The notes under the pieces: model-generated | The model's database searches: none | What the model was told of the DNA's origin: nothing | Seen by the model: the letters and a program-made list of their open reading frames with translations, nothing else | Made by a program: the position numbers and the translations under genes | Virus record (IMG/VR): IMGVR_UViG_2563366948_000001 | Coordinates: 1 to 18,745 of that record | Source: a virus | Taxonomy: Duplodnaviria; Heunggongvirae; Uroviricota; Caudoviricetes | Reading direction: 5' to 3' (one strand) | Length of the DNA: 18,745 nt | Shown: one piece after another, positions 1 through 18,745 of the stretch | Layout: each line of letters starts with the position of its first letter | How positions within the stretch are numbered: the first letter of the stretch is position 1

Positions 1-1284
1 TTACTTCTTCGCCTCTGCAACCACTTTACTACCCACGCCGCGGTTATTGTATTCCCACATGCGGTTGTAGTTAGTGTCATTCAGATTGCGCTGTATTTCG
101 TCGTTATCATCTACGCTGCCGGTATTACCCGCAAACGGACGATTAGAGATCACCGCATCGGCCCACGGTTTAGCCGTGTTAAAACCTTCGTTGATGGCGC
201 TATCACGGATCACCACCTGACCGTTGGTATTGGCATCAACATCCAGCGAGCGGCCCAGTTGCGCCACACCATCACCGAAAGCATTGAAACGGCTGTTTAC
301 GGCGAGGAAACCGTAGTAAATGTTGGACAGCGTAGCCGGTGCAAACACATACGCTTCTTGCTGAGTACGTGAGTTCACCACGCGGAATTCGGTGTTATCG
401 AACACCACTGCGCCGCGACCAGAAACGATATCCACATCCCCTTCAATGTAGCTGTTGGTCACCAGCGTACGCGGCTGACGATTTGTTTCCAGACGGTTCT
501 GCACACCGCTGTTGGTGACAAAGAAGGTGTTCTGACGACCGAGAATGTTAACGTTGTTAATCTGTACCTGGTCACCATCAGTACGCAGTGCCACCGCCGG
601 ATGGTTACCTGCATCTACGCTATCGCCCAGCGTGTTTTCGATGGTCAGATTTTGCAGTTGCAGGCCATTGTTTTGTGACCAGAAGACCGCAGAGCAGAGA
701 ACACCGATACTGTCGCTGCGTTTGCTCTGGCAGCTATCGTACATATACCACGCTGGTTTACCTGGCATATATTTGCCGCGCGGGTTGACGTCGTGACGCC
801 AGTCGGCAGGGCTCATGCCACCATCAAGGGAAAGCCCAATCTTCACATCAATCGGTTTTTCACCTGTACCGTACAGAGTAATTCCACCCGGAGCGGCAGG
901 GACATATACCGTTCCCTGATACTCACCAGGCATCACGGCAATATACTGGCGCTTGTTGGTACGCTTGATAATTGCCGCATCTACCGCCGCCTGAATCGTG
1001 GTATGCGTTACACCTTGAGTGCCCGCCGGGCCGACAACAAAGTCAGGTTGCGCAGGCAGGGTAATCGGGGAAGGATTCCACGCTGCAGCACCTGGTGTCA
1101 GGGATGCAAAATAGTGTTGAGCATCGAAATTCTGCGCTTCTTTTGCCGACAGAATCGGGCGAGAAGAGGTACCAGGCGCGGTTTGATCAGAAGGACGTTG
1201 ATCGGGCGGGGTTGAGCTACAGGCGGTCAGCGTCACGCCAAAAGCCAATGCCAGCGCCAGACGGGAAACTGAAAATGTGTTCAC
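1..1284 (-). CDS. ybhC: YbhC-like outer-membrane lipoprotein (pectinesterase-family, putative acyl-CoA thioesterase); host gene flanking attB-lambda
   Basis: 427-aa ORF in track; N-terminal signal with lipobox (LTAC); sequence recognised as E. coli YbhC; start codon appears to be GTG. Confidence 0.8.
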   Translation of the reverse strand: MNTFSVSRLALALAFGVTLTACSSTPPDQRPSDQTAPGTSSRPILSAKEAQNFDAQHYFASLTPGAAAWNPSPITLPAQPDFVVGPAGTQGVTHTTIQAAVDAAIIKRTNKRQYIAVMPGEYQGTVYVPAAPGGITLYGTGEKPIDVKIGLSLDGGMSPADWRHDVNPRGKYMPGKPAWYMYDSCQSKRSDSIGVLCSAVFWSQNNGLQLQNLTIENTLGDSVDAGNHPAVALRTDGDQVQINNVNILGRQNTFFVTNSGVQNRLETNRQPRTLVTNSYIEGDVDIVSGRGAVVFDNTEFRVVNSRTQQEAYVFAPATLSNIYYGFLAVNSRFNAFGDGVAQLGRSLDVDANTNGQVVIRDSAINEGFNTAKPWADAVISNRPFAGNTGSVDDNDEIQRNLNDTNYNRMWEYNNRGVGSKVVAEAKK

Positions 1285-1330
1285 AGGTTGCTCCGGGCTA
1301 TGAAATAGAAAAATGAATCCGTTGAAGCCT

Positions 1331-1345
1331 GCTTTTTTATACTAA
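1331..1345. other. attL: lambda att common core (GCTTTTTTATACTAA) = attL crossover site
   Basis: Exact 15-bp lambda core between the ybhC start and int; bacterial arm to the left, phage P' arm to the right. Confidence 0.9.
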
Positions 1346-1418
1346 GTTGGCATTATAAAAAAGCATTGCTTATCAATTTGTTGCAACGAACAGGTCACTA
1401 TCAGTCAAAATAAAATCA
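1346..1418. promoter_or_regulatory. attP P' arm with Int arm-type and IHF binding sites
   Basis: Sequence GTTGGCATTATAAAAAAGCATTGCTTATCAATTTGTTGCAACGAACAGGTCACTATCAGTCAAAATAAAATCATTATTTG matches the lambda P' arm as I recall it. Confidence 0.75.
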
Positions 1419-2489
1419 TTATTTGATTTCAATTTTGTCCCACTCCCTGCCTCTGTCATCACGATACTGTGATGCCATGGTGTCCGACTTATGCCCGAGA
1501 AGATGTTGAGCAAACTTATCGCTTATCTGCTTCTCATAGAGTCTTGCAGACAAACTGCGCAACTCGTGAAAGGTAGGCGGATCCCCTTCGAAGGAAAGAC
1601 CTGATGCTTTTCGTGCGCGCATAAAATACCTTGATACTGTGCCGGATGAAAGCGGTTCACGACGAGTAGATGCAATTATGGTTTCTCCGCCAAGAATCTC
1701 TTTGCATTTATCAAGTGTTTCCTTCATTGATATCCCGAGAGCATCAACATGCAATGTTGTTGGGATGGCAATTTTTACGCCTGTTTTGCTTTGCTCGACA
1801 TAAAGATATCCATCTACGATATCAGACCACTTCATTTCGCATAAATCACCAACTCGTTGCCCGGTAACAACAGCCAGTTCCATTGCAAGTCTGAGCCAAC
1901 ATGGTGATGATTCTGCTGCTTGATAAATTTTCAGGTATTCGTCAGCCGTAAGTCTTGATCTCCTTACCTCTGATTTTGCTGCGCGAGTGGCAGCGACAGG
2001 GTTTGTTGTTATATGGCCTTCAGCTATTGCCTCTCGGAATGCATCGCTCAGTGTTGATCTGATTAACTTGGCTGACGCCGCCTTGCCCTCGTCTATGTAT
2101 CCATTGAGCATTGCCGCAATTTCTTTTGTGGTGATGTCTTCAAGTGGAGCATCAGGCAGACCCCTCCTTATTGCTTTAATTTTGCTCATGTAATTTATGA
2201 GTGTCTTCTGCTTGATTCCTCTGCTGGCCAGGATTTTTTCGTAGCGATCAAGCCATGAATGTAACGTAACGGAATTATCACTGTTGATTCTCGCTGTCAG
2301 AGGCTTGTGTTTGTGTCCTGAAAATAACTCAATGTTGGCCTGTATAGCTTCAGTGATTGCGATTCGCCTGTCTCGGCCTAATCCAAACTCTTTACCCGTC
2401 CTTGGGTCCCTGTAGCAGTAATATCCATTGTTTCTTATATAAAGGTTAGGGGGTAAATCCCGGCGCTCATGACTTCGCCTTCTTCCCAT
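1419..2489 (-). CDS. int: Lambda integrase (tyrosine recombinase)
   Basis: 356 aa beginning MGRRRSHERRDLPPNLYIRNNGYYCYRDPRTGKEF, recognised as lambda Int; adjacent to attL. Confidence 0.95.
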   Translation of the reverse strand: MGRRRSHERRDLPPNLYIRNNGYYCYRDPRTGKEFGLGRDRRIAITEAIQANIELFSGHKHKPLTARINSDNSVTLHSWLDRYEKILASRGIKQKTLINYMSKIKAIRRGLPDAPLEDITTKEIAAMLNGYIDEGKAASAKLIRSTLSDAFREAIAEGHITTNPVAATRAAKSEVRRSRLTADEYLKIYQAAESSPCWLRLAMELAVVTGQRVGDLCEMKWSDIVDGYLYVEQSKTGVKIAIPTTLHVDALGISMKETLDKCKEILGGETIIASTRREPLSSGTVSRYFMRARKASGLSFEGDPPTFHELRSLSARLYEKQISDKFAQHLLGHKSDTMASQYRDDRGREWDKIEIK

Positions 2490-2685
2490 TTCTGATCCTC
2501 TTCAAAAGGCTACCTGTTACTGGTCGATTTAAGTCAACCTTTACCGCTGATTCGTGGAACAGATATTCTCTTCCATCCTTAACCGGAGGAGGGAATATCC
2601 TGCACTCGCGTACCCATCGACGAACTGTTTCAAGGCTTCTTGGGCGTCGTTGGCGTGCGTTCCACTCCTGAAGTGTCAAGTACAT
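2467..2685 (-). CDS. xis: Lambda excisionase
   Basis: 72 aa MYLTLQEWNARQRRPRSLETVRRWVRECRIFPPP..., recognised as lambda Xis; 3' end overlaps int start as in lambda. Confidence 0.9.
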   Translation of the reverse strand: MYLTLQEWNARQRRPRSLETVRRWVRECRIFPPPVKDGREYLFHESAVKVDLNRPVTGSLLKRIRNGKKAKS

Positions 2686-2798
2686 CGCAAAGTCTCCGCA
2701 ATTACACGCAAGAAAAAACCGCCATCAGGCGGCTTGGTGTTCTTTCAGTTCTTCAATTCGAATATTGGTTACATTGTTTTCATATATGAATAAATAAA

Positions 2799-2978
2799 TT
2801 AGCTTTTTTCGTTGCCTTCGCGTTCTTTATTAATTTTGACAAACTTGTTTTTACCACGCTCTCCAAATGCGTCTTTAGAGTCGTTGTATCCGCAATCGCA
2901 GCACACATAATCACCAGACCATCCACGCATTGTTTTTTCTTTTGCAATATTTCCAGAACCGCATTTTGGACAAGACAT
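2799..2978 (-). CDS. Small zinc-ribbon protein (CPKC...CCDC), possibly Ea8.5-like
   Basis: Track ORF 2799-3011 starts at TTG; an internal ATG at 2978 is preceded by a GGAGG Shine-Dalgarno, giving 59 aa MSCPKCGSGN... with two Cys pairs. Confidence 0.5.
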   Translation of the reverse strand: MSCPKCGSGNIAKEKTMRGWSGDYVCCDCGYNDSKDAFGERGKNKFVKINKEREGNEKS

Positions 2979-3074
2979 ATCACTACCTCCAAAGCATGAG
3001 TGAGATGACAACGTAACATTGATTGGAGATTAACAATAGATTGCTGATGTAAAAGATATGTATAAGCTTCGCTT

Positions 3075-3728
3075 TCAAAGTGGAGGCTCTGGTAGCGGCA
3101 TCCAGTGAGTTACGTCATCCAAGATATTTCCTGATAAATACGTGAAAGCTCTATATTTTTTGTAATCAATTGGATTTACAACCCAGTTCCAATATGCGGC
3201 CACGATTTCACCTTGACTAAATGCCAGTAACATTTTGGTGTCTTCCGGCATTCGATCACTACAGCTTATCCAACCACCCGGAGTTACCGGAGAGTTGCCG
3301 CGTTCTTTAATGTGCAAGCGAGGCTCACCATCTTTTGGTTCAGGCCACTGGCGTTCCATGTTGATCTTCAATTTATTTTCCATAGCAGCGGTAATTTCAG
3401 CATCACTGATACCAGCACGGCGCTGTGCATCCCACAACAGAAACTGCATATCAGCCCACTCGCTAAGATCGTCTGGTTCGGCTGCGGCTTCCAGTGCCTC
3501 TTTTGAGAGATGTTTCAGCGGACCAATGGGGCCAACGCAGCCAAATGTGGAGTCAGACCATTTGGCATGCTCGTGGCGAATCTGTTCGCGTTCCAGTGAG
3601 GCGAGAGCGATTTTAAATGCTGTAAGCATGTGTGCTTGATCGTTGTCGAGTCCGAATGGCATTTCATCTCGTGCTGACTCAATACTGGTAATCGTATTTT
3701 GTAGCCATTCTTTGGTAAAAGTGCTCAT
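3075..3728 (-). CDS. Phage protein with MazG-like nucleotide pyrophosphohydrolase-type N-terminal region and DUF551-like C-terminal region
   Basis: 217 aa; central EALEAAAEPDDLSEWADMQFLLWDAQRRAGIS...AMENKLKIN resembles MazG-type helices; C-terminal ...THWMPLPEPP resembles the prophage DUF551 motif; ATGA overlap with upstream ORF. Confidence 0.6.
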   Translation of the reverse strand: MSTFTKEWLQNTITSIESARDEMPFGLDNDQAHMLTAFKIALASLEREQIRHEHAKWSDSTFGCVGPIGPLKHLSKEALEAAAEPDDLSEWADMQFLLWDAQRRAGISDAEITAAMENKLKINMERQWPEPKDGEPRLHIKERGNSPVTPGGWISCSDRMPEDTKMLLAFSQGEIVAAYWNWVVNPIDYKKYRAFTYLSGNILDDVTHWMPLPEPPL

Positions 3729-4096
3729 CGTAAAATATCCTCTATACTGGTAAGTCCTTCATTATTTAGCCAGATCATGGCGTCATCCGGCAACTTGCTG
3801 TCTGGTTTGGCGTTTTTGAGAGAGGAACTCAGTCGCTTAATCCACATTGTCACCTCAGTAATGCGCCTGTCTTTGCCTTCCAGCTCAACACGCAGCTTCC
3901 CTACCGTTAGCGCAATATCCTCGTTCTCCTGGTCGCGGCGTTTGATGTATTGCTGGTTTCTTTCCCGTTCATCCAGCAGTTCCAGCACAATCGATGGTGT
4001 TACCAATTCATGGAAAAGGTCTGCGTCAAATCCCCAGTCGTCATGCATTGCCTGCTCTGCCGCTTCACGCAGTGCCTGAGAGTTAATTTCGCTCAC
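3725..4096 (-). CDS. Ea22-like early-left protein (hypothetical)
   Basis: 123 aa; GTG start with AGAGAGG Shine-Dalgarno; GTGA overlap with orf73 stop, so translationally coupled. Confidence 0.55.
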   Translation of the reverse strand: MSEINSQALREAAEQAMHDDWGFDADLFHELVTPSIVLELLDERERNQQYIKRRDQENEDIALTVGKLRVELEGKDRRITEVTMWIKRLSSSLKNAKPDSKLPDDAMIWLNNEGLTSIEDILR

Positions 4097-4314
4097 TTCG
4101 AACCTCTCTGTTTACTGATAAGTTCCAGATCCTCCTGGCAACTTGCACAAGTCCGACAACCCTGAACGGCCAAGCGTCTTCGTTCATCTATCGGATCGCC
4201 ACACTCACAACAATGAGTGGCAGATATAGCCTGGTGGTTCAGGCGGCGCATTTTTATTGCTGTGTTGCGCTGTAATTCTTCAATTTCTGATGCTGAATCA
4301 ATGATGTCTGCCAT
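4093..4314 (-). CDS. TraR/DksA-family C4 zinc-finger protein (lambda Orf73-like)
   Basis: 73 aa with CCECGDPIDERRRLAVQGCRTCASC four-Cys zinc finger typical of TraR/DksA; lambda carries a TraR-like orf73 in this region. Confidence 0.75.
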   Translation of the reverse strand: MADIIDSASEIEELQRNTAIKMRRLNHQAISATHCCECGDPIDERRRLAVQGCRTCASCQEDLELISKQRGSK

Positions 4315-4360
4315 CTTTCATTAATCCCTGAATTGTTGGTTAATACGCTTGAGGGTGAAT

Positions 4361-4390
4361 GCGAATAATAAAAAAGGAGCCTGTAGCTCC
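4361..4390 (-). terminator. Candidate intrinsic terminator in the leftward operon
   Basis: GGAGC-CTGTA-GCTCC hairpin (4376-4390) followed on the minus strand by TTTTTTATTATT (4361-4375). Confidence 0.4.
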
Positions 4391-4412
4391 ATGATGATTT
4401 TGTTTTTCATGC

Positions 4413-4694
4413 TCACCGTTCCTTAAAGACGCCGTTTAACATGCCGATCGCCAGGCTTAAATGAGTCGGTGTGAATCCCATCAGCGTTACCGTTTCGCGG
4501 TGCTTCTTCAGTACGCTACGGCAAATGTCATCGACGTTTTTATCCGGAAACTGCTGTCTGGCTTTTTTGATTTCAGAATTAGCCTGACGGGCAATGCTGC
4601 GAAGGGCGTTTTCTTGCTGAGGTGTCACTGAACAAGCCCCATGTCGGCAAGCATAAGCACACAGAATATGAAGCCCGCTGCCAGGAAAATGCAT
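4413..4694 (-). CDS. Small early-left hypothetical protein (lambda b-region family; start uncertain)
   Basis: 93-aa ORF; no clear Shine-Dalgarno at the ATG; an in-frame GTG with upstream GGGG would give 71 aa. Confidence 0.5.
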   Translation of the reverse strand: MHFPGSGLHILCAYACRHGACSVTPQQENALRSIARQANSEIKKARQQFPDKNVDDICRSVLKKHRETVTLMGFTPTHLSLAIGMLNGVFKER

Positions 4695-4704
4695 TCAGTG
4701 GTTG

Positions 4705-4896
4705 TCATACCTGGTCTCTCTCATCTGCTTCTGCTTTCGCCACCATCATTTCCAGCTTTTGTGAAAGGGATGCGGCTAACGTATGAAATTCTTCGTCTGT
4801 TTCTACTGGTATTGGCACAAACCTGACTCCAATTTGAGCGAGGCTATGTGCCATCTCGATACTCGTTCTTAACTCAACGGGAGATGCTTTGTGCAT
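4705..4896 (-). CDS. Lambda Orf63-like protein
   Basis: 63 aa [30 protein letters not shown]..., recognised as lambda orf63 family; a G9 run immediately upstream serves as Shine-Dalgarno. Confidence 0.7.
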   Translation of the reverse strand: MHKASPVELRTSIEMAHSLAQIGVRFVPIPVETDEEFHTLAASLSQKLEMMVAKAEADERDQV

Positions 4897-5054
4897 ACAG
4901 CCCCCCCCCGTTTATTATTTATCTCCTCAGCCAGCCGCTGTGCTTTCAGGGGATTTCGGATAACAGAAAGGCCGGGAAATACCCAGCCTCGCTTTGTAAC
5001 GGAGTAGACGAAAGTGATTGCGCCTACCCGGATATTATCGTGAGGATGCGTCAT
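4869..5054 (-). CDS. Lambda Orf60a-like protein
   Basis: Track ORF to 5060; the ATG at 5054 overlaps the exo stop (ATGA) and gives 61 aa [19 protein letters not shown]... Confidence 0.65.
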
Positions 5055-5731
5055 CGCCATTGCTCCCCAAATACAAAACCAATTTCAGCCAGTGCCTCGT
5101 CCATTTTTTCGATGAACTCCGGCACCATCTCGTCAAAACTCGCCATGTACTTTTCATCCCGCTCAACCACGACATAATGCAGTCCTTCACGCTTCATACG
5201 CGGGTCATAGTTGGCAAAGTACCAGGCATCTTTTCGCGTCACCCACATGCTGTACTGCACCTGGGCCATGTAAGCCGACTTTATGGCCTCGAAACCACCG
5301 AGCCGGAATTTCATGAAATCCCGGGAGGTAAACGGGCATTTCAGCTCAAGGCCATTGCCGTCACTGCATAAACCATCGGGAGAGCAGGCGGTGCGCATAC
5401 TTTCGTCGCGATAGATGATCGGGGATTCAATAACATTTACGCCGGAAGTGAACTCAAACAGGGTTCTGGCGTCGTTCTCGTACTGTTTTCCCCAGGCCAG
5501 CGCTTTAGCGTTAACTTCCGGAGCCACACCGGTGCAAACCTCAGCTAGCAGGGTGTGGAAGTAGGACATTTTCATGTCAGGCCACTTCTTTCCTGATCGG
5601 GGCTTTGCTATCACGTTGTGAACTTCTGAAGCGGTGATGACGCCGAGCCGTAATTTGTGCCATGCATCATCCCCCTGTTCGACAGCTCTCACGTCGATCC
5701 CGGTACGCTGCAGGATAATGTCCGGTGTCAT
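5051..5731 (-). CDS. exo: Lambda exonuclease (Red-alpha)
   Basis: 226 aa [65 protein letters not shown]..., recognised as lambda Exo; AAGGTGG Shine-Dalgarno. Confidence 0.95.
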
Positions 5732-5772
5732 GCTGCCACCTTCTGCTCAGTGGCTTTCTGTTTCAGGAAACC
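5728..5772 (-). pseudogene. bet: bet (Red-beta) 3' remnant: last ~14 codons and stop only
   Basis: Minus-strand reading ends ...[14 protein letters not shown], matching the lambda Bet C-terminus; upstream residues do not match Bet. Confidence 0.7.
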
Positions 5773-5776
5773 GAAT

Positions 5777-6028
5777 TTTGCAGGGTGGGCTAACGATATC
5801 CGTCTGATGCGTGAACGTGACGGCCGTAACCACCGCGACATGTGCGTGCTGTTCCGCTGGGCATGCCAGGACAACTTCTGGTCCGGTAACGTGCTAAGTC
5901 CGGCCAAACTCCGCGACAAGTGGACCCAACTCGAAATCAACCGTAACAAGCAACAGGCTGGCGTGACAGCCGGAAAATCAAAACTCGACCTGACAAACAC
6001 TGACTGGATTTACGGGGTGGATTTATGA
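5777..6028 (+). pseudogene. O: Replication initiator O, C-terminal ~83 codons only (no start, no ori iterons)
   Basis: FAGWANDIRLMRERDGRNHRDMCVLFRWACQDNFWSGNVLSPAKLRDKWTQLEINRNKQQAGV...LDLTNTDWIYGVDL matches the lambda O C-terminus; stop overlaps P start (ATGA). Confidence 0.8.
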
Positions 6029-6726
6029 AAAACATCGCCGCACAGATGGTTAACTTTGACCGTGAGCAGATGCGCCGGATCGCCAACAACATGCCGGAAC
6101 AGTACGACGAAAAGCCGCAGGTACAACAGGTAGCGCAGATCATCAATGGTGTGTTCAGCCAGTTACTGGCAACTTTCCCGGCGAGCCTGGCTAACCGGGA
6201 CCAGAACGAACTGAACGAAATCCGCCGCCAGTGGGTTCTGGCTTTCCGGGAAAACGGGATCACCACGATGGAACAGGTTAACGCAGGAATGCGCGTAGCC
6301 CGTCGGCAGAATCGACCATTCCTGCCATCACCCGGGCAGTTTGTTGCCTGGTGCCGGGAAGAAGCATCCGTTACCGCCGGGCTGCCAAACGCCAGCGAGC
6401 TGGTTGATATGGTTTACGAGTATTGCCGGAAACGTGGCCTGTATCCGGATGCAGAGTCTTATCCGTGGAAATCAAACGCGCACTACTGGCTGGTTACCAA
6501 CCTGTATCAGAACATGCGGGCCAATGCGCTGACTGATGCGGAATTACGGCGCAAGGCTGCCGATGAACTGGCCTGTATGACAGCGCGAATTAACCGTGGT
6601 GAGGCGATACCTGAACCAGTAAAACAACTTCCTGTTATGGGCGGGAGACCGCTTAATCGTGTTCAGGCTCTGGCGAAGATCGCAGAAATCAAAGCGAAGT
6701 TTGGGCTGAAAGGAGCAAGTGTATGA
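6025..6726 (+). CDS. P: Lambda replication protein P (DnaB helicase loader)
   Basis: 233 aa MKNIAAQMVNFDREQMRRIANNMPEQYDEKPQVQQVAQIINGVFSQLLATFPASLANRDQNELNEIRRQW..., recognised as lambda P. Confidence 0.95.
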   Translation: MKNIAAQMVNFDREQMRRIANNMPEQYDEKPQVQQVAQIINGVFSQLLATFPASLANRDQNELNEIRRQWVLAFRENGITTMEQVNAGMRVARRQNRPFLPSPGQFVAWCREEASVTAGLPNASELVDMVYEYCRKRGLYPDAESYPWKSNAHYWLVTNLYQNMRANALTDAELRRKAADELACMTARINRGEAIPEPVKQLPVMGGRPLNRVQALAKIAEIKAKFGLKGASV

Positions 6727-6896
6727 CGGGCAAAGAGGCAATTATTCATTATCTGGAGACGCACAAGAGCTTCTGTGCGCCGGACGTTGCTGTGACAACA
6801 GGTGTGACATTAACCAGCATAAATCAGGCTGCGGCAAAAATGGCGCGGGCAGGAATCCTGGTCATTGATGGTAAGGTCTGGCGAACGTTTGTTTAA
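6723..6896 (+). pseudogene. ren: ren, truncated (57 codons; N-terminus lambda-like, premature end)
   Basis: ATG overlaps P stop; MTGKEAIIHYLETHKSFCAPDVAVTTGVTLTSINQAAAKMARAGILVIDGKVWRT then FV-stop, whereas lambda Ren is 96 aa. Confidence 0.6.
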
Positions 6897-7042
6897 CGGT
6901 TAGCTACTCAGGATGATAGGGCGGGGCAAGTGAGTATGAAGCGGATTTTAAGGAATGCCATCAGAGTTTGGAAATAAAGTGGGTTTTCTAGTGGCAAGAG
7001 ACTTGATAATATTTAGTTCTTTGAATCCAAGGAGATAGGGTT

Positions 7043-7537
7043 ATGAGAAAATTTATTTTAGCCTTTGTTATAAGTGCCTCGTTTACAGCAAATGCTGGTG
7101 TAGAGAAGTTAGGGCCGTGGATAACAAAGTCTGAGATAAATAAAATGACTGACCAGACTGACTTTGTGGCTCTTAATTTATCACCAGATTCATATAACAA
7201 AGCAGGTACTGATCGTGCAACTTCACTGGTGTTGCGTTGTAGTGATAACAAAACAGATGCCTATTTATCATTCAATGATTATATGGGTTCGGACAACCCA
7301 AGAATTACAGTGCGGTTAGATGGCGGAAAGCCGGTCAAGAGTGTTTGGGGAGGTGGGGAAGGCGGTGATTCTGCATTTGCTCCACAACCAATACAATTTA
7401 TAAAGACCTTGGCTAAGCATAAAAAAGCTATTTTTGGGTTTGAACCTTATGGATCAACTATGCAAGTAGTTGAGTTTGACTTGTCTGAGATTGATAAGGT
7501 TGTGGAAAAAATTTCACAGTCTTGCAATTGGAAATGA
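7043..7537 (+). CDS. Secreted or periplasmic protein of unknown function (moron)
   Basis: 164 aa with signal peptide MRKFILAFVISASFTANA and AxA cleavage motif; strong AAGGAGA Shine-Dalgarno 8 nt upstream; AT-rich codon usage unlike flanking lambda DNA; own terminator. Confidence 0.7.
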   Translation: MRKFILAFVISASFTANAGVEKLGPWITKSEINKMTDQTDFVALNLSPDSYNKAGTDRATSLVLRCSDNKTDAYLSFNDYMGSDNPRITVRLDGGKPVKSVWGGGEGGDSAFAPQPIQFIKTLAKHKKAIFGFEPYGSTMQVVEFDLSEIDKVVEKISQSCNWK

Positions 7538-7554
7538 CAAAAAAATTTCATATG

Positions 7555-7580
7555 AACCCAGTTGGCGCTGGGTTTTTTAT
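7555..7580 (+). terminator. Intrinsic terminator of the secreted-protein gene
   Basis: AACCCAG-TTGGCG-CTGGGTT hairpin followed by TTTTTTATTT, 18 nt after the stop codon. Confidence 0.7.
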
Positions 7581-8174
7581 TTCAGTAGCCAATAATGCAT
7601 TCAAAATCTCTTACTTGAGAAACGGCCTATTTGAGATTTCAGTCGTGGCAGGATGATCAGTTGATTCGAGTATTGACGCATTTGCGTTCGGAGCGATTAC
7701 AGTAGATTGTAAATAATAATGAGAAACACATAGCCACATAGCCACCCCGTGGTATTGAAACCATATAATGTTGGATTTGAAAACAGATCTTTTCCCATGT
7801 ATTAATAACTACATCCCCGCGAGTAATTCAAAAAGGAGGGCCCAATTTTGTCCGAGTTTTTGTATTCCCCCGCATGCCGCTGCGGAGCACTACATCTGAG
7901 TGTCTGACTAGGGGATAAAATTAGACTGGATAGTGAGAAGAAAGTGGCGCGCTAGGCTGTGCCGAGTGCTACCAGTACACCTTGGGGGTGTGCAGCTTTC
8001 GCCGAGACTGTAGTGGGTATCGGTTAATGCACGAAAAACCGAGAGGTCAGACAACCAATTTGCCGTAGGATTGTTTCCGGTGCGATACCGGTCTACTAAC
8101 TGAAAGCAATGCGAAAAAGCATAAACTCGGTCCTTCAGTCGCCCTACACACTATTTACTAAGAAGGGCTGAAGC

Positions 8175-8375
8175 ATGGATACAATTATTACATGGATGGG
8201 AGATCGTCTGTTGGGGGGGACACAAAAATCCGATCTGCGGCAGATGGCGATCACTGGATTAACTTCCGCGATTTGTTCAACAATTTTGTACACTGAAAAA
8301 TTAAAACATGGTGAGCCTATTAACCCAAACGAAGAAGAAAAACTTTATAGGCTTTGGTATGAAGGAAACGCTTGA
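8175..8375 (+). CDS. Small hypothetical protein (66 aa)
   Basis: ORF MDTIITWMGDRLLGG... with GAAGGG Shine-Dalgarno-like motif upstream; no recognisable family. Confidence 0.4.
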   Translation: MDTIITWMGDRLLGGTQKSDLRQMAITGLTSAICSTILYTEKLKHGEPINPNEEEKLYRLWYEGNA

Positions 8376-8581
8376 AAGAATAAAGCACAATTAAAACCTT
8401 TGATTTGCGATAATCAACTTGCCATAATTAAGTAATCGGAGCCTGAACAACTCCGGTGACTTCTGCGCTAAACGGGGACGTTTATGCGCACATACAATCC
8501 AACCTCTCTTCTCCATTCACAGATGCAGAAATGCACCTGCGATATTTTGCATCCAGCGTTTGATCTCTGCGGAGGTGAAGC

Positions 8582-9037
8582 GTGAACCTCCCACAAGATG
8601 GTATCAAATTGCATCGCGGTAACTTCACCGCTATCGGTCGGCAGATCCAGCCTTATCTGGAGGACGGCAAATGCTTTCGTATGGTGCTTAAACCGTGGCG
8701 CGAGAGACGCAGTCTTTCCCAGAATGCACTCAGCCACATGTGGTACAGCGAAATCAGTGAATACCTCATCAGCAGGGGTAAAACGTTCGCCACTCCAGCT
8801 TGGGTAAAAGATGCTCTCAAACACACTTATCTCGGTTATGAAACCAAAGAACTGGTTGATGTCGTAACCGGTGAAATCACCACCATTCAGTCATTACGTC
8901 ATACCTCCAATCTTGATACCGGAGAGATGTATGTCTTCCTGTGTAAGGTTGAAGCCTGGGCGATGAATATTGGCTGCCACCTGACTATTCCGCAGAGCTG
9001 CGAGTTCCAGCTGCTGCGCGACAAGCAGGAGGCGTAA
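8582..9037 (+). CDS. ybcN: NinB-family recombination protein (DLP12 YbcN-like)
   Basis: 151 aa, GTG start with GGAGG Shine-Dalgarno; sequence recognised as YbcN/NinB family ([13 protein letters not shown] motif). Confidence 0.8.
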
Positions 9038-9207
9038 TGGCTACACCGCTTATTCGTGTCATGAACGGACACATCTACAGAGTACCAAATCGTCGTAAGC
9101 GTAAGCCTGAGCTGAAACCATCCGAAATACCAACACTGCTCGGATATACCGCCAGCCTGGTTGATAAAAAATGGTTGCGACTGGCAGCAAGGAGGAATCA
9201 TGGCTGA
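9037..9207 (+). CDS. ninE: NinE-family protein
   Basis: 56 aa [56 protein letters not shown]; start overlaps ybcN stop (TAATG); below track size cutoff. Confidence 0.75.
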   Translation: MATPLIRVMNGHIYRVPNRRKRKPELKPSEIPTLLGYTASLVDKKWLRLAARRNHG

Positions 9208-9490
9208 TTTGAGAAAAGCAGCGCGTGGTCGGGAATGCCAGGTAAGAATCCCTGGCGTATGTAATGGCAACCCTGAAACGTCTGTACTGGCACATATCCG
9301 GCTGACTGGATTGTGCGGCACCGGTACGAAACCGCCAGACCTGATTGCCACCATTGCATGTTCTGCCTGCCACGACGAAATCGACCGCCGCACGCATTTT
9401 GTTGACGCTGGATATGCAAAAGAATGCGCGCTGGAAGGTATGGCGAGAACACAGGTTATCTGGCTGAAAGAGGGGGTTATTAAGGCGTGA
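9200..9490 (+). CDS. ybcO: YbcO-like nin-region protein (Cys-rich, putative metal-binding nuclease-like)
   Basis: 96 aa from ATG at 9200 preceded by AGGAGG; [37 protein letters not shown]...; track ORF extends upstream without a Shine-Dalgarno. Confidence 0.75.
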
Positions 9491-9849
9491 ATACCTACAG
9501 CATCACATTACCCTGGCCTCCGAGCAATAATCGCTATTACCGCCATAATCGCGGGCGCACGCACGTCAGCGCAGAGGGGCAGGCATACCGCGATAACGTC
9601 GCCCGAATCATTAAAAACGCAATGCTGGATATCGGCCTGGCTATGCCTGTGAAAATCCGCATTGAGTGCCACATGCCGGATCGCCGTCGCCGTGACCTGG
9701 ATAATCTGCAAAAAGCCGCTTTTGACGCACTCACTAAAGCAGGTTTCTGGCTGGATGATGCTCAGGTCGTTGATTACCGCGTTGTGAAGATGCCGGTTGT
9801 CAAAGGTGGAAAGCTGGAGCTGACCATCACTGAACTGGGAGATGAATGA
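9487..9849 (+). CDS. rusA: RusA Holliday-junction resolvase
   Basis: 120 aa [42 protein letters not shown]..., recognised as RusA. Confidence 0.9.
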
Positions 9850-9986
9850 TGTTTGAGTTTTATATGGCAGAACTTCTTCGCCACCGCTGGGGGCGTCTGC
9901 GCTTATATCGTTTCCCCGGTTCTGTTTTGACCGATTACCGAATACTGAAGAATTACGCCAAAACCCTGACAGGAGCAGGAGTATGA
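9846..9986 (+). CDS. ylcG: YlcG-like small protein
   Basis: 46 aa [46 protein letters not shown]; start overlaps rusA stop. Confidence 0.55.
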
Positions 9987-10071
9987 AGTCAGAGATAACA
10001 ATCAACTAATACTGTTTCGTTGATTTTTGCTTGTAATTGGCGTTCTGGTCTGATTTTTGTGGAGTAAGTTG

Positions 10072-10455
10072 ATGCGTGATATTCAGATGGTTCTTGAGCG
10101 TTGGGGAGCGTGGGCGGCTAATAATCATGAAGATGTGACCTGGTCGTCCATTGCCGCCGGTTTTAAGGGATTAATTACTTCAAAAGTAAAATCTCGCCCG
10201 CAATGTTGTGACGATGACGCGATGATCATTTGCGGGTGCATGGCCCGTCTGAAAAAGAACAACAGCGATTTGCACGATTTATTAGTAGATTATTATGTAG
10301 TCGGTATGACATTCATGTCACTGGCAGGTAAGCATTGCTGCTCTGATGGTTATATCGGGAAAAGGTTACAGAAGGCTGAGGGCATAATTGAAGGGATGTT
10401 AATGGCATTAGATATCCGGTTAGAGATGGATATCGTTGTTAATAACTCTAATTAA
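10072..10455 (+). CDS. quuD: Late-gene antiterminator Q (DLP12 QuuD / phage-21-type Q)
   Basis: 127 aa [34 protein letters not shown]... with Cys-rich zinc-binding region; GGAG Shine-Dalgarno; track ORF starts at an upstream TTG. Confidence 0.85.
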
Positions 10456-10469
10456 TATGCCAATTGTTT

Positions 10470-10643
10470 ACTAAAAATTATTAAAAATGGGGCGTTGAAA
10501 CGCCCCCAAAAATAAAGGGTAATATATAACAGAAGGTTTATATAGTTAGAAGCAAGGTTGTGCTTCTAAAGGAAGTGGCTTGAGGGAGCCACTTATATGT
10601 TGGGGAGGCAAAGCCTCCCACAACATATCTTTTAGTAATCAAA
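10470..10643 (-). ncRNA. Porin gene 3' UTR with three stem-loops plus terminator; candidate IpeX-like regulatory RNA
   Basis: Hairpins at 10548-10565, 10575-10592 and 10602-10618; terminator hairpin GGGGCG-TTGAAA-CGCCCC (10489-10506) followed on the minus strand by ATTTTTAATAATTTTT; in DLP12, ipeX maps between the nmpC stop and its terminator. Confidence 0.35.
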
Positions 10644-11726
10644 TTAGAACTGGTAAACCATACCTACAGCAACGATATCATCGGTAGCAACGCCAGATGC
10701 TTTCGTGAAATCGCTCTTATCAATCAGGTTGATTTTGTAATCAACAAAAGTGGACATATTTTTGTTGAAGTAATAGGTTGCACCTACATCAATATATTCA
10801 ACCAGGTCCTGATCACCCCACGCACCCAAGTCTTTTCCTTTAGATTGCAGGTAAGCAACGGACGGACGCAGACCGAAGTCGAACTGATATTGTGCAACTA
10901 CTTCGAAGTTTTGTGCTTTGTTGGCAATATGGTTATTACCAAAAACAGTCATGTTCTGGGTTTCAGAATAGGTGGTAGCCAGATAGATGTTGTTCGCATC
11001 ATATTTCAGACCAGCTGCCCATACTTCAGCATTTTGACCAGATGCATTCAGGCTGTTGTTACCGTAGATAACCTGATTATTAGTGCGGTCAGATTTAGCA
11101 TAGGTTGCACCTACACCGAATCCTTCATACTCATAAGTAGTGGAGAAACCGAAACCATCACCATTAGCTTCAGTTACGTCAGTGCGGTCATTTTTACCCT
11201 GATACTGAGCAGCAAAGTTCAGACCATCAACCAGACCAAAGAAGTCGTTGTTACGATAAGTTGCAACACCAGTGGTGCGACCAGTCATGAACACATCTGT
11301 TTGGGTCCAGGTATCGCCACCGAATTCTGGCAGAACGTCAGTCCACGCACCGATGTCGTATGCTACACCGTAGTTACGGCCGTAATCGATTGAGCCGTAG
11401 TCACCGAATTTCAGGCCTGCAAATGCAAGACGGGTTTTGTCTTTGGAGGAACCTTGAGATTCAGCGCGGTTGCCTTTGAATTCATATTCCCACTGACCGA
11501 AACCAGTCAGTTGATCGTTGATTTGGGTTTCACCTTTGAAGCCAAGACGGGCATAAGTAGTATCACCATCATCTGCATCATTAGAGGAGAAGTAGTGCTT
11601 AGCATTAACTTTCCCGTACAGATCCAGCTTGTTACTGTCTTTATTATAAATTTCAGCTGCCTGAGCAGACATCGCCATCAGTACTGATGCAGCTACAGCA
11701 GAAATTGCCACTGTTAATTTTTTCAT
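10644..11726 (-). CDS. nmpC: Phage-encoded general porin (OmpC/OmpF family; NmpC/Lc-like), apparently intact
   Basis: 360 aa with signal peptide [23 protein letters not shown], porin N-terminus [16 protein letters not shown] and C-terminal ...VYQF; sits between Q and the lysis genes on the opposite strand. Confidence 0.9.
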
Positions 11727-12154
11727 CGTGAGCCCTTTTTTTTGAACTATTATTAAAAAATGATGTCACTGCGCGATAAATATTCATCTAATCAATGTGA
11801 TTATTTCAAGATGTAAGTTTTGGTTTCTCGTTTGATTTGTGAAGTAGATCTCTATTTTTATCTGAACTTTTTTCTATCGAATCCTATTCATAGCTCTTGG
11901 CTGAATAAAAATAAATCTATTAGCCAATTTATATTAACGGCTGTTATTTATAAGTGCTCTATAATTTGAAGGTTCAATTTAAATCGGCTAAAAATAACAC
12001 TGGAAATTATTTGTTGGTTATTTGTTGAGATTTGCTTATGTATTTGTAGTGGTGTTTTCAATACTCGGTAGCATTCTCGCAAATATCATTTAGTGGTTTA
12101 CGTACGTAAAAAATTGGTTATGCTGTTAAGAGTGGTTACTTCGTCACACAGCTT
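11727..12154 (-). promoter_or_regulatory. AT-rich porin upstream region (promoter or regulator-binding candidate)
   Basis: ~430 bp strongly AT-rich with phased A/T tracts immediately upstream of the porin start; no ORF. Confidence 0.35.
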
Positions 12155-12187
12155 AAACCCGCCGTCGAGCGGGTTTTTCCATTTTTT
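12155..12187 (+). terminator. Candidate intrinsic terminator upstream of the lysis cassette
   Basis: AAACCCGC-CGTCGA-GCGGGTTT hairpin followed by TTCCATTTTTT; position computed from the holin ATG at 12300. Confidence 0.45.
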
Positions 12188-12299
12188 GAGTCTCGATATT
12201 AGCTGATAACCCAATACCTGAGTTATTCACTGACTCCGAGTCTGTTACGTTTCGTAGTATTCCCTCAATTTACACCCGCTTTGTCTGCGAGGTGGGGTT

Positions 12300-12515
12300 A
12301 TGAAATCCATGGATAAGTTAACAACGGGTGTCGCCTATGGCACCTCAGCAGGTAGTGCCGGGTACTGGTTTTTACAGCTGCTAGATAAAGTCACGCCCTC
12401 ACAGTGGGCGGCAATTGGAGTGCTGGGTAGCCTGGTATTTGGCCTGCTGACGTACCTGACAAACCTTTATTTCAAGATTAAAGAAGATAAGCGTAAGGCT
12501 GCGAGAGGTGAATAA
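12300..12515 (+). CDS. essD: Class II pinholin (S21-type) with dual-start motif
   Basis: 71 aa [29 protein letters not shown]...; Met1-Lys-Ser-Met4 dual start typical of S21 antiholin/holin; two TM segments. Confidence 0.9.
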
Positions 12516-13012
12516 TGTCGCCATCATTACGCAAGGCTGTAGCAGCTGCTATTGGTGGTGGGGCTGTTGCCATAGCGTCTGTGCTCATCACTGGTCCGAG
12601 TGGTGACGATGGTCTGGAAGGTGTCAGCTACATACCATATAAAGATATTGTTGGTGTATGGACTGTATGTCACGGGCATACAGGAAAAGACATCATGCTC
12701 GGTAAAACGTATACCAAAGCAGAATGCAAAGCACTCTTGAATAAAGACCTTGCCACTGTCGCCAGACAAATTAACCCGTACATCAAAGTCGATATACCGG
12801 AAACAACGCGCGGCGCTCTTTACTCATTCGTTTACAACGTGGGTGCTGGCAATTTCAGAACATCGACGCTTCTTCGCAAAATAAACCAGGGCGATATCAA
12901 AGGCGCATGTGATCAGCTACGTCGCTGGACATATGCTGGCGGTAAGCAATGGAAAGGTCTCATGACTCGTCGTGAGATTGAGCGTGAAATCTGTTTGTGG
13001 GGTCAGCAATGA
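12515..13012 (+). CDS. rrrD: SAR endolysin (signal-anchor-release lysozyme, R21-type)
   Basis: 165 aa; N-terminal Gly/Ala-rich weakly hydrophobic SAR segment [20 protein letters not shown], then lysozyme domain; start overlaps holin stop. Confidence 0.9.
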
Positions 13013-13470
13013 ACAGAGTAACCGCGATTATCTCCGCTCTGGTTATCTGCATCATCGTCTGCCTGTCATGGGCTGTTAATCATTACCGTGATAACGCCAT
13101 TACCTACAAAGCCCAGCGCGACAAAAATGCCAGAGAACTGAAGCTGGCGAACGCGGCAATTACTGACATGCAGATGCGTCAGCGTGATGTTGCTGCGCTC
13201 GATGCAAAATACACGAAGGAGTTAGCTGATGCGAAAGCTGAAAATGATGCTCTGCGTGATGATGTTGCCGCTGGTCGTCGTCGGTTGCACATCAAAGCAG
13301 TCTGTCAGTCAGTGCGTGAAGCCACCACCGCCTCCGGCGTGGATAATGCAGCCTCCCCCCGACTGGCAGACACCGCTGAACGGGATTATTTCACCCTCAG
13401 AGAGAGGCTGATCACTATGCAAAAACAACTGGAAGGAACCCAGAAGTATATTAATGAGCAGTGCAGATAG
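13009..13470 (+). CDS. rzpD: Rz i-spanin
   Basis: 153 aa from ATG overlapping the endolysin stop; N-terminal TM segment then coiled-coil-rich periplasmic domain. Confidence 0.85.
13229..13411 (+). CDS. rzoD: Rz1 o-spanin (lipoprotein), embedded in +1 frame within Rz
   Basis: 60 aa [23 protein letters not shown]... with lipobox LVVVGC and proline-rich mature region [15 protein letters not shown]; wholly inside Rz. Confidence 0.8.
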
Positions 13471-13501
13471 AGCTGCCCATATCGATGGGCAACTCATGCA
13501 A

Positions 13502-13795
13502 TTATTGTGAGCAATACACACGCGCTTCCAGCGGAGTATAAATGCCTAAAGTAATAAAACCGAGAAATCCATTTACGAATGTTTGCTGGGTTTCTGTTTT
13601 AACAACATTTTCTGCGCCGCCACAAATTTGGGCTGCATCAACAGTTTTCTCCTGTCCAATTCCCGAAACGAAGAAATGATGGGTGATGGTTTCCTTTGGT
13701 GTTACTGCTGTCGGTTTGTTTCCAACAGTAAACGTCTGTTGAGCACATCCTGTAATAAGCATTGCCAGAGCGGCAGAAAACAACATTTTTTTCAT
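13502..13795 (-). CDS. bor: Bor lipoprotein (serum-resistance, lysogenic conversion)
   Basis: 97 aa MKKMLFSAALAMLITGCAQQTFTVGNKPTAVTPKETITHHFFVSGIGQEK..., recognised as Bor; track ORF extends 16 codons upstream. Confidence 0.9.
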   Translation of the reverse strand: MKKMLFSAALAMLITGCAQQTFTVGNKPTAVTPKETITHHFFVSGIGQEKTVDAAQICGGAENVVKTETQQTFVNGFLGFITLGIYTPLEARVYCSQ

Positions 13796-13961
13796 CTTAT
13801 TATCCTGCATTGTTAAAAACGGCAGAATCCTATGTGACAACAATTAAACGATAGTTAAATGGATTGATGAAAATTAAAACTATATAGGTGGATGCTCAGC
13901 CTATTGGAGGAGGGGGGCACTCAGAATCCTGTGGAATGAAATAAACCGCTCTATCTGTCCA

Positions 13962-14186
13962 TTACCCTTTTAGCTGCGCTGTATCGTCGCCGTATTCCCG
14001 CATTAACCATGACCGTAGCCCGACGGGGAATTCCTTCTGCGTGAGTGTGCGGGAATAATCAAAAACGATGCACACCGGGTTTTTACCGCGTTTATGGTTC
14101 GCGGGGGTGTCCCTCATGCTCGCCAGTCCTGTGCGGGGGTGGAAGAAACAGGACGTGTATTCAGGTCTGTGTGACTGTGGTCGCAA
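13962..14186 (-). CDS. Hypothetical protein near the prophage late-region right end (YbcV-like?)
   Basis: 74-aa ORF MRPQSHRPEYTSCFFHPRTGLASMRDTPANHKRG...; weak recollection only. Confidence 0.3.
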   Translation of the reverse strand: MRPQSHRPEYTSCFFHPRTGLASMRDTPANHKRGKNPVCIVFDYSRTLTQKEFPVGLRSWLMREYGDDTAQLKG

Positions 14187-14271
14187 GACTTTTGTCGTTC
14201 AGCTATTAAATCCCATTACGAAGTAGACCAGAACGGCCAACGGGTCCTTTCCGGCGATCCGACAGGTTACG

Positions 14272-14283
14272 GGGCGGCGACCT
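14272..14283. other. cos: cosN cohesive-end sequence GGGCGGCGACCT; cosQ/cosB flank it within about 14200-14460
   Basis: Sequence CAGGTTACG-GGGCGGCGACCT-CGCGGGTTTTCGCTATTTATGAAAATTTTCCGG matches the lambda cos junction; lies 189 nt upstream of the nu1 ATG as in lambda. Confidence 0.85.
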
Positions 14284-14460
14284 CGCGGGTTTTCGCTATT
14301 TATGAAAATTTTCCGGTTTAAGGTGTTTCCGTTCTTCTTCGTCGTAACTTAATGTTTTTATTTAAAATACCCCCTGAAAAGAAAGGAAACGACAGGTGCT
14401 GAAAGCGGGCTTTTTGGCCTTTGTCGTTTCCTTTCTCTGTTTTTGGCCGTGGAATGAACA

Positions 14461-15915
14461 ATGGAAGTCAACAAAAAGCAGCTGGCTGACATTTTCGGTG
14501 CGAGTATCCGTACCATTCAGAACTGGCAGGAACAGGGAATGCCCGTTCTGCGAGGCGGTGGCAAGGGTAATGAGGTGCTTTATGACTCTGCCGCCGTTAT
14601 AAAATGGTATGCCGAAAGGGATGCTGAAATTGAGAACGAAAAGCTGCGCCGGGAGGTTGAAGAACTGCGCCAGGCCAGCGAGGCAGATCTCCAGCCAGGG
14701 ACTATTGAGTACGAACGCCATCGACTTACGCGTGCGCAGGCCGACGCACAGGAACTGAAGAATGCCAGAGACTCAGCTGAAGTGGTGGAAACCGCATTCT
14801 GTACTTTCGTGCTGTCGCGGATCGCAGGTGAAATTGCCAGTATTCTCGACGGGATCCCCCTGTCGGTGCAGCGGCGTTTTCCGGAACTGGAAAACCGACA
14901 TGTTGATTTCCTGAAACGGGATATCATCAAAGCCATGAACAAAGCAGCCGCGCTGGATGAACTGATAACCGAATCCCATCTCGGCAAGGAGCTGCTGGAA
15001 AAAGTCGAGCTGACGGAGGATAACGCCAGCAAACTGGAGGAGTTTTCGAAAGAGTGGCAGGACGCTAACGATAAGTGGAATGCCATGTGGGGCGTCAAAA
15101 TTGAGCAGACCAAAGACGGCAAACATTATGTCGCGGGTATTGGCCTCAGCATGGAGGACACGGAAGAAGGCAAGCTGAGCCAGTTTCTGGTTGCCGCTAA
15201 CCGTATCGCGTTTATTGACCCGGCAAACGGGAATGAAACGCCGATGTTTGTGGCGCAGGGCAATCAGATATTTATGAACGACGTGTTCCTGAAGCGCCTG
15301 ACGGCCCCGACCATTACCAGTGGTGGAAATCCACCGGCATTTTCCCTGACATCAGACGGAAAGCTGACCGCTAAAAATGCGGATATCAGTGGCAGTGTGA
15401 ATGCGAACGCCGGGACGCTCAACAATGTCACGGTAAATGAAAACTGTACGATTAAGGGCATGCTGGAGGCGACTCAGGTCAGAGGTGACTTCGTTAAAGC
15501 TGTATCCAAATCATTCCCGAAACAGGCTGGTACGTGGGGTAATACGGAAACACCAAACGGGACGGTTACAGTCACCATCAGCGATGATCATAACTTTGAC
15601 CGTCAAATCATTATTCCGCCCATTATCTTTAACGGAATAGCGTATAGCGATCCGGGAAGTGGTAATAACCCGGGAGGTACAAGATACACGGGTTATGGTT
15701 TTGAAGTTCGCAAAAACGGTGTATTAATCGCATCCAGAGAAACTAAAGGGGCCATTCCCGGTAGCTACAGTGCGGTTATTGATATGCCGAGTGGCAGGGG
15801 AAGCGTCACTCTGGAGTTTAAGGTTTTCCATAAAGGCAATCAGCGGGCAGGTAATATCACCGACTGTACGGTGATTGTGACCAAAAAAGCCGCTTCCGGC
15901 ATCAGTATTCGTTGA
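14461..15915 (+). CDS. In-frame fusion: terminase small subunit Nu1 (residues 1-169) joined to the C-terminal ~315 residues of tail-tip protein J
   Basis: N-terminus [34 protein letters not shown]...AALDELI is lambda Nu1; from [21 protein letters not shown]... onward it matches the lambda J C-terminal region; single 484-aa ORF. Confidence 0.85.
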
Positions 15916-15984
15916 AATTGTTATAACCCATATAAGGGCACCAGAAATGGTGCCTTTTTTATTGCAGAAAAGCGAGAGGTAATT

Positions 15985-16353
15985 ATGCGTAAACTTTATG
16001 CCGCCATTTTTTCCGCAGCCATTTGTCTGGCCGTATCCGGTGCGCCTGCATGGGCATCTGAACATCAGTCCACGCTGAGCGCGGGGTATCTTCATGCCTC
16101 GACGAACGTTCCCGGCAGCGATGATCTGAACGGGATTAACGTGAAATACCGTTATGAGTTTACGGACACACTGGGGCTGGTGACGTCATTCAGCTATGCA
16201 GGAGACAAGAATCGCCAGCTGACCCGTTACAGCGATATCCGCTGGCATGAAGATTCCGTTCGTAACCGCTGGTTCAGCGTAATGGCGGGGCCGTCTGTGC
16301 GCGTGAATGAATGGTTCAGCGCGTATGCGATGGCGGGTACCTTCTGCCCGTAA
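15985..16353 (+). pseudogene. lom: lom (Ail/Lom-family outer-membrane protein), truncated after codon 118
   Basis: MRKLYAAIFSAAICLAVSGAPAWASEHQSTLSAGYLHAS... matches lambda Lom up to ...WFSAYAMAG, then TFCP-stop; lambda Lom is ~206 aa. Confidence 0.8.
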
Positions 16354-17539
16354 GGTGAATGGTAAGGCGCTTTCAGCGGATATAACACTGACGCCGAAAG
16401 ATATTGGTACGCTTAACTCAACAACAATGTCATTCAGCGGTGGTGCTGGTTGGTTCAAATTAGCAACGGTAACCATGCCACAGGCGAGTTCTGTTGTTTC
16501 AATTACGTTGATTGGTGGCGCGGGATTTAACGTGGGGTCACCTCAACAGGCAGGTATATCTGAACTTGTTTTGCGTGCAGGTAATGGTAATCCGAAGGGG
16601 ATTACTGGTGCTTTATGGCAGCGCACATCGACAGGGTTTACAAATTTTGCCTGGGTCAATACATCTGGTGATACTTACGATATTTACGTTGCAATCGGAA
16701 ATTATGCGACTGGTGTAAATATTCAATGGGATTATACCAGTAATGCCAGCGTGACGATTCATACGTCACCAGCATATTCTGCTAATAAGCCGGAAGGGTT
16801 AACGGACGGTACAGTTTATTCACTCTATACGCCATCAGAGCAGTTTTATCCGCCTGGCGCACCAATCCCGTGGCCATCAGATACCGTTCCGTCTGGCTAT
16901 GCCCTGATGCAAGGGCAGACTTTTGACAAATCTGCATACCCGAAACTTGCAGCCGCTTATCCGTCAGGCGTGATCCCTGATATGCGTGGCTGGACGATTA
17001 AGGGCAAACCCGCCAGTGGTCGTGCCGTATTGTCTCAGGAACAGGACGGCATTAAATCGCACACCCACAGCGCCAGCGCATCCAGTACGGATTTGGGGAC
17101 GAAAAACACATCGTCGTTTGATTACGGAACCAAATCCACGAATAACACCGGGGCGCATACCCATAGTATTAGCGGGACTGCAAATAGTGCCGGTGCGCAC
17201 CAACACAAGAGTTCCGGTGCATTTGGTGGCACGAACACGAGCATTTTCCCTAATGGTTATACCGCGATTTCAAATCTAAGCGCGGGGATTATGAGCACAA
17301 CAAGCGGTAGTGGCCAGACTCGTAATGCAGGGAAGACATCATCAGATGGTGCTCATACCCACTCGCTGTCCGGCACTGCTGCAAGCGCAGGCGCACACGC
17401 ACATACTGTCGGTATTGGTGCTCATACGCACTCCGTTGCGATTGGCTCACATGGACACACCATCACCGTTAACGCTGCTGGTAACGCGGAAAACACCGTC
17501 AAAAACATCGCATTTAACTATATTGTGAGGCTTGCATAA
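16339..17539 (+). pseudogene. stf: Side tail fibre Stf, C-terminal ~400 codons only
   Basis: Open frame continuous with track ORF 16307-17539; contains tail-fibre-type His-rich repeats (GAHTHS, GAHQHK, GAHAHT, GSHGHT); no credible start; abuts truncated lom. Confidence 0.75.
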
Positions 17540-18120
17540 TGGCATTCAGAATGAGTGAACAAGCACGGACCATAAAAATTTATAATCTGCTGGCCGGAAC
17601 TAATGAATTTATTGGTGAAGGTGACGCATATATTCCGCCTCATACAGGTCTGCCAGCAAACAGTACCGATATTGCACCGCCAGATATTCCGGCTGGCTTC
17701 GTGGCTGTTTTCAACAGTGATGAGTCATCGTGGCATCTCGTTGAAGATCATCGGGGTAAAACGGTTTATGACGTGGCTTCCGGCGATGCGTTATTTATTT
17801 CTGAACTCGGTCCGTTACCGGAAAATGTTACCTGGTTATCGCCGGGAGGGGAGTTTCAGAAGTGGAACGGCACAGCCTGGGTGAAGGATACGGAAGCAGA
17901 AAAACTGTTCCGGATCCGGGAGGCGGAAGAAACAAAAAACAGCCTGATGCAGGTAGCCAGTGAGCATATAGCGCCGCTTCAGGATGCTGTGGATCTGGAA
18001 ATCGCAACGGAGGAAGAAACCTTGTTGCTGGAAGCCTGGAAAAAGTATCGGGTGTTGCTGAACCGTGTTGATACATCAACTGCACCGGATATTGAATGGC
18101 CAGTAGCACCTATAGGGTAA
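17539..18120 (+). CDS. tfa: Tail fibre assembly protein Tfa
   Basis: 193 aa [54 protein letters not shown]..., recognised as lambda Tfa; start overlaps stf stop. Confidence 0.9.
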
Positions 18121-18200
18121 ATTCGTAATGATTACCTAAATACGTTATTCTTTTGTTAAAAAAGTGATTTTGCTATAGGTAGGGAGTATGTTCTTGGATT

Positions 18201-18237
18201 AAGAATAAAAAATCGCCATGAAAGAGCTTCATGGCGA
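18201..18237 (-). terminator. Intrinsic terminator facing tfa (3' end of a leftward transcription unit now interrupted by IS1)
   Basis: 10-bp stem TCGCCATGAA / TTCATGGCGA with loop AGAGC (18213-18237), followed on the minus strand by TTTTTTATTCTT. Confidence 0.5.
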
Positions 18238-18256
18238 GTACGGTAATGACTCCAAC

Positions 18257-18634
18257 TTATTGATAGTGTTTTATGTTCAGATAATGCCCGATGACTTTGT
18301 CATGCAGCTCCACCGATTTTGAGAACGACAGCGACTTCCGTCCCAGCCGTGCCAGGTGCTGCCTCAGATTCAGGTTATGCCGCTCAATTCGCTGCGTATA
18401 TCGCTTGCTGATTACGTGCAGCTTTCCCTTCAGGCGGGATTCATACAGCGGCCAGCCATCCGTCATCCATATCACCACGTCAAAGGGTGACAGCAGGCTC
18501 ATAAGACGCCCCAGCGTCGCCATAGTGCGTTCACCGAATACGTGCGCAACAACCGTCTTCCGGAGACTGTCATACGCGTAAAACAGCCAGCGCTGGCGCG
18601 ATTTAGCCCCGACATAGCCCCACTGTTCGTCCAT
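18257..18634 (-). CDS. insB: IS1 transposase InsB segment (made in vivo as InsAB' by -1 frameshift)
   Basis: 125-aa [51 protein letters not shown]..., recognised as IS1 InsB. Confidence 0.9.
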
Positions 18635-18678
18635 TTCCGCGCAGACGATGACGTCACTGCCCGGCTGTATGCGCGAGG

Positions 18679-18745
18679 TTACCGACTGCGGCCTGAGTTT
18701 TTTAAGTGACGTAAAATCGTGTTGAGGCCAACGCCCATAATGCGG
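18679..18745 (-). CDS. insA: IS1 InsA, 3' portion only (5' end beyond window)
   Basis: Minus-strand reading ...[18 protein letters not shown]-stop with stop at 18679-18681; contains the slippery A6C site. Confidence 0.8.

Follow-up and report, generated by a model that had tools for sequence, protein, structure and literature searches.

A bet::O junction in a lambda/DLP12-mosaic prophage at the lambda attachment site of Escherichia coli, very probably the scar of one short-homology-assisted deletion

The window analysed here, the whole stretch of 18,745 nucleotides, begins with a host gene and the left attachment site of a lambdoid prophage, continues through int, xis and exo, and contains a point close to position 5768 at which the 3′ ends of two phage genes, bet and O, meet directly. 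Features were placed by comparison with lambda (NC_001416; annotated with exo at 31348-32028, bet at 32025-32810, O at 38686-39585 and P at 39582-40283) and with the prophage of E. coli C21 (NZ_CP184155.1), which matches the window as a whole better than any other complete E. coli genome. The features needed for what follows are these, in window coordinates:

1-1284, minus strand: host gene ybhC, with the annotation taken from the C21 relative
1331-1345, plus strand: attL core of the lambda attachment site, GCTTTTTTATACTAA, an exact match (0.01 expected by chance)
1419-2489, minus strand: int, full length, 353/356 residues identical to lambda Int
2467-2685, minus strand: xis, full length, 71/72 residues identical to lambda Xis
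5051-5731, minus strand: exo, full length (226 aa), 222/226 residues identical to lambda Exo, Pfam YqaJ at E = 2e-29
5728-5769, minus strand: bet 3′ remnant, collinear with lambda 32025-32066 and identical to C21 bet through 5769
5764-5772, no strand: deletion junction, given by the overlap of two BLAST segments and by base-by-base comparison
5768-6028, plus strand: O 3′ remnant, collinear with lambda 39325-39585 and identical to the C21 O-like gene from 5768
6025-6726, plus strand: P, full length (233 aa), 228/233 residues identical to lambda P, Pfam Phage_lambda_P at E = 1e-61
6723-6896, plus strand: ren with a premature stop, 57 aa versus 96 in lambda by comparison of the translations
18257-18745, minus strand: IS1, which starts at about 18257

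The attL core is the left end of the prophage, and homology to lambda begins at lambda 27724, which is the att core. On L006, a locus that carries the same junction and extends further to the right, the attR core (ACTTTTTTATACTAA, 1 mismatch) lies at 17500-17514 and adjoins ybhB (ybhB-bioA). The element is a lambda-type prophage inserted at attB between ybhC and ybhB. The part of L006 that lies beyond the window and before attR (13797-17300) holds an AraC-family (AppY-like) gene and IS3 fragments, and the whole prophage remnant amounts to about 20.6 kb.

BLASTN against lambda divides the region around the junction into two blocks, which share one orientation and have zero intervening sequence. 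Window 3878-5772 corresponds to lambda 30177-32069 at 97.4% identity and runs from ea22 through exo to the 3′ end of bet, and window 5764-6967 corresponds to lambda 39321-40525 at 91.9% identity and covers the 3′ end of O, P and ren. In terms of the lambda annotation, the left block includes the final 45 nt of bet and the right block the final 265 nt of O, and neither arm continues collinearly past the junction. When the window is compared base by base with both lambda and C21, identity on the bet side ends at 5769 and identity on the O side begins at 5768, which places the crossover at the AA at 5768-5769. These two nucleotides lie within an imperfect 9-nt microhomology at 5764-5772, in which the bet sequence is CAGGAATCC and the O sequence CAGAAAACC. 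The lambda interval absent from the window is 32067-39326. No filler DNA or IS is present at the junction, where bet and O sequences abut directly. Because bet and O are both truncated at their 5′ ends, the polarity is that of a deletion here and not of an insertion in the relatives.

The bet remnant consists of the stop codon (5728-5730) and 13 codons, or 14 (through 5772) if the two codons rebuilt by the microhomology are counted, and the O remnant consists of codons 214-299 and the stop, that is, 86 codons from 5768, or 87 with a fortuitous Arg codon at 5765. The original prediction had proposed the last ~14 codons of bet on the minus strand through 5772 and ~83 codons of O from 5777, and it was right to within three codons for both genes; the gap that it left between them at 5773-5776 does not exist, the breakpoint lying at 5768/5769 without filler. 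Over the C terminus of lambda O, 85/87 residues of the remnant are identical. No Pfam Phage_rep_O domain is left in it, the N-terminal DNA-binding domain being missing; the C-terminal part of O is its P-binding portion. On either side of the two remnants, exo and P had been described as intact, and both are full length and about 98% identical to their lambda counterparts, with the start of P overlapping the stop codon of O in the same arrangement as in lambda. A 92-aa ORF reads across the junction (5750-6028), and for annotation it is of value that the 73-92-aa "hypothetical" ORF at this position is an O fragment. Downstream of P, the shortened ren has a parallel in C21, where the ren copy is also annotated as frameshifted with an internal stop, and the ren defect may for this reason be older than the bet::O deletion.

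The loci carrying the junction were found by exact-sequence look-up of a Nu1-J fusion protein encoded further to the right in the window (see below). From position 4461 to its end, the window matches scaffold KE137010.1 of GCA_000408345.1, a scaffold-level draft, at 100%; its identity with an ENA metagenome assembly and with a second NCBI isolate is 99.94-99.95%. A 36-nt sequence spanning the junction is exact in all three carrier loci (L006, L007 and L008), and the carriers are near-clonal, with 7-8 differences in 13.8 kb. Furthermore, NCBI, ENA and Logan together yield 17 further contigs with the 92-aa junction ORF, making about 18 assemblies with the source; GCA_012562785.1 and GCA_012575885.1 are among the carriers. 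The ORF is flanked in every contig by an intact 226-aa exo and an intact 233-aa P, and it lies downstream of ybhC-int-xis wherever the contig extends far enough. Because independent assemblies reproduce it, the junction is real DNA and not a misassembly. Among 5,426 complete E. coli genomes, no place covers at least 80% of a 161-nt junction-spanning query, and the exact 36-nt junction has no match in GTDB species-representative genomes, IMG/VR viral contigs or JGI metagenome contigs. Given that the complete E. coli genomes are without a match, the scar is confined to a small lineage known from draft and metagenome assemblies only.

The C21 prophage occupies the same ybhC/att-lambda site and carries the same int-to-exo and O′-P-ren-nin arms as the window, and in it the segment between the arms is still in place. 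Identity to the C21 prophage is 99.93% over window 1-5772, and the alignment resumes 5.9 kb later in C21 with window 5764-14152. Only 3 differences separate the two in 1-5769 (5.8 kb) and none in 5768-9499 (3.7 kb), so that the C21 prophage effectively represents the ancestor state. Judged from this comparison, the deletion is very recent relative to C21. The lost segment, with the same AA crossover at its ends, is C21 locus positions 6769-12690. One deletion of ~7 kb of lambda-equivalent sequence had been predicted, and this stands in lambda units (7,260 bp), but the ancestor itself lost 5,922 bp.

According to the record annotation and Pfam, the C21 segment that is absent from the window contains most of bet (RecT family), gam, a kil-like "cell division inhibitor", a 293-aa protein and a 254-aa HipA_2-like kinase at the rex position, a 230-aa repressor with HTH and Peptidase_S24 domains (S24/LexA-type), a YdaS/Cro-like gene, a YdaT-domain protein and the Phage_rep_O domain from the N terminus of a 339-aa initiator. 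The deleted interval also includes five iterons (TTACCYGAATCAGGTAA), at C21 locus 12371-12487, and none remain anywhere in the window when up to 3 mismatches are allowed. The original prediction that the immunity and ori region was lost is borne out, the repressor gene, the Cro-like gene, the O N terminus and the iterons all being located in the deleted C21 segment. Its list of the genes concerned (cI, rex, cro, cII, N and cIII) does not carry over, however, because the ancestor held a different, non-lambda immunity module, and lambda gene names for the lost segment therefore denote equivalence only. That the prophage could neither make repressor nor replicate, as was also proposed, would follow from the sequence, there being no repressor gene or iteron in the window.

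Three further observations concern the gene content of the two prophages. In C21 (L002 8579-10211), the HipA_2-like kinase and the 293-aa protein, the latter without a Pfam match, sit next to the repressor gene, and the two may form a defence or abortive-infection pair. A porin gene (OmpC/NmpC-type) lies at 10644-11726 on the minus strand of the window, and 137/201 of the right-arm differences from C21 fall within window 10500-11500; this 1-kb patch looks like a recombined or diversifying surface-protein region. Between ren and the nin genes, a 164-aa ORF (7043-7537, plus strand) shows a weak similarity to VasI/"TagO" (type VI secretion-associated); it seems to be a moron that entered the nin region, and C21 has a copy of it too.

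The right part of the prophage carries two additional scars. An in-frame 484-aa ORF at window 14461-15915 is a fusion of Nu1 to J, with its junction at 14964-14967; it combines Pfam Phage_Nu1 (small terminase subunit, residues 1-164) with the C-terminal tail-tip part of J (Phage_Tail_Tip, Ig_GpJ_C). Identity to C21 nohD extends through 14967 and identity to J of E. coli KE58 starts at 14964, leaving a 4-nt overlap, GATA. C21 keeps a complete nohD followed by the large terminase gene, inside which its locus ends, whereas the window fuses Nu1 to J. The third scar truncates lom (15985-16353) to 122 aa and joins it to the middle of a side tail fibre gene (16307-17539); at this lom::stf junction (16325-16338), about 2.07 kb is missing relative to KE58, and there is imperfect homology of about 14 nt. 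The Nu1::J and lom::stf deletions removed all head genes and most tail genes. In GCA_012744775.1, positions 9780-13394 of locus L009 correspond to window 14240-17854 at 99.8%, with the identical Nu1::J fusion, the cos site and the lom/stf/tfa remnant, and there the fusion sits behind a different, Qin-like late region (cold-shock genes, DUF1327 and GnsAB). Recombination between prophages has apparently exchanged the scarred right end.

We conclude with high confidence that the bet::O junction is the scar of one illegitimate, short-homology-assisted deletion in a lambda/DLP12-mosaic prophage at att-lambda. The deletion brought codon 214 of an O-type replication initiator up against the final 13-14 codons of bet and, presumably in a single step, took out about 5.9 kb of the ancestor (7.26 kb in lambda units). 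Lost with this segment were gam and most of bet, the kil-like gene, the early promoters and operators for both leftward and rightward transcription, the genes for the repressor, the Cro-like protein and YdaT, the HipA-like pair, the N-terminal DNA-binding domain of O and the origin iterons. The imperfect patch across the junction, in which 7/9 positions match, is found in 0.7% of random endpoint pairs (P = 0.007), and the exact overlap of 2 nt has P = 0.16 against such pairs. These features fit joining by slipped mispairing or end joining, a mechanism that we infer, since the exact microhomology is only 2 nt and within chance. IS-mediated adjacent deletion was considered and rejected, as there is no IS at the junction and the nearest one is IS1 at 18257 and beyond.

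A single event is the parsimonious reading because there is one clean junction and practically zero divergence from the undeleted C21 prophage. A series of at least two deletions, or one deletion with later trimming, might also have given the present junction; the same prophage has at least two other deletion scars, and nested events with the same final junction would leave no trace of their intermediates in the final sequence. No intermediate was found, however, and all carriers found share one junction. Moreover, the closest relative has the entire segment in place and flanks that hardly differ from those of the window, which leaves little time for multiple events, so that a stepwise origin is unlikely. 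The same relative bears on the idea that the two arms are of different origin, brought together by illegitimate recombination between two co-resident lambdoid prophages or with an infecting phage. Lambdoid prophages are mosaic, and here a left arm that is 97-99% lambda-like stands beside O-P-ren at 92% identity to lambda, with DLP12-like sequence from nin to lysis beyond, but C21 carries this mosaic undeleted, with the same arm order, at the same site and with near 100% identity beside the junction. The mosaic is thus older than the deletion, a second parent is unnecessary, and recombination of this kind is extremely improbable. As for an artefact, produced when prophage repeats were collapsed in a draft genome, GCA_000408345.1 is assembled to scaffold level and exo/bet and O/P are multi-copy in many E. 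coli (median 2 places per genome); the probability is nevertheless negligible, given the identical junction in NCBI isolates, the ENA metagenome and Logan assemblies (17 contigs and the source) and a breakpoint with no long repeat to mislead an assembler, only 2-9 nt. A single deletion in a prophage already arranged like that of C21 is the reading we retain.

The loss of this segment has predictable consequences for expression. Because the truncated genes diverge at the junction, exo (leftward) and O′-P (rightward) are left without upstream promoters, and exo lacks both pL, from which it is natively transcribed, and its partners bet and gam. A scan of 5000-7100 for promoters and terminators with crude consensus sequences found nothing at the junction; the 3 promoter-like hits elsewhere in this interval, versus 1.6 expected, are at chance level. 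In lambda, expression of int and xis needs pL and N antitermination, or the cII-dependent promoter pI, and P, the nin genes and Q are transcribed from pR. The remnant would have no early promoter for int/xis, exo, P, the nin genes or Q, and, from the crude scan and textbook lambda regulation, it is predicted to be transcriptionally orphaned. By its gene content, it would be without immunity, non-inducible and non-replicating. Despite intact attL, attR, int and xis, it would then be a cryptic prophage that is locked in and passively inherited by the host lineage.

One could argue that the endpoints are not accidental and that the O C-terminal fragment with intact P, and/or exo, is a selected and expressed module, acting as a decoy that titrates P or O of superinfecting lambdoid phages or as a modulator of host DnaB. 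The O remnant is the P-binding part, in frame and coupled to intact P; furthermore, independent scars elsewhere (described below) also end in the 3′ end of O or the 5′ end of P, and the prophages at the icd site keep P intact. If this were true, O′-P expressed at a low level would be a dominant-negative decoy, and the recurrent O/P endpoints would mark a favoured route of prophage domestication. Yet the possible starts at 5750 and 5807 have no promoter-like site or Shine-Dalgarno sequence ahead of them, scars of the DLP12 type truncate P, and the clustering of endpoints stems largely from a query limited to 4800-7000. In addition, the deletion is very recent relative to C21, and carriers that differ by so little (7-8 positions in 13.8 kb) are near-clonal, so the intactness of exo and P needs no selection. 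We therefore consider a selected module very unlikely.

Compared with lambda, the window shares the att core, its int, xis, exo, O C terminus and P encode protein sequences with 97-99% identity, and on either side of the junction the genes come in the lambda order. Rz and bor of the window prophage are lambda-like at the DNA level. The immunity module, the nin region, Q, the holin and endolysin genes and Nu1 of the ancestor, in contrast, are not those of lambda. From nin to lysis the window resembles DLP12, the defective lambdoid prophage of K-12, whose gene order there is that of window 8400-14500: ylcH, ybcN, ninE, ybcO, rusA, ylcG and quuD, and onward an nmpC-type porin gene, essD, rrrD, rzpD, bor, ylcI and nohD. 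DLP12 sits at argU with a different integrase, whereas the window prophage is at the lambda att site.

Further scars of this type exist. In DLP12, as annotated in K-12, the bet-to-O segment is missing as well, with exoD′ directly abutting peaD′ (the P remnant) and renD following; its endpoints lie inside exo and P, both of which are pseudogenes, whereas those of the window lie in bet and O and leave exo and P intact. A search with window 4800-7000 found two more classes. A DLP12-type relative at argU (L005) has a 204-nt bet remnant joined to a truncated P (lambda 32220::39679). Prophages at the icd site, for example in E. coli Z1323HEC0011 and Z1323CEC0014, have the 5′ end of exo joined to the last ~79 codons of O (lambda 32002::39348), followed by intact P and ren, with endpoints 64 bp and 21 bp from those of the window. 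They differ from the window prophage in integration site, integrase and breakpoint (exo being truncated), and their flanks are 2-6% diverged from it. Descent of the icd-site exo::O scar from the window scar through a further 86-bp deletion was rejected, because the window flanks equal those of the undeleted prophage whereas the icd-site flanks have diverged by this amount. An endpoint hotspot was likewise rejected, as mainly a matter of ascertainment with a query covering only 4800-7000. Since breakpoints, integration sites and flanks differ, the DLP12-type, icd-site and window scars represent independent events.

These comparisons confirm ordinary prophage decay and add a further instance of a scar type already well known in E. 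coli. Beyond annotation, where the element at att-lambda can now be recorded as a dead remnant, the significance is small. The bet::O scar is, however, a clean example of decay almost caught in the act, in which an undeleted sister prophage pins the breakpoint to the base and defines what was lost. A review of "grounded" prophages, which covers DLP12, Rac, Qin and e14, views degeneration as removing deleterious genes (PMC6379469). With DLP12 and the icd-site prophages, the window prophage indicates that loss of the switch together with the origin recurs independently in lambdoid prophages of E. coli, in agreement with the published view (PMC6379469 and works cited there) that degeneration removes dangerous functions.

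Follow-up and report, generated by a model that had tools for sequence, protein, structure and literature searches.

A conserved candidate structured RNA in the variable slot between ren and ninB of lambdoid prophages

Escherichia coli and its lambdoid phages make up the most closely studied bacterial system. In phage morons (e.g., HK97 gp15, lambda bor and lom), a gene with its own promoter and terminator sits between conserved lambdoid genes. The put RNAs are ~70-nt, two-hairpin elements found just downstream of pL and pR. To our knowledge, large structured RNAs without known relatives are rare anywhere. GOLLD and ROOL are large 'ornate' RNAs of prophages that have been visualized by cryo-EM (PMC12286853), and the base-pairing sRNAs described from E. 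coli prophages include DicF, IpeX, AsxR/AgvB and the Pas sRNAs (PMC5069750; bioRxiv 10.64898/2026.05.13.724894). Here, we characterize a block of lambdoid prophage DNA in which the only undescribed part that is both intact and conserved is a predicted structured RNA of 329 nt.

The window (the whole stretch of DNA analysed) consists of 18,745 nt of Caudoviricetes sequence from the IMG/VR record IMGVR_UViG_2563366948_000001. The block under study, positions 6897–8581, is a 1.7-kb patchwork put together by recombination, occupying the variable interval that separates ren from ninB/ybcN in a lambdoid prophage (Table 1). A sequence-only reading of the window had described this replication-to-nin boundary as a cargo slot, and the comparisons bear this out: the same P-ren-TagO left side occurs in other genomes with different genes in the slot, and the neighbours of the RNA element vary. 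The interval between the replication genes and ninB is, judging from these comparisons, a variable moron/cargo position. The comparison across E. coli prophages proposed in the same reading was run on 5426 complete genomes: the whole block is present in 59, the 164-aa gene in 84 and the 329-nt RNA element in 159 (~3%), while some portion of the block is matched in 2961. By elimination, and from the phage matches, this widespread part must belong to a flank, with the orf33 leader the likeliest candidate. At least three modules, each with its own distribution, make up the block, which is a mosaic and no single cargo unit. This follows from (i) the similarity of 7617–8581 to DLP12-like prophages and phage Turner, (ii) the identity of 8399–8581 as a phage-82 leader, and (iii) the start of an insert at ~6990.

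Table 1. Features of the block and its edges, in window coordinates
Feature	Position	Strand	Details
ren pseudogene	6723–6991	+	open for 57 codons (6723–6896), then decayed, frameshifted ren-like DNA to ~6985–6991
Shine-Dalgarno sequence and 164-aa ORF	7029–7537	+	AAGGAG 7029–7034; ORF 7043–7537 (ORF list); low GC
Intrinsic terminator of 164-aa gene	7554–7585	+	GAACCCAGttggCGCTGGGTTT, then T-run
3' stump of Ant-like antirepressor gene, P22AR_C domain	7617–7705	+	~29 codons and TAG stop; alignment to FORC_041 and phage Turner
Promoter-like site of predicted RNA	7777–7806	+	-35 TTGAAA 7777–7782; 17–18 bp; AT-rich, -10-like TATTAAT 7800–7806; read from sequence
Conserved predicted structured RNA, 329 nt	7813–8141	+	homologue alignments, RNAalifold, pair counts with controls, covariance model
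Predicted RNA, 5' domain	7813–7916	+	closed by helix 7813–7818/7911–7916
Predicted RNA, 3' domain	7924–8140	+	closed by helix 7924–7929/8135–8140
66-aa ORF	8175–8375	+	truncated and frameshifted remnant of a 118-aa phage gene (phrog_12412)
Phage-82-type orf33 (ylcH) leader and ORF	8399–8585	+	92% match to X92588 with deposited annotation
Putative -35 of orf33 leader	8400–8405	+	
Putative -10 of orf33 leader	8423–8428	+	
Inverted repeat of orf33 leader	8432–8460	+	
orf33	8484–8585	+	

The left edge of the block lies in a decayed ren. The ORF list confirms the earlier observation that ren is open for only 57 codons. The accompanying claim, that lambda-derived sequence stops abruptly inside ren, does not hold; alignment to the intact ren of FORC_041 reveals frameshifted ren-like DNA running on past 6896, and PGAP labels the interval corresponding to 6723–6991 in an identical locus (L001) 'protein ren; frameshifted; internal stop'. 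No full-length Ren ORF (~96–100 aa) is found, there being a premature stop after codon 57 and a frameshifted distal part. Since ren-like DNA extends to ~6985–6991, the foreign insert begins near 6990.

The secreted-protein gene proposed from sequence alone, with low GC and its own Shine-Dalgarno sequence and terminator, was found as described, the terminator lying at 7554–7575 ahead of the T-run. Local GC is 0.35–0.45 at the ORF, against 0.50–0.57 in the flanks, and the N-terminus of the 164-aa product carries a signal-like peptide (MRKFILAFVISASFTANA, read directly from the sequence). PGAP names the protein T6SS-associated TagO. It matches phrog_1848 with 236 bits, and its homologues (55–81% identity) occur in Salmonella, Enterobacter, Citrobacter, Pantoea, Serratia and Klebsiella. 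Like VasI/TagO proteins (PF11319, TIGR03360), it combines a similar length with an N-terminal signal peptide, several sources apply the TagO name, and its C-terminal ~110 residues (56–163 only) align to the Pfam VasI profile at 26.7 bits, 0.2 above the cut-off of 26.5. It differs from them in two respects. Firstly, it scores 14.4 bits against the TIGR03360 equivalog, for which the cut-off is 124.2. Secondly, its neighbours are phage replication and nin genes, here and in another genome, rather than a T6SS cluster. We read the gene as a separate, ordinary moron encoding a putatively periplasmic, VasI/TagO-like protein.

Could this protein be the important cargo of the block, modulating type VI secretion or the envelope of the host? 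In favour are an intact ORF with Shine-Dalgarno sequence, signal peptide and terminator, moron-typical low GC, a family kept across Enterobacterales, the TagO name given by PGAP, and a confident AF2 model (pLDDT 78.6, with residues 1–17 disordered). Against this stand the marginal VasI membership, the absence of T6SS genes nearby, and the lack of a related solved structure in both sequence and fold searches. We consider this reading very unlikely, and it is in any case compatible with the RNA finding, the two being separate modules (84 versus 159 genomes). Being routinely annotated across Enterobacterales (as PGAP TagO, VasI and phrog_1848), the 164-aa gene is not the undescribed element.

Much of the remaining block consists of remnants. 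The Ant-like stump forms the left edge of a module common to DLP12-like prophages; an intact neighbour gene, annotated as a P22AR C-terminal domain protein, hits Pfam PF10548 as well as the phrog Ant families, and a complete, 202-aa version of the Ant-like gene is present in L057. The 66-aa ORF reported earlier is present in the ORF list. Alignment shows a loss of 134 bp between 11-bp direct repeats (TTGGTATGAAG; surviving copy at 8354–8364), and with it of the conserved C-terminal half of the 118-aa parent. The invariant residues of the 118-aa family lie at 62–118, and this core is absent from the 66-aa ORF; close relatives show further frameshifts. A structure model of the parent is a four-helix bundle, for which a search returned non-significant matches only, including HEPN toxins at E ~0.5–1; HEPN identity was dropped, as no R-x4-6-H motif occurs among the invariant residues. 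On these alignments, the 66-aa ORF is a deletion remnant, unfit as a candidate for a new function.

On the right, DLP12-like sequence had been thought to resume at NinB. It is already present well before this point: DLP12-like prophages and phage Turner, all of them with emrE-ybcK as well, match the whole of 7617–8581 at 94% identity. Within it, 8399–8581 is 92% identical to the phage 82 orf33-orf151 region (X92588; ylcH-ybcN in DLP12), including the deposited putative promoter, inverted repeat and orf33, with no material difference; this part of the block has already been described. The promoter-like site of the leader was also flagged independently by a consensus scan, PGAP annotates the 33-aa CDS, and the end of orf33 overlaps the start of the NinB-like ybcN/orf151 gene at 8582.

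The sequence-only reading, which saw in the block the best candidate for an undescribed function, had itself allowed that the block might prove to be pseudogene debris or an already annotated constituent of the region. Each of these is true of some parts. ren, the Ant-like stump and the truncated 66-aa ORF are pseudogene debris, and the 164-aa gene and orf33 leader are already annotated; the RNA element, by contrast, is intact, conserved and unannotated. Neither ORF qualifies as a candidate for a new function; the undescribed part is the RNA element in the ORF-free stretch. Beyond this element the block is ordinary: a single secreted-protein gene that is already catalogued, plus three gene remnants.

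The ~640 bp earlier reported as free of ORFs indeed contain none of 60 aa or more on either strand (7538–8174). Alignment of this stretch to Klebsiella phage Kp4856-1 gave a 329-nt match with 78% identity and zero gaps, in which invariant blocks are interleaved with variable blocks. In all, 31 distinct, nearly indel-free homologues (76–100% identical) were collected from IMG/VR, metagenomes, E. coli, Enterobacter bugandensis and Obesumbacterium proteus. Each of them lies in a lambdoid nin region, and the element is common to lambda-like phages of E. coli, Klebsiella, Enterobacter and Obesumbacterium. The alignment is essentially free of indels across the 329 nt, while both flanks diverge completely. 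Between the window and the FORC_041 lineage, for instance, the RNA differs at 4 of 329 positions, compared with ~15 differences and an indel in the first ~190 nt of the adjacent ORF. A covariance model built from the family (R1) scores 383 bits on the element, its sole match in the window. Exact-pattern scans of 185,579 species-representative genomes did not find the element, and a degenerate-pattern scan of metagenome contigs, together with viral-contig scans, returned the same narrow family plus chance matches that the covariance model rejected. In RefSeq E. coli the element is annotated in none of the 159 genomes that carry it.

The RNAalifold consensus for the family contains 81 pairs, 11 of them with double changes. 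The refined fold comprises 92 pairs in 18 helices; across 29 sequences, 96.6% of its cells are paired, compared with 36–45% in slid controls (in which the pairing partners are shifted while the same phylogeny is kept). Compensatory double changes are seen at 16 of the 92 pairs in these 29 sequences versus 2–6 in the slid controls, counts that are inflated by shared ancestry, as the sequences are not independent: the family is shallow (at least 76% identity), and recombination shuffles variable blocks between members. Helices with natural covariation include those at alignment columns 130:186, 196:205 and 269:275 (window positions 7942:7998, 8008:8017 and 8081:8087). The covariation score is 0.213, against 0.04–0.06 in slid controls, and none of 500 shuffles reaches this value. 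Two versions held out from the derivation of the fold retain 93–97% of the pairs (Obesumbacterium 86/92, Enterobacter 89/92). Finally, the pair cells include 315 G·U but only 3 A·C, which places the RNA on the + strand; the intrinsic terminators of relatives also lie on the + strand.

Several observations could nevertheless be taken to mean that the conserved stretch is no functional RNA at all, but recently spread non-coding or pseudogenised DNA, or a DNA site (an operator, origin or recombination site), with a structure that is an artefact of few related sequences. The family is shallow, the surrounding block is full of gene debris, and the folding energy of single sequences is no better than that of shuffles (z = -0.77 on the + strand, -0.21 on the - strand). 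In 7 of 23 members, a minus-strand frame also runs open from end to end of the element, though it contains 1–4 stops in the other 16, and a minus-strand coding reading was rejected accordingly. The excess of compensatory pairs over controls that keep the phylogeny, the survival of the fold in held-out members, and a near indel-free 329 nt amid fully diverging flanks all argue the other way, as does the G·U bias, which would not be expected of a DNA duplex site or of neutral drift. Furthermore, the limits of the conserved stretch match the positions of a promoter-like site and of terminators. We regard the non-RNA explanation as improbable.

Protein-coding capacity is likewise not apparent. Variable columns are spread evenly over the codon positions (52/47/47), codon periodicity is absent, and every reading frame has stops in most members, leaving no conserved ORF. 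A 19-codon, TTG-initiated ORF behind an SD-like AAGGAGG was discarded, as it is cut short by an early stop in L014 and L032 and frameshifted in L058. The element thus displays what is generally looked for in a structured ncRNA: compensatory pairs beyond the slid controls, strand-specific pairing, and absence of coding signal. Comparison with known RNAs yielded no family to which it could belong. Rfam 15 (4227 covariance models) gives no match over 7813–8141, either at gathering thresholds or at E ≤ 10, and none over the element in six divergent members (seven members in all); ARAGORN finds no tRNA or tmRNA; and a literature search found no description of the element. A blastn search against E. 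coli at E ≤ 1 gave no extended similarity or complementarity to any other locus, nor partial similarity, and an antisense target or mimicry of another E. coli locus was set aside on these grounds. Taken together, these comparative analyses show an element that is conserved in sequence and fold, oriented on the + strand, non-coding, modular in its independence from neighbouring genes, and absent from known RNA families.

The promoter-like site ends 6–7 nt before the first conserved base of the RNA. Equivalent hexamers (TTGAAA/TTGAAT/TTGATA/TTGTAT, 17 bp, TTTAAT/TTAAAT) stand at the same distance in all examined variants bar L046, a recombinant whose upstream sequence is replaced from ~-14; the hexamers are positionally kept although the surrounding sequence diverges. 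A consensus promoter scan did not flag the site, and its -10-like hexamers (TTTAAT, TTAAAT, ATTAAT) lack the usual conserved A at position 2. From its position and make-up, we infer that transcription may start here. At the other end, most relatives have a strong intrinsic terminator 8–12 nt past the last helix. The window and the other E. coli, Enterobacter and Obesumbacterium versions have no terminator, and the 118-aa ORF starts 34–36 nt after the RNA.

This arrangement raises the question of whether the RNA works in cis, as a 5' leader (for example, a riboswitch, an attenuator or a sensor) that gates the following cargo gene: the 118-aa ORF in E. coli-type phages, and other ORFs behind the terminator elsewhere. 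Promoter, structured RNA, terminator and ORF do form a classic attenuator layout. Every variant has a same-strand ORF ~35–60 nt after the RNA or ~20–30 nt after the terminator, leaving no room for another promoter, and the terminator-less layout of RNA followed by the 118-aa ORF, whose spacing suits a cis leader equally well, recurs in E. coli, Klebsiella-type contigs, Enterobacter and Obesumbacterium. Yet the downstream genes are mutually unrelated. Both upstream and downstream genes differ widely among members, and the downstream ORFs fall into at least six unrelated families (118-aa helical, 191-aa membrane, 183-aa, 177-aa, 95-aa and DUF1367-like proteins) rather than the single functional class expected behind a riboswitch. 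The 118-aa ORF is the most frequent partner, yet is missing from most variants, and its homologues at 51% identity have no RNA upstream; in the window, the ORF is destroyed while the RNA is intact. The terminator is set off from the last helix by non-conserved sequence, and its 5' arm has no conserved partner within the RNA (the best partners lie at positions that differ by variant, from 142 to 211), which led us to rule out a riboswitch-type antiterminator. At 329 nt and with two closed domains, the RNA also exceeds in size almost all known aptamers. We consider a leader function rather doubtful, though it is the rival reading that we take most seriously.

A second cis-acting role would be that of a processive antitermination element like HK022 put, allowing polymerase to read through the terminator behind the RNA and the nin-region terminators towards Q. 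The RNA does lie in the early-right operon and on its strand, past the replication genes and ahead of Q; a terminator follows it in most variants; and no N-like gene is annotated in an identical prophage. However, it is five times the size of put and has an apparent promoter of its own, and lysogeny could not be maintained if read-through into Q were constitutive. This reading seems to us highly improbable.

On balance, we think it probable that 7813–8141 on the + strand is a self-contained gene for a highly structured ncRNA of ~330 nt that acts as an RNA in its own right. Transcription would proceed from the RNA's own sigma-70-like promoter immediately upstream, and the folded transcript would have two domains, with a long-range helix closing each. 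In most relatives, the transcript would end at the intrinsic terminator to give a discrete RNA of ~360 nt; in the window, other E. coli, Enterobacter and Obesumbacterium, the RNA would form the 5' part of a transcript of the 118-aa ORF (broken in the window). The RNA would not primarily be a cis switch for a single downstream gene. Stand-alone action, like any biological role of the RNA, is inferred. As to what that role may be, our best guess is an 'RNA moron', whose invariant unpaired stretches bind a protein or nucleic acid of the host or of a competing phage. More tentatively, the element may represent a new class of large structured RNA that is specific to temperate phages of Enterobacterales and has its own activity (candidates being a ribozyme, an RNA-only assembly, or a decoy or scaffold directed against host defence or an RNA-binding protein), expressed as such an RNA moron in lysogeny or early infection.

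An apparent RNA gene of ~330 nt would thus have so far gone unannotated in ~3% of complete E. coli genomes and in phages of at least four enterobacterial genera. If real, it would (i) constitute a new RNA family at a hot spot whose known occupants are otherwise protein morons and anti-defence genes, (ii) offer a tractable model, with phage Turner and many lysogens in culture, and (iii) correct existing annotation, namely the small, spurious ORFs that phage records now place over it.

How does the element compare with the systems introduced at the outset? With GOLLD and ROOL it shares a large, intricately folded, apparently non-coding RNA, definition by comparative sequence analysis, a frequent prophage location, and the lack of an associated protein partner. 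It shows no sequence or structure similarity to them (the Rfam models are silent), it is shorter (329 nt, compared with ~580–800 nt), and it is confined to lambdoid phages of Enterobacterales, whereas theirs are hosts among Lactobacillales and rumen or lake bacteria. The prophage sRNAs DicF, IpeX, AsxR/AgvB and Pas are likewise non-coding RNAs of lambdoid prophages, but these are ~50–170 nt long, with simple hairpins and short seed pairing, in contrast to 329 nt, 18 predicted helices and many invariant unpaired stretches; the element is not among the Pas loci, whose gene context differs. Like HK022 put, it is a cis-encoded RNA of a lambdoid early operon that is followed by terminators; it departs from put in size, architecture and its apparent own promoter. 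In genomic organization it partly resembles morons: a cassette with its own promoter-like site and, in relatives, a terminator, lying between conserved early genes and moving independently of its neighbours, although the promoter is consensus-like and not called by the scan, and the window copy lacks the terminator. Where it parts from the morons is in its predicted product, which is a structured RNA rather than a protein.

The window is a lambdoid prophage that looks intact, and E. coli NADC1036 carries an identical copy. In the RefSeq (PGAP) annotation of that copy, exo-bet-gam-kil are followed by a repressor/Cro/YdaT immunity region, O- and P-like replication genes and a ren pseudogene; beyond the block of interest (ren to ybcN, 6897–8581) come ybcN-ninE-ybcO-rusA-ylcG-Q, the lysis genes, iss and HK97-type head genes. 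iss (increased serum survival, a Bor-like lipoprotein) is a known virulence-associated moron, and lies at 14356–14649 in the identical prophage locus, L001. At the terminase/portal junction, where ymfR is annotated in the identical prophage (PGAP), the window contains a full-length match to Rfam IS009 (RF02111; 221 bits, gathering score 117).

The sequence-only reading described the block as cargo of unknown function, and its observations were largely right: the ORF list contains the open ren frame, both cargo ORFs, the ORF-free stretch between them and the start of NinB-like ybcN, GC content drops from 0.50–0.57 to 0.35–0.45 across 6900–7800, and a terminator follows the first cargo ORF. Two details were wrong. 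Firstly, lambda sequence does not end abruptly inside ren; ren-like DNA continues past 6896 to about 6985–6991, its distal part differing from intact ren by numerous substitutions and the deletion of 1 nt. Secondly, DLP12-like sequence was said to resume only at the NinB homologue, whereas DLP12/phage-82-type sequence is already back well 5' of ybcN, in a segment resembling the phage 82 orf33 leader. The deposited phage 82 annotation of this leader includes a putative promoter, an inverted repeat and orf33; our promoter scan independently flags the same putative promoter site.

Coordinates of features in the window
Feature	Position	Strand	Remark
ren, open frame	6723–6896		57 codons
ren pseudogene	6723–6991		frameshifted (PGAP)
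164-aa ORF (VasI/TagO-like)	7043–7537		
Stretch with no ORF of 60 aa or more	7538–8174		either strand
Terminator	7554–7575		3' of 164-aa ORF
DLP12-like segment	7617–8581		94% identity
Ant-like gene remnant	7617–7705		last ~90 nt
8-bp tandem duplication	7727–7742		CACATAGC CACATAGC
A-tract and inverted-repeat-like motif	about 7757–7776		
Predicted RNA element	7813–8141	+	329 nt
66-aa ORF	8175–8375		
G-run of variable length	8216–8222		
orf33 leader-like segment	8399–8581		92% identity to phage 82
ybcN	from 8582		NinB-like
iss	about 12252–12545	−	
IS009 match	17882–18080	+	RF02111

The block is a mosaic, the parts of which differ in distribution among E. coli genomes. Separate searches of 5426 complete genomes found the whole block in 59, the 164-aa gene in 84, the 329-nt core of the non-coding stretch in 159, and some part of the block in 2961; by elimination, and from phage matches, the widespread part must be a flank, the orf33 leader being the likeliest. 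The DLP12-like segment is shared with DLP12-like prophages (e.g., in genome FORC_041) and phages Turner and IdasGreatGrand, in which P is followed by ren, emrE, ylcJ, ybcK, an Ant-like gene, a non-coding stretch of ~460 nt, a 118-aa ORF, ylcH and ybcN. Of the Ant-like gene, the window retains only a stump. The tandem duplication between this stump and the promoter-like site of the RNA (see below) occurs in part of the window lineage only, and is single-copy in FORC_041 and Turner. In a second genome that shares the P-ren-TagO left side, the right-hand module is replaced by two unrelated ORFs, demonstrating that the slot is a truly variable cargo site.

The interpretation given by the sequence-only reading is right in part: the proposed cargo slot stands, but its two ORFs are, respectively, an ordinary annotated moron and a dead remnant. 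The 164-aa protein has a typical Sec signal peptide in its sequence (residues 1–17 are disordered in the AF2 model) and is named "type VI secretion system-associated protein TagO" by PGAP. It exceeds the Pfam VasI cut-off by 0.2 bits (aligned over the C-terminal two-thirds), falls below that of the TIGR03360 equivalog, and has no T6SS genes adjoining it. It belongs to phrog_1848, a family without assigned function, and has homologues of 55–81% identity throughout the Enterobacterales; it is thus a member of a catalogued family of unknown function. The AF2 model is mainly beta with two helices (pLDDT 78.6), and sequence and fold searches found no solved structural relative. In the 66-aa ORF, a 134-bp deletion bounded by two 11-bp direct repeats (TTGGTATGAAG) has shifted the frame relative to the 118-aa gene that FORC_041 and Turner carry; nearly all invariant residues of the 118-aa family lie within the deleted part. 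Close relatives carry additional G-run frameshifts: run length varies among near-identical prophages (window, L007, L030), giving 60-aa and 66-aa versions with shifted start or frame, consistent with continuing decay. The 118-aa parent is modelled as a four-helix bundle, without significant structural matches.

The "ORF-free" DNA is where the undescribed function of the block most likely resides, in the form of a new family of structured RNA. Comparative analysis indicates that a conserved, plus-strand, structured non-coding RNA very probably exists here. Alignment of the element with Klebsiella phage Kp4856-1 is gap-free across all 329 nt (78% identity); invariant 20–45-nt blocks alternate with variable ones, and the flanks are unalignable on both sides. 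Scanning viral and metagenome contigs for exact patterns, and looking up homologues of the 118-aa protein, yielded 31 distinct versions (76–100% identity), all in lambdoid nin regions, among them those of Enterobacter bugandensis and Obesumbacterium proteus. Species-representative genomes gave no copy in two scans, and only 4 of 50,697 phage records contain one. Between the window and FORC_041 lineages, 4 of the 329 RNA positions differ, versus about 15 of 190 plus an indel in the start of the adjoining ORF. One IMG/VR contig (L036) carries a naturally truncated copy, which ends at alignment column 305, at a recombination or insertion junction (about 3370).

RNAalifold predicts a two-domain consensus fold. 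Refinement with helices suggested by single-sequence folds of several clades gave 92 pairs in 18 helices (one character per nt; window coordinate = 7812 + position):
(((((((((.(.((..((((((...((((........))))...))))))...)).).)))....((((.((((........))))))))........)))))).......((((((...(((((..((((((((..((...(((...)))...))...)).((((((((...)))))))).))))))(((((((((......)))))))))...))))).....((((((.(((......)))....(((.............(((((.....)))))..............)))((((......))))...))))))...)))))).
Across the 29 sequences tested, standard pairs occupy 96.6% of cells versus 36–45% in slid controls (3' partners shifted by 1–3 columns), though the family is shallow and recombination has reshuffled the variable blocks, such that cells are not independent observations. 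Both-sided changes affect 16 pairs (2–6 in slid controls), and the covariation score is 0.213 (0.04–0.06); 0 of 500 shuffles reached the observed values. Covarying pairs include 130:186 (A-U/G-C), 138:156 (C-G/A-U/U-G), 196:205 (five pair types) and 269:275 (A-U/U-A/C-G). Later-found versions, unused in deriving the structure, keep 89 (Enterobacter) and 86 (Obesumbacterium) of the 92 pairs. G·U occurs in 315 cells and A·C in 3, so that the complementary strand pairs in only 84.8% of cells; pairing is strand-specific. Single-sequence folding energy is unremarkable. That the conserved stretch is an artefact or a DNA site is, given the slid controls and the strand-specific pairing, less likely in our view than either a stand-alone RNA or a cis-acting leader. 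Nothing suggests coding: variable columns fall 52/47/47 across codon phases, all plus frames contain 2–8 stops, and 7 of 23 members keep the most open minus frame uninterrupted, the remainder having 1–4 stops in it. We built a covariance model from the alignment; its score for the window copy is 383 bits, and it has no further match in the window or 25 control loci.

Upstream sequence is clade-divergent, yet promoter-like hexamers end 6–7 nt 5' of the first conserved base, at which helix 1 also begins. The −35 is near consensus (TTGAAA, TTGAAT, TTGATA or TTGTAT), the spacer 17–18 bp, and the −10-like hexamer AT-rich (TTTAAT, TTAAAT; in the window ATTAAT/TATTAA); the sole exception seen in position is recombinant L046, with upstream sequence replaced from about −14. 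Since the −10-like hexamers are off consensus at position 2 and the promoter scan made no call there, the RNA start site is one that we infer. Just 5' of the −35 lie a conserved A-tract and a CCATAT-N4-5-TATGG-like motif, with equivalents in L048, L052, L056 and L101 (a perfect inverted repeat in L056, AACCATAtgttgTATGGTT, and L048); these could be an operator or UP element for the RNA promoter.

In most non-E. coli variants, a strong plus-strand intrinsic terminator lies 8–12 nt past the last helix. It is missing from the E. coli type, two Klebsiella-type contigs, Enterobacter and Obesumbacterium, and in these forms the 118-aa ORF begins 34–36 nt downstream of the RNA. The main rival reading would have the RNA act as a cis-acting leader for the following gene. 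Among members, neighbours on both sides vary widely: Ant-like, dATP/dGTP pyrophosphohydrolase-domain and other proteins upstream, and at least six unrelated ORFs downstream. No RNA precedes homologues of the 118-aa ORF at 51% identity, and the RNA contains no conserved alternative partner for the 5' arm of the terminator. A leader is, in our estimation, rather unlikely; a put-like antiterminator is less likely still. We favour a stand-alone gene, an RNA moron, because the element apparently has a promoter and a terminator of its own, is independent of its neighbours and is intact beside a dead ORF. The invariant unpaired stretches of such an RNA would act on a protein or nucleic-acid partner.

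An RNA of this kind is unexpected in such a well-studied system and is directly testable, although its distribution is narrow. Rfam 15 contains no family matching the window copy (even at E≤10) or six divergent members, none of the 159 RefSeq E. coli genomes carrying the element annotates it, and full-text literature searches found no description. Short "hypothetical protein" CDSs are deposited over the RNA in Turner (PP925837; 4144–4275, 4325–4444) and likewise in IdasGreatGrand; these are probably spurious ORF calls. Other E. coli loci show no extended similarity or complementarity to the element. Related Klebsiella-type phage loci contain Rfam-recognised STnc100, isrJ and tRNA genes (L004 7979–8174, 8371–8524; L058 620–691, 1075–1148), indicating that the nin-to-late regions of these phages are generally RNA-gene-rich. 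The prophage Pas sRNAs of a recent survey differ from the element in gene context. Its nearest analogues in kind are protein morons and the large prophage-associated RNAs GOLLD and ROOL, from both of which it is distinct as a family.

What the first reader, a model, noticed from the sequence alone, without database searches (positions are those of the whole stretch)
7043..7582. Low-GC secreted-protein gene forming a self-contained transcription unit
The 164-aa ORF has a Sec signal peptide (MRKFILAFVISASFTANA), two cysteines in the mature part, a strong Shine-Dalgarno and an intrinsic terminator 18 nt past the stop. Its AT-rich composition contrasts with flanking lambda DNA, which suggests independent acquisition and expression in the lysogen. 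A periplasmic prophage protein could act in superinfection exclusion or modify the envelope.
Basis: partly seen in the sequence, partly recalled or inferred. Interest (0 to 1): 0.6.

Follow-up and report, generated by a model that had tools for sequence, protein, structure and literature searches.

The report
Prophage moron encoding periplasmic VasI-like protein
A 650-bp add-on gene cassette in a lambda-like E. coli prophage encodes an exported protein distantly related to VasI/TagO, an uncharacterised accessory protein of type VI secretion systems; the cassette is real and mobile, its family is already annotated, and its function (most likely protecting the lysogen at the cell envelope) has never been tested.

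Summary
Window 7043-7537 (+) is a genuine 164-aa gene with an AAGGAG Shine-Dalgarno, a Sec-type signal peptide, two invariant cysteines, 39% GC (O/P/ren: 54%) and a terminator 16 nt past the stop.

New here:
- **Cassette.** It is a 649-bp insert (6968-7616) that replaced the 3' end of ren.
- **Promoter.** It has a candidate extended -10 promoter (TGATAATAT, 7004-7012). A -10-like hexamer occupies that position in 41 of 42 distinct upstream sequences of relatives.
- **Mobility.** Relatives lie in 109 IMG/VR contigs, mostly between the tail chaperone and tape measure genes. That is the slot of the HK97 gene 15 moron, and it is shared with Cor and other lipoprotein morons.
- **Family.** The protein is a distant true homologue of the T6SS VasI/TagO domain (hhalign 98% against E. 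coli VasI). It fails the VasI equivalog model and is never in a T6SS cluster. RefSeq already names it TagO.

Function is untested. I favour envelope-level exclusion of incoming phage (about 0.4). A T6SS-related role is the main rival. Verdict: a solid but ordinary moron of an annotated, uncharacterised family.

The parts
6968..7616 (+). The moron cassette as a whole: a 649-bp insert at the ren/nin junction of the prophage
   Evidence: Homology to the common lambdoid P-ren block (PhiR30_1 and about 150 other phages) ends at 6967. Homology to phages Turner and IdasGreatGrand resumes at 7617. GC is 39-42%, against 54% for O/P/ren.
6723..6896 (+). ren pseudogene: the left flank, truncated by the insertion
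   Evidence: A 57-codon ORF with a premature stop. ren homology continues out of frame to 6967, and intact Ren in PhiR30_1 is 97 aa. RefSeq marks it 'frameshifted; internal stop'.
7004..7012 (+). Candidate extended -10 promoter element TGATAATAT (TG-n-TAATAT); predicted transcription start near 7019-7020
   Evidence: It is invariant in all 16 distinct flank variants of the 98-100% identity class. TGnTAGGAT, TGnTAACAT and similar motifs sit at the same distance from the ATG in divergent relatives. A -10-like hexamer lies at -45 to -33 in 41 of 42 distinct upstream sequences, against 2% of shuffles (the hexamer set was chosen after seeing the data). The standard -35/-10 scan did not report it because the -35 is weak. 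It has not been tested experimentally.
7029..7034 (+). Shine-Dalgarno AAGGAG, 8 nt upstream of the ATG
   Evidence: Read directly from the sequence. AGGAG is present in all near-identical copies.
7043..7537 (+). [quoted passage not shown]
   Evidence: phrog_1848 E 2.7e-70. PF11319 26.7 bits against a cutoff of 26.5. hhalign 98% against E. coli T6SS VasI. AF2 model pLDDT 77.8.
7043..7096 (+). Signal-peptide coding part (residues 1-18, predicted cleavage ANA|GV)
   Evidence: Rule-based analysis across 24 family members. Residues 1-17 are disordered in the model.
7238..7240 (+). Codon of Cys66 (R-C motif at the end of a beta strand)
   Evidence: Invariant in the family, 100% conserved in the superfamily, and aligned to the Cys of E. 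coli VasI 'FSCVDN'.
7523..7525 (+). Codon of Cys161 (C-x-W motif at the end of the C-terminal helix); presumed disulfide partner of Cys66
   Evidence: Invariant, 99% conserved in the superfamily, and aligned to 'ACHW' of E. coli VasI.
7554..7582 (+). Intrinsic terminator (stem 7554-7575, T-run to 7582)
   Evidence: 9 pairs, 4 G-C, loop of 4. dG about -12.2 kcal/mol; a terminator is present in 44 of 49 distinct downstream flanks of relatives.

Best explanation
**What it is (shown in silico, about 0.9).** Window 6968-7616 is a moron. It is an autonomous, horizontally mobile expression cassette inserted at the ren/nin junction of a lambdoid prophage that sits at att-lambda next to ybhC.

**How it is expressed (promoter inferred).** The cassette consists of a candidate extended -10 promoter, a strong Shine-Dalgarno, one gene and an intrinsic terminator. 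It can therefore be transcribed in the repressed prophage. It should also be read through from pR under antitermination during lytic growth.

**The product (inferred from sequence and model).** The product is exported by Sec and cleaved after Ala18. This gives a soluble, acidic 16-kDa periplasmic protein (146 aa, pI 5.9). It is a beta-sandwich with two helices, probably stapled by a Cys66-Cys161 disulfide. It is a compact version of the VasI/TagO domain, and its closest solved structure is IalB.

**What it does (inference, about 0.4).** Like the HK97 gp15 and Cor morons that occupy the same genomic slot in relatives, it most likely protects the lysogen at the envelope. As a periplasmic binding protein it would interfere with the periplasmic stage of entry of a superinfecting phage (tail tip or tape measure passage, or the host factor that passage uses). 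This would be superinfection exclusion without loss of the surface receptor.
For: **Cassette and mobility**
- Defined joints and alternative cargo at the same junction.
- GC 39% against 54% for O/P/ren.
- Terminator.
- The promoter element's position is conserved while the distal upstream DNA falls into 26 unrelated classes.
- 109 IMG/VR loci encode relatives.
- The gene is present in the isolated phage IdasGreatGrand.

**Export**
- All 24 aligned family members have a three-part signal peptide.
- The cysteine pair is invariant, as expected for a periplasmic disulfide.

**Genomic slot**
- In 16 of 23 representative loci (22 of them divergent relatives) the gene directly precedes the tape measure gene; in 5 more, one to three small ORFs intervene.
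- In L090 the order is tail chaperone, tail_T, VasI-like gene, tape measure.
- This is the slot of HK97 gene 15, which has the same terminator-then-tape-measure architecture.
- HK97 gp15 is expressed from the prophage and blocks genome entry (PMC3594210).

**Neighbours**
- In L046 the gene immediately upstream is Cor, a known exclusion lipoprotein.
- Four of the other morons in the hot spot are lipoproteins, one has a Sec signal and one a signal anchor; several share the same promoter-leader module.

**Fold precedent**
- SDIC4B is a Sec-signal, two-cysteine protein of about 140 aa reported to have a VasI-like fold. On its own it gives 10-200-fold phage protection (bioRxiv 10.1101/2024.01.28.577318).
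- The model I built for its family has the same element order: seven strands, a helix, two strands, then C-terminal helix (split in two in the SDIC4B model).
- Foldseek finds the fold in uncharacterised proteins of lytic phages RB16, KP15 and VH7D. That points to a phage-centred role rather than a host-virulence role.
Against: - There is no expression, localisation or phenotype data for this gene.
- The promoter is a consensus-level call, and the standard -35/-10 scan missed it.
- There is no sequence homology to any proven exclusion protein. SDIC4B is not detectably homologous: hhalign 0.5% with rich profiles on both sides, when the same profile gives 98% for T6SS VasI.
- PADLOC has no match.
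- The only family-level homology is to a T6SS accessory protein, which points elsewhere.
- Adjacency to the tape measure gene may only reflect a permissive insertion site inherited with the tail module.
- Known gp15-type and SieA-type exclusion proteins are membrane proteins, not soluble periplasmic ones.
- In this window the cassette is in the early-right operon, not the tail operon.
Confidence: 0.4

Rival explanations
1. T6SS-related function. The phage-borne VasI domain does in the periplasm what VasI/TagO does for type VI secretion. It could modulate the host's own T6SS, or act as a decoy or shield that protects the lysogen against incoming T6SS attack.
For: - True homology to T6SS VasI: PF11319 at threshold and hhalign 98%, E 2.5e-13 against E. 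coli EDL933 VasI, which lies between tssH and tssA.
- The superfamily signature residues are all retained: W26, D37, R65-C66, N69, T71, R91-x-D93, W102, F112, P135-Y136, F145, C161-x-W163.
- RefSeq names the gene TagO.
- The C. rodentium prophage paper classed its VasI-family cargo gene as T6SS/virulence-related.
Against: - It fails the VasI equivalog model badly (TIGR03360: 14.4 bits against a cutoff of 124.2).
- It lacks the N-terminal 77 positions of the Pfam model.
- It is never found next to T6SS genes. All three informative contexts of the more distant relatives sampled are also mobile elements.
- The domain also occurs fused to cytochrome c or DUF2939, so it is not specific to T6SS.
- The function of VasI/TagO is itself unknown (PMC13584744), so the homology transfers no mechanism.
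Confidence: 0.2
2. General lysogenic-conversion or host-interaction factor, comparable to Bor/Iss, Lom or Bartonella IalB. In this reading a periplasmic protein alters envelope properties (serum, bile or stress resistance, adhesion or invasion) rather than phage entry.
For: - The same prophage carries two classical envelope morons of this type: a porin at 10644-11726 (-) and Iss/Bor.
- Host strains come from animals, humans and the environment.
Against: - There is no IalB Pfam match at E <= 1, and identity to 3dtd is 10%.
- IalB's own mechanism is unknown.
- The fold also occurs in strictly lytic phages, where host-virulence functions are not expected.
- The nearest neighbours in the hot spot include Cor.
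Confidence: 0.15
3. A lytic-cycle function rather than a lysogen function. The gene would be made mainly by read-through of the early or late operon, and would act during virion production or release. Examples would be shielding the infected cell, stopping progeny from injecting into lysing cells, or helping the tail or tape measure in some periplasm-related step.
For: - The gene is always co-oriented with the surrounding operon: pR in the window, the tail operon in relatives.
- In L077 it overlaps the upstream ORF and has no promoter motif.
- Lytic T4-like phages encode proteins with this fold.
Against: - Flanking terminators and a conserved promoter-like element are the signature of prophage-expressed morons, and they serve no purpose for a purely operonic gene.
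- Virion assembly is cytoplasmic, whereas this protein is exported.
- The gene is absent from most related phages, so it is dispensable for growth.
Confidence: 0.1

Closest known systems
T6SS accessory protein VasI / TagO (Pfam PF11319; NCBIfam TIGR03360; V. cholerae VCA0118; E. coli EDL933_RS01165)
   Same: - Homologous C-terminal domain: hhalign 98%, 107 columns.
- Both cysteines and the C-x-W C-terminus align.
- The N-terminus of E. coli VasI also reads as a signal sequence (my reading of the sequence printed).
- Function is unknown for both.
   Different: - 164 aa against 247 aa, with only about 18% identity.
- It lacks the N-terminal 77 positions of the Pfam model.
- It scores 14 bits against the 124-bit equivalog cutoff.
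- It is encoded in phages and prophages, never between tssH/vasH and tssA.
HK97 gene 15 moron (gp15, a superinfection exclusion protein)
   Same: - The same kind of element: promoter, one small ORF and a terminator, with low GC.
- Relatives of the window gene occupy the identical slot between the tail assembly chaperone and tape measure genes, with the terminator directly before the tape measure ATG.
- gp15 is expressed from the prophage and blocks genome entry (PMC3594210).
   Different: - No sequence or fold relationship.
- gp15 is a 62-aa inner-membrane protein, whereas this is a 146-aa soluble periplasmic domain.
- The promoter sequence differs.
- In this window the cassette lies at the ren/nin junction, not in the tail operon.
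SDIC4B of the Serratia SDIC4 anti-phage system (PF27224)
   Same: - Architecture: a Sec-type signal peptide, about 136 aa mature, one cysteine at the end of an early strand and one near the C-terminus.
- The predicted order of secondary-structure elements is the same.
- Its authors report a VasI-like fold by HHpred. SDIC4B alone gives 10-200-fold protection.
   Different: - No detectable sequence homology: hhalign 0.5-1.2%, BLASTP E 0.07, no Pfam VasI hit.
- It is chromosomal, in defence islands next to BrxR, not in phages.
Bartonella invasion-associated protein B (IalB, PDB 3dtd)
   Different: Identity is 9-10%. There is no PF06776 hit at E <= 1. IalB is an alphaproteobacterial chromosomal gene linked to erythrocyte invasion.
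Cor (phi80/N15/HK022) and other envelope morons such as lambda Bor/Iss and Lom
   Same: - Prophage-expressed, envelope-targeted accessory genes.
- Cor is the gene immediately upstream of a relative in L046.
- Iss/Bor and a porin moron are in the same window prophage.
   Different: Cor and Bor are lipoproteins and Lom is an outer-membrane beta-barrel. This protein has no lipobox and no membrane segment after the signal peptide. There is no homology.

Membership tests
Phage moron (Juhala et al. 2000; Cumby, Davidson and Maxwell 2012, PMC3594210) | An extra DNA segment that is present in some closely related phages and absent from others at the same position | tested here: met
   About 150 lambdoid phages share P-ren up to window 6967 and then diverge. 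Turner matches again from 7617. PhiR30_1 has an acyltransferase and a lipoprotein at that junction, and Turner has other cargo.
Phage moron (Juhala et al. 2000; Cumby, Davidson and Maxwell 2012, PMC3594210) | GC content different from the surrounding genes | tested here: met
   ORF 39.0% GC (GC3 31.7%) against 54% for O/P/ren and 47.6% for the window; 6th percentile.
Phage moron (Juhala et al. 2000; Cumby, Davidson and Maxwell 2012, PMC3594210) | Its own terminator | tested here: met
   7554-7582, dG about -12 kcal/mol. Conserved in 44 of 49 distinct flanks of relatives.
Phage moron (Juhala et al. 2000; Cumby, Davidson and Maxwell 2012, PMC3594210) | Its own promoter | tested here: inconclusive
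   TGATAATAT at 7004-7012. A -10-like hexamer occupies the same position in 41 of 42 distinct upstream sequences, and a TGn extension is present in 38 of 49. This is sequence evidence only; the generic scan did not call it.
Phage moron (Juhala et al. 2000; Cumby, Davidson and Maxwell 2012, PMC3594210) | Expressed from the repressed prophage | not testable with these tools
   Needs RNA-seq, 5' RACE or proteomics on a lysogen.
T6SS VasI (NCBIfam TIGR03360 equivalog) | Score at or above the curated equivalog cutoff | tested here: not met
   14.4 bits against a cutoff of 124.2, covering residues 60-163 only.
T6SS VasI (NCBIfam TIGR03360 equivalog) | Encoded inside a T6SS gene cluster (between tssH/vasH and tssA) | tested here: not met
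   It lies between ren and the nin genes of a prophage. Relatives lie in phage tail operons. For contrast, the EDL933 vasI context is shown.
VasI domain superfamily (Pfam PF11319) | Pfam gathering threshold | tested here: met
   26.7 bits against 26.5, which is borderline, and it covers only profile positions 78-184 of 184. Most family members have a precomputed PF11319 hit.
VasI domain superfamily (Pfam PF11319) | Profile-level homology to a genuine T6SS VasI, with the conserved cysteine pair and the C-x-W end retained | tested here: met
   hhalign 98%, E 2.5e-13, 107 columns against E. coli VasI. C66 is conserved in 100% and C161 in 99% of 146 superfamily members, and W163 in 95%. The exhaustive search found 3,825 cluster representatives at E <= 1e-3.
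Sec-exported soluble periplasmic protein | Three-part signal peptide with an SPase I site, no lipobox, and no further membrane segment | tested here: met
   Rule-based analysis: 2 basic residues, hydrophobic core, ANA|G after residue 18. The same design is found in all 24 family members. The N-terminus is disordered in the model. SignalP and experimental localisation were not available.
SDIC4B anti-phage family (PF27224) | Sequence or profile homology to SDIC4B | tested here: not met
   hhalign 0.5% (107-sequence against 116-sequence profiles) and 1.2%. BLASTP E 0.07.
SDIC4B anti-phage family (PF27224) | Association with a BrxR-type regulator or a defence island | tested here: not met
   No such neighbour in the window or in the annotated prophages. 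PADLOC has no hit.
IalB family (Pfam PF06776) | Sequence membership | tested here: not met
Superinfection exclusion proteins (functional class) | Expression in the lysogen lowers plating of, or DNA entry by, superinfecting phage | not testable with these tools
   Only contextual support is available: the HK97 gp15 slot, adjacency to Cor, and export to the envelope.

The most novel reading that the evidence does not exclude
Phage-borne mini-VasI proteins could form a widespread, unrecognised class of soluble periplasmic anti-entry factors. They would bind the tip or tape measure (or spike) of incoming contractile or tail-like injection devices. If so, the long-uncharacterised T6SS accessory protein VasI/TagO would be the same module, used by the T6SS to manage its own passage through the periplasm, or to guard against sister-cell or phage puncture. 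One cheap phage-plating and T6SS-competition experiment on this 650-bp cassette could then assign a function to a superfamily with at least 3,825 cluster representatives.
Probability: 0.15. Interest if true: 0.7.

Novelty: new member of a known kind. Interest (0 to 1): 0.4.

Why it matters
VasI/TagO is one of the T6SS-associated genes still listed with unknown function in a 2026 review (PMC13584744). RefSeq spreads the name 'T6SS-associated protein TagO' onto prophage genes that have no T6SS context.

This analysis shows that the closest relatives of the phage version are mostly carried on phages and other mobile elements. They sit in the classic HK97 gp15 moron slot, alongside Cor and other lipoprotein morons. 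That reframes the domain as a general periplasmic module. It also gives a small, self-contained and easily cloned cassette with which to test its function.

In practical terms, the T6SS label on this gene should not be counted as a virulence or T6SS marker in genome surveys, as was done for the C. rodentium prophage cargo (PMC6456863).

If the exclusion hypothesis is right, the gene would add a soluble periplasmic type to the known prophage-encoded entry blockers.

Tried and rejected
- **Lipoprotein.** Rejected. The window protein has no cysteine in its signal peptide. Some relatives have a Cys at residue 12, but without a proper lipobox and too close to the N-terminus.
- **Known defence system.** PADLOC has no hit.
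- **Orthologue of T6SS VasI.** Rejected on score, length and context.
- **Homologue of SDIC4B.** I extracted the SDIC4B sequence from the plasmid sequence in the preprint's supplement, collected its family and compared profiles. No homology was found. Only the element order of the two models agrees.
- **Solved-structure relatives by sequence.** None.
- **afdb50 fold search.** The library was not available, so AlphaFold DB neighbours could not be examined.
- **Generic sigma-70 scan.** It found nothing upstream of the gene. The promoter proposal rests on the comparative analysis.
- **Rfam.** Nothing in or near the cassette.
- **Literature.** There is no functional study of phage-borne VasI/TagO.
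- **Contexts.** P0034 has no record, and the P0041 contig is too short to be informative.
Full report
**1. The observation**

The window contains a 164-codon ORF at 7043-7537 (+).
- **Shine-Dalgarno.** AAGGAG lies at 7029-7034, 8 nt before the ATG.
- **Signal peptide.** The N-terminus MRKFILAFVISASFTANA|GVE has the three parts of a Sec signal peptide and one small-x-small cleavage site after residue 18. The same design recurs in all 24 aligned family members although the sequence varies. AlphaFold leaves residues 1-17 disordered.
- **Cysteines.** The mature protein (146 aa, 16.1 kDa, pI 5.9) has two cysteines, C66 and C161. Both are invariant in the family. They are 100% and 99% conserved in 146 more distant relatives.
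- **Terminator.** A hairpin (7554-7575) with a T-run to 7582 begins 16 nt after the stop.
- **Composition.** The ORF is 39.0% GC (GC3 31.7%), against 54% for the adjacent O/P/ren genes.

The only correction is 16 nt rather than 18 nt to the terminator.

**2. Where it sits**

The window is the left half of a lambdoid prophage integrated next to ybhC. The gene order is:
- integrase, excisionase, exo/bet/gam;
- a cI-like repressor, cro-like gene, YdaT-like gene, O, P and a ren pseudogene;
- this gene;
- ybcN, ninE, ybcO, rusA, ylcG and Q;
- a porin gene on the minus strand, the lysis genes, Iss/Bor, and then the terminase genes. The portal and protease assignments are by ORF size and by the related prophage L001.

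Comparison with about 150 phages shows that the shared P-ren block ends at window 6967. Homology to phages Turner and IdasGreatGrand resumes at 7617. The unique insert is therefore 6968-7616, or 649 bp, and it holds nothing except the gene and its signals.

The insertion replaced the 3' end of ren, which now has a premature stop. Other phages carry different cargo at this junction. PhiR30_1 has an acyltransferase and an outer-membrane lipoprotein, and Turner has other genes. IdasGreatGrand has the cassette plus a further 1.84 kb at the 7616/7617 joint.

The gene is at least 95% identical in 84 of 5,426 complete E. coli genomes.

**3. A promoter, and mobility**

Comparing relatives did find one.

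IMG/VR holds 109 contigs that encode relatives with 55-100% identity. In the window class, TGATAATAT (an extended -10, TG-n-TAATAT) lies 30 nt before the ATG and is invariant across 16 distinct flank variants. Divergent relatives have TGnTAGGAT, TGnTAACAT or TGnTACTCT at the same distance. This motif is often preceded by a terminator whose T-run supplies a TTGTCG -35 element.

A -10-like hexamer lies 33-45 nt upstream of the ATG in 41 of 42 distinct upstream sequences, against 2% of shuffles. Meanwhile the DNA further upstream falls into 26 unrelated classes. One caveat applies: I chose the hexamer set after seeing the data. The exception, L077, overlaps the upstream ORF.

Downstream terminators are present in 44 of 49 distinct flanks. 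So the promoter-proximal segment, the gene and the terminator travel together. That is the definition of a moron (PMC3594210). Promoter activity itself remains untested.

**4. The slot used in other phages**

In 16 of 23 representative loci (22 divergent relatives plus the window-type prophage L001) the gene lies directly upstream of the tape measure gene. In 5 more, one to three small ORFs intervene. Only L001 lies elsewhere, at the ren/nin junction.
- A more distant relative (P0032, E 3e-44 to the family profile) lies between the tail assembly chaperone/tail_T genes and the tape measure gene of a lambda-like prophage.
- A 204-aa relative (P0054) lies between a pRha anti-repressor region and a 1,947-aa ORF.
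- A 199-aa relative (P0038) lies in an integrase/YagK-type island.

The slot between chaperone and tape measure is exactly that of HK97 gene 15, with the same terminator-then-tape-measure-ATG architecture. HK97 gene 15 is the founding moron, and its product blocks genome entry by superinfecting phages.

The co-resident genes in this hot spot are anti-repressors, Arc-like regulators and small morons. Of the small morons:
- Four are lipoproteins (L055 128 aa, L080 157 aa, L082 126 aa, and Cor). Cor, a known exclusion protein, lies immediately upstream in L046.
- One has a Sec signal and one has a signal anchor.
- Several share the same promoter-leader module as the VasI-like gene.

**5. What the protein is**

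- **Family searches.** Pfam gives VasI (PF11319) just at threshold: 26.7 against 26.5 bits, covering only profile positions 78-184. The NCBIfam VasI equivalog is far below its cutoff (14.4 against 124.2). PHROGs places the protein in phrog_1848, of unknown function. PADLOC gives nothing.
- **Superfamily size.** An exhaustive profile search found 3,825 cluster representatives at E <= 1e-3 and 1,228 at E <= 1e-10. Many are about 200 aa. Some are fused to cytochrome c or DUF2939.
- **Homology to T6SS VasI.** I fetched the genuine T6SS VasI of E. coli EDL933 (247 aa, between tssH and tssA). Pairwise identity is 18% (E 0.028). A 107-sequence profile of the superfamily aligns it at 98% probability (E 2.5e-13) over 107 columns, with both cysteines and the C-x-W end in register.
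- **Signature residues.** The window protein keeps every superfamily signature residue.

It is therefore a true, compact member of the VasI domain superfamily, but not a T6SS VasI orthologue. RefSeq already labels it 'T6SS-associated protein TagO'. A VasI-family cargo gene was listed for a C. rodentium prophage (PMC6456863). The function of VasI/TagO is unknown (PMC13584744).

**6. Structure**

AlphaFold2 with the family alignment gives a usable model (pLDDT 77.8, pTM 0.74). It has seven strands, a helix, two strands and a C-terminal helix.
- Foldseek on the PDB agrees on IalB.
- BFVD returns only uncharacterised phage proteins, including some from lytic phages RB16, KP15 and VH7D.
- The AFDB library was unavailable.
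- No known lysozyme inhibitor or T6SS immunity protein appears among the matches.

**7. The one experimental lead**

A preprint reports that SDIC4B, a protein with a 'VasI-like fold', protects E. coli 10-200-fold against several phages on its own.

I recovered its sequence from the plasmid sequence in the supplement. It too has a Sec-type signal peptide and two cysteines in comparable positions. Its family is PF27224. Profile-profile comparison finds no homology to the window family (0.5%), while the same profile gives 98% for T6SS VasI. A model I built for the SDIC4B family has the same order of elements. The resemblance is therefore architectural at best, and I give it little weight.

**8. 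Mechanism**

*Shown in silico:*
- an autonomous, mobile, low-GC cassette;
- an exported protein with a conserved cysteine pair;
- VasI-domain homology;
- phage and mobile-element carriage;
- the HK97 gp15 slot, in the company of Cor.

*Inferred:*
- expression from the repressed prophage;
- a periplasmic, disulfide-bonded binding protein;
- action at the envelope.

I commit to superinfection exclusion at the periplasmic stage of entry as the most likely function (about 0.4). The rivals are a T6SS-related role (0.2), a general conversion or host-interaction factor like IalB or Bor (0.15), and a lytic-cycle role (0.1). No data here discriminate decisively between them. The experiments that would do so are listed under next steps.

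**9. Verdict**

This is a real, well-formed moron. The gene family is already annotated (RefSeq TagO, phrog_1848, PF11319) but uncharacterised.

This analysis adds four things: the cassette boundaries, the conserved promoter, the finding that its relatives and the nearest superfamily members sampled are carried on phages and other mobile elements and occupy the gp15 slot, and the caution that its T6SS name reflects domain homology only. Interest is moderate.

Noticed in passing
window 6723-6967: ren is a pseudogene. It has a premature stop at 6894-6896, ren homology continues out of frame to 6967, and the 3' end was replaced by the cassette. Intact Ren in PhiR30_1 is 97 aa.
   Followed up: yes
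L048:7880-8000, L055:8500-8590 and L080:7290-7395: Different morons in the chaperone/tape-measure hot spot share one promoter-leader module (gggttttgtcgtt...ccctgcta(a/c)tct...ggggatagggatATG). These include the VasI-like gene and two unrelated lipoproteins, phrog_20460 and phrog_14435. It looks like a portable expression cassette in which the ORF is exchanged.
   Followed up: partly
window 10644-11726 (-) and about 13502-13843 (-): The same prophage carries two further envelope morons on the opposite strand: a porin gene between Q and the lysis genes, and an Iss/Bor lipoprotein after Rz. The stretch between the porin and the holin (11600-12200) is very AT-rich, at 32% GC.
   Followed up: no
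window 17882-18080 (+): There is a full-length Rfam match to the sRNA family IS009 (221 bits against a gathering score of 117). It lies entirely inside ORF 17539-18120, which by position after the portal gene is the prohead protease. So this 'sRNA' family overlaps phage coding sequence.
   Followed up: no
window 7617-8174: About 560 bp downstream of the cassette have no ORF of 50 aa or more. The stretch is shared at about 94% identity with phages Turner and IdasGreatGrand, where only tiny ORFs are annotated. The 7616/7617 joint is a reused recombination point: IdasGreatGrand has an extra 1.84 kb there.
   Followed up: partly
L086:15387-16130 (E. coli EDL933) compared with window 7043-7537: RefSeq uses two different names for the two branches of one domain family. 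The gene in the T6SS cluster is called 'VasI' and the prophage gene 'TagO'. The review of T6SS accessory factors treats them as synonyms.
   Followed up: partly
SDIC4A, plasmid pGM250, supplement 3 of bioRxiv 10.1101/2024.01.28.577318: SDIC4A is the partner gene of SDIC4B. It also begins with a signal-peptide-like N-terminus (MKELKLLSLLPVILFPLLIAGNAHA). Both SDIC4 components may therefore be periplasmic, which the preprint text does not discuss.
   Followed up: no
P0059, P0065, P0103, P0123 (superfamily members): The VasI domain also occurs as the C-terminal module of longer proteins, fused to cytochrome c domains or to DUF2939. This argues that it is a general periplasmic module rather than one specific to T6SS.
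   Followed up: no

Follow-up and report, generated by a model that had tools for sequence, protein, structure and literature searches.

The window, by which we mean the whole stretch of 18,745 nucleotides that was analysed, is a DLP12/lambda-like E. coli prophage, with a layout that was taken from annotated, near-identical relatives. Its genes and the features that border the region of interest are as follows.

1-1284, integrase
between the integrase and the CI-like repressor, exo/bet/gam
5051-5731, CI-like repressor
up to 6726, replication genes
7043-7537, VasI/TagO-like open reading frame (ORF) of 164 aa, with a match to Pfam PF11319
7554 to about 7575-7582, + strand, intrinsic terminator of the 164-aa VasI/TagO-like gene, from the terminator scan; it lies outside the RNA described below
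8175-8375, + strand, ORF of 66 aa
8449-8561, + strand, ninB-upstream box
8582-9037, ninB/ybcN
after ninB/ybcN, Q, a porin gene, lysis genes and the terminase

An earlier note on this DNA had singled out 7583-8174 as free of ORFs, and this is confirmed: no frame of 60 aa or more lies inside the interval on either strand, and the longest ORFs that overlap it are 41-49 aa. This gap by itself is no evidence of anything, because any non-coding DNA lacks long ORFs by chance. The above-chance signal in the stretch is the conservation and covariation of 7813-8143, and the interval as a whole is heterogeneous, consisting of a gene remnant, a promoter-like region, an RNA and a short linker to the next ORF.

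7583-7616, junction
7619-7705, + strand, remnant of a P22AR C-terminal-domain (antirepressor) gene, comprising its last 28 codons and stop (tblastn)
7727-7745, tandem duplication of 8 bp, CACATAGC in 2.4 copies (Tandem Repeats Finder)
7777-7806, + strand, putative sigma-70-like promoter, with a -35 hexamer TTGAAA (7777-7782), a 17-nt spacer and a -10 hexamer TATTAA (7800-7805)
7813-8143, + strand, structured RNA core of 331 nt, whose 16 helices form two domains (alignments, pair counts and covariance model R1)
8144-8174, + strand, linker of 31 nt with the Shine-Dalgarno sequence AAGAAGGG (8160-8167), at the place where most lineages have a terminator

Three alternatives had been offered for the interval, namely a regulatory RNA, a long leader for the 66-aa ORF and a decayed gene. 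Each of them fits a different part of it, and that interpretation was partly supported overall. Gene decay accounts for 7619-7705, which aligns with the intact gene of E. coli FORC_041 at 64% identity (E 4e-11, tblastn), but not for the core, which has no conserved reading frame. The smaller observations fared well. The tandem repeat is real, the unit described before (ATAGCCAC in two copies at 7730-7745) being the same as the one given above; the 8-bp duplication is lineage-specific, because relatives have a single copy, and the ATAGCCAC repeat is incidental. The GC-rich palindrome CCGGTGCGATACCGG, for which no position had been given, is located at 8077-8091 and corresponds to the tip hairpin P11a of the RNA. 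The terminator scan likewise found no intrinsic terminator within 7583-8174, the nearest one on the + strand being that of the upstream gene.

Comparison of the window with Klebsiella phages and IMG/VR contigs placed the edges of the core precisely. Near-invariance begins exactly at ATCCCCGCGAG (7813) and stops at CAGTCGCC (8143), identity jumping at ATCCCC and dropping past GTCGCC, while the flanks on both sides are unalignable. The core also has a GC content of about 50%, compared to 35-42% in the flanks. We collected 32 distinct versions of it from E. coli, Klebsiella phages, IMG/VR and metagenomes, which are 71-100% identical and all 329-331 nt long. Full-length members score 261-404 bits with covariance model R1. 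Four different exact seeds retrieved essentially the same set of about 65 contigs from IMG/VR, and the more divergent members L187 (71% identical, 261 bits) and L189 (291 bits) were reached only via a neighbouring protein and a redesigned seed.

The distribution of the element is patchy. By Megablast, 181 of 5426 complete E. coli genomes have a match to the stretch; for about 100 of these 181, the homology begins only at 7617 and is preceded by a different gene, a fragment with the P22AR C-terminal domain that belongs to a cryptic prophage of DLP12 type. The core itself occurs in 159 of the 5426 genomes, in one copy each, and is annotated in none of them. Two Klebsiella phages match 7813-8148 only, at 78-79% identity, and the RNA is carried by two cultured phages, Escherichia phage IdasGreatGrand (PP925829) and Turner (PP925837). 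The hosts are E. coli and Klebsiella and probably also Enterobacter, given that an Enterobacter asburiae protein is identical to the one that the L089-type cassette carries as cargo. A search of plasmids found no copy of the core. A lone 19-mer match was seen in a contig of an Aquibacillus (Bacillaceae) genome, and we take it as chance. Among 80 sister prophages in IMG/VR with NinB 95-99% identical, 14 have the RNA, and the other 66 lack even weak matches to it and have many other accessory genes at the same site. Where the element is present, its position is constant, between the replication genes and ninB.

A structure model was built by hand from comparisons among lineages, with RNAalifold as a start. 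The final model contains 96 pairs in 16 helices, of which the following are the principal parts.

7813-7916, + strand, 5' domain, in which P1 encloses the P2/P2a/P2b arm and P3
7813-7818 with 7911-7916, + strand, P1
7819-7873, + strand, P2/P2a/P2b arm
7878-7902, + strand, P3 hairpin, with compensatory changes at 2 pairs
7924-8140, + strand, multi-branched 3' domain, closed by P4
7924-7929 with 8135-8140, + strand, P4
7940-7945 with 7995-8000, + strand, P5, with compensatory changes in 3 pairs
7946-7973, + strand, P6, with compensatory changes in 3 pairs
7975-7993, + strand, P7, with compensatory changes in 5 pairs
8001-8024, + strand, P8, with compensatory changes in 5 pairs
8038-8043 with 8126-8131, + strand, P9, with a compensatory change in 1 pair
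8061-8108, + strand, P11/P11a, with compensatory changes in 2 pairs of P11a
8077-8091, + strand, tip hairpin P11a, CCGGTGCGATACCGG, one pair of which is A-U in 14, U-A in 11 and C-G in 6 sequences
8109-8122, + strand, P12
7888-7893 with 8010-8015, + strand, kissing loop of 6 bp between the P3 loop (CACUAC) and the P8 loop (GUAGUG)
7903-7909 with 8045-8051, + strand, pseudoknot of 7 bp between UCUGACU, which lies between P3 and the 3' strand of P1, and GGUCAGA

The share of paired cells was 97.1% over 23 sequences, 96.9% over 30 and 96.7% over the 31 distinct sequences of the final set. In slid controls, in which the 3' partners were moved by 1-3 columns, this share fell to 35-45% (36-42% for the 31-sequence set). 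Compensatory changes on both sides were found in 26 pairs versus 4-8 in the slid controls. This covariation comes from about 8-9 lineages, and many sequences in the set of 31 are recombinant mixtures of shared segments. On four of the five measures, which included pairing, the covariation score and the counts of double changes, none of 500 column shuffles did as well as the real alignment. G.U cells numbered 216 and A.C cells 4, per-cell counts that overstate the number of independent events because of this recombination, and the reverse strand would be only 86% paired. The excess of G.U over A.C therefore places the RNA on the + strand, running left to right like the early-right operon. P1, P2 and P12 say little for or against the fold, because they are almost invariant.

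The contacts between the domains were found by a search for further conserved complementarity. The kissing loop is paired in 30 of 30 sequences, with one pair occurring as U-A in 15, A-U in 10 and C-G in 5, and another as A-U in 20 and G-C in 10. The pseudoknot is also paired in all 30, and is invariant except for a switch between C-G and U.G. In the divergent member L187, the fold is preserved by 16 double changes relative to the window, among which are one from C-G to U-A in the pseudoknot and two in the kissing loop, where L187 contributes another compensatory pair. A 3-bp hairpin considered earlier, P10, was replaced by the pseudoknot in the model; L187 and L189 each break one P10 pair. 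Folding of the single sequence gave an energy no better than that of shuffles (z -0.36), and minimum free energy (MFE) z-scores were non-significant on both strands and hence uninformative. The covariation analysis that had been proposed as a check on the interval was decisive, and indicates that 7813-8143 is a conserved, compactly folded, RNA-level element on the + strand.

The core does not resemble a coding sequence or a known RNA. Direct inspection of the alignments revealed that its substitutions follow pairing and not codons. The small ORFs that it contains, a 19-aa ORF with a UUG start after AAGGAGG and ATG ORFs of 13-14 aa, were rejected, because their frames shift, a stop codon interrupts the best candidate frame in three E. 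coli variants and the substitutions track the pairing; one lineage has a 2-nt deletion. We also rejected the idea that AAGGAGG is a ribosome decoy or an accessible Shine-Dalgarno sequence, as it more likely lies in an internal loop between P2a and P2b. A search with Rfam 15 (4227 covariance models, among them GOLLD, ROOL, C4, DicF, STnc100 and the known riboswitches and ribozymes), the other check that had been suggested, returned no family match in 7813-8143. At the gathering threshold, the sole match in the whole window was IS009 at 17882-18080, and at E<=10 over 7450-8450 there were three weak matches, all outside the core. ARAGORN found no tRNA or tmRNA gene in the window, and 7813-8143 contains no tandem repeats or iterons. 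Annotation and ORF clustering revealed no reverse transcriptase gene in any context within flanks of about +/-2.5-9 kb, which speaks against a retron or DRT noncoding RNA (ncRNA). Complementarity of the RNA to the rest of the window did not rise above chance. A literature search by sequence strings and by topic, with most subscription journals outside its reach, found no description of this RNA. We rate it as a new family within a known general kind, the prophage-borne structured ncRNAs, with a real chance of a new type of function.

Upstream of the core, promoter-like hexamers keep their positions in all lineages, despite diverging surroundings. The -35 elements are TTGAAA, TTGAAT or TTGTAT, the spacers are 17-18 nt and the -10 elements are TATTAA, TTTAAT or TTAAAT, and in every lineage the -10-like hexamer ends 6-7 nt ahead of the first paired A. 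We infer a promoter with a start at A7813, and also expression in lysogens. A strict promoter scan leaves 7777-7806 unflagged, because it accepts only -10 hexamers with A in the second and T in the sixth position, which excludes this one. Alternatively, the RNA could be made only within the long early-right transcript and not from a promoter of its own. At the other end, the core is followed in most lineages, after 6-9 nt, by an intrinsic terminator that directly abuts P4. Two unrelated types occur, ACCGCC-loop-GGCGGT followed by T7-8, which the scan flagged in L061, and GCCACC-GAAA-GGTGG followed by T6, in L011. The terminator is degenerate in L040, and absent in L089, L189, L024, L039 and the E. 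coli lineage, including the window, where transcription would run on into the truncated 66-aa ORF.

That ORF is an allele of a 118-aa phage protein that was frameshifted by a deletion of 134 bp between two TTGGTATGAAG repeats; the protein belongs to a small family represented by phrog_8527 and phrog_12412. In every lineage the distance from the core to the next ORF is 15-113 nt, and at least six unrelated families are represented among these downstream genes across lineages: the 118-aa protein, a 178-aa protein with transmembrane (TM) segments, proteins of 183, 177 and 95 aa, and DUF1367, an ordinary nin gene that has its own predicted promoter. The first five of these cargo proteins (118, 178, 183, 177 and 95 aa) gave no match in Pfam, NCBIfam or PADLOC, and their PHROGs are families of unknown function only. 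Two of them have homologues that occupy the same genomic site in the absence of the RNA, the 178-aa TM protein in L188 and the 177-aa protein in Enterobacter quasiroggenkampii, Scandinavium and Serratia. An obligate RNA-protein pair, of a toxin-antitoxin or defence-like kind with swappable effectors, was entertained and is weakened by the occurrence of cargo proteins without the RNA. In three loci (L089, L189 and L190), the RNA and one ORF are bracketed by direct repeats of the ninB-upstream box, 157-190 bp long and 90-92% identical, of which the second copy lies upstream of the RNA; the box matches 8449-8561 of the window at 71% identity. Such repeats are as expected for a cassette inserted by recombination.

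We propose that 7813-8143 is probably a self-contained accessory RNA gene, or 'RNA moron', of about 331 nt, from a family outside Rfam. P1 closes its 5' domain and P4 its multi-branched 3' domain, with the kissing loop and the pseudoknot tying the two together. The module belongs to the nin region of lambdoid prophages of the Enterobacteriaceae, and travels with its promoter-like sequence and mostly with its own terminator. As is characteristic of phage morons, there are terminators, presence or absence among close relatives (14 of 80), alternative cargoes at the site, and a promoter suggested by the conserved hexamers. At the level of sequence comparison, the element is shown to be dispensable for the phage and to move as a unit, and the same comparisons establish its conservation, boundaries, strand, secondary and tertiary pairing, mobility between gene contexts and accessory distribution. 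The most tentative part of our proposal concerns mode of action. The long invariant sequences of junctions and loops, together with the tertiary contacts, suggest that the RNA might act as a folded molecule that binds a protein or small ligand, and not as a simple base-pairing small RNA (sRNA).

A cis-acting leader, riboswitch-like or an attenuator, in which the fold would sense a ligand or factor and set terminator read-through or use of the ribosome-binding site (RBS) of the downstream gene, deserves the most serious attention among the alternatives, and we regard it as rather unlikely. The order of promoter, 331-nt fold, terminator, and Shine-Dalgarno sequence with an ORF within about 15-55 nt, mostly with no intervening promoter, is that of a leader, and the 'expression platform' would vary, with two terminator types or, in the window, an RBS straight after the fold. 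The window and at least two other lineages have no terminator and an ORF 31-53 nt downstream; the direct repeats bracket exactly the RNA and one ORF in three loci, in the manner of a cassette; and the RNA and the TM-protein gene are still adjacent at 71% RNA and 54% protein identity. Kissing loops and pseudoknots are, moreover, typical features of riboswitch aptamers. However, the downstream genes form no coherent set, an ORF on the same strand is expected anyway since all nin-region genes lie on one strand, and we know of no riboswitch aptamer as large as 331 nt. A conserved antiterminator was not found, the sole candidate, GUCGCC, being mutated in the Klebsiella lineage, and a candidate hairpin in the window that would sequester the Shine-Dalgarno sequence by pairing with 8133-8145 (-13.6 kcal/mol, z -1.39) is non-significant and not conserved in L024. 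The suggestion of a long leader for the 66-aa ORF is physically true of this lineage, whose RNA is followed by the ORF after 31 nt with no terminator between them, but it does not describe the general arrangement: in most lineages the RNA is succeeded by a terminator and then by an unrelated gene. We favour a stand-alone RNA over a leader because of the two kinds of terminator, the unrelated neighbours, one of them with its own promoter, and the homologues of the TM and 177-aa proteins that occupy the same site without the RNA.

A stand-alone RNA could still be a base-pairing regulatory sRNA or its precursor, with a short seed acting on host or phage mRNAs like DicF, IpeX and the Pas sRNAs. 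The moron-like layout, which in most lineages ends in a terminator hairpin with a U-tail, would suit such an RNA, and published work shows that prophage-encoded sRNAs are common in E. coli. Nevertheless, we consider this improbable for an RNA of 331 nt with 16 helices and tertiary contacts, in which nearly all of the conserved nucleotides are tied up in structure; the lack of above-chance complementarity within the window and of any match to an Rfam sRNA family also counts against it. That most conserved nucleotides lie in junctions and tertiary contacts, and not in an exposed seed, is a further reason for favouring the self-contained folded RNA. Of the earlier suggestion of a regulatory RNA, the conserved, structured + strand RNA is strongly supported, and any regulatory role is hypothetical. 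Finally, the stretch might not be an RNA gene at all, and could represent a decayed protein gene, a DNA-level site (an origin, or a site of recombination or packaging) or neutral filler. The first 90 bp or so (7619-7705) are truly a gene remnant, and the single-sequence MFE is unremarkable. For the core, this explanation is very hard to sustain: neither DNA- nor protein-level constraint explains the G.U/A.C asymmetry and the 26 compensatory pairs, the flanks are exchanged but the length stays within 329-331 nt, the candidate frames contain 2-nt indels and a premature stop, and repeats or iterons are absent.

No system in biology has been annotated more intensively than E. coli and its lambdoid phages, yet this RNA is named in no database, and about 3% of complete E. 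coli genomes carry it, at 331 nt and with an architecture of ribozyme or riboswitch grade. RNAs with many invariant junction nucleotides and tertiary contacts between domains have, as a rule, specific biochemical functions. It is conceivable, as a tentative suggestion, that the RNA represents a new class of compact, medium-to-large phage RNA that binds a specific ligand, protein or nucleic acid, with novel biochemistry. If so, it would be an RNA-only factor in lysogenic conversion, immunity or counter-defence, or a sensor that gates interchangeable downstream genes. Given its location in an accessory hot spot of the prophage, beside orphan genes, it may represent RNA-based lysogenic conversion, competition between phages or gene control. 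The two cultured phages and the many sequenced strains make the RNA experimentally tractable.

Several known systems share part of this arrangement. The put sites of phage HK022 are essential sequences of about 70 nt that come immediately after pL and pR. The put RNAs, which we compared by description only, are likewise structured phage RNAs in a rightward early operon, upstream of terminators; the RNA of the window, in contrast, is 331 nt long and is located beyond the replication genes, and 66 of 80 sister prophages lack it. A put-like essential role in antitermination is unlikely because the element is missing from most sister prophages. The order of promoter, ncRNA, intrinsic terminator and small protein gene is also that of type III (ToxIN-like) toxin-antitoxin systems, but the window RNA has no tandem repeats, and its protein partners vary, occur without the RNA and have no toxin match in PADLOC or Pfam. 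Lysine and cobalamin riboswitches and T-box leaders are similar in their compact multi-helix fold with a kissing loop and pseudoknot, and in being located 5' of an ORF, with a terminator or directly an RBS in between. They differ in that the genes downstream of the window RNA are mutually unrelated and also occur without it, and in that this RNA has no conserved antiterminator, is bigger than known aptamers and has no match among the Rfam models.

Closer parallels are found among phage-borne RNA genes and large ncRNAs. DicF, IpeX, AgvB/AsxR, PasA-D and STnc100 are, like the element described here, accessory RNA genes of lambdoid prophages, patchy across strains, with a sigma-70-like promoter and mostly an intrinsic terminator. 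These E. coli prophage sRNAs are, however, about 50-170 nt long, with simple hairpins and an exposed seed, whereas the window RNA, at 331 nt and with 16 helices, leaves few conserved nucleotides single-stranded and is not recognised by any of their Rfam models. The Rfam models of GOLLD, ROOL, OLE and raiA also give no match, and the window RNA is about half the size of these RNAs or less, and occupies a fixed nin-region site in lambdoid prophages of the Enterobacteriaceae, not one beside tRNAs. Nonetheless, it resembles these RNAs as a large, intricate ncRNA that is associated with phages or prophages and has a predicted transcription unit of its own, and in which many junction nucleotides are invariant and distant parts are joined by tertiary pairing. 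GOLLD and ROOL are, without homology to it, the closest in kind to the RNA of the window.

At three loci that carry other versions of the RNA (L089, L189 and L190), the cassette made up of the RNA and a single downstream ORF is flanked by direct repeats of 157–190 bp that are 90–92% identical. Because these flanking repeats are copies of the sequence immediately 5' of ninB, they suggest that recombination at this ninB-upstream box could have led to insertion or exchange of the cassette. The window has the downstream repeat copy only (8449–8561).

The 66-aa ORF downstream of the RNA (8175–8375) is an allele of a 118-aa protein, shortened by a 134-bp deletion between two TTGGTATGAAG direct repeats, with a frameshift. 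The 66-aa and 118-aa alleles are both common enough for each to have its own PHROG family, with separate entries as families 8527 and 12412, and the protein family that they form is very small. Genes directly after the RNA at other loci (L061, L086, L089, L040 and related loci) had no Pfam, NCBIfam or PADLOC match, and these orphans include the following:

3' of the RNA: 178-aa protein, hydrophobic N- and C-terminal segments
3' of the RNA: 183-aa protein, R-x4-H motif
3' of the RNA: 177-aa protein, PIN-like IIIDSN start
3' of the RNA: 95-aa protein, orphan

The two hydrophobic segments of the 178-aa protein probably span the membrane, and, judged by eye alone, the orphan proteins resemble small defence or exclusion effectors.

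On the other side of the RNA lies a further gene:

7043–7582: 164-aa protein gene and terminator, weak VasI/TagO (T6SS-associated) Pfam match

The Pfam match, at 26.7 bits, barely exceeds the curated cut-off of 26.5. The gene has a strong terminator of its own and is linked with the RNA in 13 of the 15 sister prophages (close relatives by NinB identity) that have it; it looks like a separate moron directly 5' of the RNA. In the putative promoter region, an imperfect 17-nt direct repeat (TGGTATTGAAACCATAT / TGGATTTGAAAACAGAT; 7750–7788) supplies a second copy of the -35 region, and between the two copies stands a perfect TATAAT (7764–7769). Transcription may also, or instead, begin about 35 nt 5' of the core.

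Within the RNA itself (7813–8143), columns 20–27 hold an almost invariant AAGGAGG, a perfect Shine-Dalgarno sequence. The 19-codon UUG frame 3' of this sequence is not conserved, and the AAGGAGG may instead form a tandem G.A motif or serve as a binding site; in the modelled structure, the motif is more likely placed in the P2a/P2b internal loop.

Elsewhere in the window, the Rfam family IS009 matched at full length at 17882–18080 on the + strand (221 bits, E 1e-54), within a 193-aa ORF (17539–18120) of the head-gene region, and this "sRNA" family may be no more than protein-coding sequence that is conserved among lambdoid phages. Another interval was the following:

10644–12299, porin on the - strand: OmpC/NmpC-like porin gene, then a gap free of long ORFs

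This gap, between the porin and holin genes, is about 570 bp long. Rfam matched nothing in the interval, the DLP12 equivalent of which is the neighbourhood of the IpeX RNA.

Follow-up and report, generated by a model that had tools for sequence, protein, structure and literature searches.

IpeX is a 167-nt RNA encoded by the DLP12 prophage; it is co-transcribed with the porin from the porin promoter and arises by processing of a longer precursor (PMC12197685). Phage PA-2 is likewise a location of IpeX (PMC8065619). The RNA represses ompC and ompF (PMC5069750; PMC7177473; PMC8065619) and has been detected in K-12 by RNA-seq (PMC7177473), and the literature also contains RT-qPCR measurements of IpeX in clinical isolates. 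By using the terminator of an upstream coding gene and by being processed from a longer precursor, IpeX resembles the small RNAs that derive from 3′ UTRs (PMC12197685). Here we describe a locus that matches the IpeX loci of DLP12 and PA-2 in its location between a QuuD-type Q gene and an NmpC/Lc-type porin gene, in its strand, hairpins and terminator, and in its sequence, which is 97% identical.

The window, that is, the entire 18,745-nt stretch of viral DNA that was analysed, is a lambdoid prophage segment that carries rusA (9487-9849), the late antiterminator gene Q (10072-10455, plus strand), a reverse-oriented porin gene (10644-11726, minus strand), a 573-bp spacer, an S21-type holin gene (12300-12515, plus strand; Pfam PF04971, E = 2e-35), a lysozyme-family endolysin gene (12515-13012) and further lysis genes. 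The Q product (127 aa; Pfam PF06530, E = 3.5e-53) is of the QuuD type, and the identical gene in RefSeq is named quuD; it is 77% identical to the Q protein of 933W-type Stx phages and 29% identical to Q21, with a PDB match to Q21 at E = 7.6e-7. The porin (360 aa; Pfam Porin_1, E = 3.1e-153) is of the Lc/NmpC type and 90% identical to the Lc porin of PA-2. The differences from Lc cluster, together with indels, at residues ~181-190 and 215-232, which are probably surface loops, and the remainder is nearly identical. The porin gene is intact, as in PA-2, whereas nmpC of K-12 DLP12 is split by IS5 at 58 nt before its stop codon. The porin promoter is expected to drive IpeX and, with the porin gene intact, IpeX can thus be made from this promoter in the present prophage.

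The spacer between the Q stop codon (10453-10455) and the convergent porin stop codon (10644-10646) spans 188 nt (10456-10643). Compared with the spacer between quuD and nmpC in K-12 DLP12 (NC_000913.3 574340-574528), it has 97% identity, with six differences in 189 aligned positions, namely five substitutions and one indel, all of which fall in hairpin loops, in a bulge or in the 5′ flank. In phage PA-2 (J02580), the sequence that follows lc shows 97.3% identity to it. The original prediction had regarded the spacer as a candidate for an IpeX-like regulatory RNA, and the alignment with K-12 DLP12 goes beyond such a likeness: the spacer is almost certainly the ortholog of ipeX of K-12 DLP12 and PA-2, judging from sequence and position. 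Indeed, it lies on the porin strand between the stop codon of an NmpC/Lc-type porin gene and the intrinsic terminator of that gene. A 167-nt RNA that starts directly after the porin stop would end at position 10477, inside the terminator U-tract (10473-10488), and this length therefore fits the anatomy of IpeX. We accordingly place the putative IpeX RNA, a 3′ UTR of the porin mRNA, at 10477-10643 on the minus strand, from the base after the porin stop to the U-tract. The IpeX element itself is already known; that the RNA of this prophage accumulates and lowers OmpC and OmpF would follow by analogy with the K-12 and PA-2 homologs. Taken as a whole, we consider it likely that the locus is best explained by an ipeX identity of the spacer, an RNA processed from the porin 3′ UTR, pairing of this RNA with ompC, and a late promoter that lies elsewhere.

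The spacer contains four strong hairpins and one weak AT hairpin, as located by a search for inverted repeats and with energies computed on the minus-strand RNA. The four stem-loops that had been proposed to lie between the two stop codons are therefore present, with exact coordinates, and are joined by one marginal structure. The first structure past the porin stop is also the longest, hairpin 4 (10595-10628), in which the arms 10595-10605/10618-10628 and the inner arms 10603-10609/10613-10619 combine into one long hairpin of 15 pairs with one bulge and −22.2 kcal/mol on both strands. It is followed on the minus strand by hairpin 3 (10573-10594; −10.4 kcal/mol), with 8 pairs and a CCCUCA loop, and by hairpin 2 (10546-10569; −9.6 kcal/mol), with 8-9 pairs; the underlying repeats, 10573-10580/10587-10594 and 10546-10554/10561-10569, have arms of 8 nt and 9 nt, respectively, and are 100% complementary. 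A weak AT palindrome (10523-10529/10538-10544) forms a hairpin of only −1.3 kcal/mol at 10523-10544. The last element is the predicted intrinsic terminator of the porin and IpeX transcript (10473-10506, minus strand), which consists of a stem at 10489-10506 (−12.5 kcal/mol; arms 10489-10496/10499-10506 of 8 nt, 100% complementary) followed by the U-tract AUUUUUAAUAAUUUUU. The terminator for the porin transcript that had been predicted within the spacer was indeed recovered by the terminator scan, which called 10506 to 10489 on the minus strand with the U-rich tail ATTTTTAATA.

Folding of the minus strand of the spacer yields −69.7 kcal/mol, compared with a mean of −33.9 kcal/mol for shuffled sequences (z = −9.69), and folding of the plus strand yields −71.5 kcal/mol (z = −8.43); on either strand, none of 200 dinucleotide shuffles folded as well. 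The hairpins are thus real and far beyond chance. On the plus strand, hairpin 4 is directly followed by CTTTT, or by TTTTT in K-12, and the two may together act as a weak terminator for transcripts that leave Q, while the terminator scan made no plus-strand call at hairpin 4. No family match was found anywhere in the spacer when positions 9800-12600 were searched with the covariance models of Rfam 15 (E ≤ 1). A Trp_leader match at 12060-12182 from the same search, which scored 20.8 bits where the gathering score is 41, was discarded as chance. Short ORFs within the spacer (26-35 aa) were likewise rejected as coding, since they cross the palindromes, lack a ribosome-binding site and contain frameshifts in some variants.

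Of 5426 complete E. coli genomes, 2504 matched a 301-bp query across the spacer (10400-10700), and the matches listed carry 'quuD' and 'porin OmpC' annotations in every case. Among phages, 36 records contain the spacer, each at least 93.8% identical and each with the same Q and porin, and blastn against the phage collection found no more remote homologs beyond these. In the RefSeq annotation of K-12 (NC_000913.3 574340-574528), micF and micC are annotated but ipeX is not. An element that is present in nearly half of the complete E. coli genomes thus has neither a RefSeq annotation nor an Rfam family, so that automatic annotation would leave it unnamed in thousands of genomes and genome scans would rediscover it time and again.

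Within the 27 distinct variants of the spacer, which are 97% identical, changes are confined to the hairpin loops, to the bulge of hairpin 4 or to A-U to G·U replacements. The loop and the bulge of hairpin 4 vary among relatives but its stem does not, and hairpin 2 carries an A-U to G·U change that keeps the pair in 9 of the 27 variants. The terminator loop varies (UUUC, UCUC or UUGC), and its stem is constant except for one G-C to G·U change in a single variant. This pattern is compatible with structural constraint but is no evidence for it: covariation among the 27 variants gives no support for the hairpins, an analysis that has no power at 97% identity. Two nominally compensatory pairs were rejected because they come from contigs with errors in G/C runs. 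Four IMG/VR contigs (L044, L077, L083 and L084) show clustered A/T-to-G/C changes within the spacer hairpins, which are more suggestive of errors in sequencing or assembly than of real variation and account for the only apparent compensatory pairs.

Convergent genes commonly share hairpin-rich spacers, and the hairpins could therefore be mere punctuation, that is, terminators, REP-like palindromes or 3′-end stabilisers that have no function in trans. The classification of ipeX as REP-containing by one tool (PMC12306157) and the lack of both covariation and an Rfam match would be in keeping with such a role. This reading is nevertheless very improbable, given that the near-identical sequence of K-12 and PA-2 has been published to act in trans on OmpC and OmpF, that the one unstructured segment of the RNA is as invariant as the stems, and that this RNA has a complementarity to ompC that is unlikely to arise by chance, as described below.

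The architecture of the RNA, with three 5′ hairpins, an accessible seed and a terminator with a U-tail, is that of a base-pairing small RNA. The poorly structured part is restricted to IpeX nt 101-135 (10509-10543, minus strand), which includes the AT hairpin and has an opening cost of 3.3-3.6 kcal/mol. The 167-nt IpeX was scanned against the K-12 leaders of ompC, ompF and ompA as well as against the leader of the phage porin itself, using windowed calculations with opening energies; duplex prediction over the whole length of the RNA returned meaningless full-length duplexes and was set aside in favour of the windowed scans. The best interaction with ompC is predicted between exactly this stretch, IpeX nt 101-135, and positions −32 to −2 of the ompC mRNA, and comprises 15+9+3 bp with −26.7 kcal/mol. 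The core helix (10524-10538) consists of 15 contiguous pairs with ompC −21 to −7, in which AACCUUCUGUUAUAU pairs with AUAUAACAGAGGGUU, including one G·U pair, and which lies over the Shine-Dalgarno sequence GAGGG. A second helix (10510-10518) adds nine further pairs between CCUUUAUUU and AAAUAAAGG, and three more pairs follow.

The ungapped ompC helix was reached by 5 of 2000 dinucleotide shuffles and the gapped duplex by 1 of 150, the gapped statistics having been computed for ompC only. An accessible segment of IpeX is thus complementary, beyond chance, to the translation-initiation region of ompC. After opening costs are taken into account, the net energy is −16.7 kcal/mol for ompC and −9.1 kcal/mol for ompF, compared with +4.5 kcal/mol for ompA and +7.0 kcal/mol for the leader of the phage porin. 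The ompF match, in which UAUUACCCUU pairs with GAGGGUAAUA in the Shine-Dalgarno region, is not significant on its own, as it was reached by 511 of 2000 shuffles. The pairing stretch is invariant in all 27 IpeX variants, and the ompC target is at least 99% identical in 5346 of 5426 E. coli genomes. The plus strand of the pairing segment resembles a copy of the ompC leader (AAATAAAGG...ATATAACAGAAGGTT compared with AAAUAAAGGCAUAUAACAGAGGGUU), which suggests capture and inversion of part of a porin leader by the phage.

The predicted interaction is similar to that of MicC and, by analogy, of MicF, the host small RNAs that act on the ompC and ompF leaders. Indeed, when the 5′ end of K-12 MicC was used as a positive control in the same calculation, it gave −26.5 kcal/mol with ompC at an overlapping site (−47 to −14), and the two RNAs share the order of an accessible seed followed by a terminator with a U-tail. 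This contrasts with their overall organization, in that MicC is a free-standing gene with its seed at the 5′ end, whereas IpeX is the 3′ UTR of an mRNA and has an internal seed that follows three hairpins. Unlike MicC, the pairing predicted for IpeX also covers the Shine-Dalgarno sequence of ompC. IpeX nt 114-133 resemble MicC nt 1-16 except for a 4-nt insertion, but this sequence similarity was rejected as evidence of common descent, as it is not significant by itself (222 of 1000 shuffles). That IpeX is a MicC-like antisense RNA in the full sense, with a 27-bp duplex over the ompC Shine-Dalgarno sequence, a shorter match to ompF and an immune phage porin leader, has in our estimate an about even chance of being correct on the strength of these models.

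IpeX has been cited for ~20 years as a porin regulator, the mechanism of which is not known to have been explained and is possibly independent of pairing. The view of a 'novel mechanism' is reportedly that of the original work of Castillo-Keller, Vuong and Misra from 2006. The abstract of Castillo-Keller et al. 2006 reportedly states that the authors detected no complementarity with the ompC leader and, further, that the effect on ompC, although not that on ompF, is independent of Hfq. The pairing model conflicts with this published view, or at least goes beyond it. We note, however, that the longest perfect Watson-Crick run in the IpeX-ompC duplex is 10 nt, broken by one G·U pair, and that the default word size of BLAST is 11, so that a standard similarity search could have missed the ompC match. 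In addition, long duplexes often need Hfq less, and Hfq independence is therefore no argument against pairing; if the Hfq pattern is as reported, it would be compatible with a long duplex on ompC and a short one on ompF.

An alternative is that IpeX acts without base pairing, with its hairpins binding or titrating a protein (ProQ, Hfq or a ribonuclease, for example) or perturbing the fate of porin mRNA indirectly. This would be consistent with the reported lack of complementarity and the reported Hfq independence for ompC, and it would give a role to the three very stable hairpins (−22.2, −10.4 and −9.6 kcal/mol), which have none in the pairing model. IpeX has, moreover, been termed an 'Hfq-independent phage sRNA' (PMC8313858). 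What speaks against such a mode of action is that the 27-bp complementarity to ompC, which matches the MicC-ompC interaction in strength, falls into the sole accessible segment of the RNA, and that an ordinary search could have overlooked the duplex on account of its short perfect run. We therefore regard action without pairing as rather unlikely, albeit with a share of the probability that is not negligible, and favour base pairing with ompC, by some distance short of certainty, as the working mechanism of IpeX.

According to the pairing model, transcription on the minus strand would start at the porin promoter and proceed through the porin gene, the three stable hairpins and the poorly structured stretch of ~35 nt before the transcript ends at hairpin 10489-10506 and its U-tract. 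The 3′ part of this transcript would then accumulate as the ~167-nt IpeX, processed from the longer message as in published work. IpeX would lower the synthesis of OmpC and OmpF, such that a lysogen would swap the host porins for the phage porin. This would be ordinary antisense control, in which the unstructured nt 101-135 pair with ompC −32 to −2, cover the Shine-Dalgarno sequence, overlap the MicC site and so block ribosome binding. The shorter match to the ompF Shine-Dalgarno sequence would explain a weaker effect on OmpF, and the leader of the phage porin, which has no match, would escape. The predicted ompC duplex thereby offers a simple explanation for how a lysogen could replace OmpC by the phage porin while OmpA and the phage porin itself are spared. 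OmpC is itself a phage receptor.

In addition to the regulatory RNA, the original prediction had assigned the Q-dependent late promoter and the Q-utilisation site to the spacer, with the consequence that sense and antisense signals would overlap there. In lambdoid phages these elements form pR′-qut-tR′ cassettes, as in phage 21 and in 933W and Sakai, with lambda 6S and StxS as the associated RNAs. In phage 21, the pR′ cassette is annotated within ~85 bp, starting 7 nt after the Q stop, and comprises a −35 element, two 8-bp Q-binding subsites, a −10 element, the start site, a sigma-dependent pause element and a terminator. The only compact cassette of this post-Q type found in the window is homologous to that of Stx phages and lies at 12097-12187 on the plus strand, 1.65 kb downstream of the spacer, past the porin promoter region and 113 nt upstream of the holin gene. 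In contrast to the known lambdoid arrangement, it is separated from Q by the porin-IpeX unit.

The cassette is homologous to pR′ and the first hairpin in Stx phages of the 933W type. With the porin-holin spacer as the query, blastn matched 362 phage records in all, and within this query positions 12096-12178 are ~78% identical to sequence at the Q end in hundreds of Stx phages; in phage 06-3462, the homologous sequence is annotated as the pR′ promoter and terminator. Alignment to phage 06-3462 places a putative −35 element, TTTACG, at 12097-12102 and, with a spacing of 16 nt, a −10 element, TATGCT, at 12119-12124 (plus strand). A conserved 13-nt motif, TAAGAGTGGTTAC, follows at 12127-12139 (plus strand), and a hairpin with subsequent T-runs was called by the terminator scan at 12155-12176 (plus strand). 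The start of the pR′ transcript in Stx phages was mapped by dRNA-seq to 258 nt upstream of the 3′ end of tR′ (Sy et al., PMC7547250). In Sakai Sp5, the base 258 nt upstream of the final T in the second terminator is an A that lies 7 nt after the −10 element, and by homology with Sp5 the late start site in the window would be position 12131 on the plus strand, which corresponds to 577,229 in K-12. The S21-type holin gene would be the first late gene served by this promoter.

The motif TAAGAGTGGTTAC provides a marker for the position of the cassette in related phages. It occurs once per locus and is absent from the Q-porin spacer in every locus examined; in 73 of 80 viral contigs that share an identical Q, it follows the Q stop at a distance of ~1670-1690 nt. 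In the Stx phage it is located 18 nt past the Q stop and in PhiR55_1 627 nt past it, the latter having the order Q, a reverse-oriented gene and then the cassette. The spacer, on the other hand, follows the porin. In phages that have an 85%-identical Q but no porin, the spacer is absent, homology ends ~24 nt before the Q stop and a different promoter-terminator cassette takes the place of the spacer. The presence of the spacer with the porin, and its absence without it, indicate that it belongs to the porin unit and not to Q. Together with the homology of 12097-12187 to the Stx pR′ cassette, this argues that porin and IpeX form an insert, in reverse orientation, which separates Q from its promoter. 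Consistently, reporter work has placed the regulatory region of the DLP12 lysis operon upstream of essD (PMC7918800). The late promoter thus very probably lies at 12097-12187 rather than in the spacer, as far as can be judged from homology, and neither its assignment to the spacer nor the proposed overlap of sense and antisense signals is borne out.

A composite arrangement, in which the minus-strand RNA from the porin 3′ UTR would share the spacer with a plus-strand late promoter, a Q-utilisation site and an early terminator, and in which late transcription would run antisense through the porin gene, can be motivated by the promoter-terminator cassettes found ~20-130 nt after Q in phage 21, in 933W-type Stx phages and in ev087-type phages. 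By eye, a weak sigma-70-like match is present at 10457-10484 (ATGCCA-16-TATTAA, 8 of 12), which equals the score of the homologous pR′, and hairpin 4 with its CTTTT could serve as the plus-strand terminator. However, the counterpart of the pR′ that has been mapped for the nearest characterised relatives of this Q is the cassette at 12097-12187, the spacer shares no sequence with any of the Q-proximal cassettes examined, and it occurs only together with the porin, being replaced entirely in the no-porin phages with an 85%-identical Q. When the ev087-type post-Q cassette was compared with the whole window, chance words only were found. With the reporter work on DLP12 also pointing upstream of essD, we consider the composite arrangement hardly credible. 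A scan for consensus promoters (at least 9 of 12) found no site in the spacer, but this threshold also misses the homologous pR′ (8 of 12), and the scan is therefore uninformative in either direction with regard to a spacer promoter.

With the late promoter at 12097-12187, that of DLP12/PA-2-type prophages would be located downstream of the porin-IpeX unit and not beside Q. Q-dependent late transcription would thus not cross the porin gene in antisense direction, and in the lysogen the porin and IpeX could be expressed independently of late transcription. The cassette also predicts a constitutive short RNA from ~12131; its counterpart in Stx phages, transcribed from the homologous promoter, becomes the regulatory small RNA StxS. 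In Sakai, the hairpin homologous to 12155-12176 is apparently read through, and the short RNA of 258 nt ends at the second terminator, which makes the strength of 12155-12176 as a late terminator uncertain. No second predicted terminator is found in the window between this hairpin and the holin gene. In the Sakai Sp5 sequence (L168), the homologous hairpin and T-run lie at 770-796 and the second terminator at 975-1003.

Several further observations concern the region downstream of Q. In PhiR55_1 (L167; 240-1283), a reverse ORF is located between Q and the Stx-like cassette, and in Lambda_ev087 (L004; 2573-3631), Q is followed by a different promoter-terminator cassette and then by a lipocalin gene (blc) in reverse orientation. 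Reverse-oriented accessory genes thus recur beside this type of Q, and the junction between Q and pR′ appears to be a favoured site for their insertion. In the contigs with an 85%-identical Q (L086-L165), the region ~12-130 nt past the Q stop contains a conserved TTGCTG-17-TAACAT, a TGGAAT and a terminator, the stem of which resembles that of Stx tR′. One of these contigs (L094) continues with unrelated sequence directly after the TGGAAT, a switch that suggests a module boundary. Lastly, a tandem direct repeat (TTATTTGTTGG / TTATTTGTTGA) is present at 12007-12028 on the plus strand of the window, between the porin promoter region and the late cassette.

Follow-up and report, generated by a model that had tools for sequence, protein, structure and literature searches.

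The window, i.e. the whole stretch of 18,745 nucleotides analysed here, starts in ybhC on the lambda attB side and continues with a lambda-type integrase. The locus of interest within this prophage consists of a gene encoding an antiterminator Q, a porin gene on the opposite strand, and a lysis cassette that encodes an S21-type holin (S), an endolysin, Rz and Rz1. The coordinates are collected in Table 1. An earlier note, made from the sequence alone, had placed the porin between Q and the lysis cassette and antisense to Q and S, a position borne out by the open reading frames and their Pfam matches. To the right of the porin, Bor is also found along with the holin, endolysin and Rz/Rz1 genes.

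Table 1. Features of the Q-porin-lysis region, with positions in the window.
Feature	Position	Strand	Basis
Porin CDS, NmpC/Lc family	10644..11726	-	ORF, Pfam, alignments, database matches
Porin signal peptide	11658..11726	-	identity with annotated Lc signal peptide
Mature porin, 337 aa	10647..11657	-	part of porin CDS
Porin stop codon	10644..10646	-	part of porin CDS
Porin 3'UTR, IpeX small-RNA region	10478..10643	-	98% identity, RNA fold, terminator scan
Intrinsic terminator of IpeX region	stem 10506..10489, then AUUUUUAAUAAUUUUU	-	terminator scan
15-bp hairpin then CUUUU, adjoining porin stop codon	10595..10633	+	fold -22.7 kcal/mol, z=-6.35
Porin promoter region PnmpC	11727..11925	-	97% identity to K-12 and PA-2
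Candidate PnmpC hexamers	-35 TTGAAA 11809..11804; -10 GAATAT 11785..11780; TSS G ~11774	-	inferred from sequence
CRP-binding site 1, ATTTGTGAAGTAGATCTCTAT	11835..11855	-	PA-2 annotation (J02580 1363..1383) mapped via alignment
Q antiterminator, QuuD type, 127 aa from ATG	10072..10455	+	Pfam Phage_antitermQ, E=4e-53
Late promoter pR' homologue: -35 TTTACG, 16-nt spacer, -10 TATGCT	12097..12124	+	Stx-phage alignment
pR' initial transcribed region	12131..12151	+	Stx-phage 'putative Q-utilization'; second CRP site in 1986 PA-2 record
Terminator-like hairpin AAACCCGC-CGTCGA-GCGGGTTT, then TTCCATTTTTT	12155..12188 (hairpin 12155-12176)	+	terminator scan, fold
S21-type holin	12300..12515	+	ORF, Pfam; matches K-12 essD
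Endolysin	12515..13012	+	ORF, Pfam; matches K-12 rrrD
Rz	12997..13470	+	ORF, Pfam; matches K-12 rzpD
Rz1	13229..13411	+	ORF, Pfam; matches K-12 rzoD

The porin gene and its flanks

The porin gene is a single uninterrupted reading frame of 360 aa with an ATG start. Its product covers the Pfam profile Porin_1 (PF00267) from position 1 to 337 of 337 (E=3e-153, 510.6 bits against a cut-off of 23.7), and residues 24-360 align end to end with the solved structures of OmpC, OmpF, PhoE and OmpK36 (E down to 1e-137). The protein contains the loop-3 or constriction-loop motif LPEFGGDT (PEFGG) at residues 132-139 and terminates in VGMVYQF, i.e. with the terminal phenylalanine. Judged by profile and alignments, its membership in the general bacterial porin family of the OmpC/OmpF/PhoE type is unambiguous. 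The first 23 residues equal the sig_peptide annotated for Lc in J02580 without a single difference, with cleavage preceding AEIYNK; the segment is N-terminal and ends in AxA, as a Sec signal peptide does. The full-length reading frame, the signal peptide and the C-terminal Phe had all been noted before and hold, as does the contrast with nmpC of the K-12 prophage DLP12: the K-12 copy is split by IS5B, the window copy is whole. An antisense ORF inside the porin gene (10845..11393, + strand) was discarded as a mechanical ORF with nothing backing it.

The earlier note had also pointed to the Lc and NmpC porins as the proteins to compare. The window porin shares 90.1% amino acid identity with Lc of phage PA-2 and likewise 90.1% with NmpC of K-12 as reconstructed by removal of IS5; the signal peptide is shared with Lc. 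Two small deletions or indels distinguish it from Lc/NmpC. The differences are clustered at residues 182-187, 216-231 and 263-267 and are scattered past residue 300; by OmpF topology, the divergent positions are presumably the external loops L4-L8. On the DNA level, identity with K-12 nmpC is 99-100% in the first 360 nt and 59-91% in the distal two thirds, with dS up to ~1. The allele is therefore a mosaic, near-identical to K-12 over its first 360 nt and far more divergent in the remainder. The ratio dN/dS against K-12 nmpC is 0.106 and hence indicates purifying selection, not a decaying pseudogene; selection on the sequence argues for a working porin gene.

The DNA upstream of the porin is AT-rich, as had been claimed (28-30% GC at 11700-12149). 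The 5' flank (11720-12305) shares 97% identity with K-12, PA-2, 434B and C21, and the centre of CRP site 1 lies ~71 bp upstream of the inferred transcription start. In K-12, PnmpC is a sigma-70 dependent promoter with a 'G' start mapped by 5'RACE, and removal of -199..-1 abolishes its activity (PMC11677980). CRP activates the K-12 promoter at two sites; OmpR, IHF and MprA act as repressors, and the nmpC mRNA is targeted by RyhB (PMC11677980). The NmpC gene of prophage Perceval in strain LF82 is expressed in the lysogen 10-fold above the local background (PMC9928086). A simple promoter scan flagged neither the porin promoter nor the late promoter homologue described below, as both are under its threshold of 9 of 12 matches; their positions therefore rest on homology and literature. 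By homology, the window porin would possess its own CRP-dependent promoter.

The 3' flank (10440-10650) shares 98% identity with K-12 DLP12, PA-2, 434B and C21. It corresponds to the small RNA IpeX of DLP12, reportedly described by Castillo-Keller et al. in 2006. On the porin strand this region folds into three to four stable hairpins (-65.1 kcal/mol, z=-9.1), and sequence and structure agree with what is expected of IpeX, namely a region of ~165-167 nt located 3' of the porin stop codon and ended by a terminator. No IpeX or pR' leader family was matched by Rfam at the gathering threshold; with the limit set to E<=1, a lone sub-threshold match to Trp_leader on the terminator hairpin was judged to be due to chance. 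According to the literature, IpeX derives from the porin transcript by processing and represses ompC and ompF (PMC12197685). Since both flanks of the window porin are 97-98% identical to DLP12 and PA-2, they would contain the nmpC promoter that has been characterised as activated by CRP, together with the IpeX 3'UTR; promoter activity, CRP control and IpeX function are transferred here from published work on near-identical sequences. Read on the + strand, the same region contains the hairpin followed by CUUUU that adjoins the porin stop codon and may act as a weak terminator for readthrough out of Q. On the - strand this hairpin has no U-run and is simply the first hairpin of IpeX.

Q, the late promoter homologue and the state of the prophage

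The mechanical Q reading frame begins at TTG 10057, and in RefSeq genomes the gene is annotated as quuD. The protein is 78% identical to Q of VT2-Sakai/933W and 85% identical to Q of PhiR40_1. A comparison of the porin-S intergenic region with phages yields matches of 12096-12178 to ~300 Stx-phage records (77-86% identity). In these records the counterpart is located at the end of Q and bears the labels 'putative late promoter', 'putative Q-utilization' and 'terminator'; the promoter homologue in Table 1 aligns with the 'putative late promoter' given for VT2-Sakai, phi24B and Ss-VASD. Compared with the VT2-Sakai/933W type, the unit is 77-78% identical over 83 nt (E=3e-12): the -35 hexamer TTTACG is the same, the -10 hexamer reads TATGCT in the window versus TATCAT, and the hairpin stem is conserved with a T-run next to it. 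Transcription from the homologue is predicted to start at ~12131. The hairpin at 12155-12176 with its U-run is the sole candidate for tR' between pR' and S, and is homologous to the first terminator annotated past pR' in VT2-Sakai.

The pR' motif occurs once in the window, with 0 copies expected by chance. Of the 83 columns of the block, 82 are invariant (99.5% conserved) in an alignment of 8 modules, taken from the window, K-12, PA-2 and five isolated phages, compared to 86-92% for the adjacent AT-rich DNA; the block is the best-conserved part of the porin-S intergenic region. For Sakai, dRNA-seq has mapped a PR' start described as 'closely associated with Q', and Term-seq has placed tR' 258 nt downstream (PMC7547250). 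Exactly 258 nt also separate the expected start of the annotated promoter in the VT2-Sakai record from the point where the second annotated terminator ends, and the annotated promoter is therefore supported; the Sakai start was assigned to it by this match of distances, using version.2 of the genome record versus.1 in the paper. The -10-like pause element of 933W (TACATT, 4/6) reads TACTTC (2/6) at the aligned position of the window, and a Q-loading site is not obvious from the window sequence.

The BLAST alignment with VT2-Sakai consists of two collinear blocks, Q (10070-10404) and pR' (12096-12178). The gap between both blocks is 88 nt in VT2-Sakai, 601 nt in PhiR40_1 and 1691 nt in the window; in PhiR40_1 it is filled by a different, unrelated antisense ORF. 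A fragment used for reporters of the DLP12 lysis cassette takes in the DNA between the porin gene and essD, as opposed to that near Q (PMC7918800). Its forward primer maps to 11654-11673, inside the 5' end of the porin gene; the reverse primer, searched in the window and in the K-12 locus, gave no match. A tRNA scan of the window detected none, hence there is no tRNA cargo of the kind found in Stx phages.

The conserved unit thus appears to be the late promoter served by the Q of the window, on a homology that is short and with Stx-phage labels that themselves read 'putative'. As it is located on the S side of the porin, the porin lies between Q and the promoter that Q targets, and hence outside the late transcript; judging from this arrangement, late transcription probably does not cross the porin. 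The earlier note had put the porin within the path of Q-antiterminated late transcription. This does not agree with the sole pR' homologue (12096-12178), which lies on the S side and points away from the porin.

The prophage of strain C21 is fuller: 5.9 kb of it are missing from the window, where the junction lies at ~5764-5769. The loss comprises most of bet, gam, kil, the XRE repressor, a cro-like gene, ydaT and most of the first replication gene. An in-frame fusion at 14461..15915 links a Nu1 terminase domain with the C-terminal part of tail protein J; every head gene and most of the tail genes have therefore been lost. Because the repressor/pR region and the head and tail genes are lost, classical lytic induction is impossible for this prophage, and the former claim that such induction would silence the porin does not apply to it. 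In an intact relative, rightward transcription from pR could pass out of Q and enter the porin antisense, the sole barrier being the hairpin with CUUUU next to the porin stop codon.

The porin cassette and its rival readings

The exact porin protein (RefSeq WP_000737275.1) occurs on at least 1000 public contigs, where it is named 'porin OmpC', 'porin OmpD' or 'outer membrane porin protein LC'. The 1951-bp stretch of Q, porin and S matches 50 phage records with a best identity of 99.0%, among them PA-2 (lc, 92%), 434B (nmpC::IS5) and many recently isolated lambdoid coliphages; the layout Q-porin(-)-S is common to PA-2, 434B, DLP12 and at least 36 phage records. The stretch has matches in 4446 of the 5426 complete E. 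coli genomes, and 2465 of them cover at least 80% of it in one piece. The module is hence already known and ordinary, annotated in thousands of genomes and present in about half of the complete E. coli genomes. The gene, its promoter, the small RNA of its 3'UTR and its location in lambdoid phages have been on record since the 1980s. On the evidence of the sequence, the NmpC/Lc porin cassette known from lambdoid prophages is present here as an intact allele. The names 'ompC: porin OmpC' in RefSeq and OmpD in phage records might be read to mean that the gene is a core chromosomal porin (ompC or ompD) and not phage cargo. We give this reading practically no credence: the names are automatic family-level labels, the gene belongs to a lambdoid prophage at ybhC (lambda attB), where its neighbours are Q and the lysis genes, and isolated phages carry the same module.

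With high confidence, we consider the locus to be a known moron cassette that comprises a CRP-dependent promoter, an exported porin, the IpeX 3'UTR and a terminator, that is expressed in the lysogen and that stands outside the late operon. Such a moron would be self-contained, i.e. an accessory gene with its own expression signals set in the phage genome. Leftward transcription would start from the sigma-70, CRP-activated promoter in the AT-rich DNA at ~11727-11925. The transcript would encode a Sec-exported general-diffusion porin and would run on into the structured ~165-nt 3'UTR, to end at a terminator ~25-35 bp before the Q stop codon is reached. In the lysogen, the porin would enter the outer membrane and IpeX, processed from the porin transcript, would lower the OmpC of the host; the remodelled cell surface would then have changed permeability and changed receptors for phages and colicins. 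The cassette (~10405-12095) would fill a variable slot between Q and the late promoter targeted by Q. Q-modified late transcription would begin ~170 bp before S, at ~12131, and meet the hairpin at 12155-12176; with Q, the late transcript would pass this hairpin and proceed rightward into S at 12300, never crossing the porin. For Lc of phage PA-2, lysogenic conversion is the textbook role. The proposal of the earlier note that the porin is a candidate for lysogenic conversion is accordingly plausible in light of the promoter being active in K-12 (PMC11677980) and of NmpC being expressed in the LF82 lysogen (PMC9928086).

Two other readings concern the expression of the gene. The late promoter might be located directly past Q as in lambda, such that Q-modified polymerase crosses 1.8 kb antisense to the porin and silences it by collision. 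The gene order Q, porin (-), S is real, pR' adjoins Q in lambda and in Stx phages, and there is no strong + strand terminator past Q before the hairpin at 10595-10633. However, the promoter scan detected no promoter-like site on the + strand in 10456-10643, just past Q, and this segment is the IpeX region, conserved as an RNA of the - strand. The single copy of the pR' motif is found at 12096, the promoter homologue for this type of Q is nearly invariant downstream of the porin, and the DLP12 reporters make use of a fragment from the 5' end of the porin plus the porin-essD intergenic region (PMC7918800). We therefore regard the collision of polymerases as very unlikely.

The porin might also be intact and yet transcriptionally silent, a cryptic remnant without effect on the cell surface, for example by action of H-NS on the upstream DNA of 28-30% GC. 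The extreme AT-richness of this region is compatible with silencing, the prophage is heavily deleted, and K-12 tolerates an inactivated copy. The near-identical K-12 promoter nevertheless yields a clear 5'RACE product (PMC11677980), NmpC of Perceval exceeds its local background in LF82 as described above (PMC9928086), and the dN/dS ratio speaks for selection on the protein. Silence is hence improbable, if somewhat less so than collision, and the expressed, self-contained cassette remains the reading we prefer.

The position of the cassette corrects the earlier picture: in this phage type the late promoter would follow the porin cassette, in contrast to stx, and the porin would be an insulated, lysogen-expressed gene that late transcription does not silence. 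A generalisation is that the gap between a Q of the 933W/DLP12 type and its pR' is a recurrent and so far unrecognised slot for cargo expressed in the lysogen, an idea that we hold to be speculative and rather unlikely. The examples are the porin with IpeX in the window and the unrelated antisense ORF in PhiR40_1, and the slot may differ in kind from the well-known stx slot downstream of pR'. If true, the cargo of the slot is expressed in the lysogen and kept off the late transcript, with its promoter positioned back to back with a constitutively firing pR' at a distance of ~290-350 bp. Given the 'CRP site 2' of the 1986 record, which falls into the pR' leader, a coupling of the two promoters by way of CRP, supercoiling or H-NS is conceivable. 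For the carrying strain, the intact copy predicts an additional CRP-dependent porin together with an IpeX-mediated decrease of OmpC; an extra porin and lowered OmpC can affect antibiotic permeability as well as sensitivity to phages and colicins. As a discovery the locus carries little weight, as gene, promoter, small RNA and phage location have long been described.

Comparison with known systems

The closest systems are the porin modules of PA-2 and DLP12. Lc of PA-2 (GenBank J02580; Blasband, Marcotte, Schnaitman 1986) has the same position between Q and the lysis genes and the same orientation as the window porin. The flanks of lc are ~97% identical upstream, including the annotated CRP site, and ~98% identical on the 3' side. 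Lc consists of 365 aa and the window porin of 360 aa; PA-2 is a viable phage, whereas the window prophage is a deleted remnant. The K-12 DLP12 module (nmpC, b0553) has the order quuD - nmpC - essD/rrrD/rzpD, which matches the window, with both flanks 97-98% identical. In K-12 nmpC and in nmpC::IS5 of phage 434B, IS5 is inserted after codon 346, whereas the window copy has none. DLP12 is integrated at argU and the window prophage at ybhC (lambda attB).

IpeX of DLP12 is 98% identical to its counterpart in the window over 166 nt and shares the hairpins and the terminator. The four substitutions and one 1-nt indel are located in a bulge, in loops or outside the stems. In DLP12 the small RNA lies downstream of an IS5-interrupted gene, whereas in the window it would be the natural 3'UTR of an intact porin. 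With OmpC, OmpF, PhoE and OmpK36 the window porin has in common the full-length family match, the PEFGG motif of loop 3 and the C-terminal Phe; it differs from them in being phage-borne, with its own CRP-dependent regulation and a small RNA in its 3'UTR.

The pR' unit of 933W/VT2-Sakai, which gives rise to the StxS RNA (PMC7547250), overlaps the end of Q, and the cargo (tRNAs, stx) is located downstream, inside the late transcript. The first hairpin of Sakai, the homologue of the window hairpin at 12155-12176, is not the tR' that has been mapped; the window has neither a second terminator nor the StxS-S part. In contrast to the Stx phages, the window carries its cargo of 1.69 kb upstream of pR', outside the late transcript.

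Mosaic structure of the porin gene

Compared with nmpC of E. coli K-12, the porin gene (window 10644..11726, minus strand) has a mosaic structure: nucleotides 1-360 are 99-100% identical, whereas the rest of the gene reaches only 59-91% identity, with a dS of about 1.07 in the middle third. The flanks on both sides of the gene are again at 97-98% identity. The near-identical 5' part and flanks, set against the diverged remainder, suggest that recombination has exchanged the stretch that codes for the surface loops.

Deletions and decay of the prophage

When set against the prophage carried by E. coli C21, the window shows a deletion junction at about 5764-5769, where some 5.9 kb are absent. 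The missing segment comprises most of bet, the genes gam and kil, the XRE repressor, a cro-like gene and ydaT, as well as most of the replication initiator gene. The prophage is thus left without an immunity region. The chimeric ORF that remains at the junction (see table) has no match in a Pfam search.

A second rearrangement is evident from the 484-aa ORF, in which residues 1-164 constitute a complete Nu1 small-terminase domain, joined in frame to the C-terminus of lambda J, its tail-tip and receptor-binding part (Pfam domains Phage_Tail_Tip and Ig_GpJ_C). The fusion of both parts in one ORF implies a deletion that removed every head gene and most of the tail genes. The truncated Lom/Ail-family ORF and the IS1 transposase fragment near the window end are further signs of prophage decay. 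The Rfam match to IS009 lies inside the tail-fibre-assembly ORF, and may therefore reflect coding conservation rather than a separate RNA.

Features of the window prophage and of phage PhiR40_1 (record L007)
Record	Feature	Position	Strand	Remark
Window	Chimeric remnant ORF at deletion junction	5728..6000	-	comparison with C21
Window	nin-region ORF, 164 aa	7043..7537	+	weak VasI Pfam match
Window	Bor/Iss-family lipoprotein gene	13502..13843	-	antisense, directly after Rz
Window	Nu1/J fusion ORF, 484 aa	14461..15915	+	Pfam domains
Window	Lom/Ail-family ORF, truncated	15985..16353	+	119/199 profile positions covered
Window	Tail-fibre-assembly ORF (Caudo_TAP)	17539..18120		contains IS009 match
Window	Rfam IS009 match	17882..18080	+	221 bits, E=1e-54
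Window	IS1 transposase fragment	18257..18634	-	near window end
L007	Q	540..905		
L007	Antisense ORF, 148 aa, annotated hypothetical	990..1436	-	between Q and pR'-like element
L007	pR'-like element	1501..1583		

Cargo genes and the gap between Q and pR'

Besides the porin, the Bor/Iss-family gene is predicted to be a second outer-membrane gene expressed in the lysogen; translation probably begins at the internal MKKMLFSAALAMLITGC, rather than at the upstream TTG. The 164-aa nin-region ORF, labelled 'TagO' in strain C21, is unusual cargo for a lambdoid prophage. Its match to VasI (type VI secretion) scores 26.7 bits and barely exceeds the cut-off of 26.5.

The bases at window 12131..12151 (plus strand) carry two annotations: the 1986 record of phage PA-2 gives them as a second CRP site of lc, and in Stx phages they are labelled 'putative Q-utilization'/pR' leader. 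Both annotations have apparently never been reconciled. The gap between Q and pR' itself may be a slot that is used repeatedly for cargo: in the window it is occupied by the porin, whereas in PhiR40_1 the same gap is filled by a different antisense ORF.

Follow-up and report, generated by a model that had tools for sequence, protein, structure and literature searches.

The window, by which we mean the whole 18,745-nucleotide stretch of DNA analysed here, very probably represents most of a cryptic (defective) lambda-like prophage inserted at attB-lambda, between ybhC and ybhB-bioA, in an E. coli strain. We are likewise confident in reading the element as a cryptic prophage of the DLP12 type whose cos is a passive relic. 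It shows lambdoid gene order at a prophage att site and has lost functions by deletion and IS insertion: the lesions that place it among the cryptic prophages are three mapped deletions and one IS1. Since the work on qsr'/DLP12 and Qin it has been known that cryptic lambdoid prophages can keep cos and a Nu1 homologue, and a complete packaging site together with an integration module in a decayed lambdoid prophage is the ordinary pattern, as in DLP12 of K-12.

The left end of the window is the host gene ybhC (1–1284, minus strand), which flanks attB-lambda on the gal side, lies outside the element, and is annotated in the 99.9%-identical locus of E. coli C21 (L001). The window aligns with scaffold KE137010.1 (GCA_000408345.1; locus L004) with no mismatches over 14,285 nucleotides, and its nearest matches in the complete-genome collection are all from E. 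coli. It ends inside an IS1 (18242–18745, minus strand; inverted repeat at 18242; PF03400), cut off by the window end 2 nucleotides before a 10-N scaffold gap within the same IS1. In L004 the IS1 is flanked on both sides by the 9-nucleotide target duplication GGCGAGTAC, and because the flanks match in this way the scaffold join across IS1 is sound. Beyond the window the scaffold continues with the rest of IS1, an AraC-family gene, IS3 remnants, a lambda-type P arm and core ACTTTTTTATACTAA, ybhB and bioA.

These boundaries give the attL-to-attR length, which the sequence-only reading had proposed to determine: it is 20,629 nucleotides core to core as scaffolded, and approximately 20.8 kb when a full 768-nucleotide IS1 is allowed for. 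The element is thus 43% of the length of lambda, and a dimer of 41.6 kb would be 86%. A tRNA scan of the window found none, and the element is therefore not a tRNA-site island. The only Rfam match was IS009, inside tfa, with no regulatory RNA near cos or att. The left 5.8 kb are 99.95% identical to the prophage that occupies this site in E. coli C21, which has complete sets of genes for recombination, immunity, replication, terminase, head and tail, and complete-looking prophages sit at attB-lambda in other strains as well. The sequence comparison suggests that the element derives from a prophage like the complete-looking one of C21.

The integration module is closely similar to that of lambda. 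The attL site (BOP', 1320–1461) comprises the B arm, the 15-nucleotide core GCTTTTTTATACTAA at 1331–1345 and the P' arm. The core occurs once in the window as an exact match, which 0 of 200 shuffles reached, and positions 1331–1658 are the same as lambda from 27724 onward, the first difference being at 1659, inside int. The int gene (1419–2489, minus strand) encodes a lambda-type tyrosine integrase of 356 amino acids that carries H164P, A245T and I248V relative to lambda Int, differs at one residue from the Int of phage PhiR70_1, and keeps the whole R-K-H-R-H-Y catalytic set (R212, K235, H308, R311, H333 and Y342). The excisionase gene xis (2467–2685, minus strand; 72 amino acids) has G59S as its sole substitution. 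A consensus promoter scan of 2400–6400 found no leftward site for xis-int, which is weak negative evidence.

The attR core lies outside the window, at 17500–17514 of L004. Its P arm differs from that of lambda from X1 to the core, and we therefore suspected a defective attR; this was rejected because phages PhiR70_1 and mEp332 carry the same P-arm allele, with identities of 98.7% and 98.1%, respectively. The CAACTTT core-site variant of attR is common to both phages, and PhiR70_1 pairs a nearly identical Int allele with the P-arm allele found in the attR of the element. The components of the lambda recombination module are consequently all present: the catalytic set with Xis, and attL and attR with core and P' and P arms. 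The comparison with lambda bears out the earlier claim that Int, Xis and the attL core and arm are intact, and a defect of attR or int, either of which had been named as grounds for abandoning the idea of mobility, is not seen: attR looks natural and the catalytic residues of Int are kept.

The packaging site is also complete, as the sequence-only reading had claimed, with cosQ, cosN, I2 and R3-I1-R2-R1 all lying within 14242–14436. The position of cosQ in lambda was reportedly described by Wieczorek and Feiss in 2001. In the element this packaging-termination subsite (GGGTCCT, 14242–14248, plus strand; −30 to −24), whose role has been described (PMC4669245), has the sequence and the distance from cosN that it has in lambda. 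The cosN cohesive-end sequence GGGCGGCGACCT (14272–14283, plus strand) is lambda bp 1–12, the nicking site with its flanks extending over 14270–14285, and I2 (14289–14321, plus strand) has no differences from lambda. In cosB, R3 (14321–14336, plus strand), R2 (14380–14395, inverted, identical to lambda) and R1 (14421–14436, plus strand) occur with I1 between R3 and R2, in the order, orientation and spacing of lambda. R3 has one change, at bp 53, which is outside the TerS-contact segment of bp 55–63, where mutations at bp 56, 58 and 59 hurt packaging (PMC9026076); R1 has one change, at its first base.

Overall, window positions 14272–14967 are 98.4% identical to lambda 1–697. The sequence is that of lambda from −16 to +52, cosQ is likewise free of differences, and the cosN-to-R3 spacing is unchanged, with no indel before bp 137. 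There are seven differences from lambda: −17 T>C, C53T, A73G, T102C, a 1-nucleotide deletion near 137, C151T and T176G. All except T176G (six of the seven) are common to the deposited phage 2H10, to whose allele the cos of the element is 99.1% identical; T176G, which lies between R1 and the Nu1 start, is absent from 2H10 and Stx1_112808, the two phages aligned. The match is not due to chance, because the 271-nucleotide cos region matches 87 phage records with E values down to 8e-114.

To the right of cos, homology to lambda extends for 696 nucleotides; to the left it covers only 32 nucleotides and resumes at Rz-bor. Since similarity to lambda stops 32 nucleotides left of the nick, a truncated cos was considered, and was rejected. 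The phage matches listed (30 of the 87 records) all begin at this same point; 305 complete E. coli genomes share the left flank of cos in the window at 100% identity, and one of them has it in a prophage that also carries Nu1, A, W, portal and head genes; and cosQ falls within the conserved part of the flank. The common starting point, the occurrence of the flank beside a full terminase and head set, and the position of cosQ inside it identify the end of similarity as a general mosaic joint. A terminase of lambda specificity may still be able to cut this cos and package from it; the pointers are indirect, namely the 99.1% identity to the 2H10 allele and the viable lambda recombinants to which the similar DLP12 cos region gives rise.

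The rest of the prophage has fared less well. The sequence-only reading held that terminase A and all capsid and tail genes are deleted. This is right for A and the head genes: no A, W, B, C, D, E or further gene through I is left, and most of J is gone. It is wrong for the tail, as the J C-terminus, lom', 'stf and tfa remain. The leftover tail genes were thus missed, together with a second large deletion that affects immunity and replication, a third deletion, and the fusion of Nu1 to J.

Deletion junction 1 (5764–5772) joins lambda 32069, at the 3' end of bet, to 39321, inside O, across a short microhomology. It has removed bet, gam, kil, cIII, N, pL, the repressor, pR, cro, cII and the N-terminal part of O with ori, and corresponds to the absence of positions 17768–23685 of the C21 locus. 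The lambda ori iterons (39034–39118) fall within the deleted interval, and only the last ~265 nucleotides of O are left, so that there is no initiator; by gene content against lambda and C21, no repressor, N or cII is left either. Junction 2 (14964–14967) joins lambda 697, in Nu1, to 17967, in J, at the microhomology GATA, with loss of the Nu1 end, A, all head genes, tail genes Z through I, and most of J. Nu1 breaks off at residue 169 of 181 and reads on in frame into the C-terminal third of J, and the resulting Nu1'::'J gene (14461–15915, plus strand) encodes 484 amino acids, consisting of Nu1 1–169 (with L132I) and approximately the last 315 J residues (PF07471, PF09327 and PF12421). The fusion keeps the DNA-binding and oligomerisation domains and loses the last 12 Nu1 residues. 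Junction 3, near 16325–16339, joins lom to the tail-fibre gene, and an alignment with locus L002 jumps there from 7376 to 9433; the truncated genes lom' (15985–16353) and 'stf (16307–17539) together occupy 15985–17539 on the plus strand. Junctions 1 and 2 are resolved to the base and junction 3 is placed within ~15 nucleotides.

At least three microhomology deletions (bet to O, Nu1 to J, and lom to stf) and the insertion of IS1 would account for the present form of the element. The cos survived because it is located just upstream of the left breakpoint of the head and tail deletion, and in the DLP12-type remnants compared this breakpoint is at or beyond the 3' end of Nu1. The retention of cos is therefore explained without any use of cos by the element, and nothing indicates such use. 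We note that int, xis, attL, attR and all the cos subsites survive beside four other lesions. Such survival is somewhat more intact than random decay predicts, and is a point against reading the cos as a relic.

Lambdoid prophages are rich in repeats, and the window ends 2 nucleotides before a gap inside IS1, so misjoining of prophage repeats in a draft genome might be thought to have created both the deletions and the combination of cos and att. Misassembly was rejected, and its probability is negligible: the Nu1'::'J junction is found with its surroundings in independent assemblies from NCBI, ENA and Logan, the IS1 flanks carry their matching target duplication, and two further loci (L005 and L006) reproduce 13.8–13.9 kb, including junctions 1 to 3, with 7–8 mismatches.

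The remaining genes of the element are those of a lambdoid prophage. Between 2780 and 5060 (minus strand) are the early-left accessory genes, identified from Pfam and the C21 annotation: a dATP/dGTP pyrophosphohydrolase-DUF551 gene, an Ea22-like gene, a TraR/DksA zinc finger gene, DUF1382 and DUF1317. Exo (lambda exonuclease; 5051–5731, minus strand) is intact and agrees with lambda Exo at 223 of 227 positions, and replication protein P (6025–6726, plus strand; PF06992) is intact but orphaned and agrees at 229 of 234, the stop codon being counted in both cases. There follow the nin/Q block of ybcN, ninE, ybcO, rusA, ylcG and quuD (8582–10455, plus strand; Pfam), 97.4% identical to K-12 DLP12; an intact prophage porin of the nmpC/ompC type (10644–11726, minus strand; 360 amino acids; PF00267 and PF13609), annotated as porin in C21; the lysis cassette of essD (holin), rrrD (lysozyme) and rzpD/rzoD (spanins) at 12300–13470 (plus strand), identified from Pfam and the C21 and DLP12 annotations; and the bor/iss lipoprotein gene (13502–13795, minus strand; PF06291), which is iss in C21. 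The tail-fibre assembly gene tfa (17539–18120, plus strand; 193 amino acids; PF02413) is intact and 94% identical to lambda 21836–22535.

This gene order matches that of DLP12 in K-12, which is int-xis-exo'-deletion-P'-nin-quuD-porin-essD/rrrD/rzpD-bor-cos-nohD-deletion-tfa-appY. Even the AraC-family gene appY has a counterpart, in the AraC-family gene that the element carries before attR. Nucleotide identity is 93–98% in the late region from ybcN to nohD, and K-12 DLP12 has intact cosQ and cosN and the same C53T change in R3. The two prophages differ in location, DLP12 being at argU with a different integrase whereas the element is at attB-lambda with lambda-type Int, Xis and att. They also differ in what has decayed: exo, P and porin are intact and Nu1 is truncated in the element, whereas K-12 DLP12 has a full-length nohD, only pseudogenes for exoD and peaD, and an nmpC interrupted by IS5. 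The deletion breakpoints of the element and DLP12 are independent. DLP12 of E. coli B has an independent Nu1'-'J junction of its own beside an intact cos, with the Nu1 breakpoint 2–3 nucleotides from that of the element and the J breakpoint elsewhere.

The sequence-only reading suggested that the element could be excised and its cos cut and packaged in trans by a helper, as in cos-type satellites. The first half of this has support, since the cis sites are intact in sequence; the comparison with satellites fails. A helper-dependent cos satellite would be excised by Int and Xis, cut and packaged by the helper terminase, and transferred as a unit in the manner of the cos PICIs (EcCICFT073 and relatives). 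These islands resemble the element in having an integrase, an excision function and a lambda-like cosQ and cosN with no capsid or large-terminase genes, and they are packaged by the lambda or phi80 terminase (PMC6092414, PMC9026076). By definition, however, a PICI occupies att sites that prophages never use, is free of phage lytic and structural genes, measures ~15 kb, and has its own replicon, helper-dependent induction and interference functions (PMC6092414), and the E. coli cos-PICIs carry Rpp and have a cos without phage-type cosB (PMC9026076).

The element departs from this description throughout. It occupies attB-lambda, the canonical lambda site, and not an island-specific one; it has lost the lambda ori and most of O, and the Pfam matches for its called genes include no primase or Rep family; holin, lysozyme, spanins, the J C-terminus, 'stf and tfa are present; and at ~20.8 kb core to core it is larger than the one-third of a helper genome (typically ~15 kb) expected of a PICI. 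Among the ORFs scanned against Pfam families there was no Stl- or AlpA-type regulator, Rpp or capsid-remodelling family, and we found no repressor, antirepressor or AlpA-type regulator in the element. The cos-type PICIs, by contrast, have their own replicon, AlpA-type induction and Rpp, lack phage-type cosB and lysis genes, are typically ~15 kb in size, and use att sites that prophages never use. The element, judged by its sequence, thus falls short of a PICI or satellite on every feature compared.

Length leads to a similar result. An element length incompatible with cos packaging had been named in advance as evidence against mobilisation, and this is what the monomer shows at 43% of lambda; a dimer at 86% would fit. 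The accepted lower limit for a stable lambda virion is said to be ~78% of lambda (Feiss et al. 1977). In favour of a satellite, cos, int, xis, attL and attR appear functional from their sequences, the dimer would be of packageable length, and multimers of PICI EcCICFT073 are packaged in lambda capsids of full size (PMC6092414). However, the packaging of both cosmids and PICIs depends on concatemers generated by replication (PMC4856287, PMC6092414), and the element can make none because its origin and initiator are deleted. The dimer fits by length, but rare recombination is the only route to it. No regulator links the element to a helper and no PICI-type gene is present, the cosB is of the phage type and not the Rpp-dependent type, the prophage att site, lysis genes and tail-fibre remnants are kept contrary to the PICI definition, and none of 5,426 complete genomes contains the element. 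We therefore regard a helper-dependent satellite as very improbable, and return to the cryptic prophage with a relic cos.

On its own this cryptic prophage is inert, with no induction, replication or particles, because it lacks a promoter-regulator circuit and an origin. A superinfecting or co-resident phage with the packaging and integration specificity of lambda could nevertheless act on its cis sites: excision and cos cutting in trans are compatible with the sequence. Given the anatomy, site integrity, deletions and length observed, we infer three routes by which a helper might do so, described here in decreasing order of likelihood. In the most likely, terminase would cut the resident cos in situ and the break would stimulate homologous recombination beside cos, by which the Q-porin-lysis-bor/iss region or the cos-Nu1 sequence could pass into the phage genome. 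Recombinants between lambda and DLP12 are ~100-fold more frequent than those with Qin or Rac (De Paepe et al., PMC3945230); 10 of 19 junctions adjoin cos, and those with DLP12 nu1 are viable. The DLP12 cos lies within homology to lambda, and the authors credited double-strand breaks made by terminase at cos, possibly in DLP12 as well as in lambda (PMC3945230). By analogy, a recombination hot spot is expected beside the cos of the element.

In the second route, a helper would be integrated at attL; its cos and the resident cos would have the same orientation, and the interval between them could be packaged without excision. A helper on the left (attL) gives a cos-to-cos distance of 40.7 kb, which at 84% of lambda is packageable, while a helper on the right (attR) gives 28.7 kb, which at 59% is too short. 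In laboratory strains that hold a partial attL-to-cos prophage, a helper phage packages the DNA between two chromosomal cos sites in situ, and in such partial prophages (for example MF532, attL through cos, and the "passive prophage" strains) the resident part likewise can supply the downstream cos (PMC4669245). Cosmids provide a second parallel, as sub-genomic cos DNA packaged as multimers (PMC4856287). The laboratory partial prophages are engineered and cosmids replicate, whereas the element is a natural remnant without an origin. In the third route, Int and Xis supplied in trans would excise a 20.8-kb circle, which would not replicate and would be a poor packaging substrate.

Copies of the remnant are rare. 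In junction-specific searches neither the bet/O nor the Nu1/J junction was found in 5,426 complete E. coli genomes; the lone junction match with 100% coverage (MSB1_9I) was rejected, as it consists of two pieces 772 nucleotides apart and not of a junction. In a large assembly collection the identical Nu1'::'J protein occurs on only 14 contigs, from independent assemblies. The copies differ by 7–8 nucleotides over 13.8 kb, which is consistent with clonal descent. A further copy of part of the element is found in a Qin-like remnant (GCA_012744775.1; L007), which contains window positions 14240–17854, from cosQ through tfa, at 99.8% identity. There the block adjoins relBE-hokD-rem-csp genes, the sequence left of cosQ is unrelated, and the chromosomal site is a different one. 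The cos-to-tfa block has thus been exchanged between remnants, most simply by homologous recombination. It could also be proposed that the remnant, or the block from cos rightward, spreads horizontally through cos-initiated packaging by lambda-type helpers, for which we see a slim chance. Such spread may proceed through a dimer made by recombination, through the cos-to-cos interval beside a tandem helper, or through rightward in-situ packaging that starts at the orphan cos. If it does occur, the 99.8% identical block in the Qin-like remnant would be a trace of such transfer, and cos-phage-mediated transduction would have natural launch pads in the orphan cos sites of cryptic prophages.

The conservation of the fusion protein also bears on a possible role in defence, in which the cos would titrate terminase or provoke chromosome cutting as an anti-phage decoy, or Nu1'::'J would be a dominant-negative small terminase subunit. 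In favour of this, the in-frame fusion shows 100% conservation on the 14 contigs and in two different prophage contexts; moreover, TerS binds TerL through its C-terminal part, and it is by pairing with TerS that Rpp blocks the phage (PMC9026076). The decoy fusion would be loosely analogous to the PICI Rpp proteins, which bind TerS. However, an in-frame join has a 1-in-3 chance of arising, and with only 7–8 nucleotide differences over 13.8 kb the conservation reflects recent common descent rather than selection. In addition, the fusion gene is in the late operon, which the Q of the element is not expected to activate now that pR is gone, and in REL606 the Nu1/J junction is apparently not in frame, the small-subunit CDS ending ~70 nucleotides past it and the J remnant being an annotated pseudogene. 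We therefore give a decoy function little credence. The block exchange and the close Nu1 breakpoints leave a small probability for cos-linked mobility or a function of the fusion protein.

The cryptic prophage with its relic cos is a useful negative result for the recognition of satellites: an intact cos with a set of int, xis and att is insufficient to call one, and the deciding features are a replicon, a regulatory link to a helper, and element length. If orphan cos sites do launch packaging in nature, lateral-type transduction would extend to cos phages, although there is no sign of this here. A consequence of a resident cos that has already been measured is the recombination hot spot with infecting lambda. 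The element provides a clean example, at attB-lambda, of a recurring form of decay in which immunity and replication genes and head and tail genes are lost and the segment Q-porin-lysis-bor-cos is kept.

An abrupt mosaic joint lies at positions 14240–14241 of the window, 2 nt left of cosQ, and all of the lambda-like phage matches listed start there. To the left of the joint there are at least two flanks unrelated to each other; the flank in the window itself is found with 100% identity in 305 complete E. coli genomes. From the joint onwards, positions 14240–17854 match positions 9780–13394 of L007, a Qin-like remnant locus in E. coli GCA_012744775.1 that adjoins relBE-hokD-rem-csp genes. The identity is 99.8% (7 mismatches in 3,615 nt, the majority of them apparently inside cosB), and the block common to the two loci comprises cosQ, Nu1'::'J, lom'::'stf and tfa. 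Both the Nu1'::'J and the lom'::'stf deletions are present in each locus, and the cos-to-tfa block has therefore been transferred between two cryptic prophages that have no other relationship. The tfa coding sequence also contains a full-length match to Rfam IS009 (RF02111; window 17882–18080, plus strand, 221 bits).

The Nu1'::'J ORF (window 14461–15915) is an in-frame join predicted to encode a protein of 484 amino acids, in which the receptor-binding end of J follows the winged-helix DNA-binding and oligomerisation parts of TerS. The same predicted protein sequence occurs on 14 contigs. The DLP12 prophage of E. coli B REL606 carries an independent Nu1'-'J deletion. The left breakpoints of the two within Nu1 are at most 3 nt apart (lambda 697 in the window, approximately 699–700 in E. 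coli B), whereas the right breakpoints in J differ, at lambda 17967 and 16141 respectively. The short microhomology at the junction is GATA here (window 14964–14967) and TACC in REL606 (L015 approximately 9100–9104). The near coincidence in Nu1 could be due to chance, or the Nu1/A boundary could be a hot spot. At window 16325–16339, lom and the tail-fibre gene have been brought together by another internal deletion, of approximately 2.06 kb, giving a lom' ORF of 122 amino acids and an overlapping 'stf ORF of 410.

The P arm of attR lies beyond the window, at 17290–17514 of scaffold KE137010.1 (L004). It is lambda-like across P1-H1-P2 and diverges from lambda between the Xis/Fis sites and the core; the core site is CAACTTT, compared to CAGCTTT in lambda. 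Since phages PhiR70_1 and mEp332 carry the same P-arm allele together with a lambda-type Int, the arm is a natural variant within the lambda integration system.

In the nin region, a 164-residue ORF (window 7043–7537, plus strand) gives a borderline Pfam match to VasI of type VI secretion (26.7 bits, cut-off 26.5). It is labelled TagO in the E. coli C21 prophage, and its surroundings (window 7000–8500) are ORF-poor and AT-rich. The nmpC/ompC-type porin gene (window 10644–11726, minus strand, 360 amino acids) is intact here; in K-12 DLP12 an IS5 interrupts it, and in E. coli B an IS1 does. Ahead of the lysis genes comes an AT-rich stretch, at window 11501–12000 (34% GC).

Like this element, K-12 DLP12 has an exo-to-P deletion that removed the immunity and replication region, and both end with an AraC-family gene. 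However, the deletion breakpoints differ (window 5764–5772; L018 3362–3377 in K-12), and the AraC-family gene here (L004 15750–16502, before attR) is unrelated to the appY of K-12 DLP12. The decay of the two prophages is thus convergent.

Follow-up and report, generated by a model that had tools for sequence, protein, structure and literature searches.

Probable decay scar with an in-frame nu1::J chimera in a lambdoid prophage remnant of Escherichia coli, and a recurrent deletion hot zone in nu1

The window analyzed here, a stretch of 18,745 nucleotides (positions 1 to 18,745 of IMG/VR record IMGVR_UViG_2563366948_000001), carries an ORF at 14461-15915 (+) that starts with ATG, contains no internal stop, and encodes a 484-aa protein in which the N-terminal part of lambda Nu1 runs in frame into the C-terminal part of J. 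Very probably, this chimera is a decay scar left by illegitimate recombination in a defective lambdoid prophage, the frame having been kept by chance, and not a designed gene. The left breakpoint of the deletion lies at nu1 694-703 (lambda coordinates), a hot zone in which deletion ends recur among lambdoid remnants of E. coli.

BLAST against phage lambda aligned lambda 1-697 to window 14272-14967 (98.4% identity) and lambda 17967-18474 to window 14964-15471 (92.9% identity), and the two alignments overlap in four bases, GATA, which are common to nu1 (lambda 694-697) and J (lambda 17967-17970). In a three-way alignment at the junction, the bases flanking this crossover differ between nu1 and J on both sides (with the slash marking the end of GATA, nu1 reads ...GAACTGATA/CCGGGG, J reads ...GGCAAGATA/ACCGAA, and the window reads ...GAACTGATAACCGAA). 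The codon phase at GATA is the same in both genes, the crossover falling in codons 168-169 of nu1 and codons 821-822 of J. Because the alignments overlap in GATA in the same codon phase, residues 1-169 of the product are those of Nu1, J takes over from its residue 822, and the J-derived part of the 484-aa product amounts to 315 residues. An earlier note, made from the sequence of the window, had proposed an in-frame chimera of Nu1 residues 1-169 with about 315 residues of J, a junction at about 14967/14968, and a loss of roughly 17 kb from A through most of J. The chimera is borne out by alignment, codon phase, Pfam, and PDB matches, with both halves of the junction region matching nu1 and J, no stop, and the frame kept; the junction was placed correctly to the base, within the 4-bp ambiguity of GATA; and the loss is 17,273 bp in lambda coordinates (lambda 698-17970).

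Pfam search located Phage_Nu1 at chimera residues 1-164, covering all 164 profile positions (E 1e-99), Phage_Tail_Tip (PF09327) at residues 192-319, and Ig_GpJ_C (PF12421) at residues 348-483. In the PDB sequence search, the Nu1 entries 6hn7 and 1j9i aligned to chimera residues 1-98 and 1-68, respectively, and 8iyk (J residues 821-1131) aligned to residues 168-483. The earlier note had taken residues 1-169 to be the winged-helix cosB-binding domain; this domain is indeed present, but it comprises only Nu1 residues 1-68 (PDB 1j9i), and the 169 retained residues extend over the self-association region and the greater part of the gpA-binding region as well; Nu1 is short of just its last 12 residues (170-181). 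Past lambda 18474, the J sequence switches to another receptor-binding allele, which is 99.6% identical to J of PhiR49_1 and also close to that of many Stx phages. BLAST against lambda found no sequence of gene A in the window, and the other tail genes (H, M, L, K, and I) are absent beside 'J in the window. Compared with the Nu1 family (PF07471), the chimera possesses the winged helix and the family sequence and lacks the complete C-terminal tail and an adjacent A; compared with lambda J, it possesses the C-terminal fibre and receptor-binding domains and lacks the N-terminal 820 residues. The chimera can be counted neither among working Nu1 proteins, given the missing C-terminal tail and the lack of a gpA partner, nor among working J proteins, given the missing N-terminal part and the absence of tail genes alongside.

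The features of the remnant are listed in Table 1. Its left end is an exact match to the attL core, from which window 1331-2772 corresponds to lambda 27724-29165 at 99% identity, followed by lambda-like int, xis, and exo. At the bet::O junction a second deletion has removed lambda 32070-39320, and with it gam, kil, cIII, N, rexAB, cI, cro, cII, and the ori iterons as well as pL/pR and the N-terminal part of O. Rightward of this junction are P, nin-region genes including rusA, Q, a porin gene on the opposite strand, S, R, Rz/Rz1, and bor. The cos region, located immediately 5' of nu1', shows six differences, including a 1-bp deletion, between window 14272-14460 and lambda 1-190, and it looks intact. 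Window 4461-18745 has a 100% identical counterpart in locus L003 (GCA_000408345.1; scaffold of 3.1 Mb). A search of the L003 segment between IS1 and ybhB-bioA for an attR core was negative; the attL core is the only att core found. As compared with an inducible prophage, the repressor/operator, N, and the origin are deleted and one attachment site core is found. The remnant is thus a heavily decayed, non-inducible lambdoid prophage at att-lambda of E. coli, which is not capable of replication, normal excision, or switching on its own late genes, because the immunity region, early region, ori, and attR core are missing. Three deletions are present in this one remnant: nu1::J, bet::O, and lom::stf.

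Table 1. Features of the prophage remnant in the window (positions in the 18,745-nucleotide stretch)
Feature	Position	Strand	Basis and remarks
ybhC	1-1284		Window begins in ybhC
attL core, GCTTTTTTATACTAA	1331-1345	+	Exact core match; adjoins ybhC; left end of the remnant
bet (lambda 32069)::O (lambda 39321) junction	5764-5772		BLAST alignments overlap by 9 bases
Q, late antiterminator, 127 aa	10072-10455	+	ORF; Phage_antitermQ by Pfam in L003 at 5612-5995
cos region	14260-14460	+	cosN nick 14271/14272; GGGCGGCGACCT begins at 14272; cosB reaches the nu1 start
nu1' segment, codons 1-169	14461-14967	+	Native start codon; BLAST, Pfam, PDB
Crossover GATA, 4 bp	14964-14967	+	Common to nu1 and J; BLAST overlap
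'J segment, residue 822 to stop	14968-15915	+	Tail-tip fibre and C-terminal receptor-binding domain; non-lambda allele
Terminator-like hairpin	15934-15957	+	10-pair stem, then TTTATTG; just 3' of the chimera stop; terminator scan
Truncated lom, 122 codons	15985-16353	+	ORF list
lom::stf deletion junction, out of frame	~16338/16339		Collinearity with PhiR49_1 stops at 16338
stf C-terminal part and tfa, retained	16307-18120	+	ORFs; lambda 21238-22535; Collar and Caudo_TAP in L003
IS1	18242-18745	-	Inverted repeat at 18242; DDE_Tnp_IS1 gene; caps the right end of the window

The earlier note expected late transcription to yield the fusion protein. This expectation finds no support in the remnant, whose own induction circuit is lost and in which a consensus scan detected no promoter-like site between bor and nu1. 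The chimera could be reached by late transcription only through the Q protein, and nothing known in the remnant drives Q, which would have to come otherwise, e.g., from a co-resident phage. With a late operon that the remnant cannot turn on by itself, the chimera is probably not expressed, except when a matching Q is supplied by another phage.

The window derives from a scaffold-level assembly, which is the sole fact in favor of considering the junction as an assembly or scaffolding artefact. However, other genomes, in which the earlier note had suggested looking for the junction, contain it as well: the same junction and the identical 484-aa protein recur on at least 14 contigs, which come from isolates in NCBI, metagenomes in ENA, and Logan assemblies and of which one has a Qin-type context. 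Four shared bases are too few to mislead an assembler. The chance that the junction is an artefact is practically nil. NCBI holds the exact chimera protein under several accessions as "DUF1983 domain-containing protein". The exact 35-base junction had no match in GTDB with one genome per species, where a lineage-specific junction would escape, and megablast found none in the RefSeq complete E. coli genomes; the junction of the window is confined to draft, GenBank-only, and metagenome assemblies.

A protein search revealed in-frame Nu1::J fusions in E. coli (P0002 and P0005-P0017) at no fewer than eight J positions, comprising at least eight different Nu1(1-169)::J fusions and one Nu1(~131)::J fusion. 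A protein search sees in-frame products only, and therefore a census independent of frame was made, based on loci gathered by DNA patterns and BLAST; it comprises 30 junction types for which both ends map to lambda genes. Eight of the 30 are in frame by coordinates and L082 was added by direct reading of the sequence, corresponding to ~30%. Among the junctions at nu1 694-703 found regardless of frame, only that of the window is in frame: lambda coordinates put L022, L119, L045/REL606, L024, and L032 out of frame, the junction sequence does so for L011, and in L023, L033, and L162, whose partner is no mapped lambda gene, the nu1 frame hits a stop within 3-21 codons. According to this census, the in-frame match of the window looks like a one-in-three chance outcome. 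Because about 30% of the junction types are in frame and the siblings are mostly out of frame, the open frame is not evidence of function, and the meaning that the earlier note attached to the preserved frame is not upheld, 8-9 of 30 being the chance level.

A different explanation would be that the chimera is a selected, working protein that protects its host against lambda-like phages. Two versions can be predicted: a dominant-negative small terminase, which binds cosB and pairs with incoming Nu1 but cannot recruit gpA, or a J receptor-binding fragment, which disturbs tail assembly or adsorption. The intact ORF with its native start, the DNA-binding and self-association regions, and the complete receptor-binding domain are consistent with such a protein, as are the other in-frame fusions, i.e., the at least eight Nu1(1-169)::J and one Nu1(~131)::J in E. 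coli and K-12 StfQ, in which the first three codons of A are likewise joined in frame to stf. However, the list of Nu1::J fusions comes from a search able to find in-frame fusions only, while the frame-independent census is at chance level and the same-zone junctions found regardless of frame, including that of E. coli B, are mostly out of frame. P0001 and P0002 both remain open despite a 6% difference at the protein level, although divergence between copies could be imported from working J genes by recombination. The identical ORF on at least 14 contigs, with the terminator-like hairpin directly after it, would also suit a maintained gene; on the other side, no promoter-like site was found 5' of nu1 in the consensus scan, the induction circuit is lost, and P0011 is a copy truncated at the C-terminus. 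We regard selection for a protective protein as quite unlikely, and prefer to interpret the chimera as a decay scar whose frame was kept by chance.

Unexpectedly, the left breakpoint recurs. The sequence at nu1 694-703 (GATACCGGGG) is abutted by at least 19 different sequences, from A, B, Z, lom, stf, and nine J sites, in several prophage contexts, E. coli B (REL606/BL21) among them. An IMG/VR pattern consisting of nu1 up to position 697, with the intact next base excluded, found nu1 joined to A-2489, Z-8065, J-17306, lom, and three tail-fibre-region sequences, and the protein list provided seven further J partner positions. In complete genomes, the partners of the nu1 zone are a diverged J allele (L011), a portal gene (H181), J-16142 (E. 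coli B), and, in the complete genome EC130, a tail-fibre fragment. As a check on query bias, we used 116 IMG/VR loci found only via the first 29 bases of nu1. In these unanchored loci, ~31 junction types start within the first 6.4 kb, and for four of them the left end is at 697-699; other left ends are also common to different partners (425/427, 880/880, 2268/2271, and 2359/2362). By hand count, 10 endpoint pairs in these 116 loci are no more than 3 bp apart, vs. ~0.5 expected for uniform ends. A 300-bp probe (lambda 548-847), for which the match is that of the best copy per record, matched fully in 3753 of 4073 RefSeq complete E. coli records and partially in 320 (~8%); in an evenly spaced sample, four of five partial rows end at lambda 697, 697, 699, and 702, and with a wider probe 4 of 11 sampled truncated rows end at 697-703.

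Right ends are reused as well. The J breakpoint of the window (lambda 17967-17970) is the right end of three more deletions, being joined to A 1758 in ACN002/APEC O78 and L015, to C ~5205-5211 in L017, and to the tape-measure gene in P0052. A 300-bp probe over this J breakpoint added nothing on this point, as it gives the best place per record and J alleles diverge at lambda 18002. The right end Z-8063 is used by both L032 and L079, J-17157 by P0008 and L082, and J-17820 by P0005 and L014. One stf right end is common to K-12 Qin, L092, and L121, and a second one (ACCTTCTGCCCG) is found in the lom::stf joint of the window and in the nu1-425 joints of L095/L104. One lom position serves both as the right partner of nu1-697 in L029 and as the left end of the lom::stf deletion of the window.

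Several candidate causes of the hot zone were considered. For 7-12-mers, the nu1 site ranks only at about the 90th percentile in its number of matches to sequence downstream, so that abundant microhomology was rejected as the cause. Comparison by eye with consensus sequences gave no convincing match to Chi, gix/hix, the lambda Int core, loxP, or integron secondary sites, nor to rolling-circle nick sites, the cosN half-site, IS ends, or DnaA/IHF boxes. A literature search on cryptic-prophage nu1/tail deletions and microhomology-mediated deletion in lambdoid defective prophages yielded nothing specific.

The reuse of the nu1 end could in principle reflect one ancestral scar, the flanks of which were later shuffled by recombination, with no hot spot at all. 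Flanks do exchange: the module of the window is present in two upstream contexts (attL/bor-type and Qin-type) with 6-11 differences. In L006, the sequence is 99.8% identical to the window from 14240 on, i.e., the homology begins 32 bp left of the cosN nick, while the upstream flank is 100% identical to K-12 Qin. Because the same module stands behind a Qin-type late region, it appears that the cos-nu1'-'J-lom'-stf-tfa module, or its upstream flank, has been swapped between prophages by homologous recombination near cos, in line with experiments in which the recombination junctions between phage and prophage were concentrated beside cos (PMC3945230). Hot-zone junctions sit behind at least five different upstream contexts, and since the module of the window is also found behind the late region of L006, this diversity alone is weak evidence on the number of events. 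However, homologous exchange cannot alter the sequence abutting the junction, and at least 19 sequences abut nu1 694-703; K-12 Qin and DLP12 keep nu1 sequence past 703 and thus are not descendants of such a scar; and any later deletion starting again at precisely the old junction would in turn presuppose a hot spot. A single shuffled scar is highly improbable. One lineage with nested deletions was likewise rejected as the sole explanation, in view of the at least five upstream contexts and the K-12 copies extending past the zone.

The nu1-697::J-17967 junction itself is also found with other J alleles and other late-region contexts (L156 and L158), L158 and L160 being in Qin-type contexts. In L156 and L158, the J side is 7-8% different from the window, starting 18 bp from the junction, which suggests that the same junction was formed independently, or else very tight recombination.

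Illegitimate recombination in the 4-bp GATA of nu1 and J deleted 17,273 bp, a stretch reaching from the end of nu1 to J codon 821 inclusive; still in place are cos, the nu1 start, the C-terminal part of J, lom', stf, and tfa. Because the left breakpoint at nu1 694-703 recurs and is not random, the first step was probably a break or stall that depends on the sequence of the nu1 site, after which the ends were joined at short homology.

A more specific proposal is a site-specific enzymatic cut in place of generic slippage, with GATACCGG as the putative target in nu1. The classical gyrase model explains illegitimate recombination by a type II topoisomerase that cuts with a 4-bp stagger and then exchanges subunits. 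A 4-bp stagger by gyrase or topoisomerase IV at G/ATA with subunit exchange would lead one to expect identities of exactly 4 bp, and six junction types (nu1::J17302, nu1::J17688, nu1::J17820, nu1::J17967, A1755::J17967, and C5204::J17967) have exactly GATA in common, with both flanks different. However, several junctions of the zone have only 2-3 shared bases, or end at 699 or 701. Alternatively, another nuclease might cut just 5' of CC; the lost sequence starts with CC at many left sites and many sites resemble GGWTAWCC, but this motif was found post hoc. The reuse of sites with different partners, including the lom position that is both a left and a right end, the excess of close endpoint pairs (10 vs. 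~0.5 expected), and the only ~90th-percentile microhomology at the nu1 site also point toward a cut of this kind. Illegitimate recombination by gyrase subunit exchange has been proposed and is mechanistically plausible, interface swapping being biochemically supported (PMC11164529), and quinolone-stabilised gyrase cuts before G (PMC6379681). We consider a site-specific cut rather unlikely on balance. This proposal refines how the scar was formed, not what the scar is.

We tentatively suggest, as a possibility still short of an even chance, that the nu1 codon 169 region (8-10 bp) and a few similar sites, e.g., J 17967, are sequence-specific fragile sites at which an enzymatic break repeatedly and independently deletes head and tail genes. 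The break could come from a type II topoisomerase cutting with a 4-bp stagger or from a nuclease acting 5' of CC.

Cryptic lambdoid prophages that possess cos, a nu1 homologue, lysis genes, and tail-fibre genes without the head/tail block are textbook knowledge (Qin and DLP12). The closest sibling of the window's scar in a well-known strain is nu1-699::J-16142 of REL606 and BL21. In this DLP12-like remnant of E. coli B, a "terminase small subunit" gene is followed by a J pseudogene; as in the window, the left break lies in the same nu1 zone (lambda 699), the join to J is direct, and cos and lysis genes are kept upstream. Unlike the window, the partner is J-16142 with most of J kept, the locus is DLP12 and not att-lambda, and the junction is out of frame, nu1 reading 22 extra codons into a stop. 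K-12 Qin (nohA-stfQ) and DLP12 (nohD-aaaD-tfaD) likewise contain cos, a nu1 homologue, and tail-fibre genes and have lost the head/tail block. The Qin junction resembles that of the window in following an ATA codon and being in frame, with annotated StfQ beginning at A's own GTG, but its left end is at A codon 3 (lambda 719), its right end is in stf, and no J is left; in DLP12, unlike the window, nohD is intact and the lambda match stops at ~1018, inside A. The DLP12-type A'::'J deletion of APEC O78/ACN002 has the same J breakpoint (lambda 17967-17970) with GATA microhomology, whereas it keeps nu1 whole, begins in A (lambda 1758), and breaks the frame; between the J alleles of ACN002 and the window there is a 6.5% difference. 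At the DNA level, lambda nu1 and J are 98% and 93% (J 17967-18474) identical to the window, which differs from lambda in having Nu1 minus its last 12 residues and gpA, and J minus residues 1-821 with an allele of the PhiR49_1/Stx-phage type. The Rpp-like decoys of PICIs are dedicated small proteins that pair with the helper's small terminase, encoded by a mobilisable island with its own cos. The likeness of the chimera to these decoys would be one of functional analogy only, its nu1 being 98% lambda and lying in a decayed prophage. Overall, the interpretation of the earlier note is partly supported.

The chimera is a new example of known prophage-decay scars, and its exact protein is already in NCBI. 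By itself it matters little, being a pseudogene-like decay product that bears a normal-looking database name; the reused nu1 breakpoint is the part with possible importance. If a specific break mechanism operates there, prophage domestication would be partly predictable, not random, and the nu1 site would be a convenient natural reporter for illegitimate recombination in vivo. If the fragile sites are true, they would constitute a main, predictable route in E. coli from a lambda-like prophage to a harmless remnant, and such remnants would keep cos, lysis, lom/bor, and tail-fibre genes.

The deletion endpoint in nu1 lies at codons 168-170 (GATACCGGGG; nu1 694-703, which corresponds to window 14964-14973) and is recurrent in E. 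coli prophage remnants. It was compared across the window, the loci L011, L022-L033, L045, L119, L161, and L162, and the in-frame Nu1::J fusion proteins P0005-P0017, and at least 19 different sequences, including that of the E. coli B remnant, were found to abut nu1 694-703 in E. coli prophage remnants. The J endpoint of the window's deletion (lambda 17967; window 14964-14970) also serves as a right end elsewhere, in deletions whose left ends lie within the tape-measure gene, gene A (1758), or gene C (about 5205-5211). The stf end of the lom'::stf joint (ACCTTCTGCCCG) is partnered with nu1-425 in the prophage loci L095/L104, and the lom end of this joint is joined to nu1-697 in locus L029.

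When J was used to probe the genomes of E. coli, many J genes formed a large class in which the alignment with lambda stops at 18002 and the sequences diverge beyond it; this position (about window 14999) is a sharp mosaic boundary in J, about 35 bp to the right of the junction site.

Coordinates of deletion junctions, endpoint copies, and accessory genes
Feature	Location	Strand	Remarks
Second deletion junction, bet (lambda 32069)::O (lambda 39321)	window 5764-5772
ORF, 164 aa	window 7043-7537		between P/ren region and nin genes
OmpC/NmpC-like porin gene, 360 aa	window 10644-11726	minus	between Q and holin gene
lom'::stf deletion junction, endpoints reused	window 16330-16345		compared with L095/L104, L029
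Copies of the J-17967 endpoint	L012 4726; L015 341; L017 6740; protein P0052
nohA/stfQ region, K-12 Qin	MG1655 1635798-1636367		locus L154

With the bet::O deletion, the entire immunity region, the early region, and the origin are gone from the window. The O sequence kept at this joint begins with the 8-mer AACCGAAT, and the J sequence kept at the main junction begins with the identical 8-mer. In the Qin prophage of K-12, the deletion fuses stf in frame to codon 3 (ATA) of terminase gene A, the annotated StfQ starts at the GTG of A, and the NohA reading frame runs on into the A::stf junction.

The placement of the porin gene resembles the arrangement in DLP12 and PA-2-type phages. The 164-aa ORF, which has a signal-peptide-like start and a weak match to VasI, is possibly a cargo gene.

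At the right end, IS1 lies directly 3' of tfa and is followed by an AraC-family regulator gene, IS3-family fragments, and then ybhB-bioA (window 18242-18745; L003, a scaffold identical to window 4461-18745, 13782-17300). No attR core was found in these intervals between IS1 and ybhB-bioA; therefore, the prophage seems to have undergone remodelling at its right end.

Finally, the cos-nu1'-'J-lom'-stf-tfa module of the window (14240-17854) is 99.8% identical to 9780-13394 of the Qin-type locus L006, in which the late region upstream of the module shows 100% identity to K-12 Qin, and the switch point between L006 and the window precedes the cosN nick by 32 bp. Because this module stands behind a Qin-identical late region with the switch so placed, the comparison provides evidence that prophages have exchanged DNA near cos.

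Follow-up and report, generated by a model that had tools for sequence, protein, structure and literature searches.

Does the last domain of a truncated J gene in a defective prophage come from a phage with a receptor other than lambda's, and can it still do anything where it lies? The question was raised by an open reading frame at 14461..15915 (+) of the window, by which we mean the whole 18,745-nt stretch of DNA that was analysed. A first-pass annotation had suggested that the last ~150 residues encoded there are a divergent host-range allele of J.

The window is a defective lambdoid prophage at att-lambda. The gene ybhC lies at 1-1284 (-) and is followed by a lambda-type integrase gene, recombination and replication genes, the Q region, a porin gene, lysis genes, bor and cos. 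The 484-residue product of the reading frame is an in-frame fusion of lambda Nu1 residues 1-169 to the last ~316 residues of J. The features of this part of the window, and comparable junctions found elsewhere, are collected in Table 1.

Table 1. Features of the fusion gene and its surroundings in the window, followed by nu1 junctions in other prophage remnants. A slash marks the break at a junction; "locus" gives the position in the other strain's own locus.
Feature	Position	Strand	Evidence	Junction partner
cosN cohesive-end sequence GGGCGGCGACCT (= lambda nt 1-12), left end of the packaging and morphogenesis arm	14272..14283	+	BLASTN and sequence reading	
nu1' (small terminase subunit, codons 1-169, last 12 C-terminal codons missing)	14461..14967	+	Pfam, PDB, alignment	
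Deletion junction nu1/J with 4-bp microhomology GATA, ...CTGATA / ACCGAATCC	14964..14967	+	Three-way DNA alignment, BLASTN coordinates	J codon ~822
J' conserved part (lambda J residues ~822-982): end of helical shaft, beta-prism central fibre, linker	14965..15447	+		
J C-terminal receptor-binding domain (RBD), h434 allele class, stop codon included	15448..15915	+		
Allele-specific long loop, aa 354-365, predicted OmpC contact in the 434 class	15520..15555	+	Indel-bearing alignment block	
Allele-specific hairpin, aa 396-406	15646..15678	+	Alignment mapping to phi330 hairpin E953-S962	
Intrinsic terminator after J, 10-bp stem and T-run	15934..15965 (scan also 15934-15957)	+	Terminator scan	
lom' (Ail/Lom gene, N-terminal ~119 codons, 434/PhiR49_1 type)	15985..16339	+	Pfam Ail_Lom, 1-119 of 199	
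'stf (C-terminal part, side tail fibre) and tfa (tail fibre assembly)	16340..18120	+	Pfam Collar, Phage_fiber, Caudo_TAP	
E. coli B REL606 DLP12 junction, ...CTGATACC / CGAACACGG	locus ~3541-3545			lambda J nt 16139, codon ~212
O169:H41 strain F9792 att-lambda remnant, ...CTGATA / TCGGTGCC	locus ~3668			phi458-type J near codon 880
Strain 18-4 junction, ...CTGATA / AAGCGCAGG	locus ~2698			Tail-fibre gene
ECDA1023, fifth remnant, break 22 nt further downstream				

The two halves of the fusion were identified separately. Window positions 14272-14967 correspond to lambda nt 1-697 with 98.4% identity in BLASTN. The Nu1 part matches the Pfam profile Phage_Nu1 over aa 1-164 (E 1e-99), matches Nu1 entries in the PDB and aligns to lambda nu1. 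The GATA at the junction is common to nu1 (lambda nt 694-697) and J (lambda nt ~17965-17968), and the junction joins lambda nt ~697 to nt ~17965, so that ~17.3 kb, from gene A through J codon ~821, are absent. On the J side, residues 192-319 match Phage_Tail_Tip (PF09327), which means that the beta-prism precedes the RBD. The whole 316-residue stretch matches lambda J in HMMER with E = 4e-126, and its divergence is restricted to the last domain.

How sharp is this divergence? The peptide quoted in the first-pass annotation is present in the reading frame, and nt 15448, where the divergent domain had been said to start, is the first base of codon 330. Residues 168-329 share 152/162 positions (93.8%) with lambda J (J02459), while residues 330-484 share 59/161 (36.6%; 36.9% by tblastn). 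The described contrast is thus real, and the word "near-identical" is slightly generous for an upstream part at 94%. High identity to lambda J across the entire C-terminus, the finding that would speak against a divergent allele, was looked for and is absent. On the DNA level the identity to lambda is 95.2% over 14965-15279, 91.1% over 15280-15447 and 49.6% over 15448-15915. In a sliding window it falls from >90% to ~50% between 15436 and 15495, with the break at ~15450-15470, so that a start at 15448 is accurate to within ~20 nt, and BLASTN found no lambda similarity past nt 15471. The contrast between the J' part and the RBD is far beyond chance.

The divergent domain has close relatives. 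A sequence search with aa 330-484 found 434-type J genes nearest. The RBD shares 149/155 residues (96.1%) with J of phage 434 (OL657226, CPT_434_21), and J' residues 168-329 share 94.4%. The six differences from 434 in the RBD are S351A, Q355K, A356V, N366D, S396D and R446G. Two phages are closer still: phi458 is 100% identical in RBD protein sequence, its DNA differences all being synonymous, and PhiR49_1 is 99.4% identical, with 99.6% DNA identity over the whole J fragment. In a DNA search, the full length of that fragment aligned to 434, 434B and the laboratory hybrid lambda h434 imm21 with 94.2-94.4% identity. The window is colinear with 434 over 14964-16339 in one BLASTN segment of 1376 bp (95.3%), which runs through the J terminator into lom.

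The tblastn search of the phage collection showed that this is a discrete class. Among its 243 records, 74 lie at 92.9-100% and 169 at 45% or below, with none in between. PhiR49_1, Ayreon, ev099, Perceval and ~30 O157:H7 Stx1a- or Stx2c-converting phages form the 99.4% group, and the top group also holds cdtI, mEp332, mEp460 and Stx2a_WGPS6. Mathieu et al. describe four J clusters, and the h434 hybrid was sequenced by Feiss et al. (PMC9119081). By sequence, then, the RBD is the classical h434 host-range allele. The proposal that it derives from a phage with a receptor other than lambda's is supported by the 434 match, which points to OmpC. The first-pass annotation did not recognise the allele as a classical and very common one; it is already known and not novel.

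Membership in other J classes was considered and rejected. The RBD does not belong to the LamB-specific allele of lambda and phi21, as its identity to the lambda RBD is 36.6% in protein and 49.6% in DNA. It is not the allele of A8 (PDB 9wca, the same allele as phi330), to which it is only 42.4% identical; phi330, whose use of OmpC was established by knockout and complementation, falls with A8 for the same reason. As for the engineered gpJ chimeras A8 and 1A2 (Nature 2024), the supplement contains no DNA strings from the window, and the 1A2 C-terminus given there is clearly different (the supplement is OCR text with dropped bases, so no exact figure is given).

The allele is also frequent in E. 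coli. Its DNA, taken as the part without lambda homology (15472-15915), was found in 2111 of 5426 complete E. coli genomes (39%); in 727 records the identity reaches at least 99%. At the protein level, a search met this allele in partial entries from E. coli, E. albertii and Shigella by the thousand. The domain is thus ordinary, and is best annotated as a truncated 434 (OmpC)-class J within a nu1'-'J fusion pseudogene and not as a novel variant.

The fold was examined next to the known structures of J. The Pfam profile Ig_GpJ_C (PF12421) matches aa 348-483 over profile positions 1-134 of 135, with 92 bits against a cut-off of 26.2. AlphaFold2 modelled aa 330-484 as an all-beta domain with mean pLDDT 79 and pTM 0.74. 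The alignment behind this model was shallow, since the homologue search gave mainly partial proteins of the same allele; the model is adequate nonetheless. The top four PDB matches in Foldseek were 9wcb (A8 gpJ713 bound to OmpC, TM 0.76, 42% identity), 8xck (lambda J closed, TM 0.75, 36%), 9wca (A8 closed) and 8xcj (lambda J bound to LamB). These four lie at TM 0.75-0.76 and E ~1e-11 to 1e-12, and the next match has E 3e-4. The structural comparison with the lambda J RBD thus gives the same Ig-like fold, and among J RBDs the domain is an ordinary family member. In sequence it stands between the two solved examples, lambda and A8, and falls in neither class.

The place where the divergence starts is the boundary of a module. 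A 45-residue linker in front of the RBD is near-invariant across lambda, 434, phi458 and phi330. Within J', phi458 and phi330 share only this linker with the window's protein before the RBD and diverge upstream of it. In phi458 the RBD is 100% and the linker 98% identical to the window, while residues 168-272 are only 44% identical, which is the lambda pattern reversed. The linker is where RBDs are exchanged in natural recombinants. The engineered gpJ chimeras of Brodel et al. exchange RBDs at the same place (PMC11338833), and the window illustrates in textbook fashion how modules are swapped at this conserved linker of J.

This bears on the idea that the divergence is pseudogene decay of a lambda J after the prophage was crippled. 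The gene is indeed truncated, and the prophage around it is defective and has undergone two or more internal deletions. The divergent part is, however, 100% identical in protein to J of the plaque-forming phage phi458, and the intact J of E. coli KE58 has 100% DNA identity over 14964-16100. All differences from lambda preserve the frame, including four indel blocks, and the abrupt start of the divergence at the conserved linker is a pattern of module exchange and not of drift. Since the divergent part is identical to intact, functional J genes, decay is already refuted and we regard it as virtually impossible.

Which receptor would this RBD have bound? Phage 434 uses OmpC, and 434 J placed in lambda shifts the receptor from LamB to OmpC (PMC3509688, PMC11101478, PMC12502783). 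Given the 96% identity to 434, we infer that this sub-allele very probably uses OmpC as well. In phi330, a hairpin at E953-S962 is predicted to enter the OmpC barrel (PMC12502783), and for the 434 class a loop contact with OmpC has been stated on the basis of AlphaFold3 (PMC12502783). Four of the six substitutions relative to 434 lie in or beside the loops at aa 354-365 and 396-406, which align with these AlphaFold3-predicted contacts. OmpC is polymorphic, and other gpJ alleles distinguish OmpC variants (PMC11338833). Since the substitutions lie near the predicted contact loops of a domain that meets a polymorphic porin, the sub-allele may be tuned to another OmpC variant than 434; its specificity for OmpC variants, and even the receptor itself, could differ from those of 434.

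A different reading is that the allele, though divergent, is still specific for LamB or binds a third receptor (OmpF or FadL, for instance); no switch to OmpC would then be implied. The receptor of the exact sub-allele rests on sequence comparison, porin use in lambda and phi21 can change by single J mutations (PMC11336670), and the substitutions near the predicted contacts leave some room for it. The literature gave no receptor assignment for phi458, PhiR49_1, Ayreon, ev099, mEp332, mEp460 or the Stx1a and Stx2c phages, and a large receptor screen from 2026 covers J classes other than the window's. Some phages with the sub-allele have been grown on K-12 hosts (phi458 on MC1061, Ayreon on K12). 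The 434 allele's dependence on OmpC and its transfer to lambda are textbook results, however, and the RBD is 96% identical to it, against only 37% for lambda and 21, which bind LamB. Its loop lengths are also those of 434 and not those of lambda. We consider LamB or a third receptor unlikely. Phage phi21 was at one point considered as an OmpC user and was rejected, as it naturally binds LamB and the DNA of its J gene has 94% identity to that of lambda (PMC11336670).

The porin gene of the window, at 10644-11726 (-), is of the Lc/NmpC type, with 90.1% amino acid identity to PA-2 Lc and 90.5% to the 434 porin. Such a porin gene occurs together with an h434-type RBD in ev099, Perceval, PhiR49_1, PhiR26_1, PhiR29_1, Kati, mEp332 and 434. 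The pairing is not exclusive, as some porin carriers have other J classes. Work in the Schnaitman laboratory (1975-1986) reportedly found that PA-2 adsorbs to OmpC and that Lc expression lowers OmpC in lysogens, and a phage that combines an OmpC-specific J with an Lc-type porin would therefore be biologically sensible, as one that targets OmpC and also alters the porins of its host.

Downstream of J the window again follows 434 for a short distance. The terminator after J is conserved with the annotated 434 terminator at the colinear position. At ~16339, inside lom, colinearity with both 434 and PhiR49_1 stops and the 3' part of stf begins, which marks a second internal deletion. The 'stf and tfa genes match lambda 21238-22535 at 87-94% DNA identity and are remnants of the same tail arm. 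A mechanically listed open reading frame at 16307-17539 spans the lom'/'stf junction ('stf 16340-17539). An IS1 copy (18241-18745), with an InsB reading frame at 18257-18634 (-), follows tfa directly and closes the window on the right. An IS1 also adjoins the tail-fibre genes of phi458, with 92% DNA identity and in the opposite orientation.

The allele is common and the junction is not. The exact nu1/J junction was found in 0/5426 complete E. coli genomes and in 0/185,579 GTDB species-representative genomes, and no complete E. coli genome covered 80% or more of either the window or the junction probe. The left 14.97 kb of the window matches att-lambda prophages of several strains at 97.6-98.5%.

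The breakpoint on the nu1 side recurs. A break at lambda nt ~697, directly after CTGATA and 14 nt upstream of the A start codon, was seen in at least four different junctions (Table 1). E. coli records matching lambda 500-900 were sampled at even intervals; five of those sampled had no intact nu1-A junction, and four of these five end at lambda nt 697-701. Strain C21, an intact relative, reads as lambda does at the breakpoint. The closest parallel is DLP12 of E. coli B REL606 (ECB_RS02680/02685), also a defective lambdoid prophage in which a deletion at a microhomology has brought nu1 directly up against a 3' portion of J. Its nu1 breakpoint lies within 2 nt of the window's; it differs in using a TACC microhomology, in being out of frame and in lying at another chromosomal locus. 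A DNA hairpin at the nu1 breakpoint was not supported (DNA fold z = +0.59), and the likeness of the breakpoint to cosN, to the att core or to invertase crossover sites was by eye too weak. The recurrence might reflect a mechanistic, site-specific hot spot for deletion, selection that retains Nu1 while gpA is lost, or nested events. If it is mechanistic, the recurrent breakpoint is the more interesting lead.

The search for nu1-A sequence also returned ~25 assemblies of unrelated bacteria (Marinifilum, Bradyrhizobium, Kitasatospora, Paenibacillus, Shewanella, Pseudomonas and others) that hold the exact lambda nu1-A sequence. It lies there on tiny contigs or on contigs of ~48.4-48.5 kb, and is almost certainly contamination with lambda control DNA.

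Could the fusion protein itself have been selected? A chimera of Nu1(1-169) and J(822-end) might be expressed and kept, for example as a cos-binding decoy against the packaging of superinfecting lambda-like phages, with the J part as a trimeriser. The 484-codon frame is intact, the DNA-binding domain of Nu1 is complete, and at least four different prophage remnants retain Nu1 up to one and the same nucleotide, a possible sign of selection for it. The J part is not the conserved element, however, because at the other nu1 junctions (REL606, F9792 and strain 18-4) either the frame is lost or the partner is another gene. For the same reason the in-frame state of Nu1-J' is most simply read as a one-in-three accident. 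The exact junction is missing from both genome sets named above, and a scan of 13400-16400 found no sigma-70-like promoter. In an intact phage the J region is transcribed only from the late promoter, and read-through late transcription could conceivably express the fusion frame. The remnant also appears too recent to carry any signature of selection: with the KE58 match at 100% and the differences from phi458 in the RBD all synonymous, it is recent and undecayed, and therefore no selection signal can be read from it. Expression and selection of the chimera strike us as extremely improbable.

The most probable account is instead that of a relic. A functional J has ~1130 aa and stands in the tail cluster H-M-L-K-I-J; the window holds only the equivalent of J ~822-1137. 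It lacks residues 1-~821 of J, with the hub and FNIII domains, and likewise the other tail genes and every head gene. Because these are gone, the RBD cannot reach a virion. In an intact virion, a trimer of the Ig-like RBD at the tip of the central tail fibre would dock on the trimeric porin OmpC, as the lambda RBD does on LamB. The allele would have been brought in by a PhiR49_1/434-like Lambdavirus with an Lc/NmpC-type porin, which lysogenised at att-lambda beside ybhC. A later deletion, mediated by the GATA microhomology, would have removed the ~17.3 kb between nu1 codon 169 and J codon ~822 and fused Nu1 in frame to the last ~316 J residues, and a second deletion would have fused lom' to 'stf. 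The RBD that is left would be a recent, undecayed relic that is not assemblable into anything and probably has no function in situ.

Its only plausible activity would be to pass OmpC specificity on to incoming lambdoid phages through homologous recombination, and the RBD may be at most such a reservoir. Lambda shares 508 bp (92.9%) with the window on the upstream side and only distant stf/tfa homology downstream; 434/PhiR49_1-like phages share much more with the window than lambda does. Defective prophages of this kind store intact specificity modules that are potentially available to incoming phages. It is very unlikely that the remnant is not inert, in the sense that the Nu1-J' chimera is made and disturbs cos recognition or packaging in superinfecting lambda-like phages, or that the cassette is kept because LamB-specific lambdoid phages passing through the host can gain OmpC specificity from it by recombining at the J linker. 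To the account as a whole, of a 434-type, OmpC-directed RBD left as a deletion relic and possible recombination donor, we assign a probability of about 0.85.

The locus can be placed among the known J systems as follows. Phage 434 is the reference: its J has the same RBD loop lengths, the same terminator and the same downstream lom as the window. It differs in that 434 J has 1137 residues, whereas the window keeps only the last ~316, fused to Nu1, and no virion function is possible. PhiR49_1, phi458, Ayreon, ev099, Perceval and the O157:H7 Stx1a and Stx2c phages carry the same sub-allele, with RBDs at 99.4-100% amino acid identity; unlike the window, they carry it in a full-length J, in plaque-forming phages or complete prophages. 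The LamB-specific lambda J RBD (PDB 8xcj/8xck) belongs to the same Pfam family and has the same Ig-like fold, the same position after the beta-prism and the same linker, but its receptor-contacting loops differ in length from those of the window and its receptor is LamB. The RBD of A8 gpJ and phi330 (PDB 9wca/9wcb, with OmpC) shares the fold at TM 0.76, with 42% amino acid identity and other loop lengths. Both A8/phi330 and the Eligo 1A2 chimera are OmpC-binding J alleles grafted onto lambda J at the same linker, and they stand apart from the window as separate allele classes that reach OmpC with different loops, with a clearly different C-terminus in 1A2.

Follow-up and report, generated by a model that had tools for sequence, protein, structure and literature searches.

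A lom-stf deletion scar, probably formed at short homology, in a defective lambdoid prophage of Escherichia coli

Introduction

In a lambdoid prophage of Escherichia coli KTE61 a truncated gene of the Ail/Lom family runs directly into the back part of a side tail fibre gene (stf), which raises the question of how the two genes came to be joined and whether anything functional was left on either side of the join. The original prediction, made from the letters of the sequence, was that the join is a deletion scar, with lom breaking off at codon 118 and the missing parts of both genes leaving a lysogenic-conversion gene and the side tail fibre inactive. The window considered here, that is, the whole stretch of DNA that was analysed (18,745 nt), is 100% identical to draft scaffold KE137010.1 of E. 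coli KTE61.

The prophage and its other scars

The window is an irreversibly defective lambdoid prophage at attλ of KTE61, between ybhC and ybhB-bioA. After the integrase gene the order is P, the nin region, Q, a porin gene, lysis genes, bor, Nu1'::'J, lom', 'stf, tfa and IS1 (Table 1), and beyond the window the source contig continues with an AraC-type gene, IS3 debris, ybhB and then bioABFC. The IS1 copy is inserted 122 bp downstream of tfa, 1.9 kb from the lom-stf junction, and the hairpin that precedes lom occupies a position annotated as a terminator in phages Ayreon and 434.

At least two scars besides the lom-stf join are present in this prophage. The neighbouring nu1::J junction falls at a GATA (14964-14967) and corresponds to about 17.3 kb missing in lambda coordinates, and the scar between bet and the replication gene O has cost 5.9 kb, including the immunity region, and its joint (near 5764-5769) shows no more than AA, within an imperfect CAG(G/A)AA.

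Table 1. Positions of the features discussed, in window coordinates
Feature	Position	Strand	Description
ybhC	1-1284	-	left host flank
Lambda-type integrase gene	1419-2489	-	left end
nu1'::'J fusion	14461-15915	+	Nu1 residues 1-169 joined in frame to J residues 822-1137 (484 aa); neighbouring first scar
Terminator-like hairpin	15934-15957	+	10-bp stem, then T run; 3' of the J-derived ORF, 5' of lom
lom'	15985-16353	+	truncated Ail/Lom-family gene; 118 authentic codons, then out-of-frame TFCP and TAA
Imperfect homology block	16325-16338		found at both parental endpoints; ATGCGA-TGG-CGGGT (lom) versus ATGCGAATGGTCGGGT (stf)
CGGGT	16334-16338		perfect 5-bp microhomology, single copy kept; junction 16338/16339 is its right edge
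'stf	16334-17539	+	3' 401 codons (residues 587-987 of the 987-aa Stf) and stop; no native start or RBS
tfa	17539-18120	+	intact tail fibre assembly gene, 193 aa; overlaps the stf stop codon; PF02413
IS1 copy	18243-18745	-	runs off the window end; starts with the IS1 terminal sequence GGTAATGACTCCAACTTATTGATAG; InsB ORF 18257-18634; PF03400

Reference alleles

The original prediction looked to lambda lom, orf401 and orf314 for the alignment, and in this respect it did not hold, as the alleles are not those of lambda. Lambda Lom is 38.7% identical to the window sequence, no match to orf401 was obtained, and the resemblance to orf314 is confined to residues 181-410 of the fragment (the last 230 of Stf), which are 69% identical; lambda was rejected as a reference because alleles this distant cannot define the breakpoint, and KE58 and E. 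coli 55989 were used instead. The proper reference is the Qin-type J-lom-stf-tfaQ block that these two strains carry intact at the Qin locus, with pinQ just downstream of tfaQ. Similar copies are frequent in E. coli, with a median of 16 matching places per genome. C21, the sole intact attλ prophage examined, shows the intact order Nu1...J-lom(199 aa)-stf-tfa, with alleles that are divergent from those of the window (lom about 90% identical at the nucleotide level, the front half of stf not alignable).

The junction and the missing DNA

In blastn comparisons, window positions 14964-16338 correspond to 3001-4375 of the KE58 locus (L001), with 1373 of 1375 nt identical, and positions 16339-17539 correspond to 6449-7649 of the same locus (1198/1201 nt identical). 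Exactly 2,073 bp are absent from between these flanks relative to both KE58 and 55989, with the same endpoints in the two relatives and no inserted bases, which supports the claim of a deletion scar. The missing DNA comprises the last 81 codons of lom and its stop (246 nt), a 64-nt spacer, and stf codons 1-586. The prediction spoke of a missing lom 3' half and stf 5' half; both parts are indeed gone, and 'half' is an approximation, since the loss amounts to 41% of lom and to the front 59% of stf.

The breakpoint carries an ambiguity of 5 bp, and the microhomology that the original prediction proposed looking for at this point is present. Parental copies of CGGGT are found in lom codons 117-118 and in stf codons 587-588, and microhomology of at least 5 bp has P = 0.0057 for random lom-stf junctions in KE58 sequence. 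The extended match at the endpoints (14/16 positions, gapped; anchored alignment score 12) has P = 3e-4 when set against random lom-stf position pairs. The junction 42-mer reads GCGTATGCGATGGCGGGTACCTTCTGCCCGTAAGGTGAATGG. The length of the deletion is divisible by three, yet the fusion is out of frame because the parental lom and stf genes sit in different frames. Five nucleotide differences from KE58 were counted in lom' and 'stf together (three of them in 'stf), all synonymous, a pattern that would fit divergence while the genes were functional, followed by a comparatively recent deletion.

Neither the rest of the window nor the 7.6 kb that come next in the source contig contain a copy of the missing 2,073 bp, and inversion or relocation of the lost segment was rejected on this ground. 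A search of Rfam gave no non-coding RNA at the junction, the sole hit being IS009, inside tfa. Three minus-strand ORFs over the junction region (16186-16476, 16227-16388 and 15724-16095) have no Pfam match and were treated as mechanical ORFs.

A 132-nt tandem repeat ends at the right breakpoint, where a conserved fibre motif lies, and other truncated Stf ORFs start near this point. Judging by position, some local hot-spot effect may operate at the right breakpoint.

What remains of lom

The ORF at the left of the junction encodes 122 aa and ends in ...AMAG-TFCP-stop, and residues 1-118 are 100% identical to residues 1-118 of the 199-aa KE58 Lom, in agreement with the predicted truncation. Lom' carries an N-terminal signal sequence and matches the family profile PF06316 (Ail_Lom; E = 4e-70) over profile positions 1-119 of 199. 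A full-length barrel would be expected to cover all 199 profile positions and to end in the terminal aromatic ...GVGYKF; Lom' does neither, and the terminal ...GYKF of both KE58 Lom and lambda Lom is absent from it. This partial coverage, together with the lost ...GYKF, marks lom' as a fragment of a family gene and not as a functional member. A full-length Lom relative matches the solved lambda Lom structure (9wso) and OmpX/Ail structures, and by this comparison Lom' would still have its signal sequence and approximately the N-terminal half of an eight-stranded barrel of the OmpX/Ail type. As the C-terminal strands and ...GYKF are gone, Lom' should not be able to fold and assemble as an eight-stranded barrel.

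What remains of stf and tfa

To the right of the junction lies the fragment that had been described as about 400 Stf codons in another frame from about position 16339 with no start of its own, and this description proved accurate. From its residue 10 to its end, the mechanical ORF (16307-17539, 410 aa) agrees at every position (100%) with residues 587-987 of KE58 Stf. The fragment keeps the C-terminal end of a side tail fibre, with the Collar (PF07484) and Phage_fiber (PF03335) domains followed by the tfa chaperone gene. It lost the phage_tail_N domain (PF08400) and the Phage_fiber_2 repeats, both of which are present in the intact protein; PF08400 occupies residues 1-134 of KE58 Stf, so that 'stf has no N-terminal attachment domain, and the DNA for this domain is also absent from the window.

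The in-frame ATG codons at 16307 and 16325 are derived from lom and the GTG at 16355 from stf, and no Shine-Dalgarno motif was found before any of the three. The stf fragment is without a start of its own because the two ATG codons are lom-derived and lack a Shine-Dalgarno motif, and it is presumably untranslated. In any case an Stf fibre would have no virion to attach to, since all other tail genes are deleted too. The predicted inactivation of lom and stf is well grounded, with the C-terminal strands of Lom and PF08400 gone.

The Tfa protein of the window is 94% identical both to lambda Tfa and to KE58 TfaQ. In every copy seen, 'stf and tfa are free of stops and frameshifts, and the scarred copies differ from one another by at most three positions across 'stf, one of them non-synonymous (S233F).

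The most probable mechanism

The scar is very probably a pseudogene-forming deletion in a defective prophage that came about by short-homology illegitimate recombination. The ancestor would have had the usual J-lom-stf-tfa order, with alleles essentially identical to those of the Qin-type block of KE58 and 55989. From this arrangement the 2,073 bp would have been lost between the direct CGGGT copies, each inside the 14/16 imperfect repeat, with one copy kept. The most likely route would be slipped mispairing in replication, and single-strand annealing after a break would be an indistinguishable alternative; five perfect bases are a short homology that would fit slippage, single-strand annealing or gyrase-type illegitimate recombination alike.

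Short-homology recombination is favoured because the loss is precise, a single copy of a G+C-rich repeat is kept, the repeat has an imperfect extension, and there is no signature of a mobile element or a recombinase. The parents are collinear with contiguous flanks, the join contains no inserted bases, and the repeat is above chance. The same signature is seen at the other scars, in the GATA at nu1::J and the AA between bet and O.

Our picture of the parent comes from strains other than KTE61, and their block is at the Qin locus and not at attλ. The deletion need not have occurred in this prophage or at this site, because the doubly scarred nu1'::'J-lom'::'stf-tfa module is also found in the Qin-type late region of another genome (L020).

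Deletions at short homology are reportedly a well-documented class, with accounts attributed to Albertini et al. (in 1982) and, under the name of replication slippage, to Lovett (in 2004). Clayton et al. (2016, PMC4948707) describe replication slippage that deletes DNA lying between short direct repeats or quasi-repeats rich in G+C. The lom-stf scar is like such deletions in its precision, in its G+C-rich direct repeats with one copy kept, in its imperfect flanking match and in having no insert; it differs in the 2.07-kb spacing of the repeats, which is at the long end for slippage.

Alternative explanations

It could be argued that the junction arose by exchange between two resident lambdoid prophages, one contributing lom and the other stf, or by a chromosomal rearrangement. 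The many similar copies in E. coli genomes would offer partners for such an event, the nu1'::'J-lom'::'stf-tfa module occurs in two backgrounds (at attλ in the window and its source contig, and in the Qin-type context of the other genome), and the alleles match those of the Qin locus in KE58 and 55989 better than those of the intact attλ prophage C21. Such an origin is quite improbable, however, as each of the two intact genomes has a single collinear block to which both flanks are 99.8-99.9% identical, and the right chromosomal flank is still ybhB-bioA, so that a single-crossover inversion did not take place. Moreover, an event between two elements would need the same 5-bp homology anyway. 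The two contexts are explained more simply by later homologous exchange of a block that was already scarred, and as a single collinear parent accounts for both flanks, it is more economical to assume a plain deletion with homologous exchange afterwards. Judging by its two contexts and its Qin-like alleles, the scarred block has moved between prophages, and the deletion may not have occurred at attλ.

A second alternative grants the deletion and holds that the fusion is functional. A C-terminal Stf protein of about 394 aa would be made from the GTG at 16355, which is in the stf frame and 1 nt past the TAA, by termination-reinitiation after the lom' stop (16351-16353), behind the lom signals; in variants of this idea, the host keeps the Stf fragment as an anti-phage factor that blocks the receptor, or as a reservoir for recombination. 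The lom gene is reported to be expressed in lysogens. Some public annotations start a 394-aa 'tail fiber protein' at this very GTG, the intactness of 'stf and tfa in all copies seen could be read as a sign of selection, and the module has reached two prophage contexts. In addition, a chimeric e14 Stf remnant blocks T2 adsorption (PMC12529663). Against this, none of the candidate starts has a Shine-Dalgarno motif and it is not evident how a fibre fragment in the cytoplasm would reach the cell surface, while the intactness of 'stf carries no information on selection because the copies are too similar. A functional fusion is therefore very unlikely. The same low weight attaches to the conjecture, drawn from the arrangement of the genes, that the scar couples the Stf receptor-binding module and Tfa to lom, such that a fibre protein could arise in uninduced cells and benefit the host. 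If this were true, a host benefit, such as receptor masking against superinfecting phages in the manner of e14 StfE2, would explain the spread into two prophage backgrounds.

It is also conceivable that a dedicated enzyme made the deletion, either a serine invertase of the Pin/Gin/Cin type, using a crossover site where the constant and variable parts of stf meet together with a quasi-site in lom, or IS1 transposase by an adjacent deletion. The intact relatives carry pinQ next to tfaQ, Pin enzymes rearrange Stf remnants in e14 (PMC12529663), an IS1 copy stands close to tfa, and the right breakpoint is at a module boundary. What speaks against an invertase is the junction itself, which has no crossover site and no 2-bp core and has the 5-bp repeat instead: no Din-type crossover site (consensus AAACC-NN-GGTTT) was found near 16338, and the only match to it in the window, at 7397, is at chance level. 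The e14 16-mer likewise has no match in the window with fewer than four mismatches, the nearest lying 230 nt from the junction. Read in the direction of stfE/stfP, the e14 pix site codes for GLGEG a little before the collar domain, which would place it at about window position 16840 and not at 16338; for this reason the likeness of CCTTCT at 16340-16345 to the e14 repeat CCTTCTCCCAAACCAA was rejected, its orientation and position both being wrong. The pin gene is absent from the window, with IS1 and not pin following tfa, and no recombinase-family genes were called in the 7.6 kb of the source contig beyond tfa. As to IS1, lom is joined directly to stf, and the end of the element is not at the junction. 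On the sequence, an origin by a Pin-type invertase or by IS1 appears largely refuted and is exceedingly improbable.

The distribution of the junction bears on whether it is real. The exact 122-aa product was found on 23 contigs, the junction 60-mer was exact in all 10 of the loci fetched for it, and two further isolate contigs (L019 and L020) also carry the lom-stf scar. These junction-bearing contigs differ from the window by scattered SNPs; NCBI isolates, ENA metagenomes and Logan assemblies are all represented, and a single contig is common to at least 20 samples. The junction was found in none of 5,426 complete E. coli genomes and in none of the GTDB species representatives, which indicates that it marks a small lineage or set of lineages. 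The nu1::J junction was likewise found in no complete E. coli genome, and contigs with the nu1::J fusion have the lom-stf scar as well wherever their sequence reaches that far. That the junction is an assembly or sequencing artefact, for instance a collapsed repeat, has a practically negligible probability in spite of the draft status of the source scaffold and the absence from complete genomes, because independent projects and assemblers yielded the identical junction in at least 10 contigs and the flanks share no repeat beyond the 14/16 nt. No sequencing correction could restore a full-length lom or stf frame, the cause being a 2,073-bp deletion.

Comparison with known systems

The nearest analogue is the Qin prophage of K-12 (nohA-stfQ-tfaQ-pinQ), where a deletion has likewise left behind a remnant of Nu1, a C-terminal piece of Stf that lacks a start, and a complete tfa; between K-12 stfQ-tfaQ and window positions 16842-18121 the identity is 97%. 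The Qin late region differs in that one deletion runs from nu1 to stf, with its nu1 breakpoint 22 nt further 3', no J or lom remnants were left, and pinQ was kept, whereas in the window 'J and lom' are retained, the lom-stf deletion is a separate one, IS1 takes the place of pin and the prophage sits at attλ. The K-12 nohA::stfQ join is a different and independent deletion, and so is the nu1'::'tfa join of TW14425.

Loss of the side tail fibre has a counterpart in lambda PaPa, whose stf is reportedly split by a frameshift into orf-401 and orf-314, in contrast to the functional side tail fibre of Ur-lambda, a finding said to go back to Hendrix and Duda in 1992. In both cases stf is inactivated and tfa is intact; lambda PaPa owes this to a single-base frameshift, with both stf halves kept and lom intact, whereas the window lost 2,073 bp including the attachment domain. 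In the Rac prophage of K-12, lomR is interrupted by IS5. There, too, a lysogenic-conversion gene of the Lom family is inactivated beside stf in a cryptic prophage, the difference being that Rac has an insertion with both halves of the gene present, while the window lom has had its 3' 41% deleted and the rest fused to stf.

A further comparison is offered by e14, whose P segment (stfE/stfP, tfaE/tfaP, pinE) is rearranged by PinQ and PinE to give StfE2 (PMC12529663). Stf C-terminal remnants and tfa persist in a cryptic prophage there as they do here, and the e14 remnant has a phenotype at the level of the host. The e14 system has inverted pix sites and an invertase and is reversible; in the window the deletion is irreversible, and neither a pix-like site nor a pin gene is present.

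What the scar means

The lom-stf scar adds one more case to a very well-known process, the ordinary decay of prophages, and with the neighbouring scars the late region gives an overall picture that suggests a recurrent, stepwise erosion of virion genes. For annotation, its value lies in identifying EOV54543.1 ('hypothetical protein') and EOV54544.1 ('side tail fibre assembly protein') of KTE61 as the two halves of a pseudogene fusion. As a lineage marker, the junction singles out a limited number of E. coli genomes and of contigs from metagenomes, and it shows that a scarred late-gene block has been exchanged between attλ and Qin-type prophages. With regard to the lambdoid prophages more generally, the scar offers a cleanly resolved example of a decay in which deletions at 2-5 bp of homology remove the virion genes and leave behind tfa and the tip of the fibre.

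Exchange of the scarred block between prophages

The doubly scarred block, in which the nu1'::'J fusion is followed by lom'::'stf and tfa, is not confined to an attλ background. In the assembly GCA_012744775.1 (L020), positions 5780-9394 correspond to 14240-17854 of the window and are 99.8% identical to it, similarity beginning about 220 bp upstream of nu1. There the block sits behind a late region of Qin type (csp genes, gnsB, ydfO, and ynfO), whereas the attλ prophage has the bor region at this place. This arrangement, as read from the sequences compared, indicates that the two prophage types have exchanged the scarred module.

Truncated Stf C-terminal ORFs from other E. coli (P0030, P0026, P0023, and P0020), compared with 16337-16370 of the window, start within about 30 nt of the lom-stf junction point, and their upstream sequences differ from that of the window. 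In strain KE58, which has an intact Qin-type block, a 132-nt tandem repeat finishes its third copy at the same point. These observations suggest that the conserved Stf motif located here is a place where module boundaries or breakpoints recur.

The tfa gene (548 of 576 nt identical to KE58) is much more diverged from that strain than the adjacent 'stf (1198 of 1201), and several sites that are polymorphic among the scarred copies (17446, 17694, 17725, and 17846) coincide with KE58 variants. This pattern suggests that other resident copies of tfa have served as partners in gene conversion. A strong Rfam match to IS009 (RF02111; 221 bits, E = 3e-55) lies wholly within the tfa coding sequence; what is catalogued as an 'RNA family' corresponds in this case to a conserved part of tfa. 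Downstream of tfa, the window has IS1 at the site occupied by pinQ in intact Qin-type relatives, and beyond IS1 the source contig (L003) carries an AraC-family gene and IS3-family fragments, followed by ybhB-bioA.

Features of the prophage remnant (window positions)
Feature	Position	Strand	Remarks
Third scar	~5764-5769		bet to replication gene; by comparison with C21 (L015)
OmpC/NmpC-type porin gene	10644-11726	-	360 aa; between Q and lysis genes
Nu1::J fusion ORF (first scar)	14461-15915		junction 14964-14967; 484 aa, in frame
tfa	17539-18120
IS009 (RF02111) match	17882-18080	+
IS1	18243-18745	-	L003 12259 onward; 122 bp downstream of tfa

Other deletions and retained cargo

At the first scar, residues 1-169 of Nu1 are joined to residues 822-1137 of J with a 4-bp microhomology (GATA) at the joint, and head and tail genes amounting to about 17.3 kb in lambda coordinates are absent. 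A related attλ prophage, that of strain TW14425 (L014), has a different deletion that joins nu1' to 'tfa. Its left breakpoint in nu1 is identical to that of the window (...GAACTGATA up to the joint; window 14961-14967, L014 28770-28776), and the GATA microhomology is present at this joint as well, whereas in K-12 nohA the breakpoint lies 22 nt further on. The breakpoint common to the window and TW14425 may reflect coincidence, a deletion hot spot, or sequential derivation.

At the third scar, about 5.9 kb that strain C21 carries in its intact attλ prophage (L015 ~17769-23684) has been lost, including gam, kil, the repressor/cro region, and most of an O-like gene; perfect homology at the joint is limited to AA, within an imperfect CAG(G/A)AA. 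In other samples, a Logan contig (ERR3328415; 1-544 / 543-2134) places window position 3286 directly against 15831, a further loss of about 12.5 kb from the early region through the end of the nu1::J ORF in which the lom'::'stf junction is kept. The prophage may have decayed further here, or the join may have been made in assembly.

The porin gene is apparently intact, and DLP12 has a porin gene in a like position, between Q and the lysis genes. The porin may be the likeliest 'useful' cargo of this prophage remnant.

Follow-up and report, generated by a model that had tools for sequence, protein, structure and literature searches.

How should one read a stretch of viral DNA that ends inside an insertion sequence just behind the last late gene of a prophage: Has the element taken the place of the genes that follow, or has it simply landed next to them? 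The window considered here, that is, the whole stretch of 18,745 nucleotides that was analysed (Caudoviricetes, IMG/VR record IMGVR_UViG_2563366948_000001), is cut within an IS1 element and therefore shows one of its ends. The initial annotation proposed that this IS1 takes the place of the b-region genes distal to tfa or interrupts them, and named as the alternative an IS-mediated deletion, which would leave unrelated DNA and no target duplication at the far end. Deciding between these views requires the missing end of the element and an uninterrupted version of the same region.

The prophage and its IS1 element

The element hosting IS1 is a lambdoid prophage of E. coli that has become defective; it occupies the lambda attachment site, with ybhC on one side and ybhB-bioA on the other. 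The lambda att core, GCTTTTTTATACTAA, is found without mismatch at position 1331 of the window, together with the P' arm of lambda, and a copy of this core with one mismatch lies ahead of ybhB, followed by bioA, at position 15654 of a comparison scaffold, hereafter L003 (NCBI KE137010.1, assembly GCA_000408345.1). This scaffold, which was reached via a 410-aa tail-fibre ORF, shows no mismatch to the window over all 12,439 overlapping bases and extends past its end; it places IS1 inside the prophage, ~3.7 kb from attR. The gene order in the window runs from ybhC, att and int to Q, a porin gene, S-R-Rz, bor, a nu1'-'J fusion ORF, a truncated lom, the 3' part of stf and tfa. The porin gene, of the OmpC/NmpC type (360 aa, window 10644-11726, minus strand), separates Q from the lysis genes, an arrangement shared with DLP12-like prophages.

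The features at the right end of the window are the following:

17539..18120, plus strand: tfa, tail fibre assembly gene, 193 aa, the last late gene before the b region (Pfam Caudo_TAP_N and Caudo_TAP; relatives annotated as tail fiber assembly protein)
18121..18241, no strand: start of a conserved, AT-rich (~30% GC), non-coding block after tfa, which continues beyond IS1 outside the window (defined by composition)
18242..18745, minus strand: IS1 (IS1A-like), 504 of ~768 bp, cut by the window end (terminal repeat, Pfam, identity to an annotated copy)
18242..18264, minus strand: right inverted repeat (IRR) of IS1, with the insB stop codon at 18257-18259 inside it (sequence read and repeat search)
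18697..18705, minus strand: programmed -1 frameshift motif of IS1, TTAAAAAAC, leading from insA to insB' (read directly; relatives annotated 'programmed frameshift')

That the terminal repeat of IS1 begins at 18242, as first proposed, is borne out by several lines of evidence. A terminal-repeat search (~23 bp, GGTRATG... type) gives an exact IRR match at 18242-18264, and GGTAATGACTCCAACTTATTGATAGTG, the sequence that opens the element, occurs a single time in the window (18242-18268), 0 occurrences being expected from shuffles. The stretch 18242-18745 aligns over 510 bp, with 99.6% identity, to a copy in E. coli BS74R-D (L001) that is annotated as IS1A family, and the minus-strand ORF of the element carries the Pfam domain DDE_Tnp_IS1 (PF03400). 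The IRR is the end that faces tfa, 122 nt from the tfa stop, and since the insB stop lies inside it and the frameshift motif is on the minus strand, the transposase reads leftward, towards tfa. The tfa coding sequence wholly contains an Rfam match, 'IS009' (RF02111, 221 bits), at 17882-18080 on the plus strand; here this sRNA model thus matches a segment of a tail-fibre-assembly gene and not an intergenic RNA.

Far end of the element, target duplication and empty site

The window stops 2 nt short of a run of 10 N that forms a scaffold gap inside IS1 in L003. On either side of this gap the scaffold holds 506 bp and 68 bp of the element, corresponding to IS1 positions ~768-263 and 68-1, so that ~194 bp are missing and insA falls mostly in the gap; full-length copies of 768 bp are present in the loci of relatives. 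Past the gap come the last 68 bp, the left inverted repeat (IRL) end of IS1, finishing in CAGTAAGTTGGTAGCATCACC, then GGCGAGTAC and then ATAAACGTACAAAATG. The IRL occupies L003 12497-12519, was matched to the IS1A consensus in a search that allowed up to 4 substitutions, and differs by one base from that of the IS1A copy in L001 (GGTGATGCTACC vs GGTGATGCTGCC). The 9-mer directly after the IRL is the one that precedes the IRR in the window, so the check suggested at the outset, namely finding the other IS1 end together with an 8-9 bp duplication, yields a 9-bp duplication on both sides of the element:

18233..18241, no strand: left copy of the 9-bp target-site duplication, GGCGAGTAC (the same 9-mer directly follows the IRL at L003 12520-12528 and is single in empty sites)

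At the left junction CATGGCGAGTAC is joined to GGTAATGAC, and at the right junction in L003 GCATCACC is followed by GGCGAGTAC and ATAAACG. In the corresponding empty sites CATGGCGAGTAC runs directly into ATAAACGTAC (i.e. CATGGCGAGTAC and then ATAAACGTACAAAATG), with the 9-mer present once; such sites are found in BS74R-D (L001), phage ev099 (L006) and three other E. coli loci, while two further empty loci carry one substitution within the 9-mer. The flanks of L003 on both sides of IS1 are 99-100% identical to the uninterrupted block. A matching 9-bp duplication combined with a colinear flank indicates simple IS1 transposition, with nothing replaced or deleted.

The gap within the element leaves room for one other reading, in which two IS1 copies flank extra DNA hidden behind the 10 N, either as a composite transposon or through duplication of IS1; an IS1 composite transposon would also produce a 9-bp duplication at its outer ends. 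However, the two sequenced parts have the orientation and register of one element (~768-263 and 68-1, with ~194 bp missing), breaks within multicopy IS1 are routine in draft assemblies, and nothing hints at cargo, which makes this arrangement very improbable. Marginally less probable still is an IS1-mediated adjacent deletion or rearrangement, in which IS1 would mark a breakpoint and the b-region genes distal to tfa would have been lost. IS1 is known to cause such events, and BS74R-D offers an example, an IS1 of the same block that lacks a duplication and stands in place of 881 bp. Yet the far end in L003 bears the matching 9-bp duplication, and its flank is base for base that of the empty site, continuing into the whole ev099-type b region as far as attR; the deletion alternative raised initially thus gives way to a simple insertion. 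A chimeric join induced by repeats, with no IS1 truly at the site, might be considered since 2 nt lie between the window end and a contig break in a repeat that is present in many copies, but it can practically be dismissed, given that the left junction is reproduced with 100% identity in an independent ENA metagenome contig (L004) and that a chimera would not create a matching duplication of a 9-mer that is single-copy in empty sites.

The right junction is known from one assembly, GCA_000408345.1, in which the two IS1 ends are joined by scaffolding across the 10 N. The left junction in one piece is absent from every complete E. coli genome in our collection, and its exact 35-nt pattern has no match in a one-genome-per-species set. 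This distribution implies that the insertion is recent and private to its lineage. Two good-looking BLAST matches to the junction were rejected, as the IS1 they involve is an unrelated one, located upstream of a tail-fibre gene.

Taken together, we consider it highly probable that a single IS1A-like element entered, by simple transposition, the non-coding, AT-rich block behind tfa in a defective lambdoid prophage resembling ev099 and mEp332.

The b region, the hairpin and a small open reading frame

If IS1 was simply inserted, what surrounds it? Beyond the element L003 continues with ~520 bp at ~30% GC, a 3' fragment of tRNA-Ser, an AraC-family regulator, IS remnants and the att core. The order tfa, AT-rich block, tRNA fragment, AraC regulator and IS remnants is identical in phages ev099 and mEp332, int and xis coming after the IS remnants in ev099; hence the b region of the prophage is complete apart from IS1. 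No ORF of more than 70 codons is found on either strand in the 1.4 kb beyond IS1 (L003 12520-13920), and no ea47-like gene is annotated in the corresponding region of ev099 or mEp332. The notion that IS1 replaces or interrupts b-region genes is consequently not supported by L003, where the element has its 9-bp duplication and an intact flank and sits in non-coding spacer. Nor does the hairpin next to IS1 end an equivalent of ea47, as had been supposed, for the b region is of the ev099/mEp332 type and lacks any ORF above 70 codons in those 1.4 kb.

Two components of this region deserve mention in their own right. The tRNA-Ser-like 3' fragment (L003 13260-13330) lies in the b region of a prophage integrated at att-lambda, and the same DNA occurs in ev099 and mEp332; it overlaps the tRNA-Ser annotated in phage SerU-LTIIb, is found in FCI1 at a prophage end near zinT, and has the look of a mosaic remnant of a different integration module. 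It was the sole hit beyond IS1 in searches with Rfam (permissive threshold) and ARAGORN, neither of which detected a known sRNA or a complete tRNA in this part. The AraC-family regulator (L003 13913-14656, plus strand) is close to the IS remnants, has counterparts in ev099 and mEp332, and is probably a moron regulator.

The hairpin itself lies between tfa and IS1:

18203..18237, minus strand: intrinsic-terminator-like element for leftward transcription, with the stem-loop at 18213-18237 and the T-run at 18203-18212 (folding and conservation)

Read on the minus strand, it consists of TCGCCATGAAGCUCUUUCAUGGCGA followed by UUUUUUAUUC, and its stem of 10-11 bp is separated from IS1 by exactly 4 nt (GTAC, 18238-18241). 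Its structure is that of a rho-independent terminator, a stable GC-containing stem-loop directly before a U-tract. The predicted folding energy is -16.2 kcal/mol (z = -4.45), a stability that none of 200 shuffled sequences reaches. A scan for terminator-like sites returns 3 in 2.2 kb against 2.8 in shuffles and is no proof by itself; the hairpin gains its credibility from being both stable and conserved, since it is kept in 8 of 8 related loci, one of which is only ~80% identical overall. Compensatory changes were not seen among these 8 loci, and a distant-mode DNA search with the block comprising the ORF described below and the terminator recovered no more divergent copies. The earlier description of IS1 as lying downstream of tfa in the lambda gene order, 4 nt from a strong convergent, minus-strand terminator hairpin, therefore stands in the form of a terminator-like hairpin, which would act as a leftward intrinsic terminator.

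Which gene could such a terminator serve? In the empty site, the minus strand carries a small ORF that lies ~150 nt upstream of the hairpin:

L003 12673-12774, minus strand, outside the window (~window 18979-19080): 33-codon YncL-like ORF, MKIQSKLIVLLNIIIAFILFELLAQKFGLSTLF, unannotated

A promoter-like sequence, TTGACT-17-TATTGT, ends 35 nt before its ATG, and no clear Shine-Dalgarno sequence is evident. Against the NCBIfam equivalog model for YncL (NF000537) the ORF scores 25 bits (E = 1.3e-5), which is below the curated cut-off of 35 bits; its BLASTP identity to the YncL of K-12 is 39% over 28 residues (E = 2e-7). By sequence it resembles YncL, but we do not file it as an equivalog. The frame is intact in 9 of the 9 loci examined, the most divergent of which has 17 nucleotide differences in the ORF that result in only five amino-acid changes and leave the frame undisturbed. 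Gene finders practically never call this ORF, and it has two unnamed members in the databases. PHROGs contains no match for either the 33-aa or the 55-aa ORF, nor does NCBIfam for the latter, and the distant-mode search revealed no link at the DNA level between the ORF-plus-terminator block and the chromosomal yncL locus.

The leftward gene served by the hairpin is most likely this 33-codon ORF, which we predict to be expressed. We tentatively go one step further and regard it as possible that the AT-rich block is a conserved, unannotated moron of lambdoid phages, rather than junk spacer, encoding a 33-aa YncL-like membrane peptide with its own promoter, a ~150-nt 3' UTR and the hairpin at 18213-18237 as its terminator. 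Should this be true, the IS1 insertion has uncoupled the YncL-like gene from its terminator in this strain.

The sequence of events that most probably produced the present arrangement starts with a staggered 9-bp cut at GGCGAGTAC (18233-18241), which overlaps the last 5 nt of the leftward terminator-like hairpin. Repair then duplicated the 9-mer on both sides, with no DNA lost and no annotated gene broken. The hairpin arm ends in the 5 nt with which the target 9-mer begins and, because the duplication thereby restores the stem (5 of its 9 nt being stem bases), the complete stem survives on the tfa side, while the far side of IS1 retains only GGCGA of it. The full hairpin thus remains 4 nt outside the IRR, and the YncL-like unit that it probably ended is now 777 bp further away, behind IS1. 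Leftward transcripts of the 33-codon ORF would then run into the IRL end of IS1, an element that is classically polar. Transposase transcripts leaving the IRR, on the other hand, would meet the hairpin at once, and such a stop to read-out would shield tfa from antisense transcription.

The block as an IS1 target and comparison with known systems

The AT-rich block has a GC content of 30%, compared with 48% for the window, and is widespread. Its 631 bp after tfa occur in 830 of the 5426 complete E. coli genomes (~15%), at 939 places that are always unannotated, and they mark the right-hand ends of prophages integrated at different sites, namely att-lambda, the prophage end near zinT, the sit operon and ydfJ. 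The functional phages ev099, mEp332 and PhiR70_1 carry the block as well. IS1 has entered it more than once, the other copies being located as follows:

L001 5753-6520: IS1 copy without duplication
L002 5200-5967: IS1 copy with duplication
L015 2867-3634: IS1 copy with duplication
L016 3101-3868: IS1 copy with duplication

In FCI1 an independent and divergent IS1 (92% identity) sits 43 bp to the left of the site in the window, with the duplication GTTCTTGGA; independent insertions in CFSAN064035 and LT2-3 have the 9-bp duplications GAGTGCCCG and AAAGGTTAA, respectively. The copy in BS74R-D (L001) is the one that lacks a duplication, and the 881 bp it replaces are present in L003 and ev099. Hence both outcomes envisaged by the initial annotation, insertion and adjacent deletion, do occur in this block, in different strains. 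The block core is disrupted in at most ~1.4% of genomes, and such IS1 events are therefore sporadic. IS1 prefers AT-rich DNA according to classical literature, and the low GC content of the block together with its repeated IS1 events fits this preference; our search of open-access literature on IS1 target choice found nothing usable. The block after tfa is, in other words, a repeated target of IS1 across strains.

Could IS elements nevertheless account for the other deletions of this prophage, as had also been suggested? The nu1'-'J gene, an ORF of 484 aa (window 14461-15915, plus strand) combining the Pfam domains Phage_Nu1, Phage_Tail_Tip and Ig_GpJ_C, is an in-frame fusion resulting from the deletion of essentially all head and tail genes. 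A further deletion of ~1.9 kb with respect to FCI1 has fused lom, now truncated, to the 3' part of stf (15985-16353, 16307-17539), and at its junction (~16325-16338) the BLAST segments overlap by 14 nt, which suggests a short-homology deletion rather than IS action. No IS sequence was found at the nu1'-'J and lom'-'stf junctions. The idea of IS-driven deletions accordingly finds no support in the window, though in the relative BS74R-D the 881-bp deletion of this block does adjoin an IS1. The right arm of the prophage is intact except for a single clean IS1 insertion, and IS1 is not the cause of decay here.

Compared with simple insertions of IS1 (IS1A/IS1B type) in the chromosomes and prophages of E. 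coli and Shigella, the element has the same terminal repeats, DDE_Tnp_IS1 transposase, insA/insB' arrangement with A6C frameshift, 9-bp duplication and AT-rich target. No difference of substance separates them, the one base change in the IRL and the unsequenced middle of the element in the draft notwithstanding, and the insertion is an ordinary case of a thoroughly known mechanism. The only fresh point, a minor lead for work on small proteins, is the unannotated phage-borne YncL-like ORF. YncL of E. coli K-12 (b4598) is a small membrane protein of 31 aa involved in the stress response, to which the 33-codon ORF is similar in length and in having a single hydrophobic helix; in contrast to YncL, it is carried by phages, does not occupy the chromosomal yncL locus and remains below the family cut-off. 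With respect to the b region of lambda (ea47-ea31-ea59), the region described here has the same place in the gene order (tfa, b region, att) and the same convergent leftward transcription towards the tail-fibre genes, but it contains no ORFs of the size of ea47, ea31 or ea59. It belongs instead to the type of ev099 and mEp332, formed by an AT-rich block with the 33-codon YncL-like ORF, a tRNA-Ser fragment, an AraC-family regulator, in a position like that of appY at the end of DLP12, and IS remnants.
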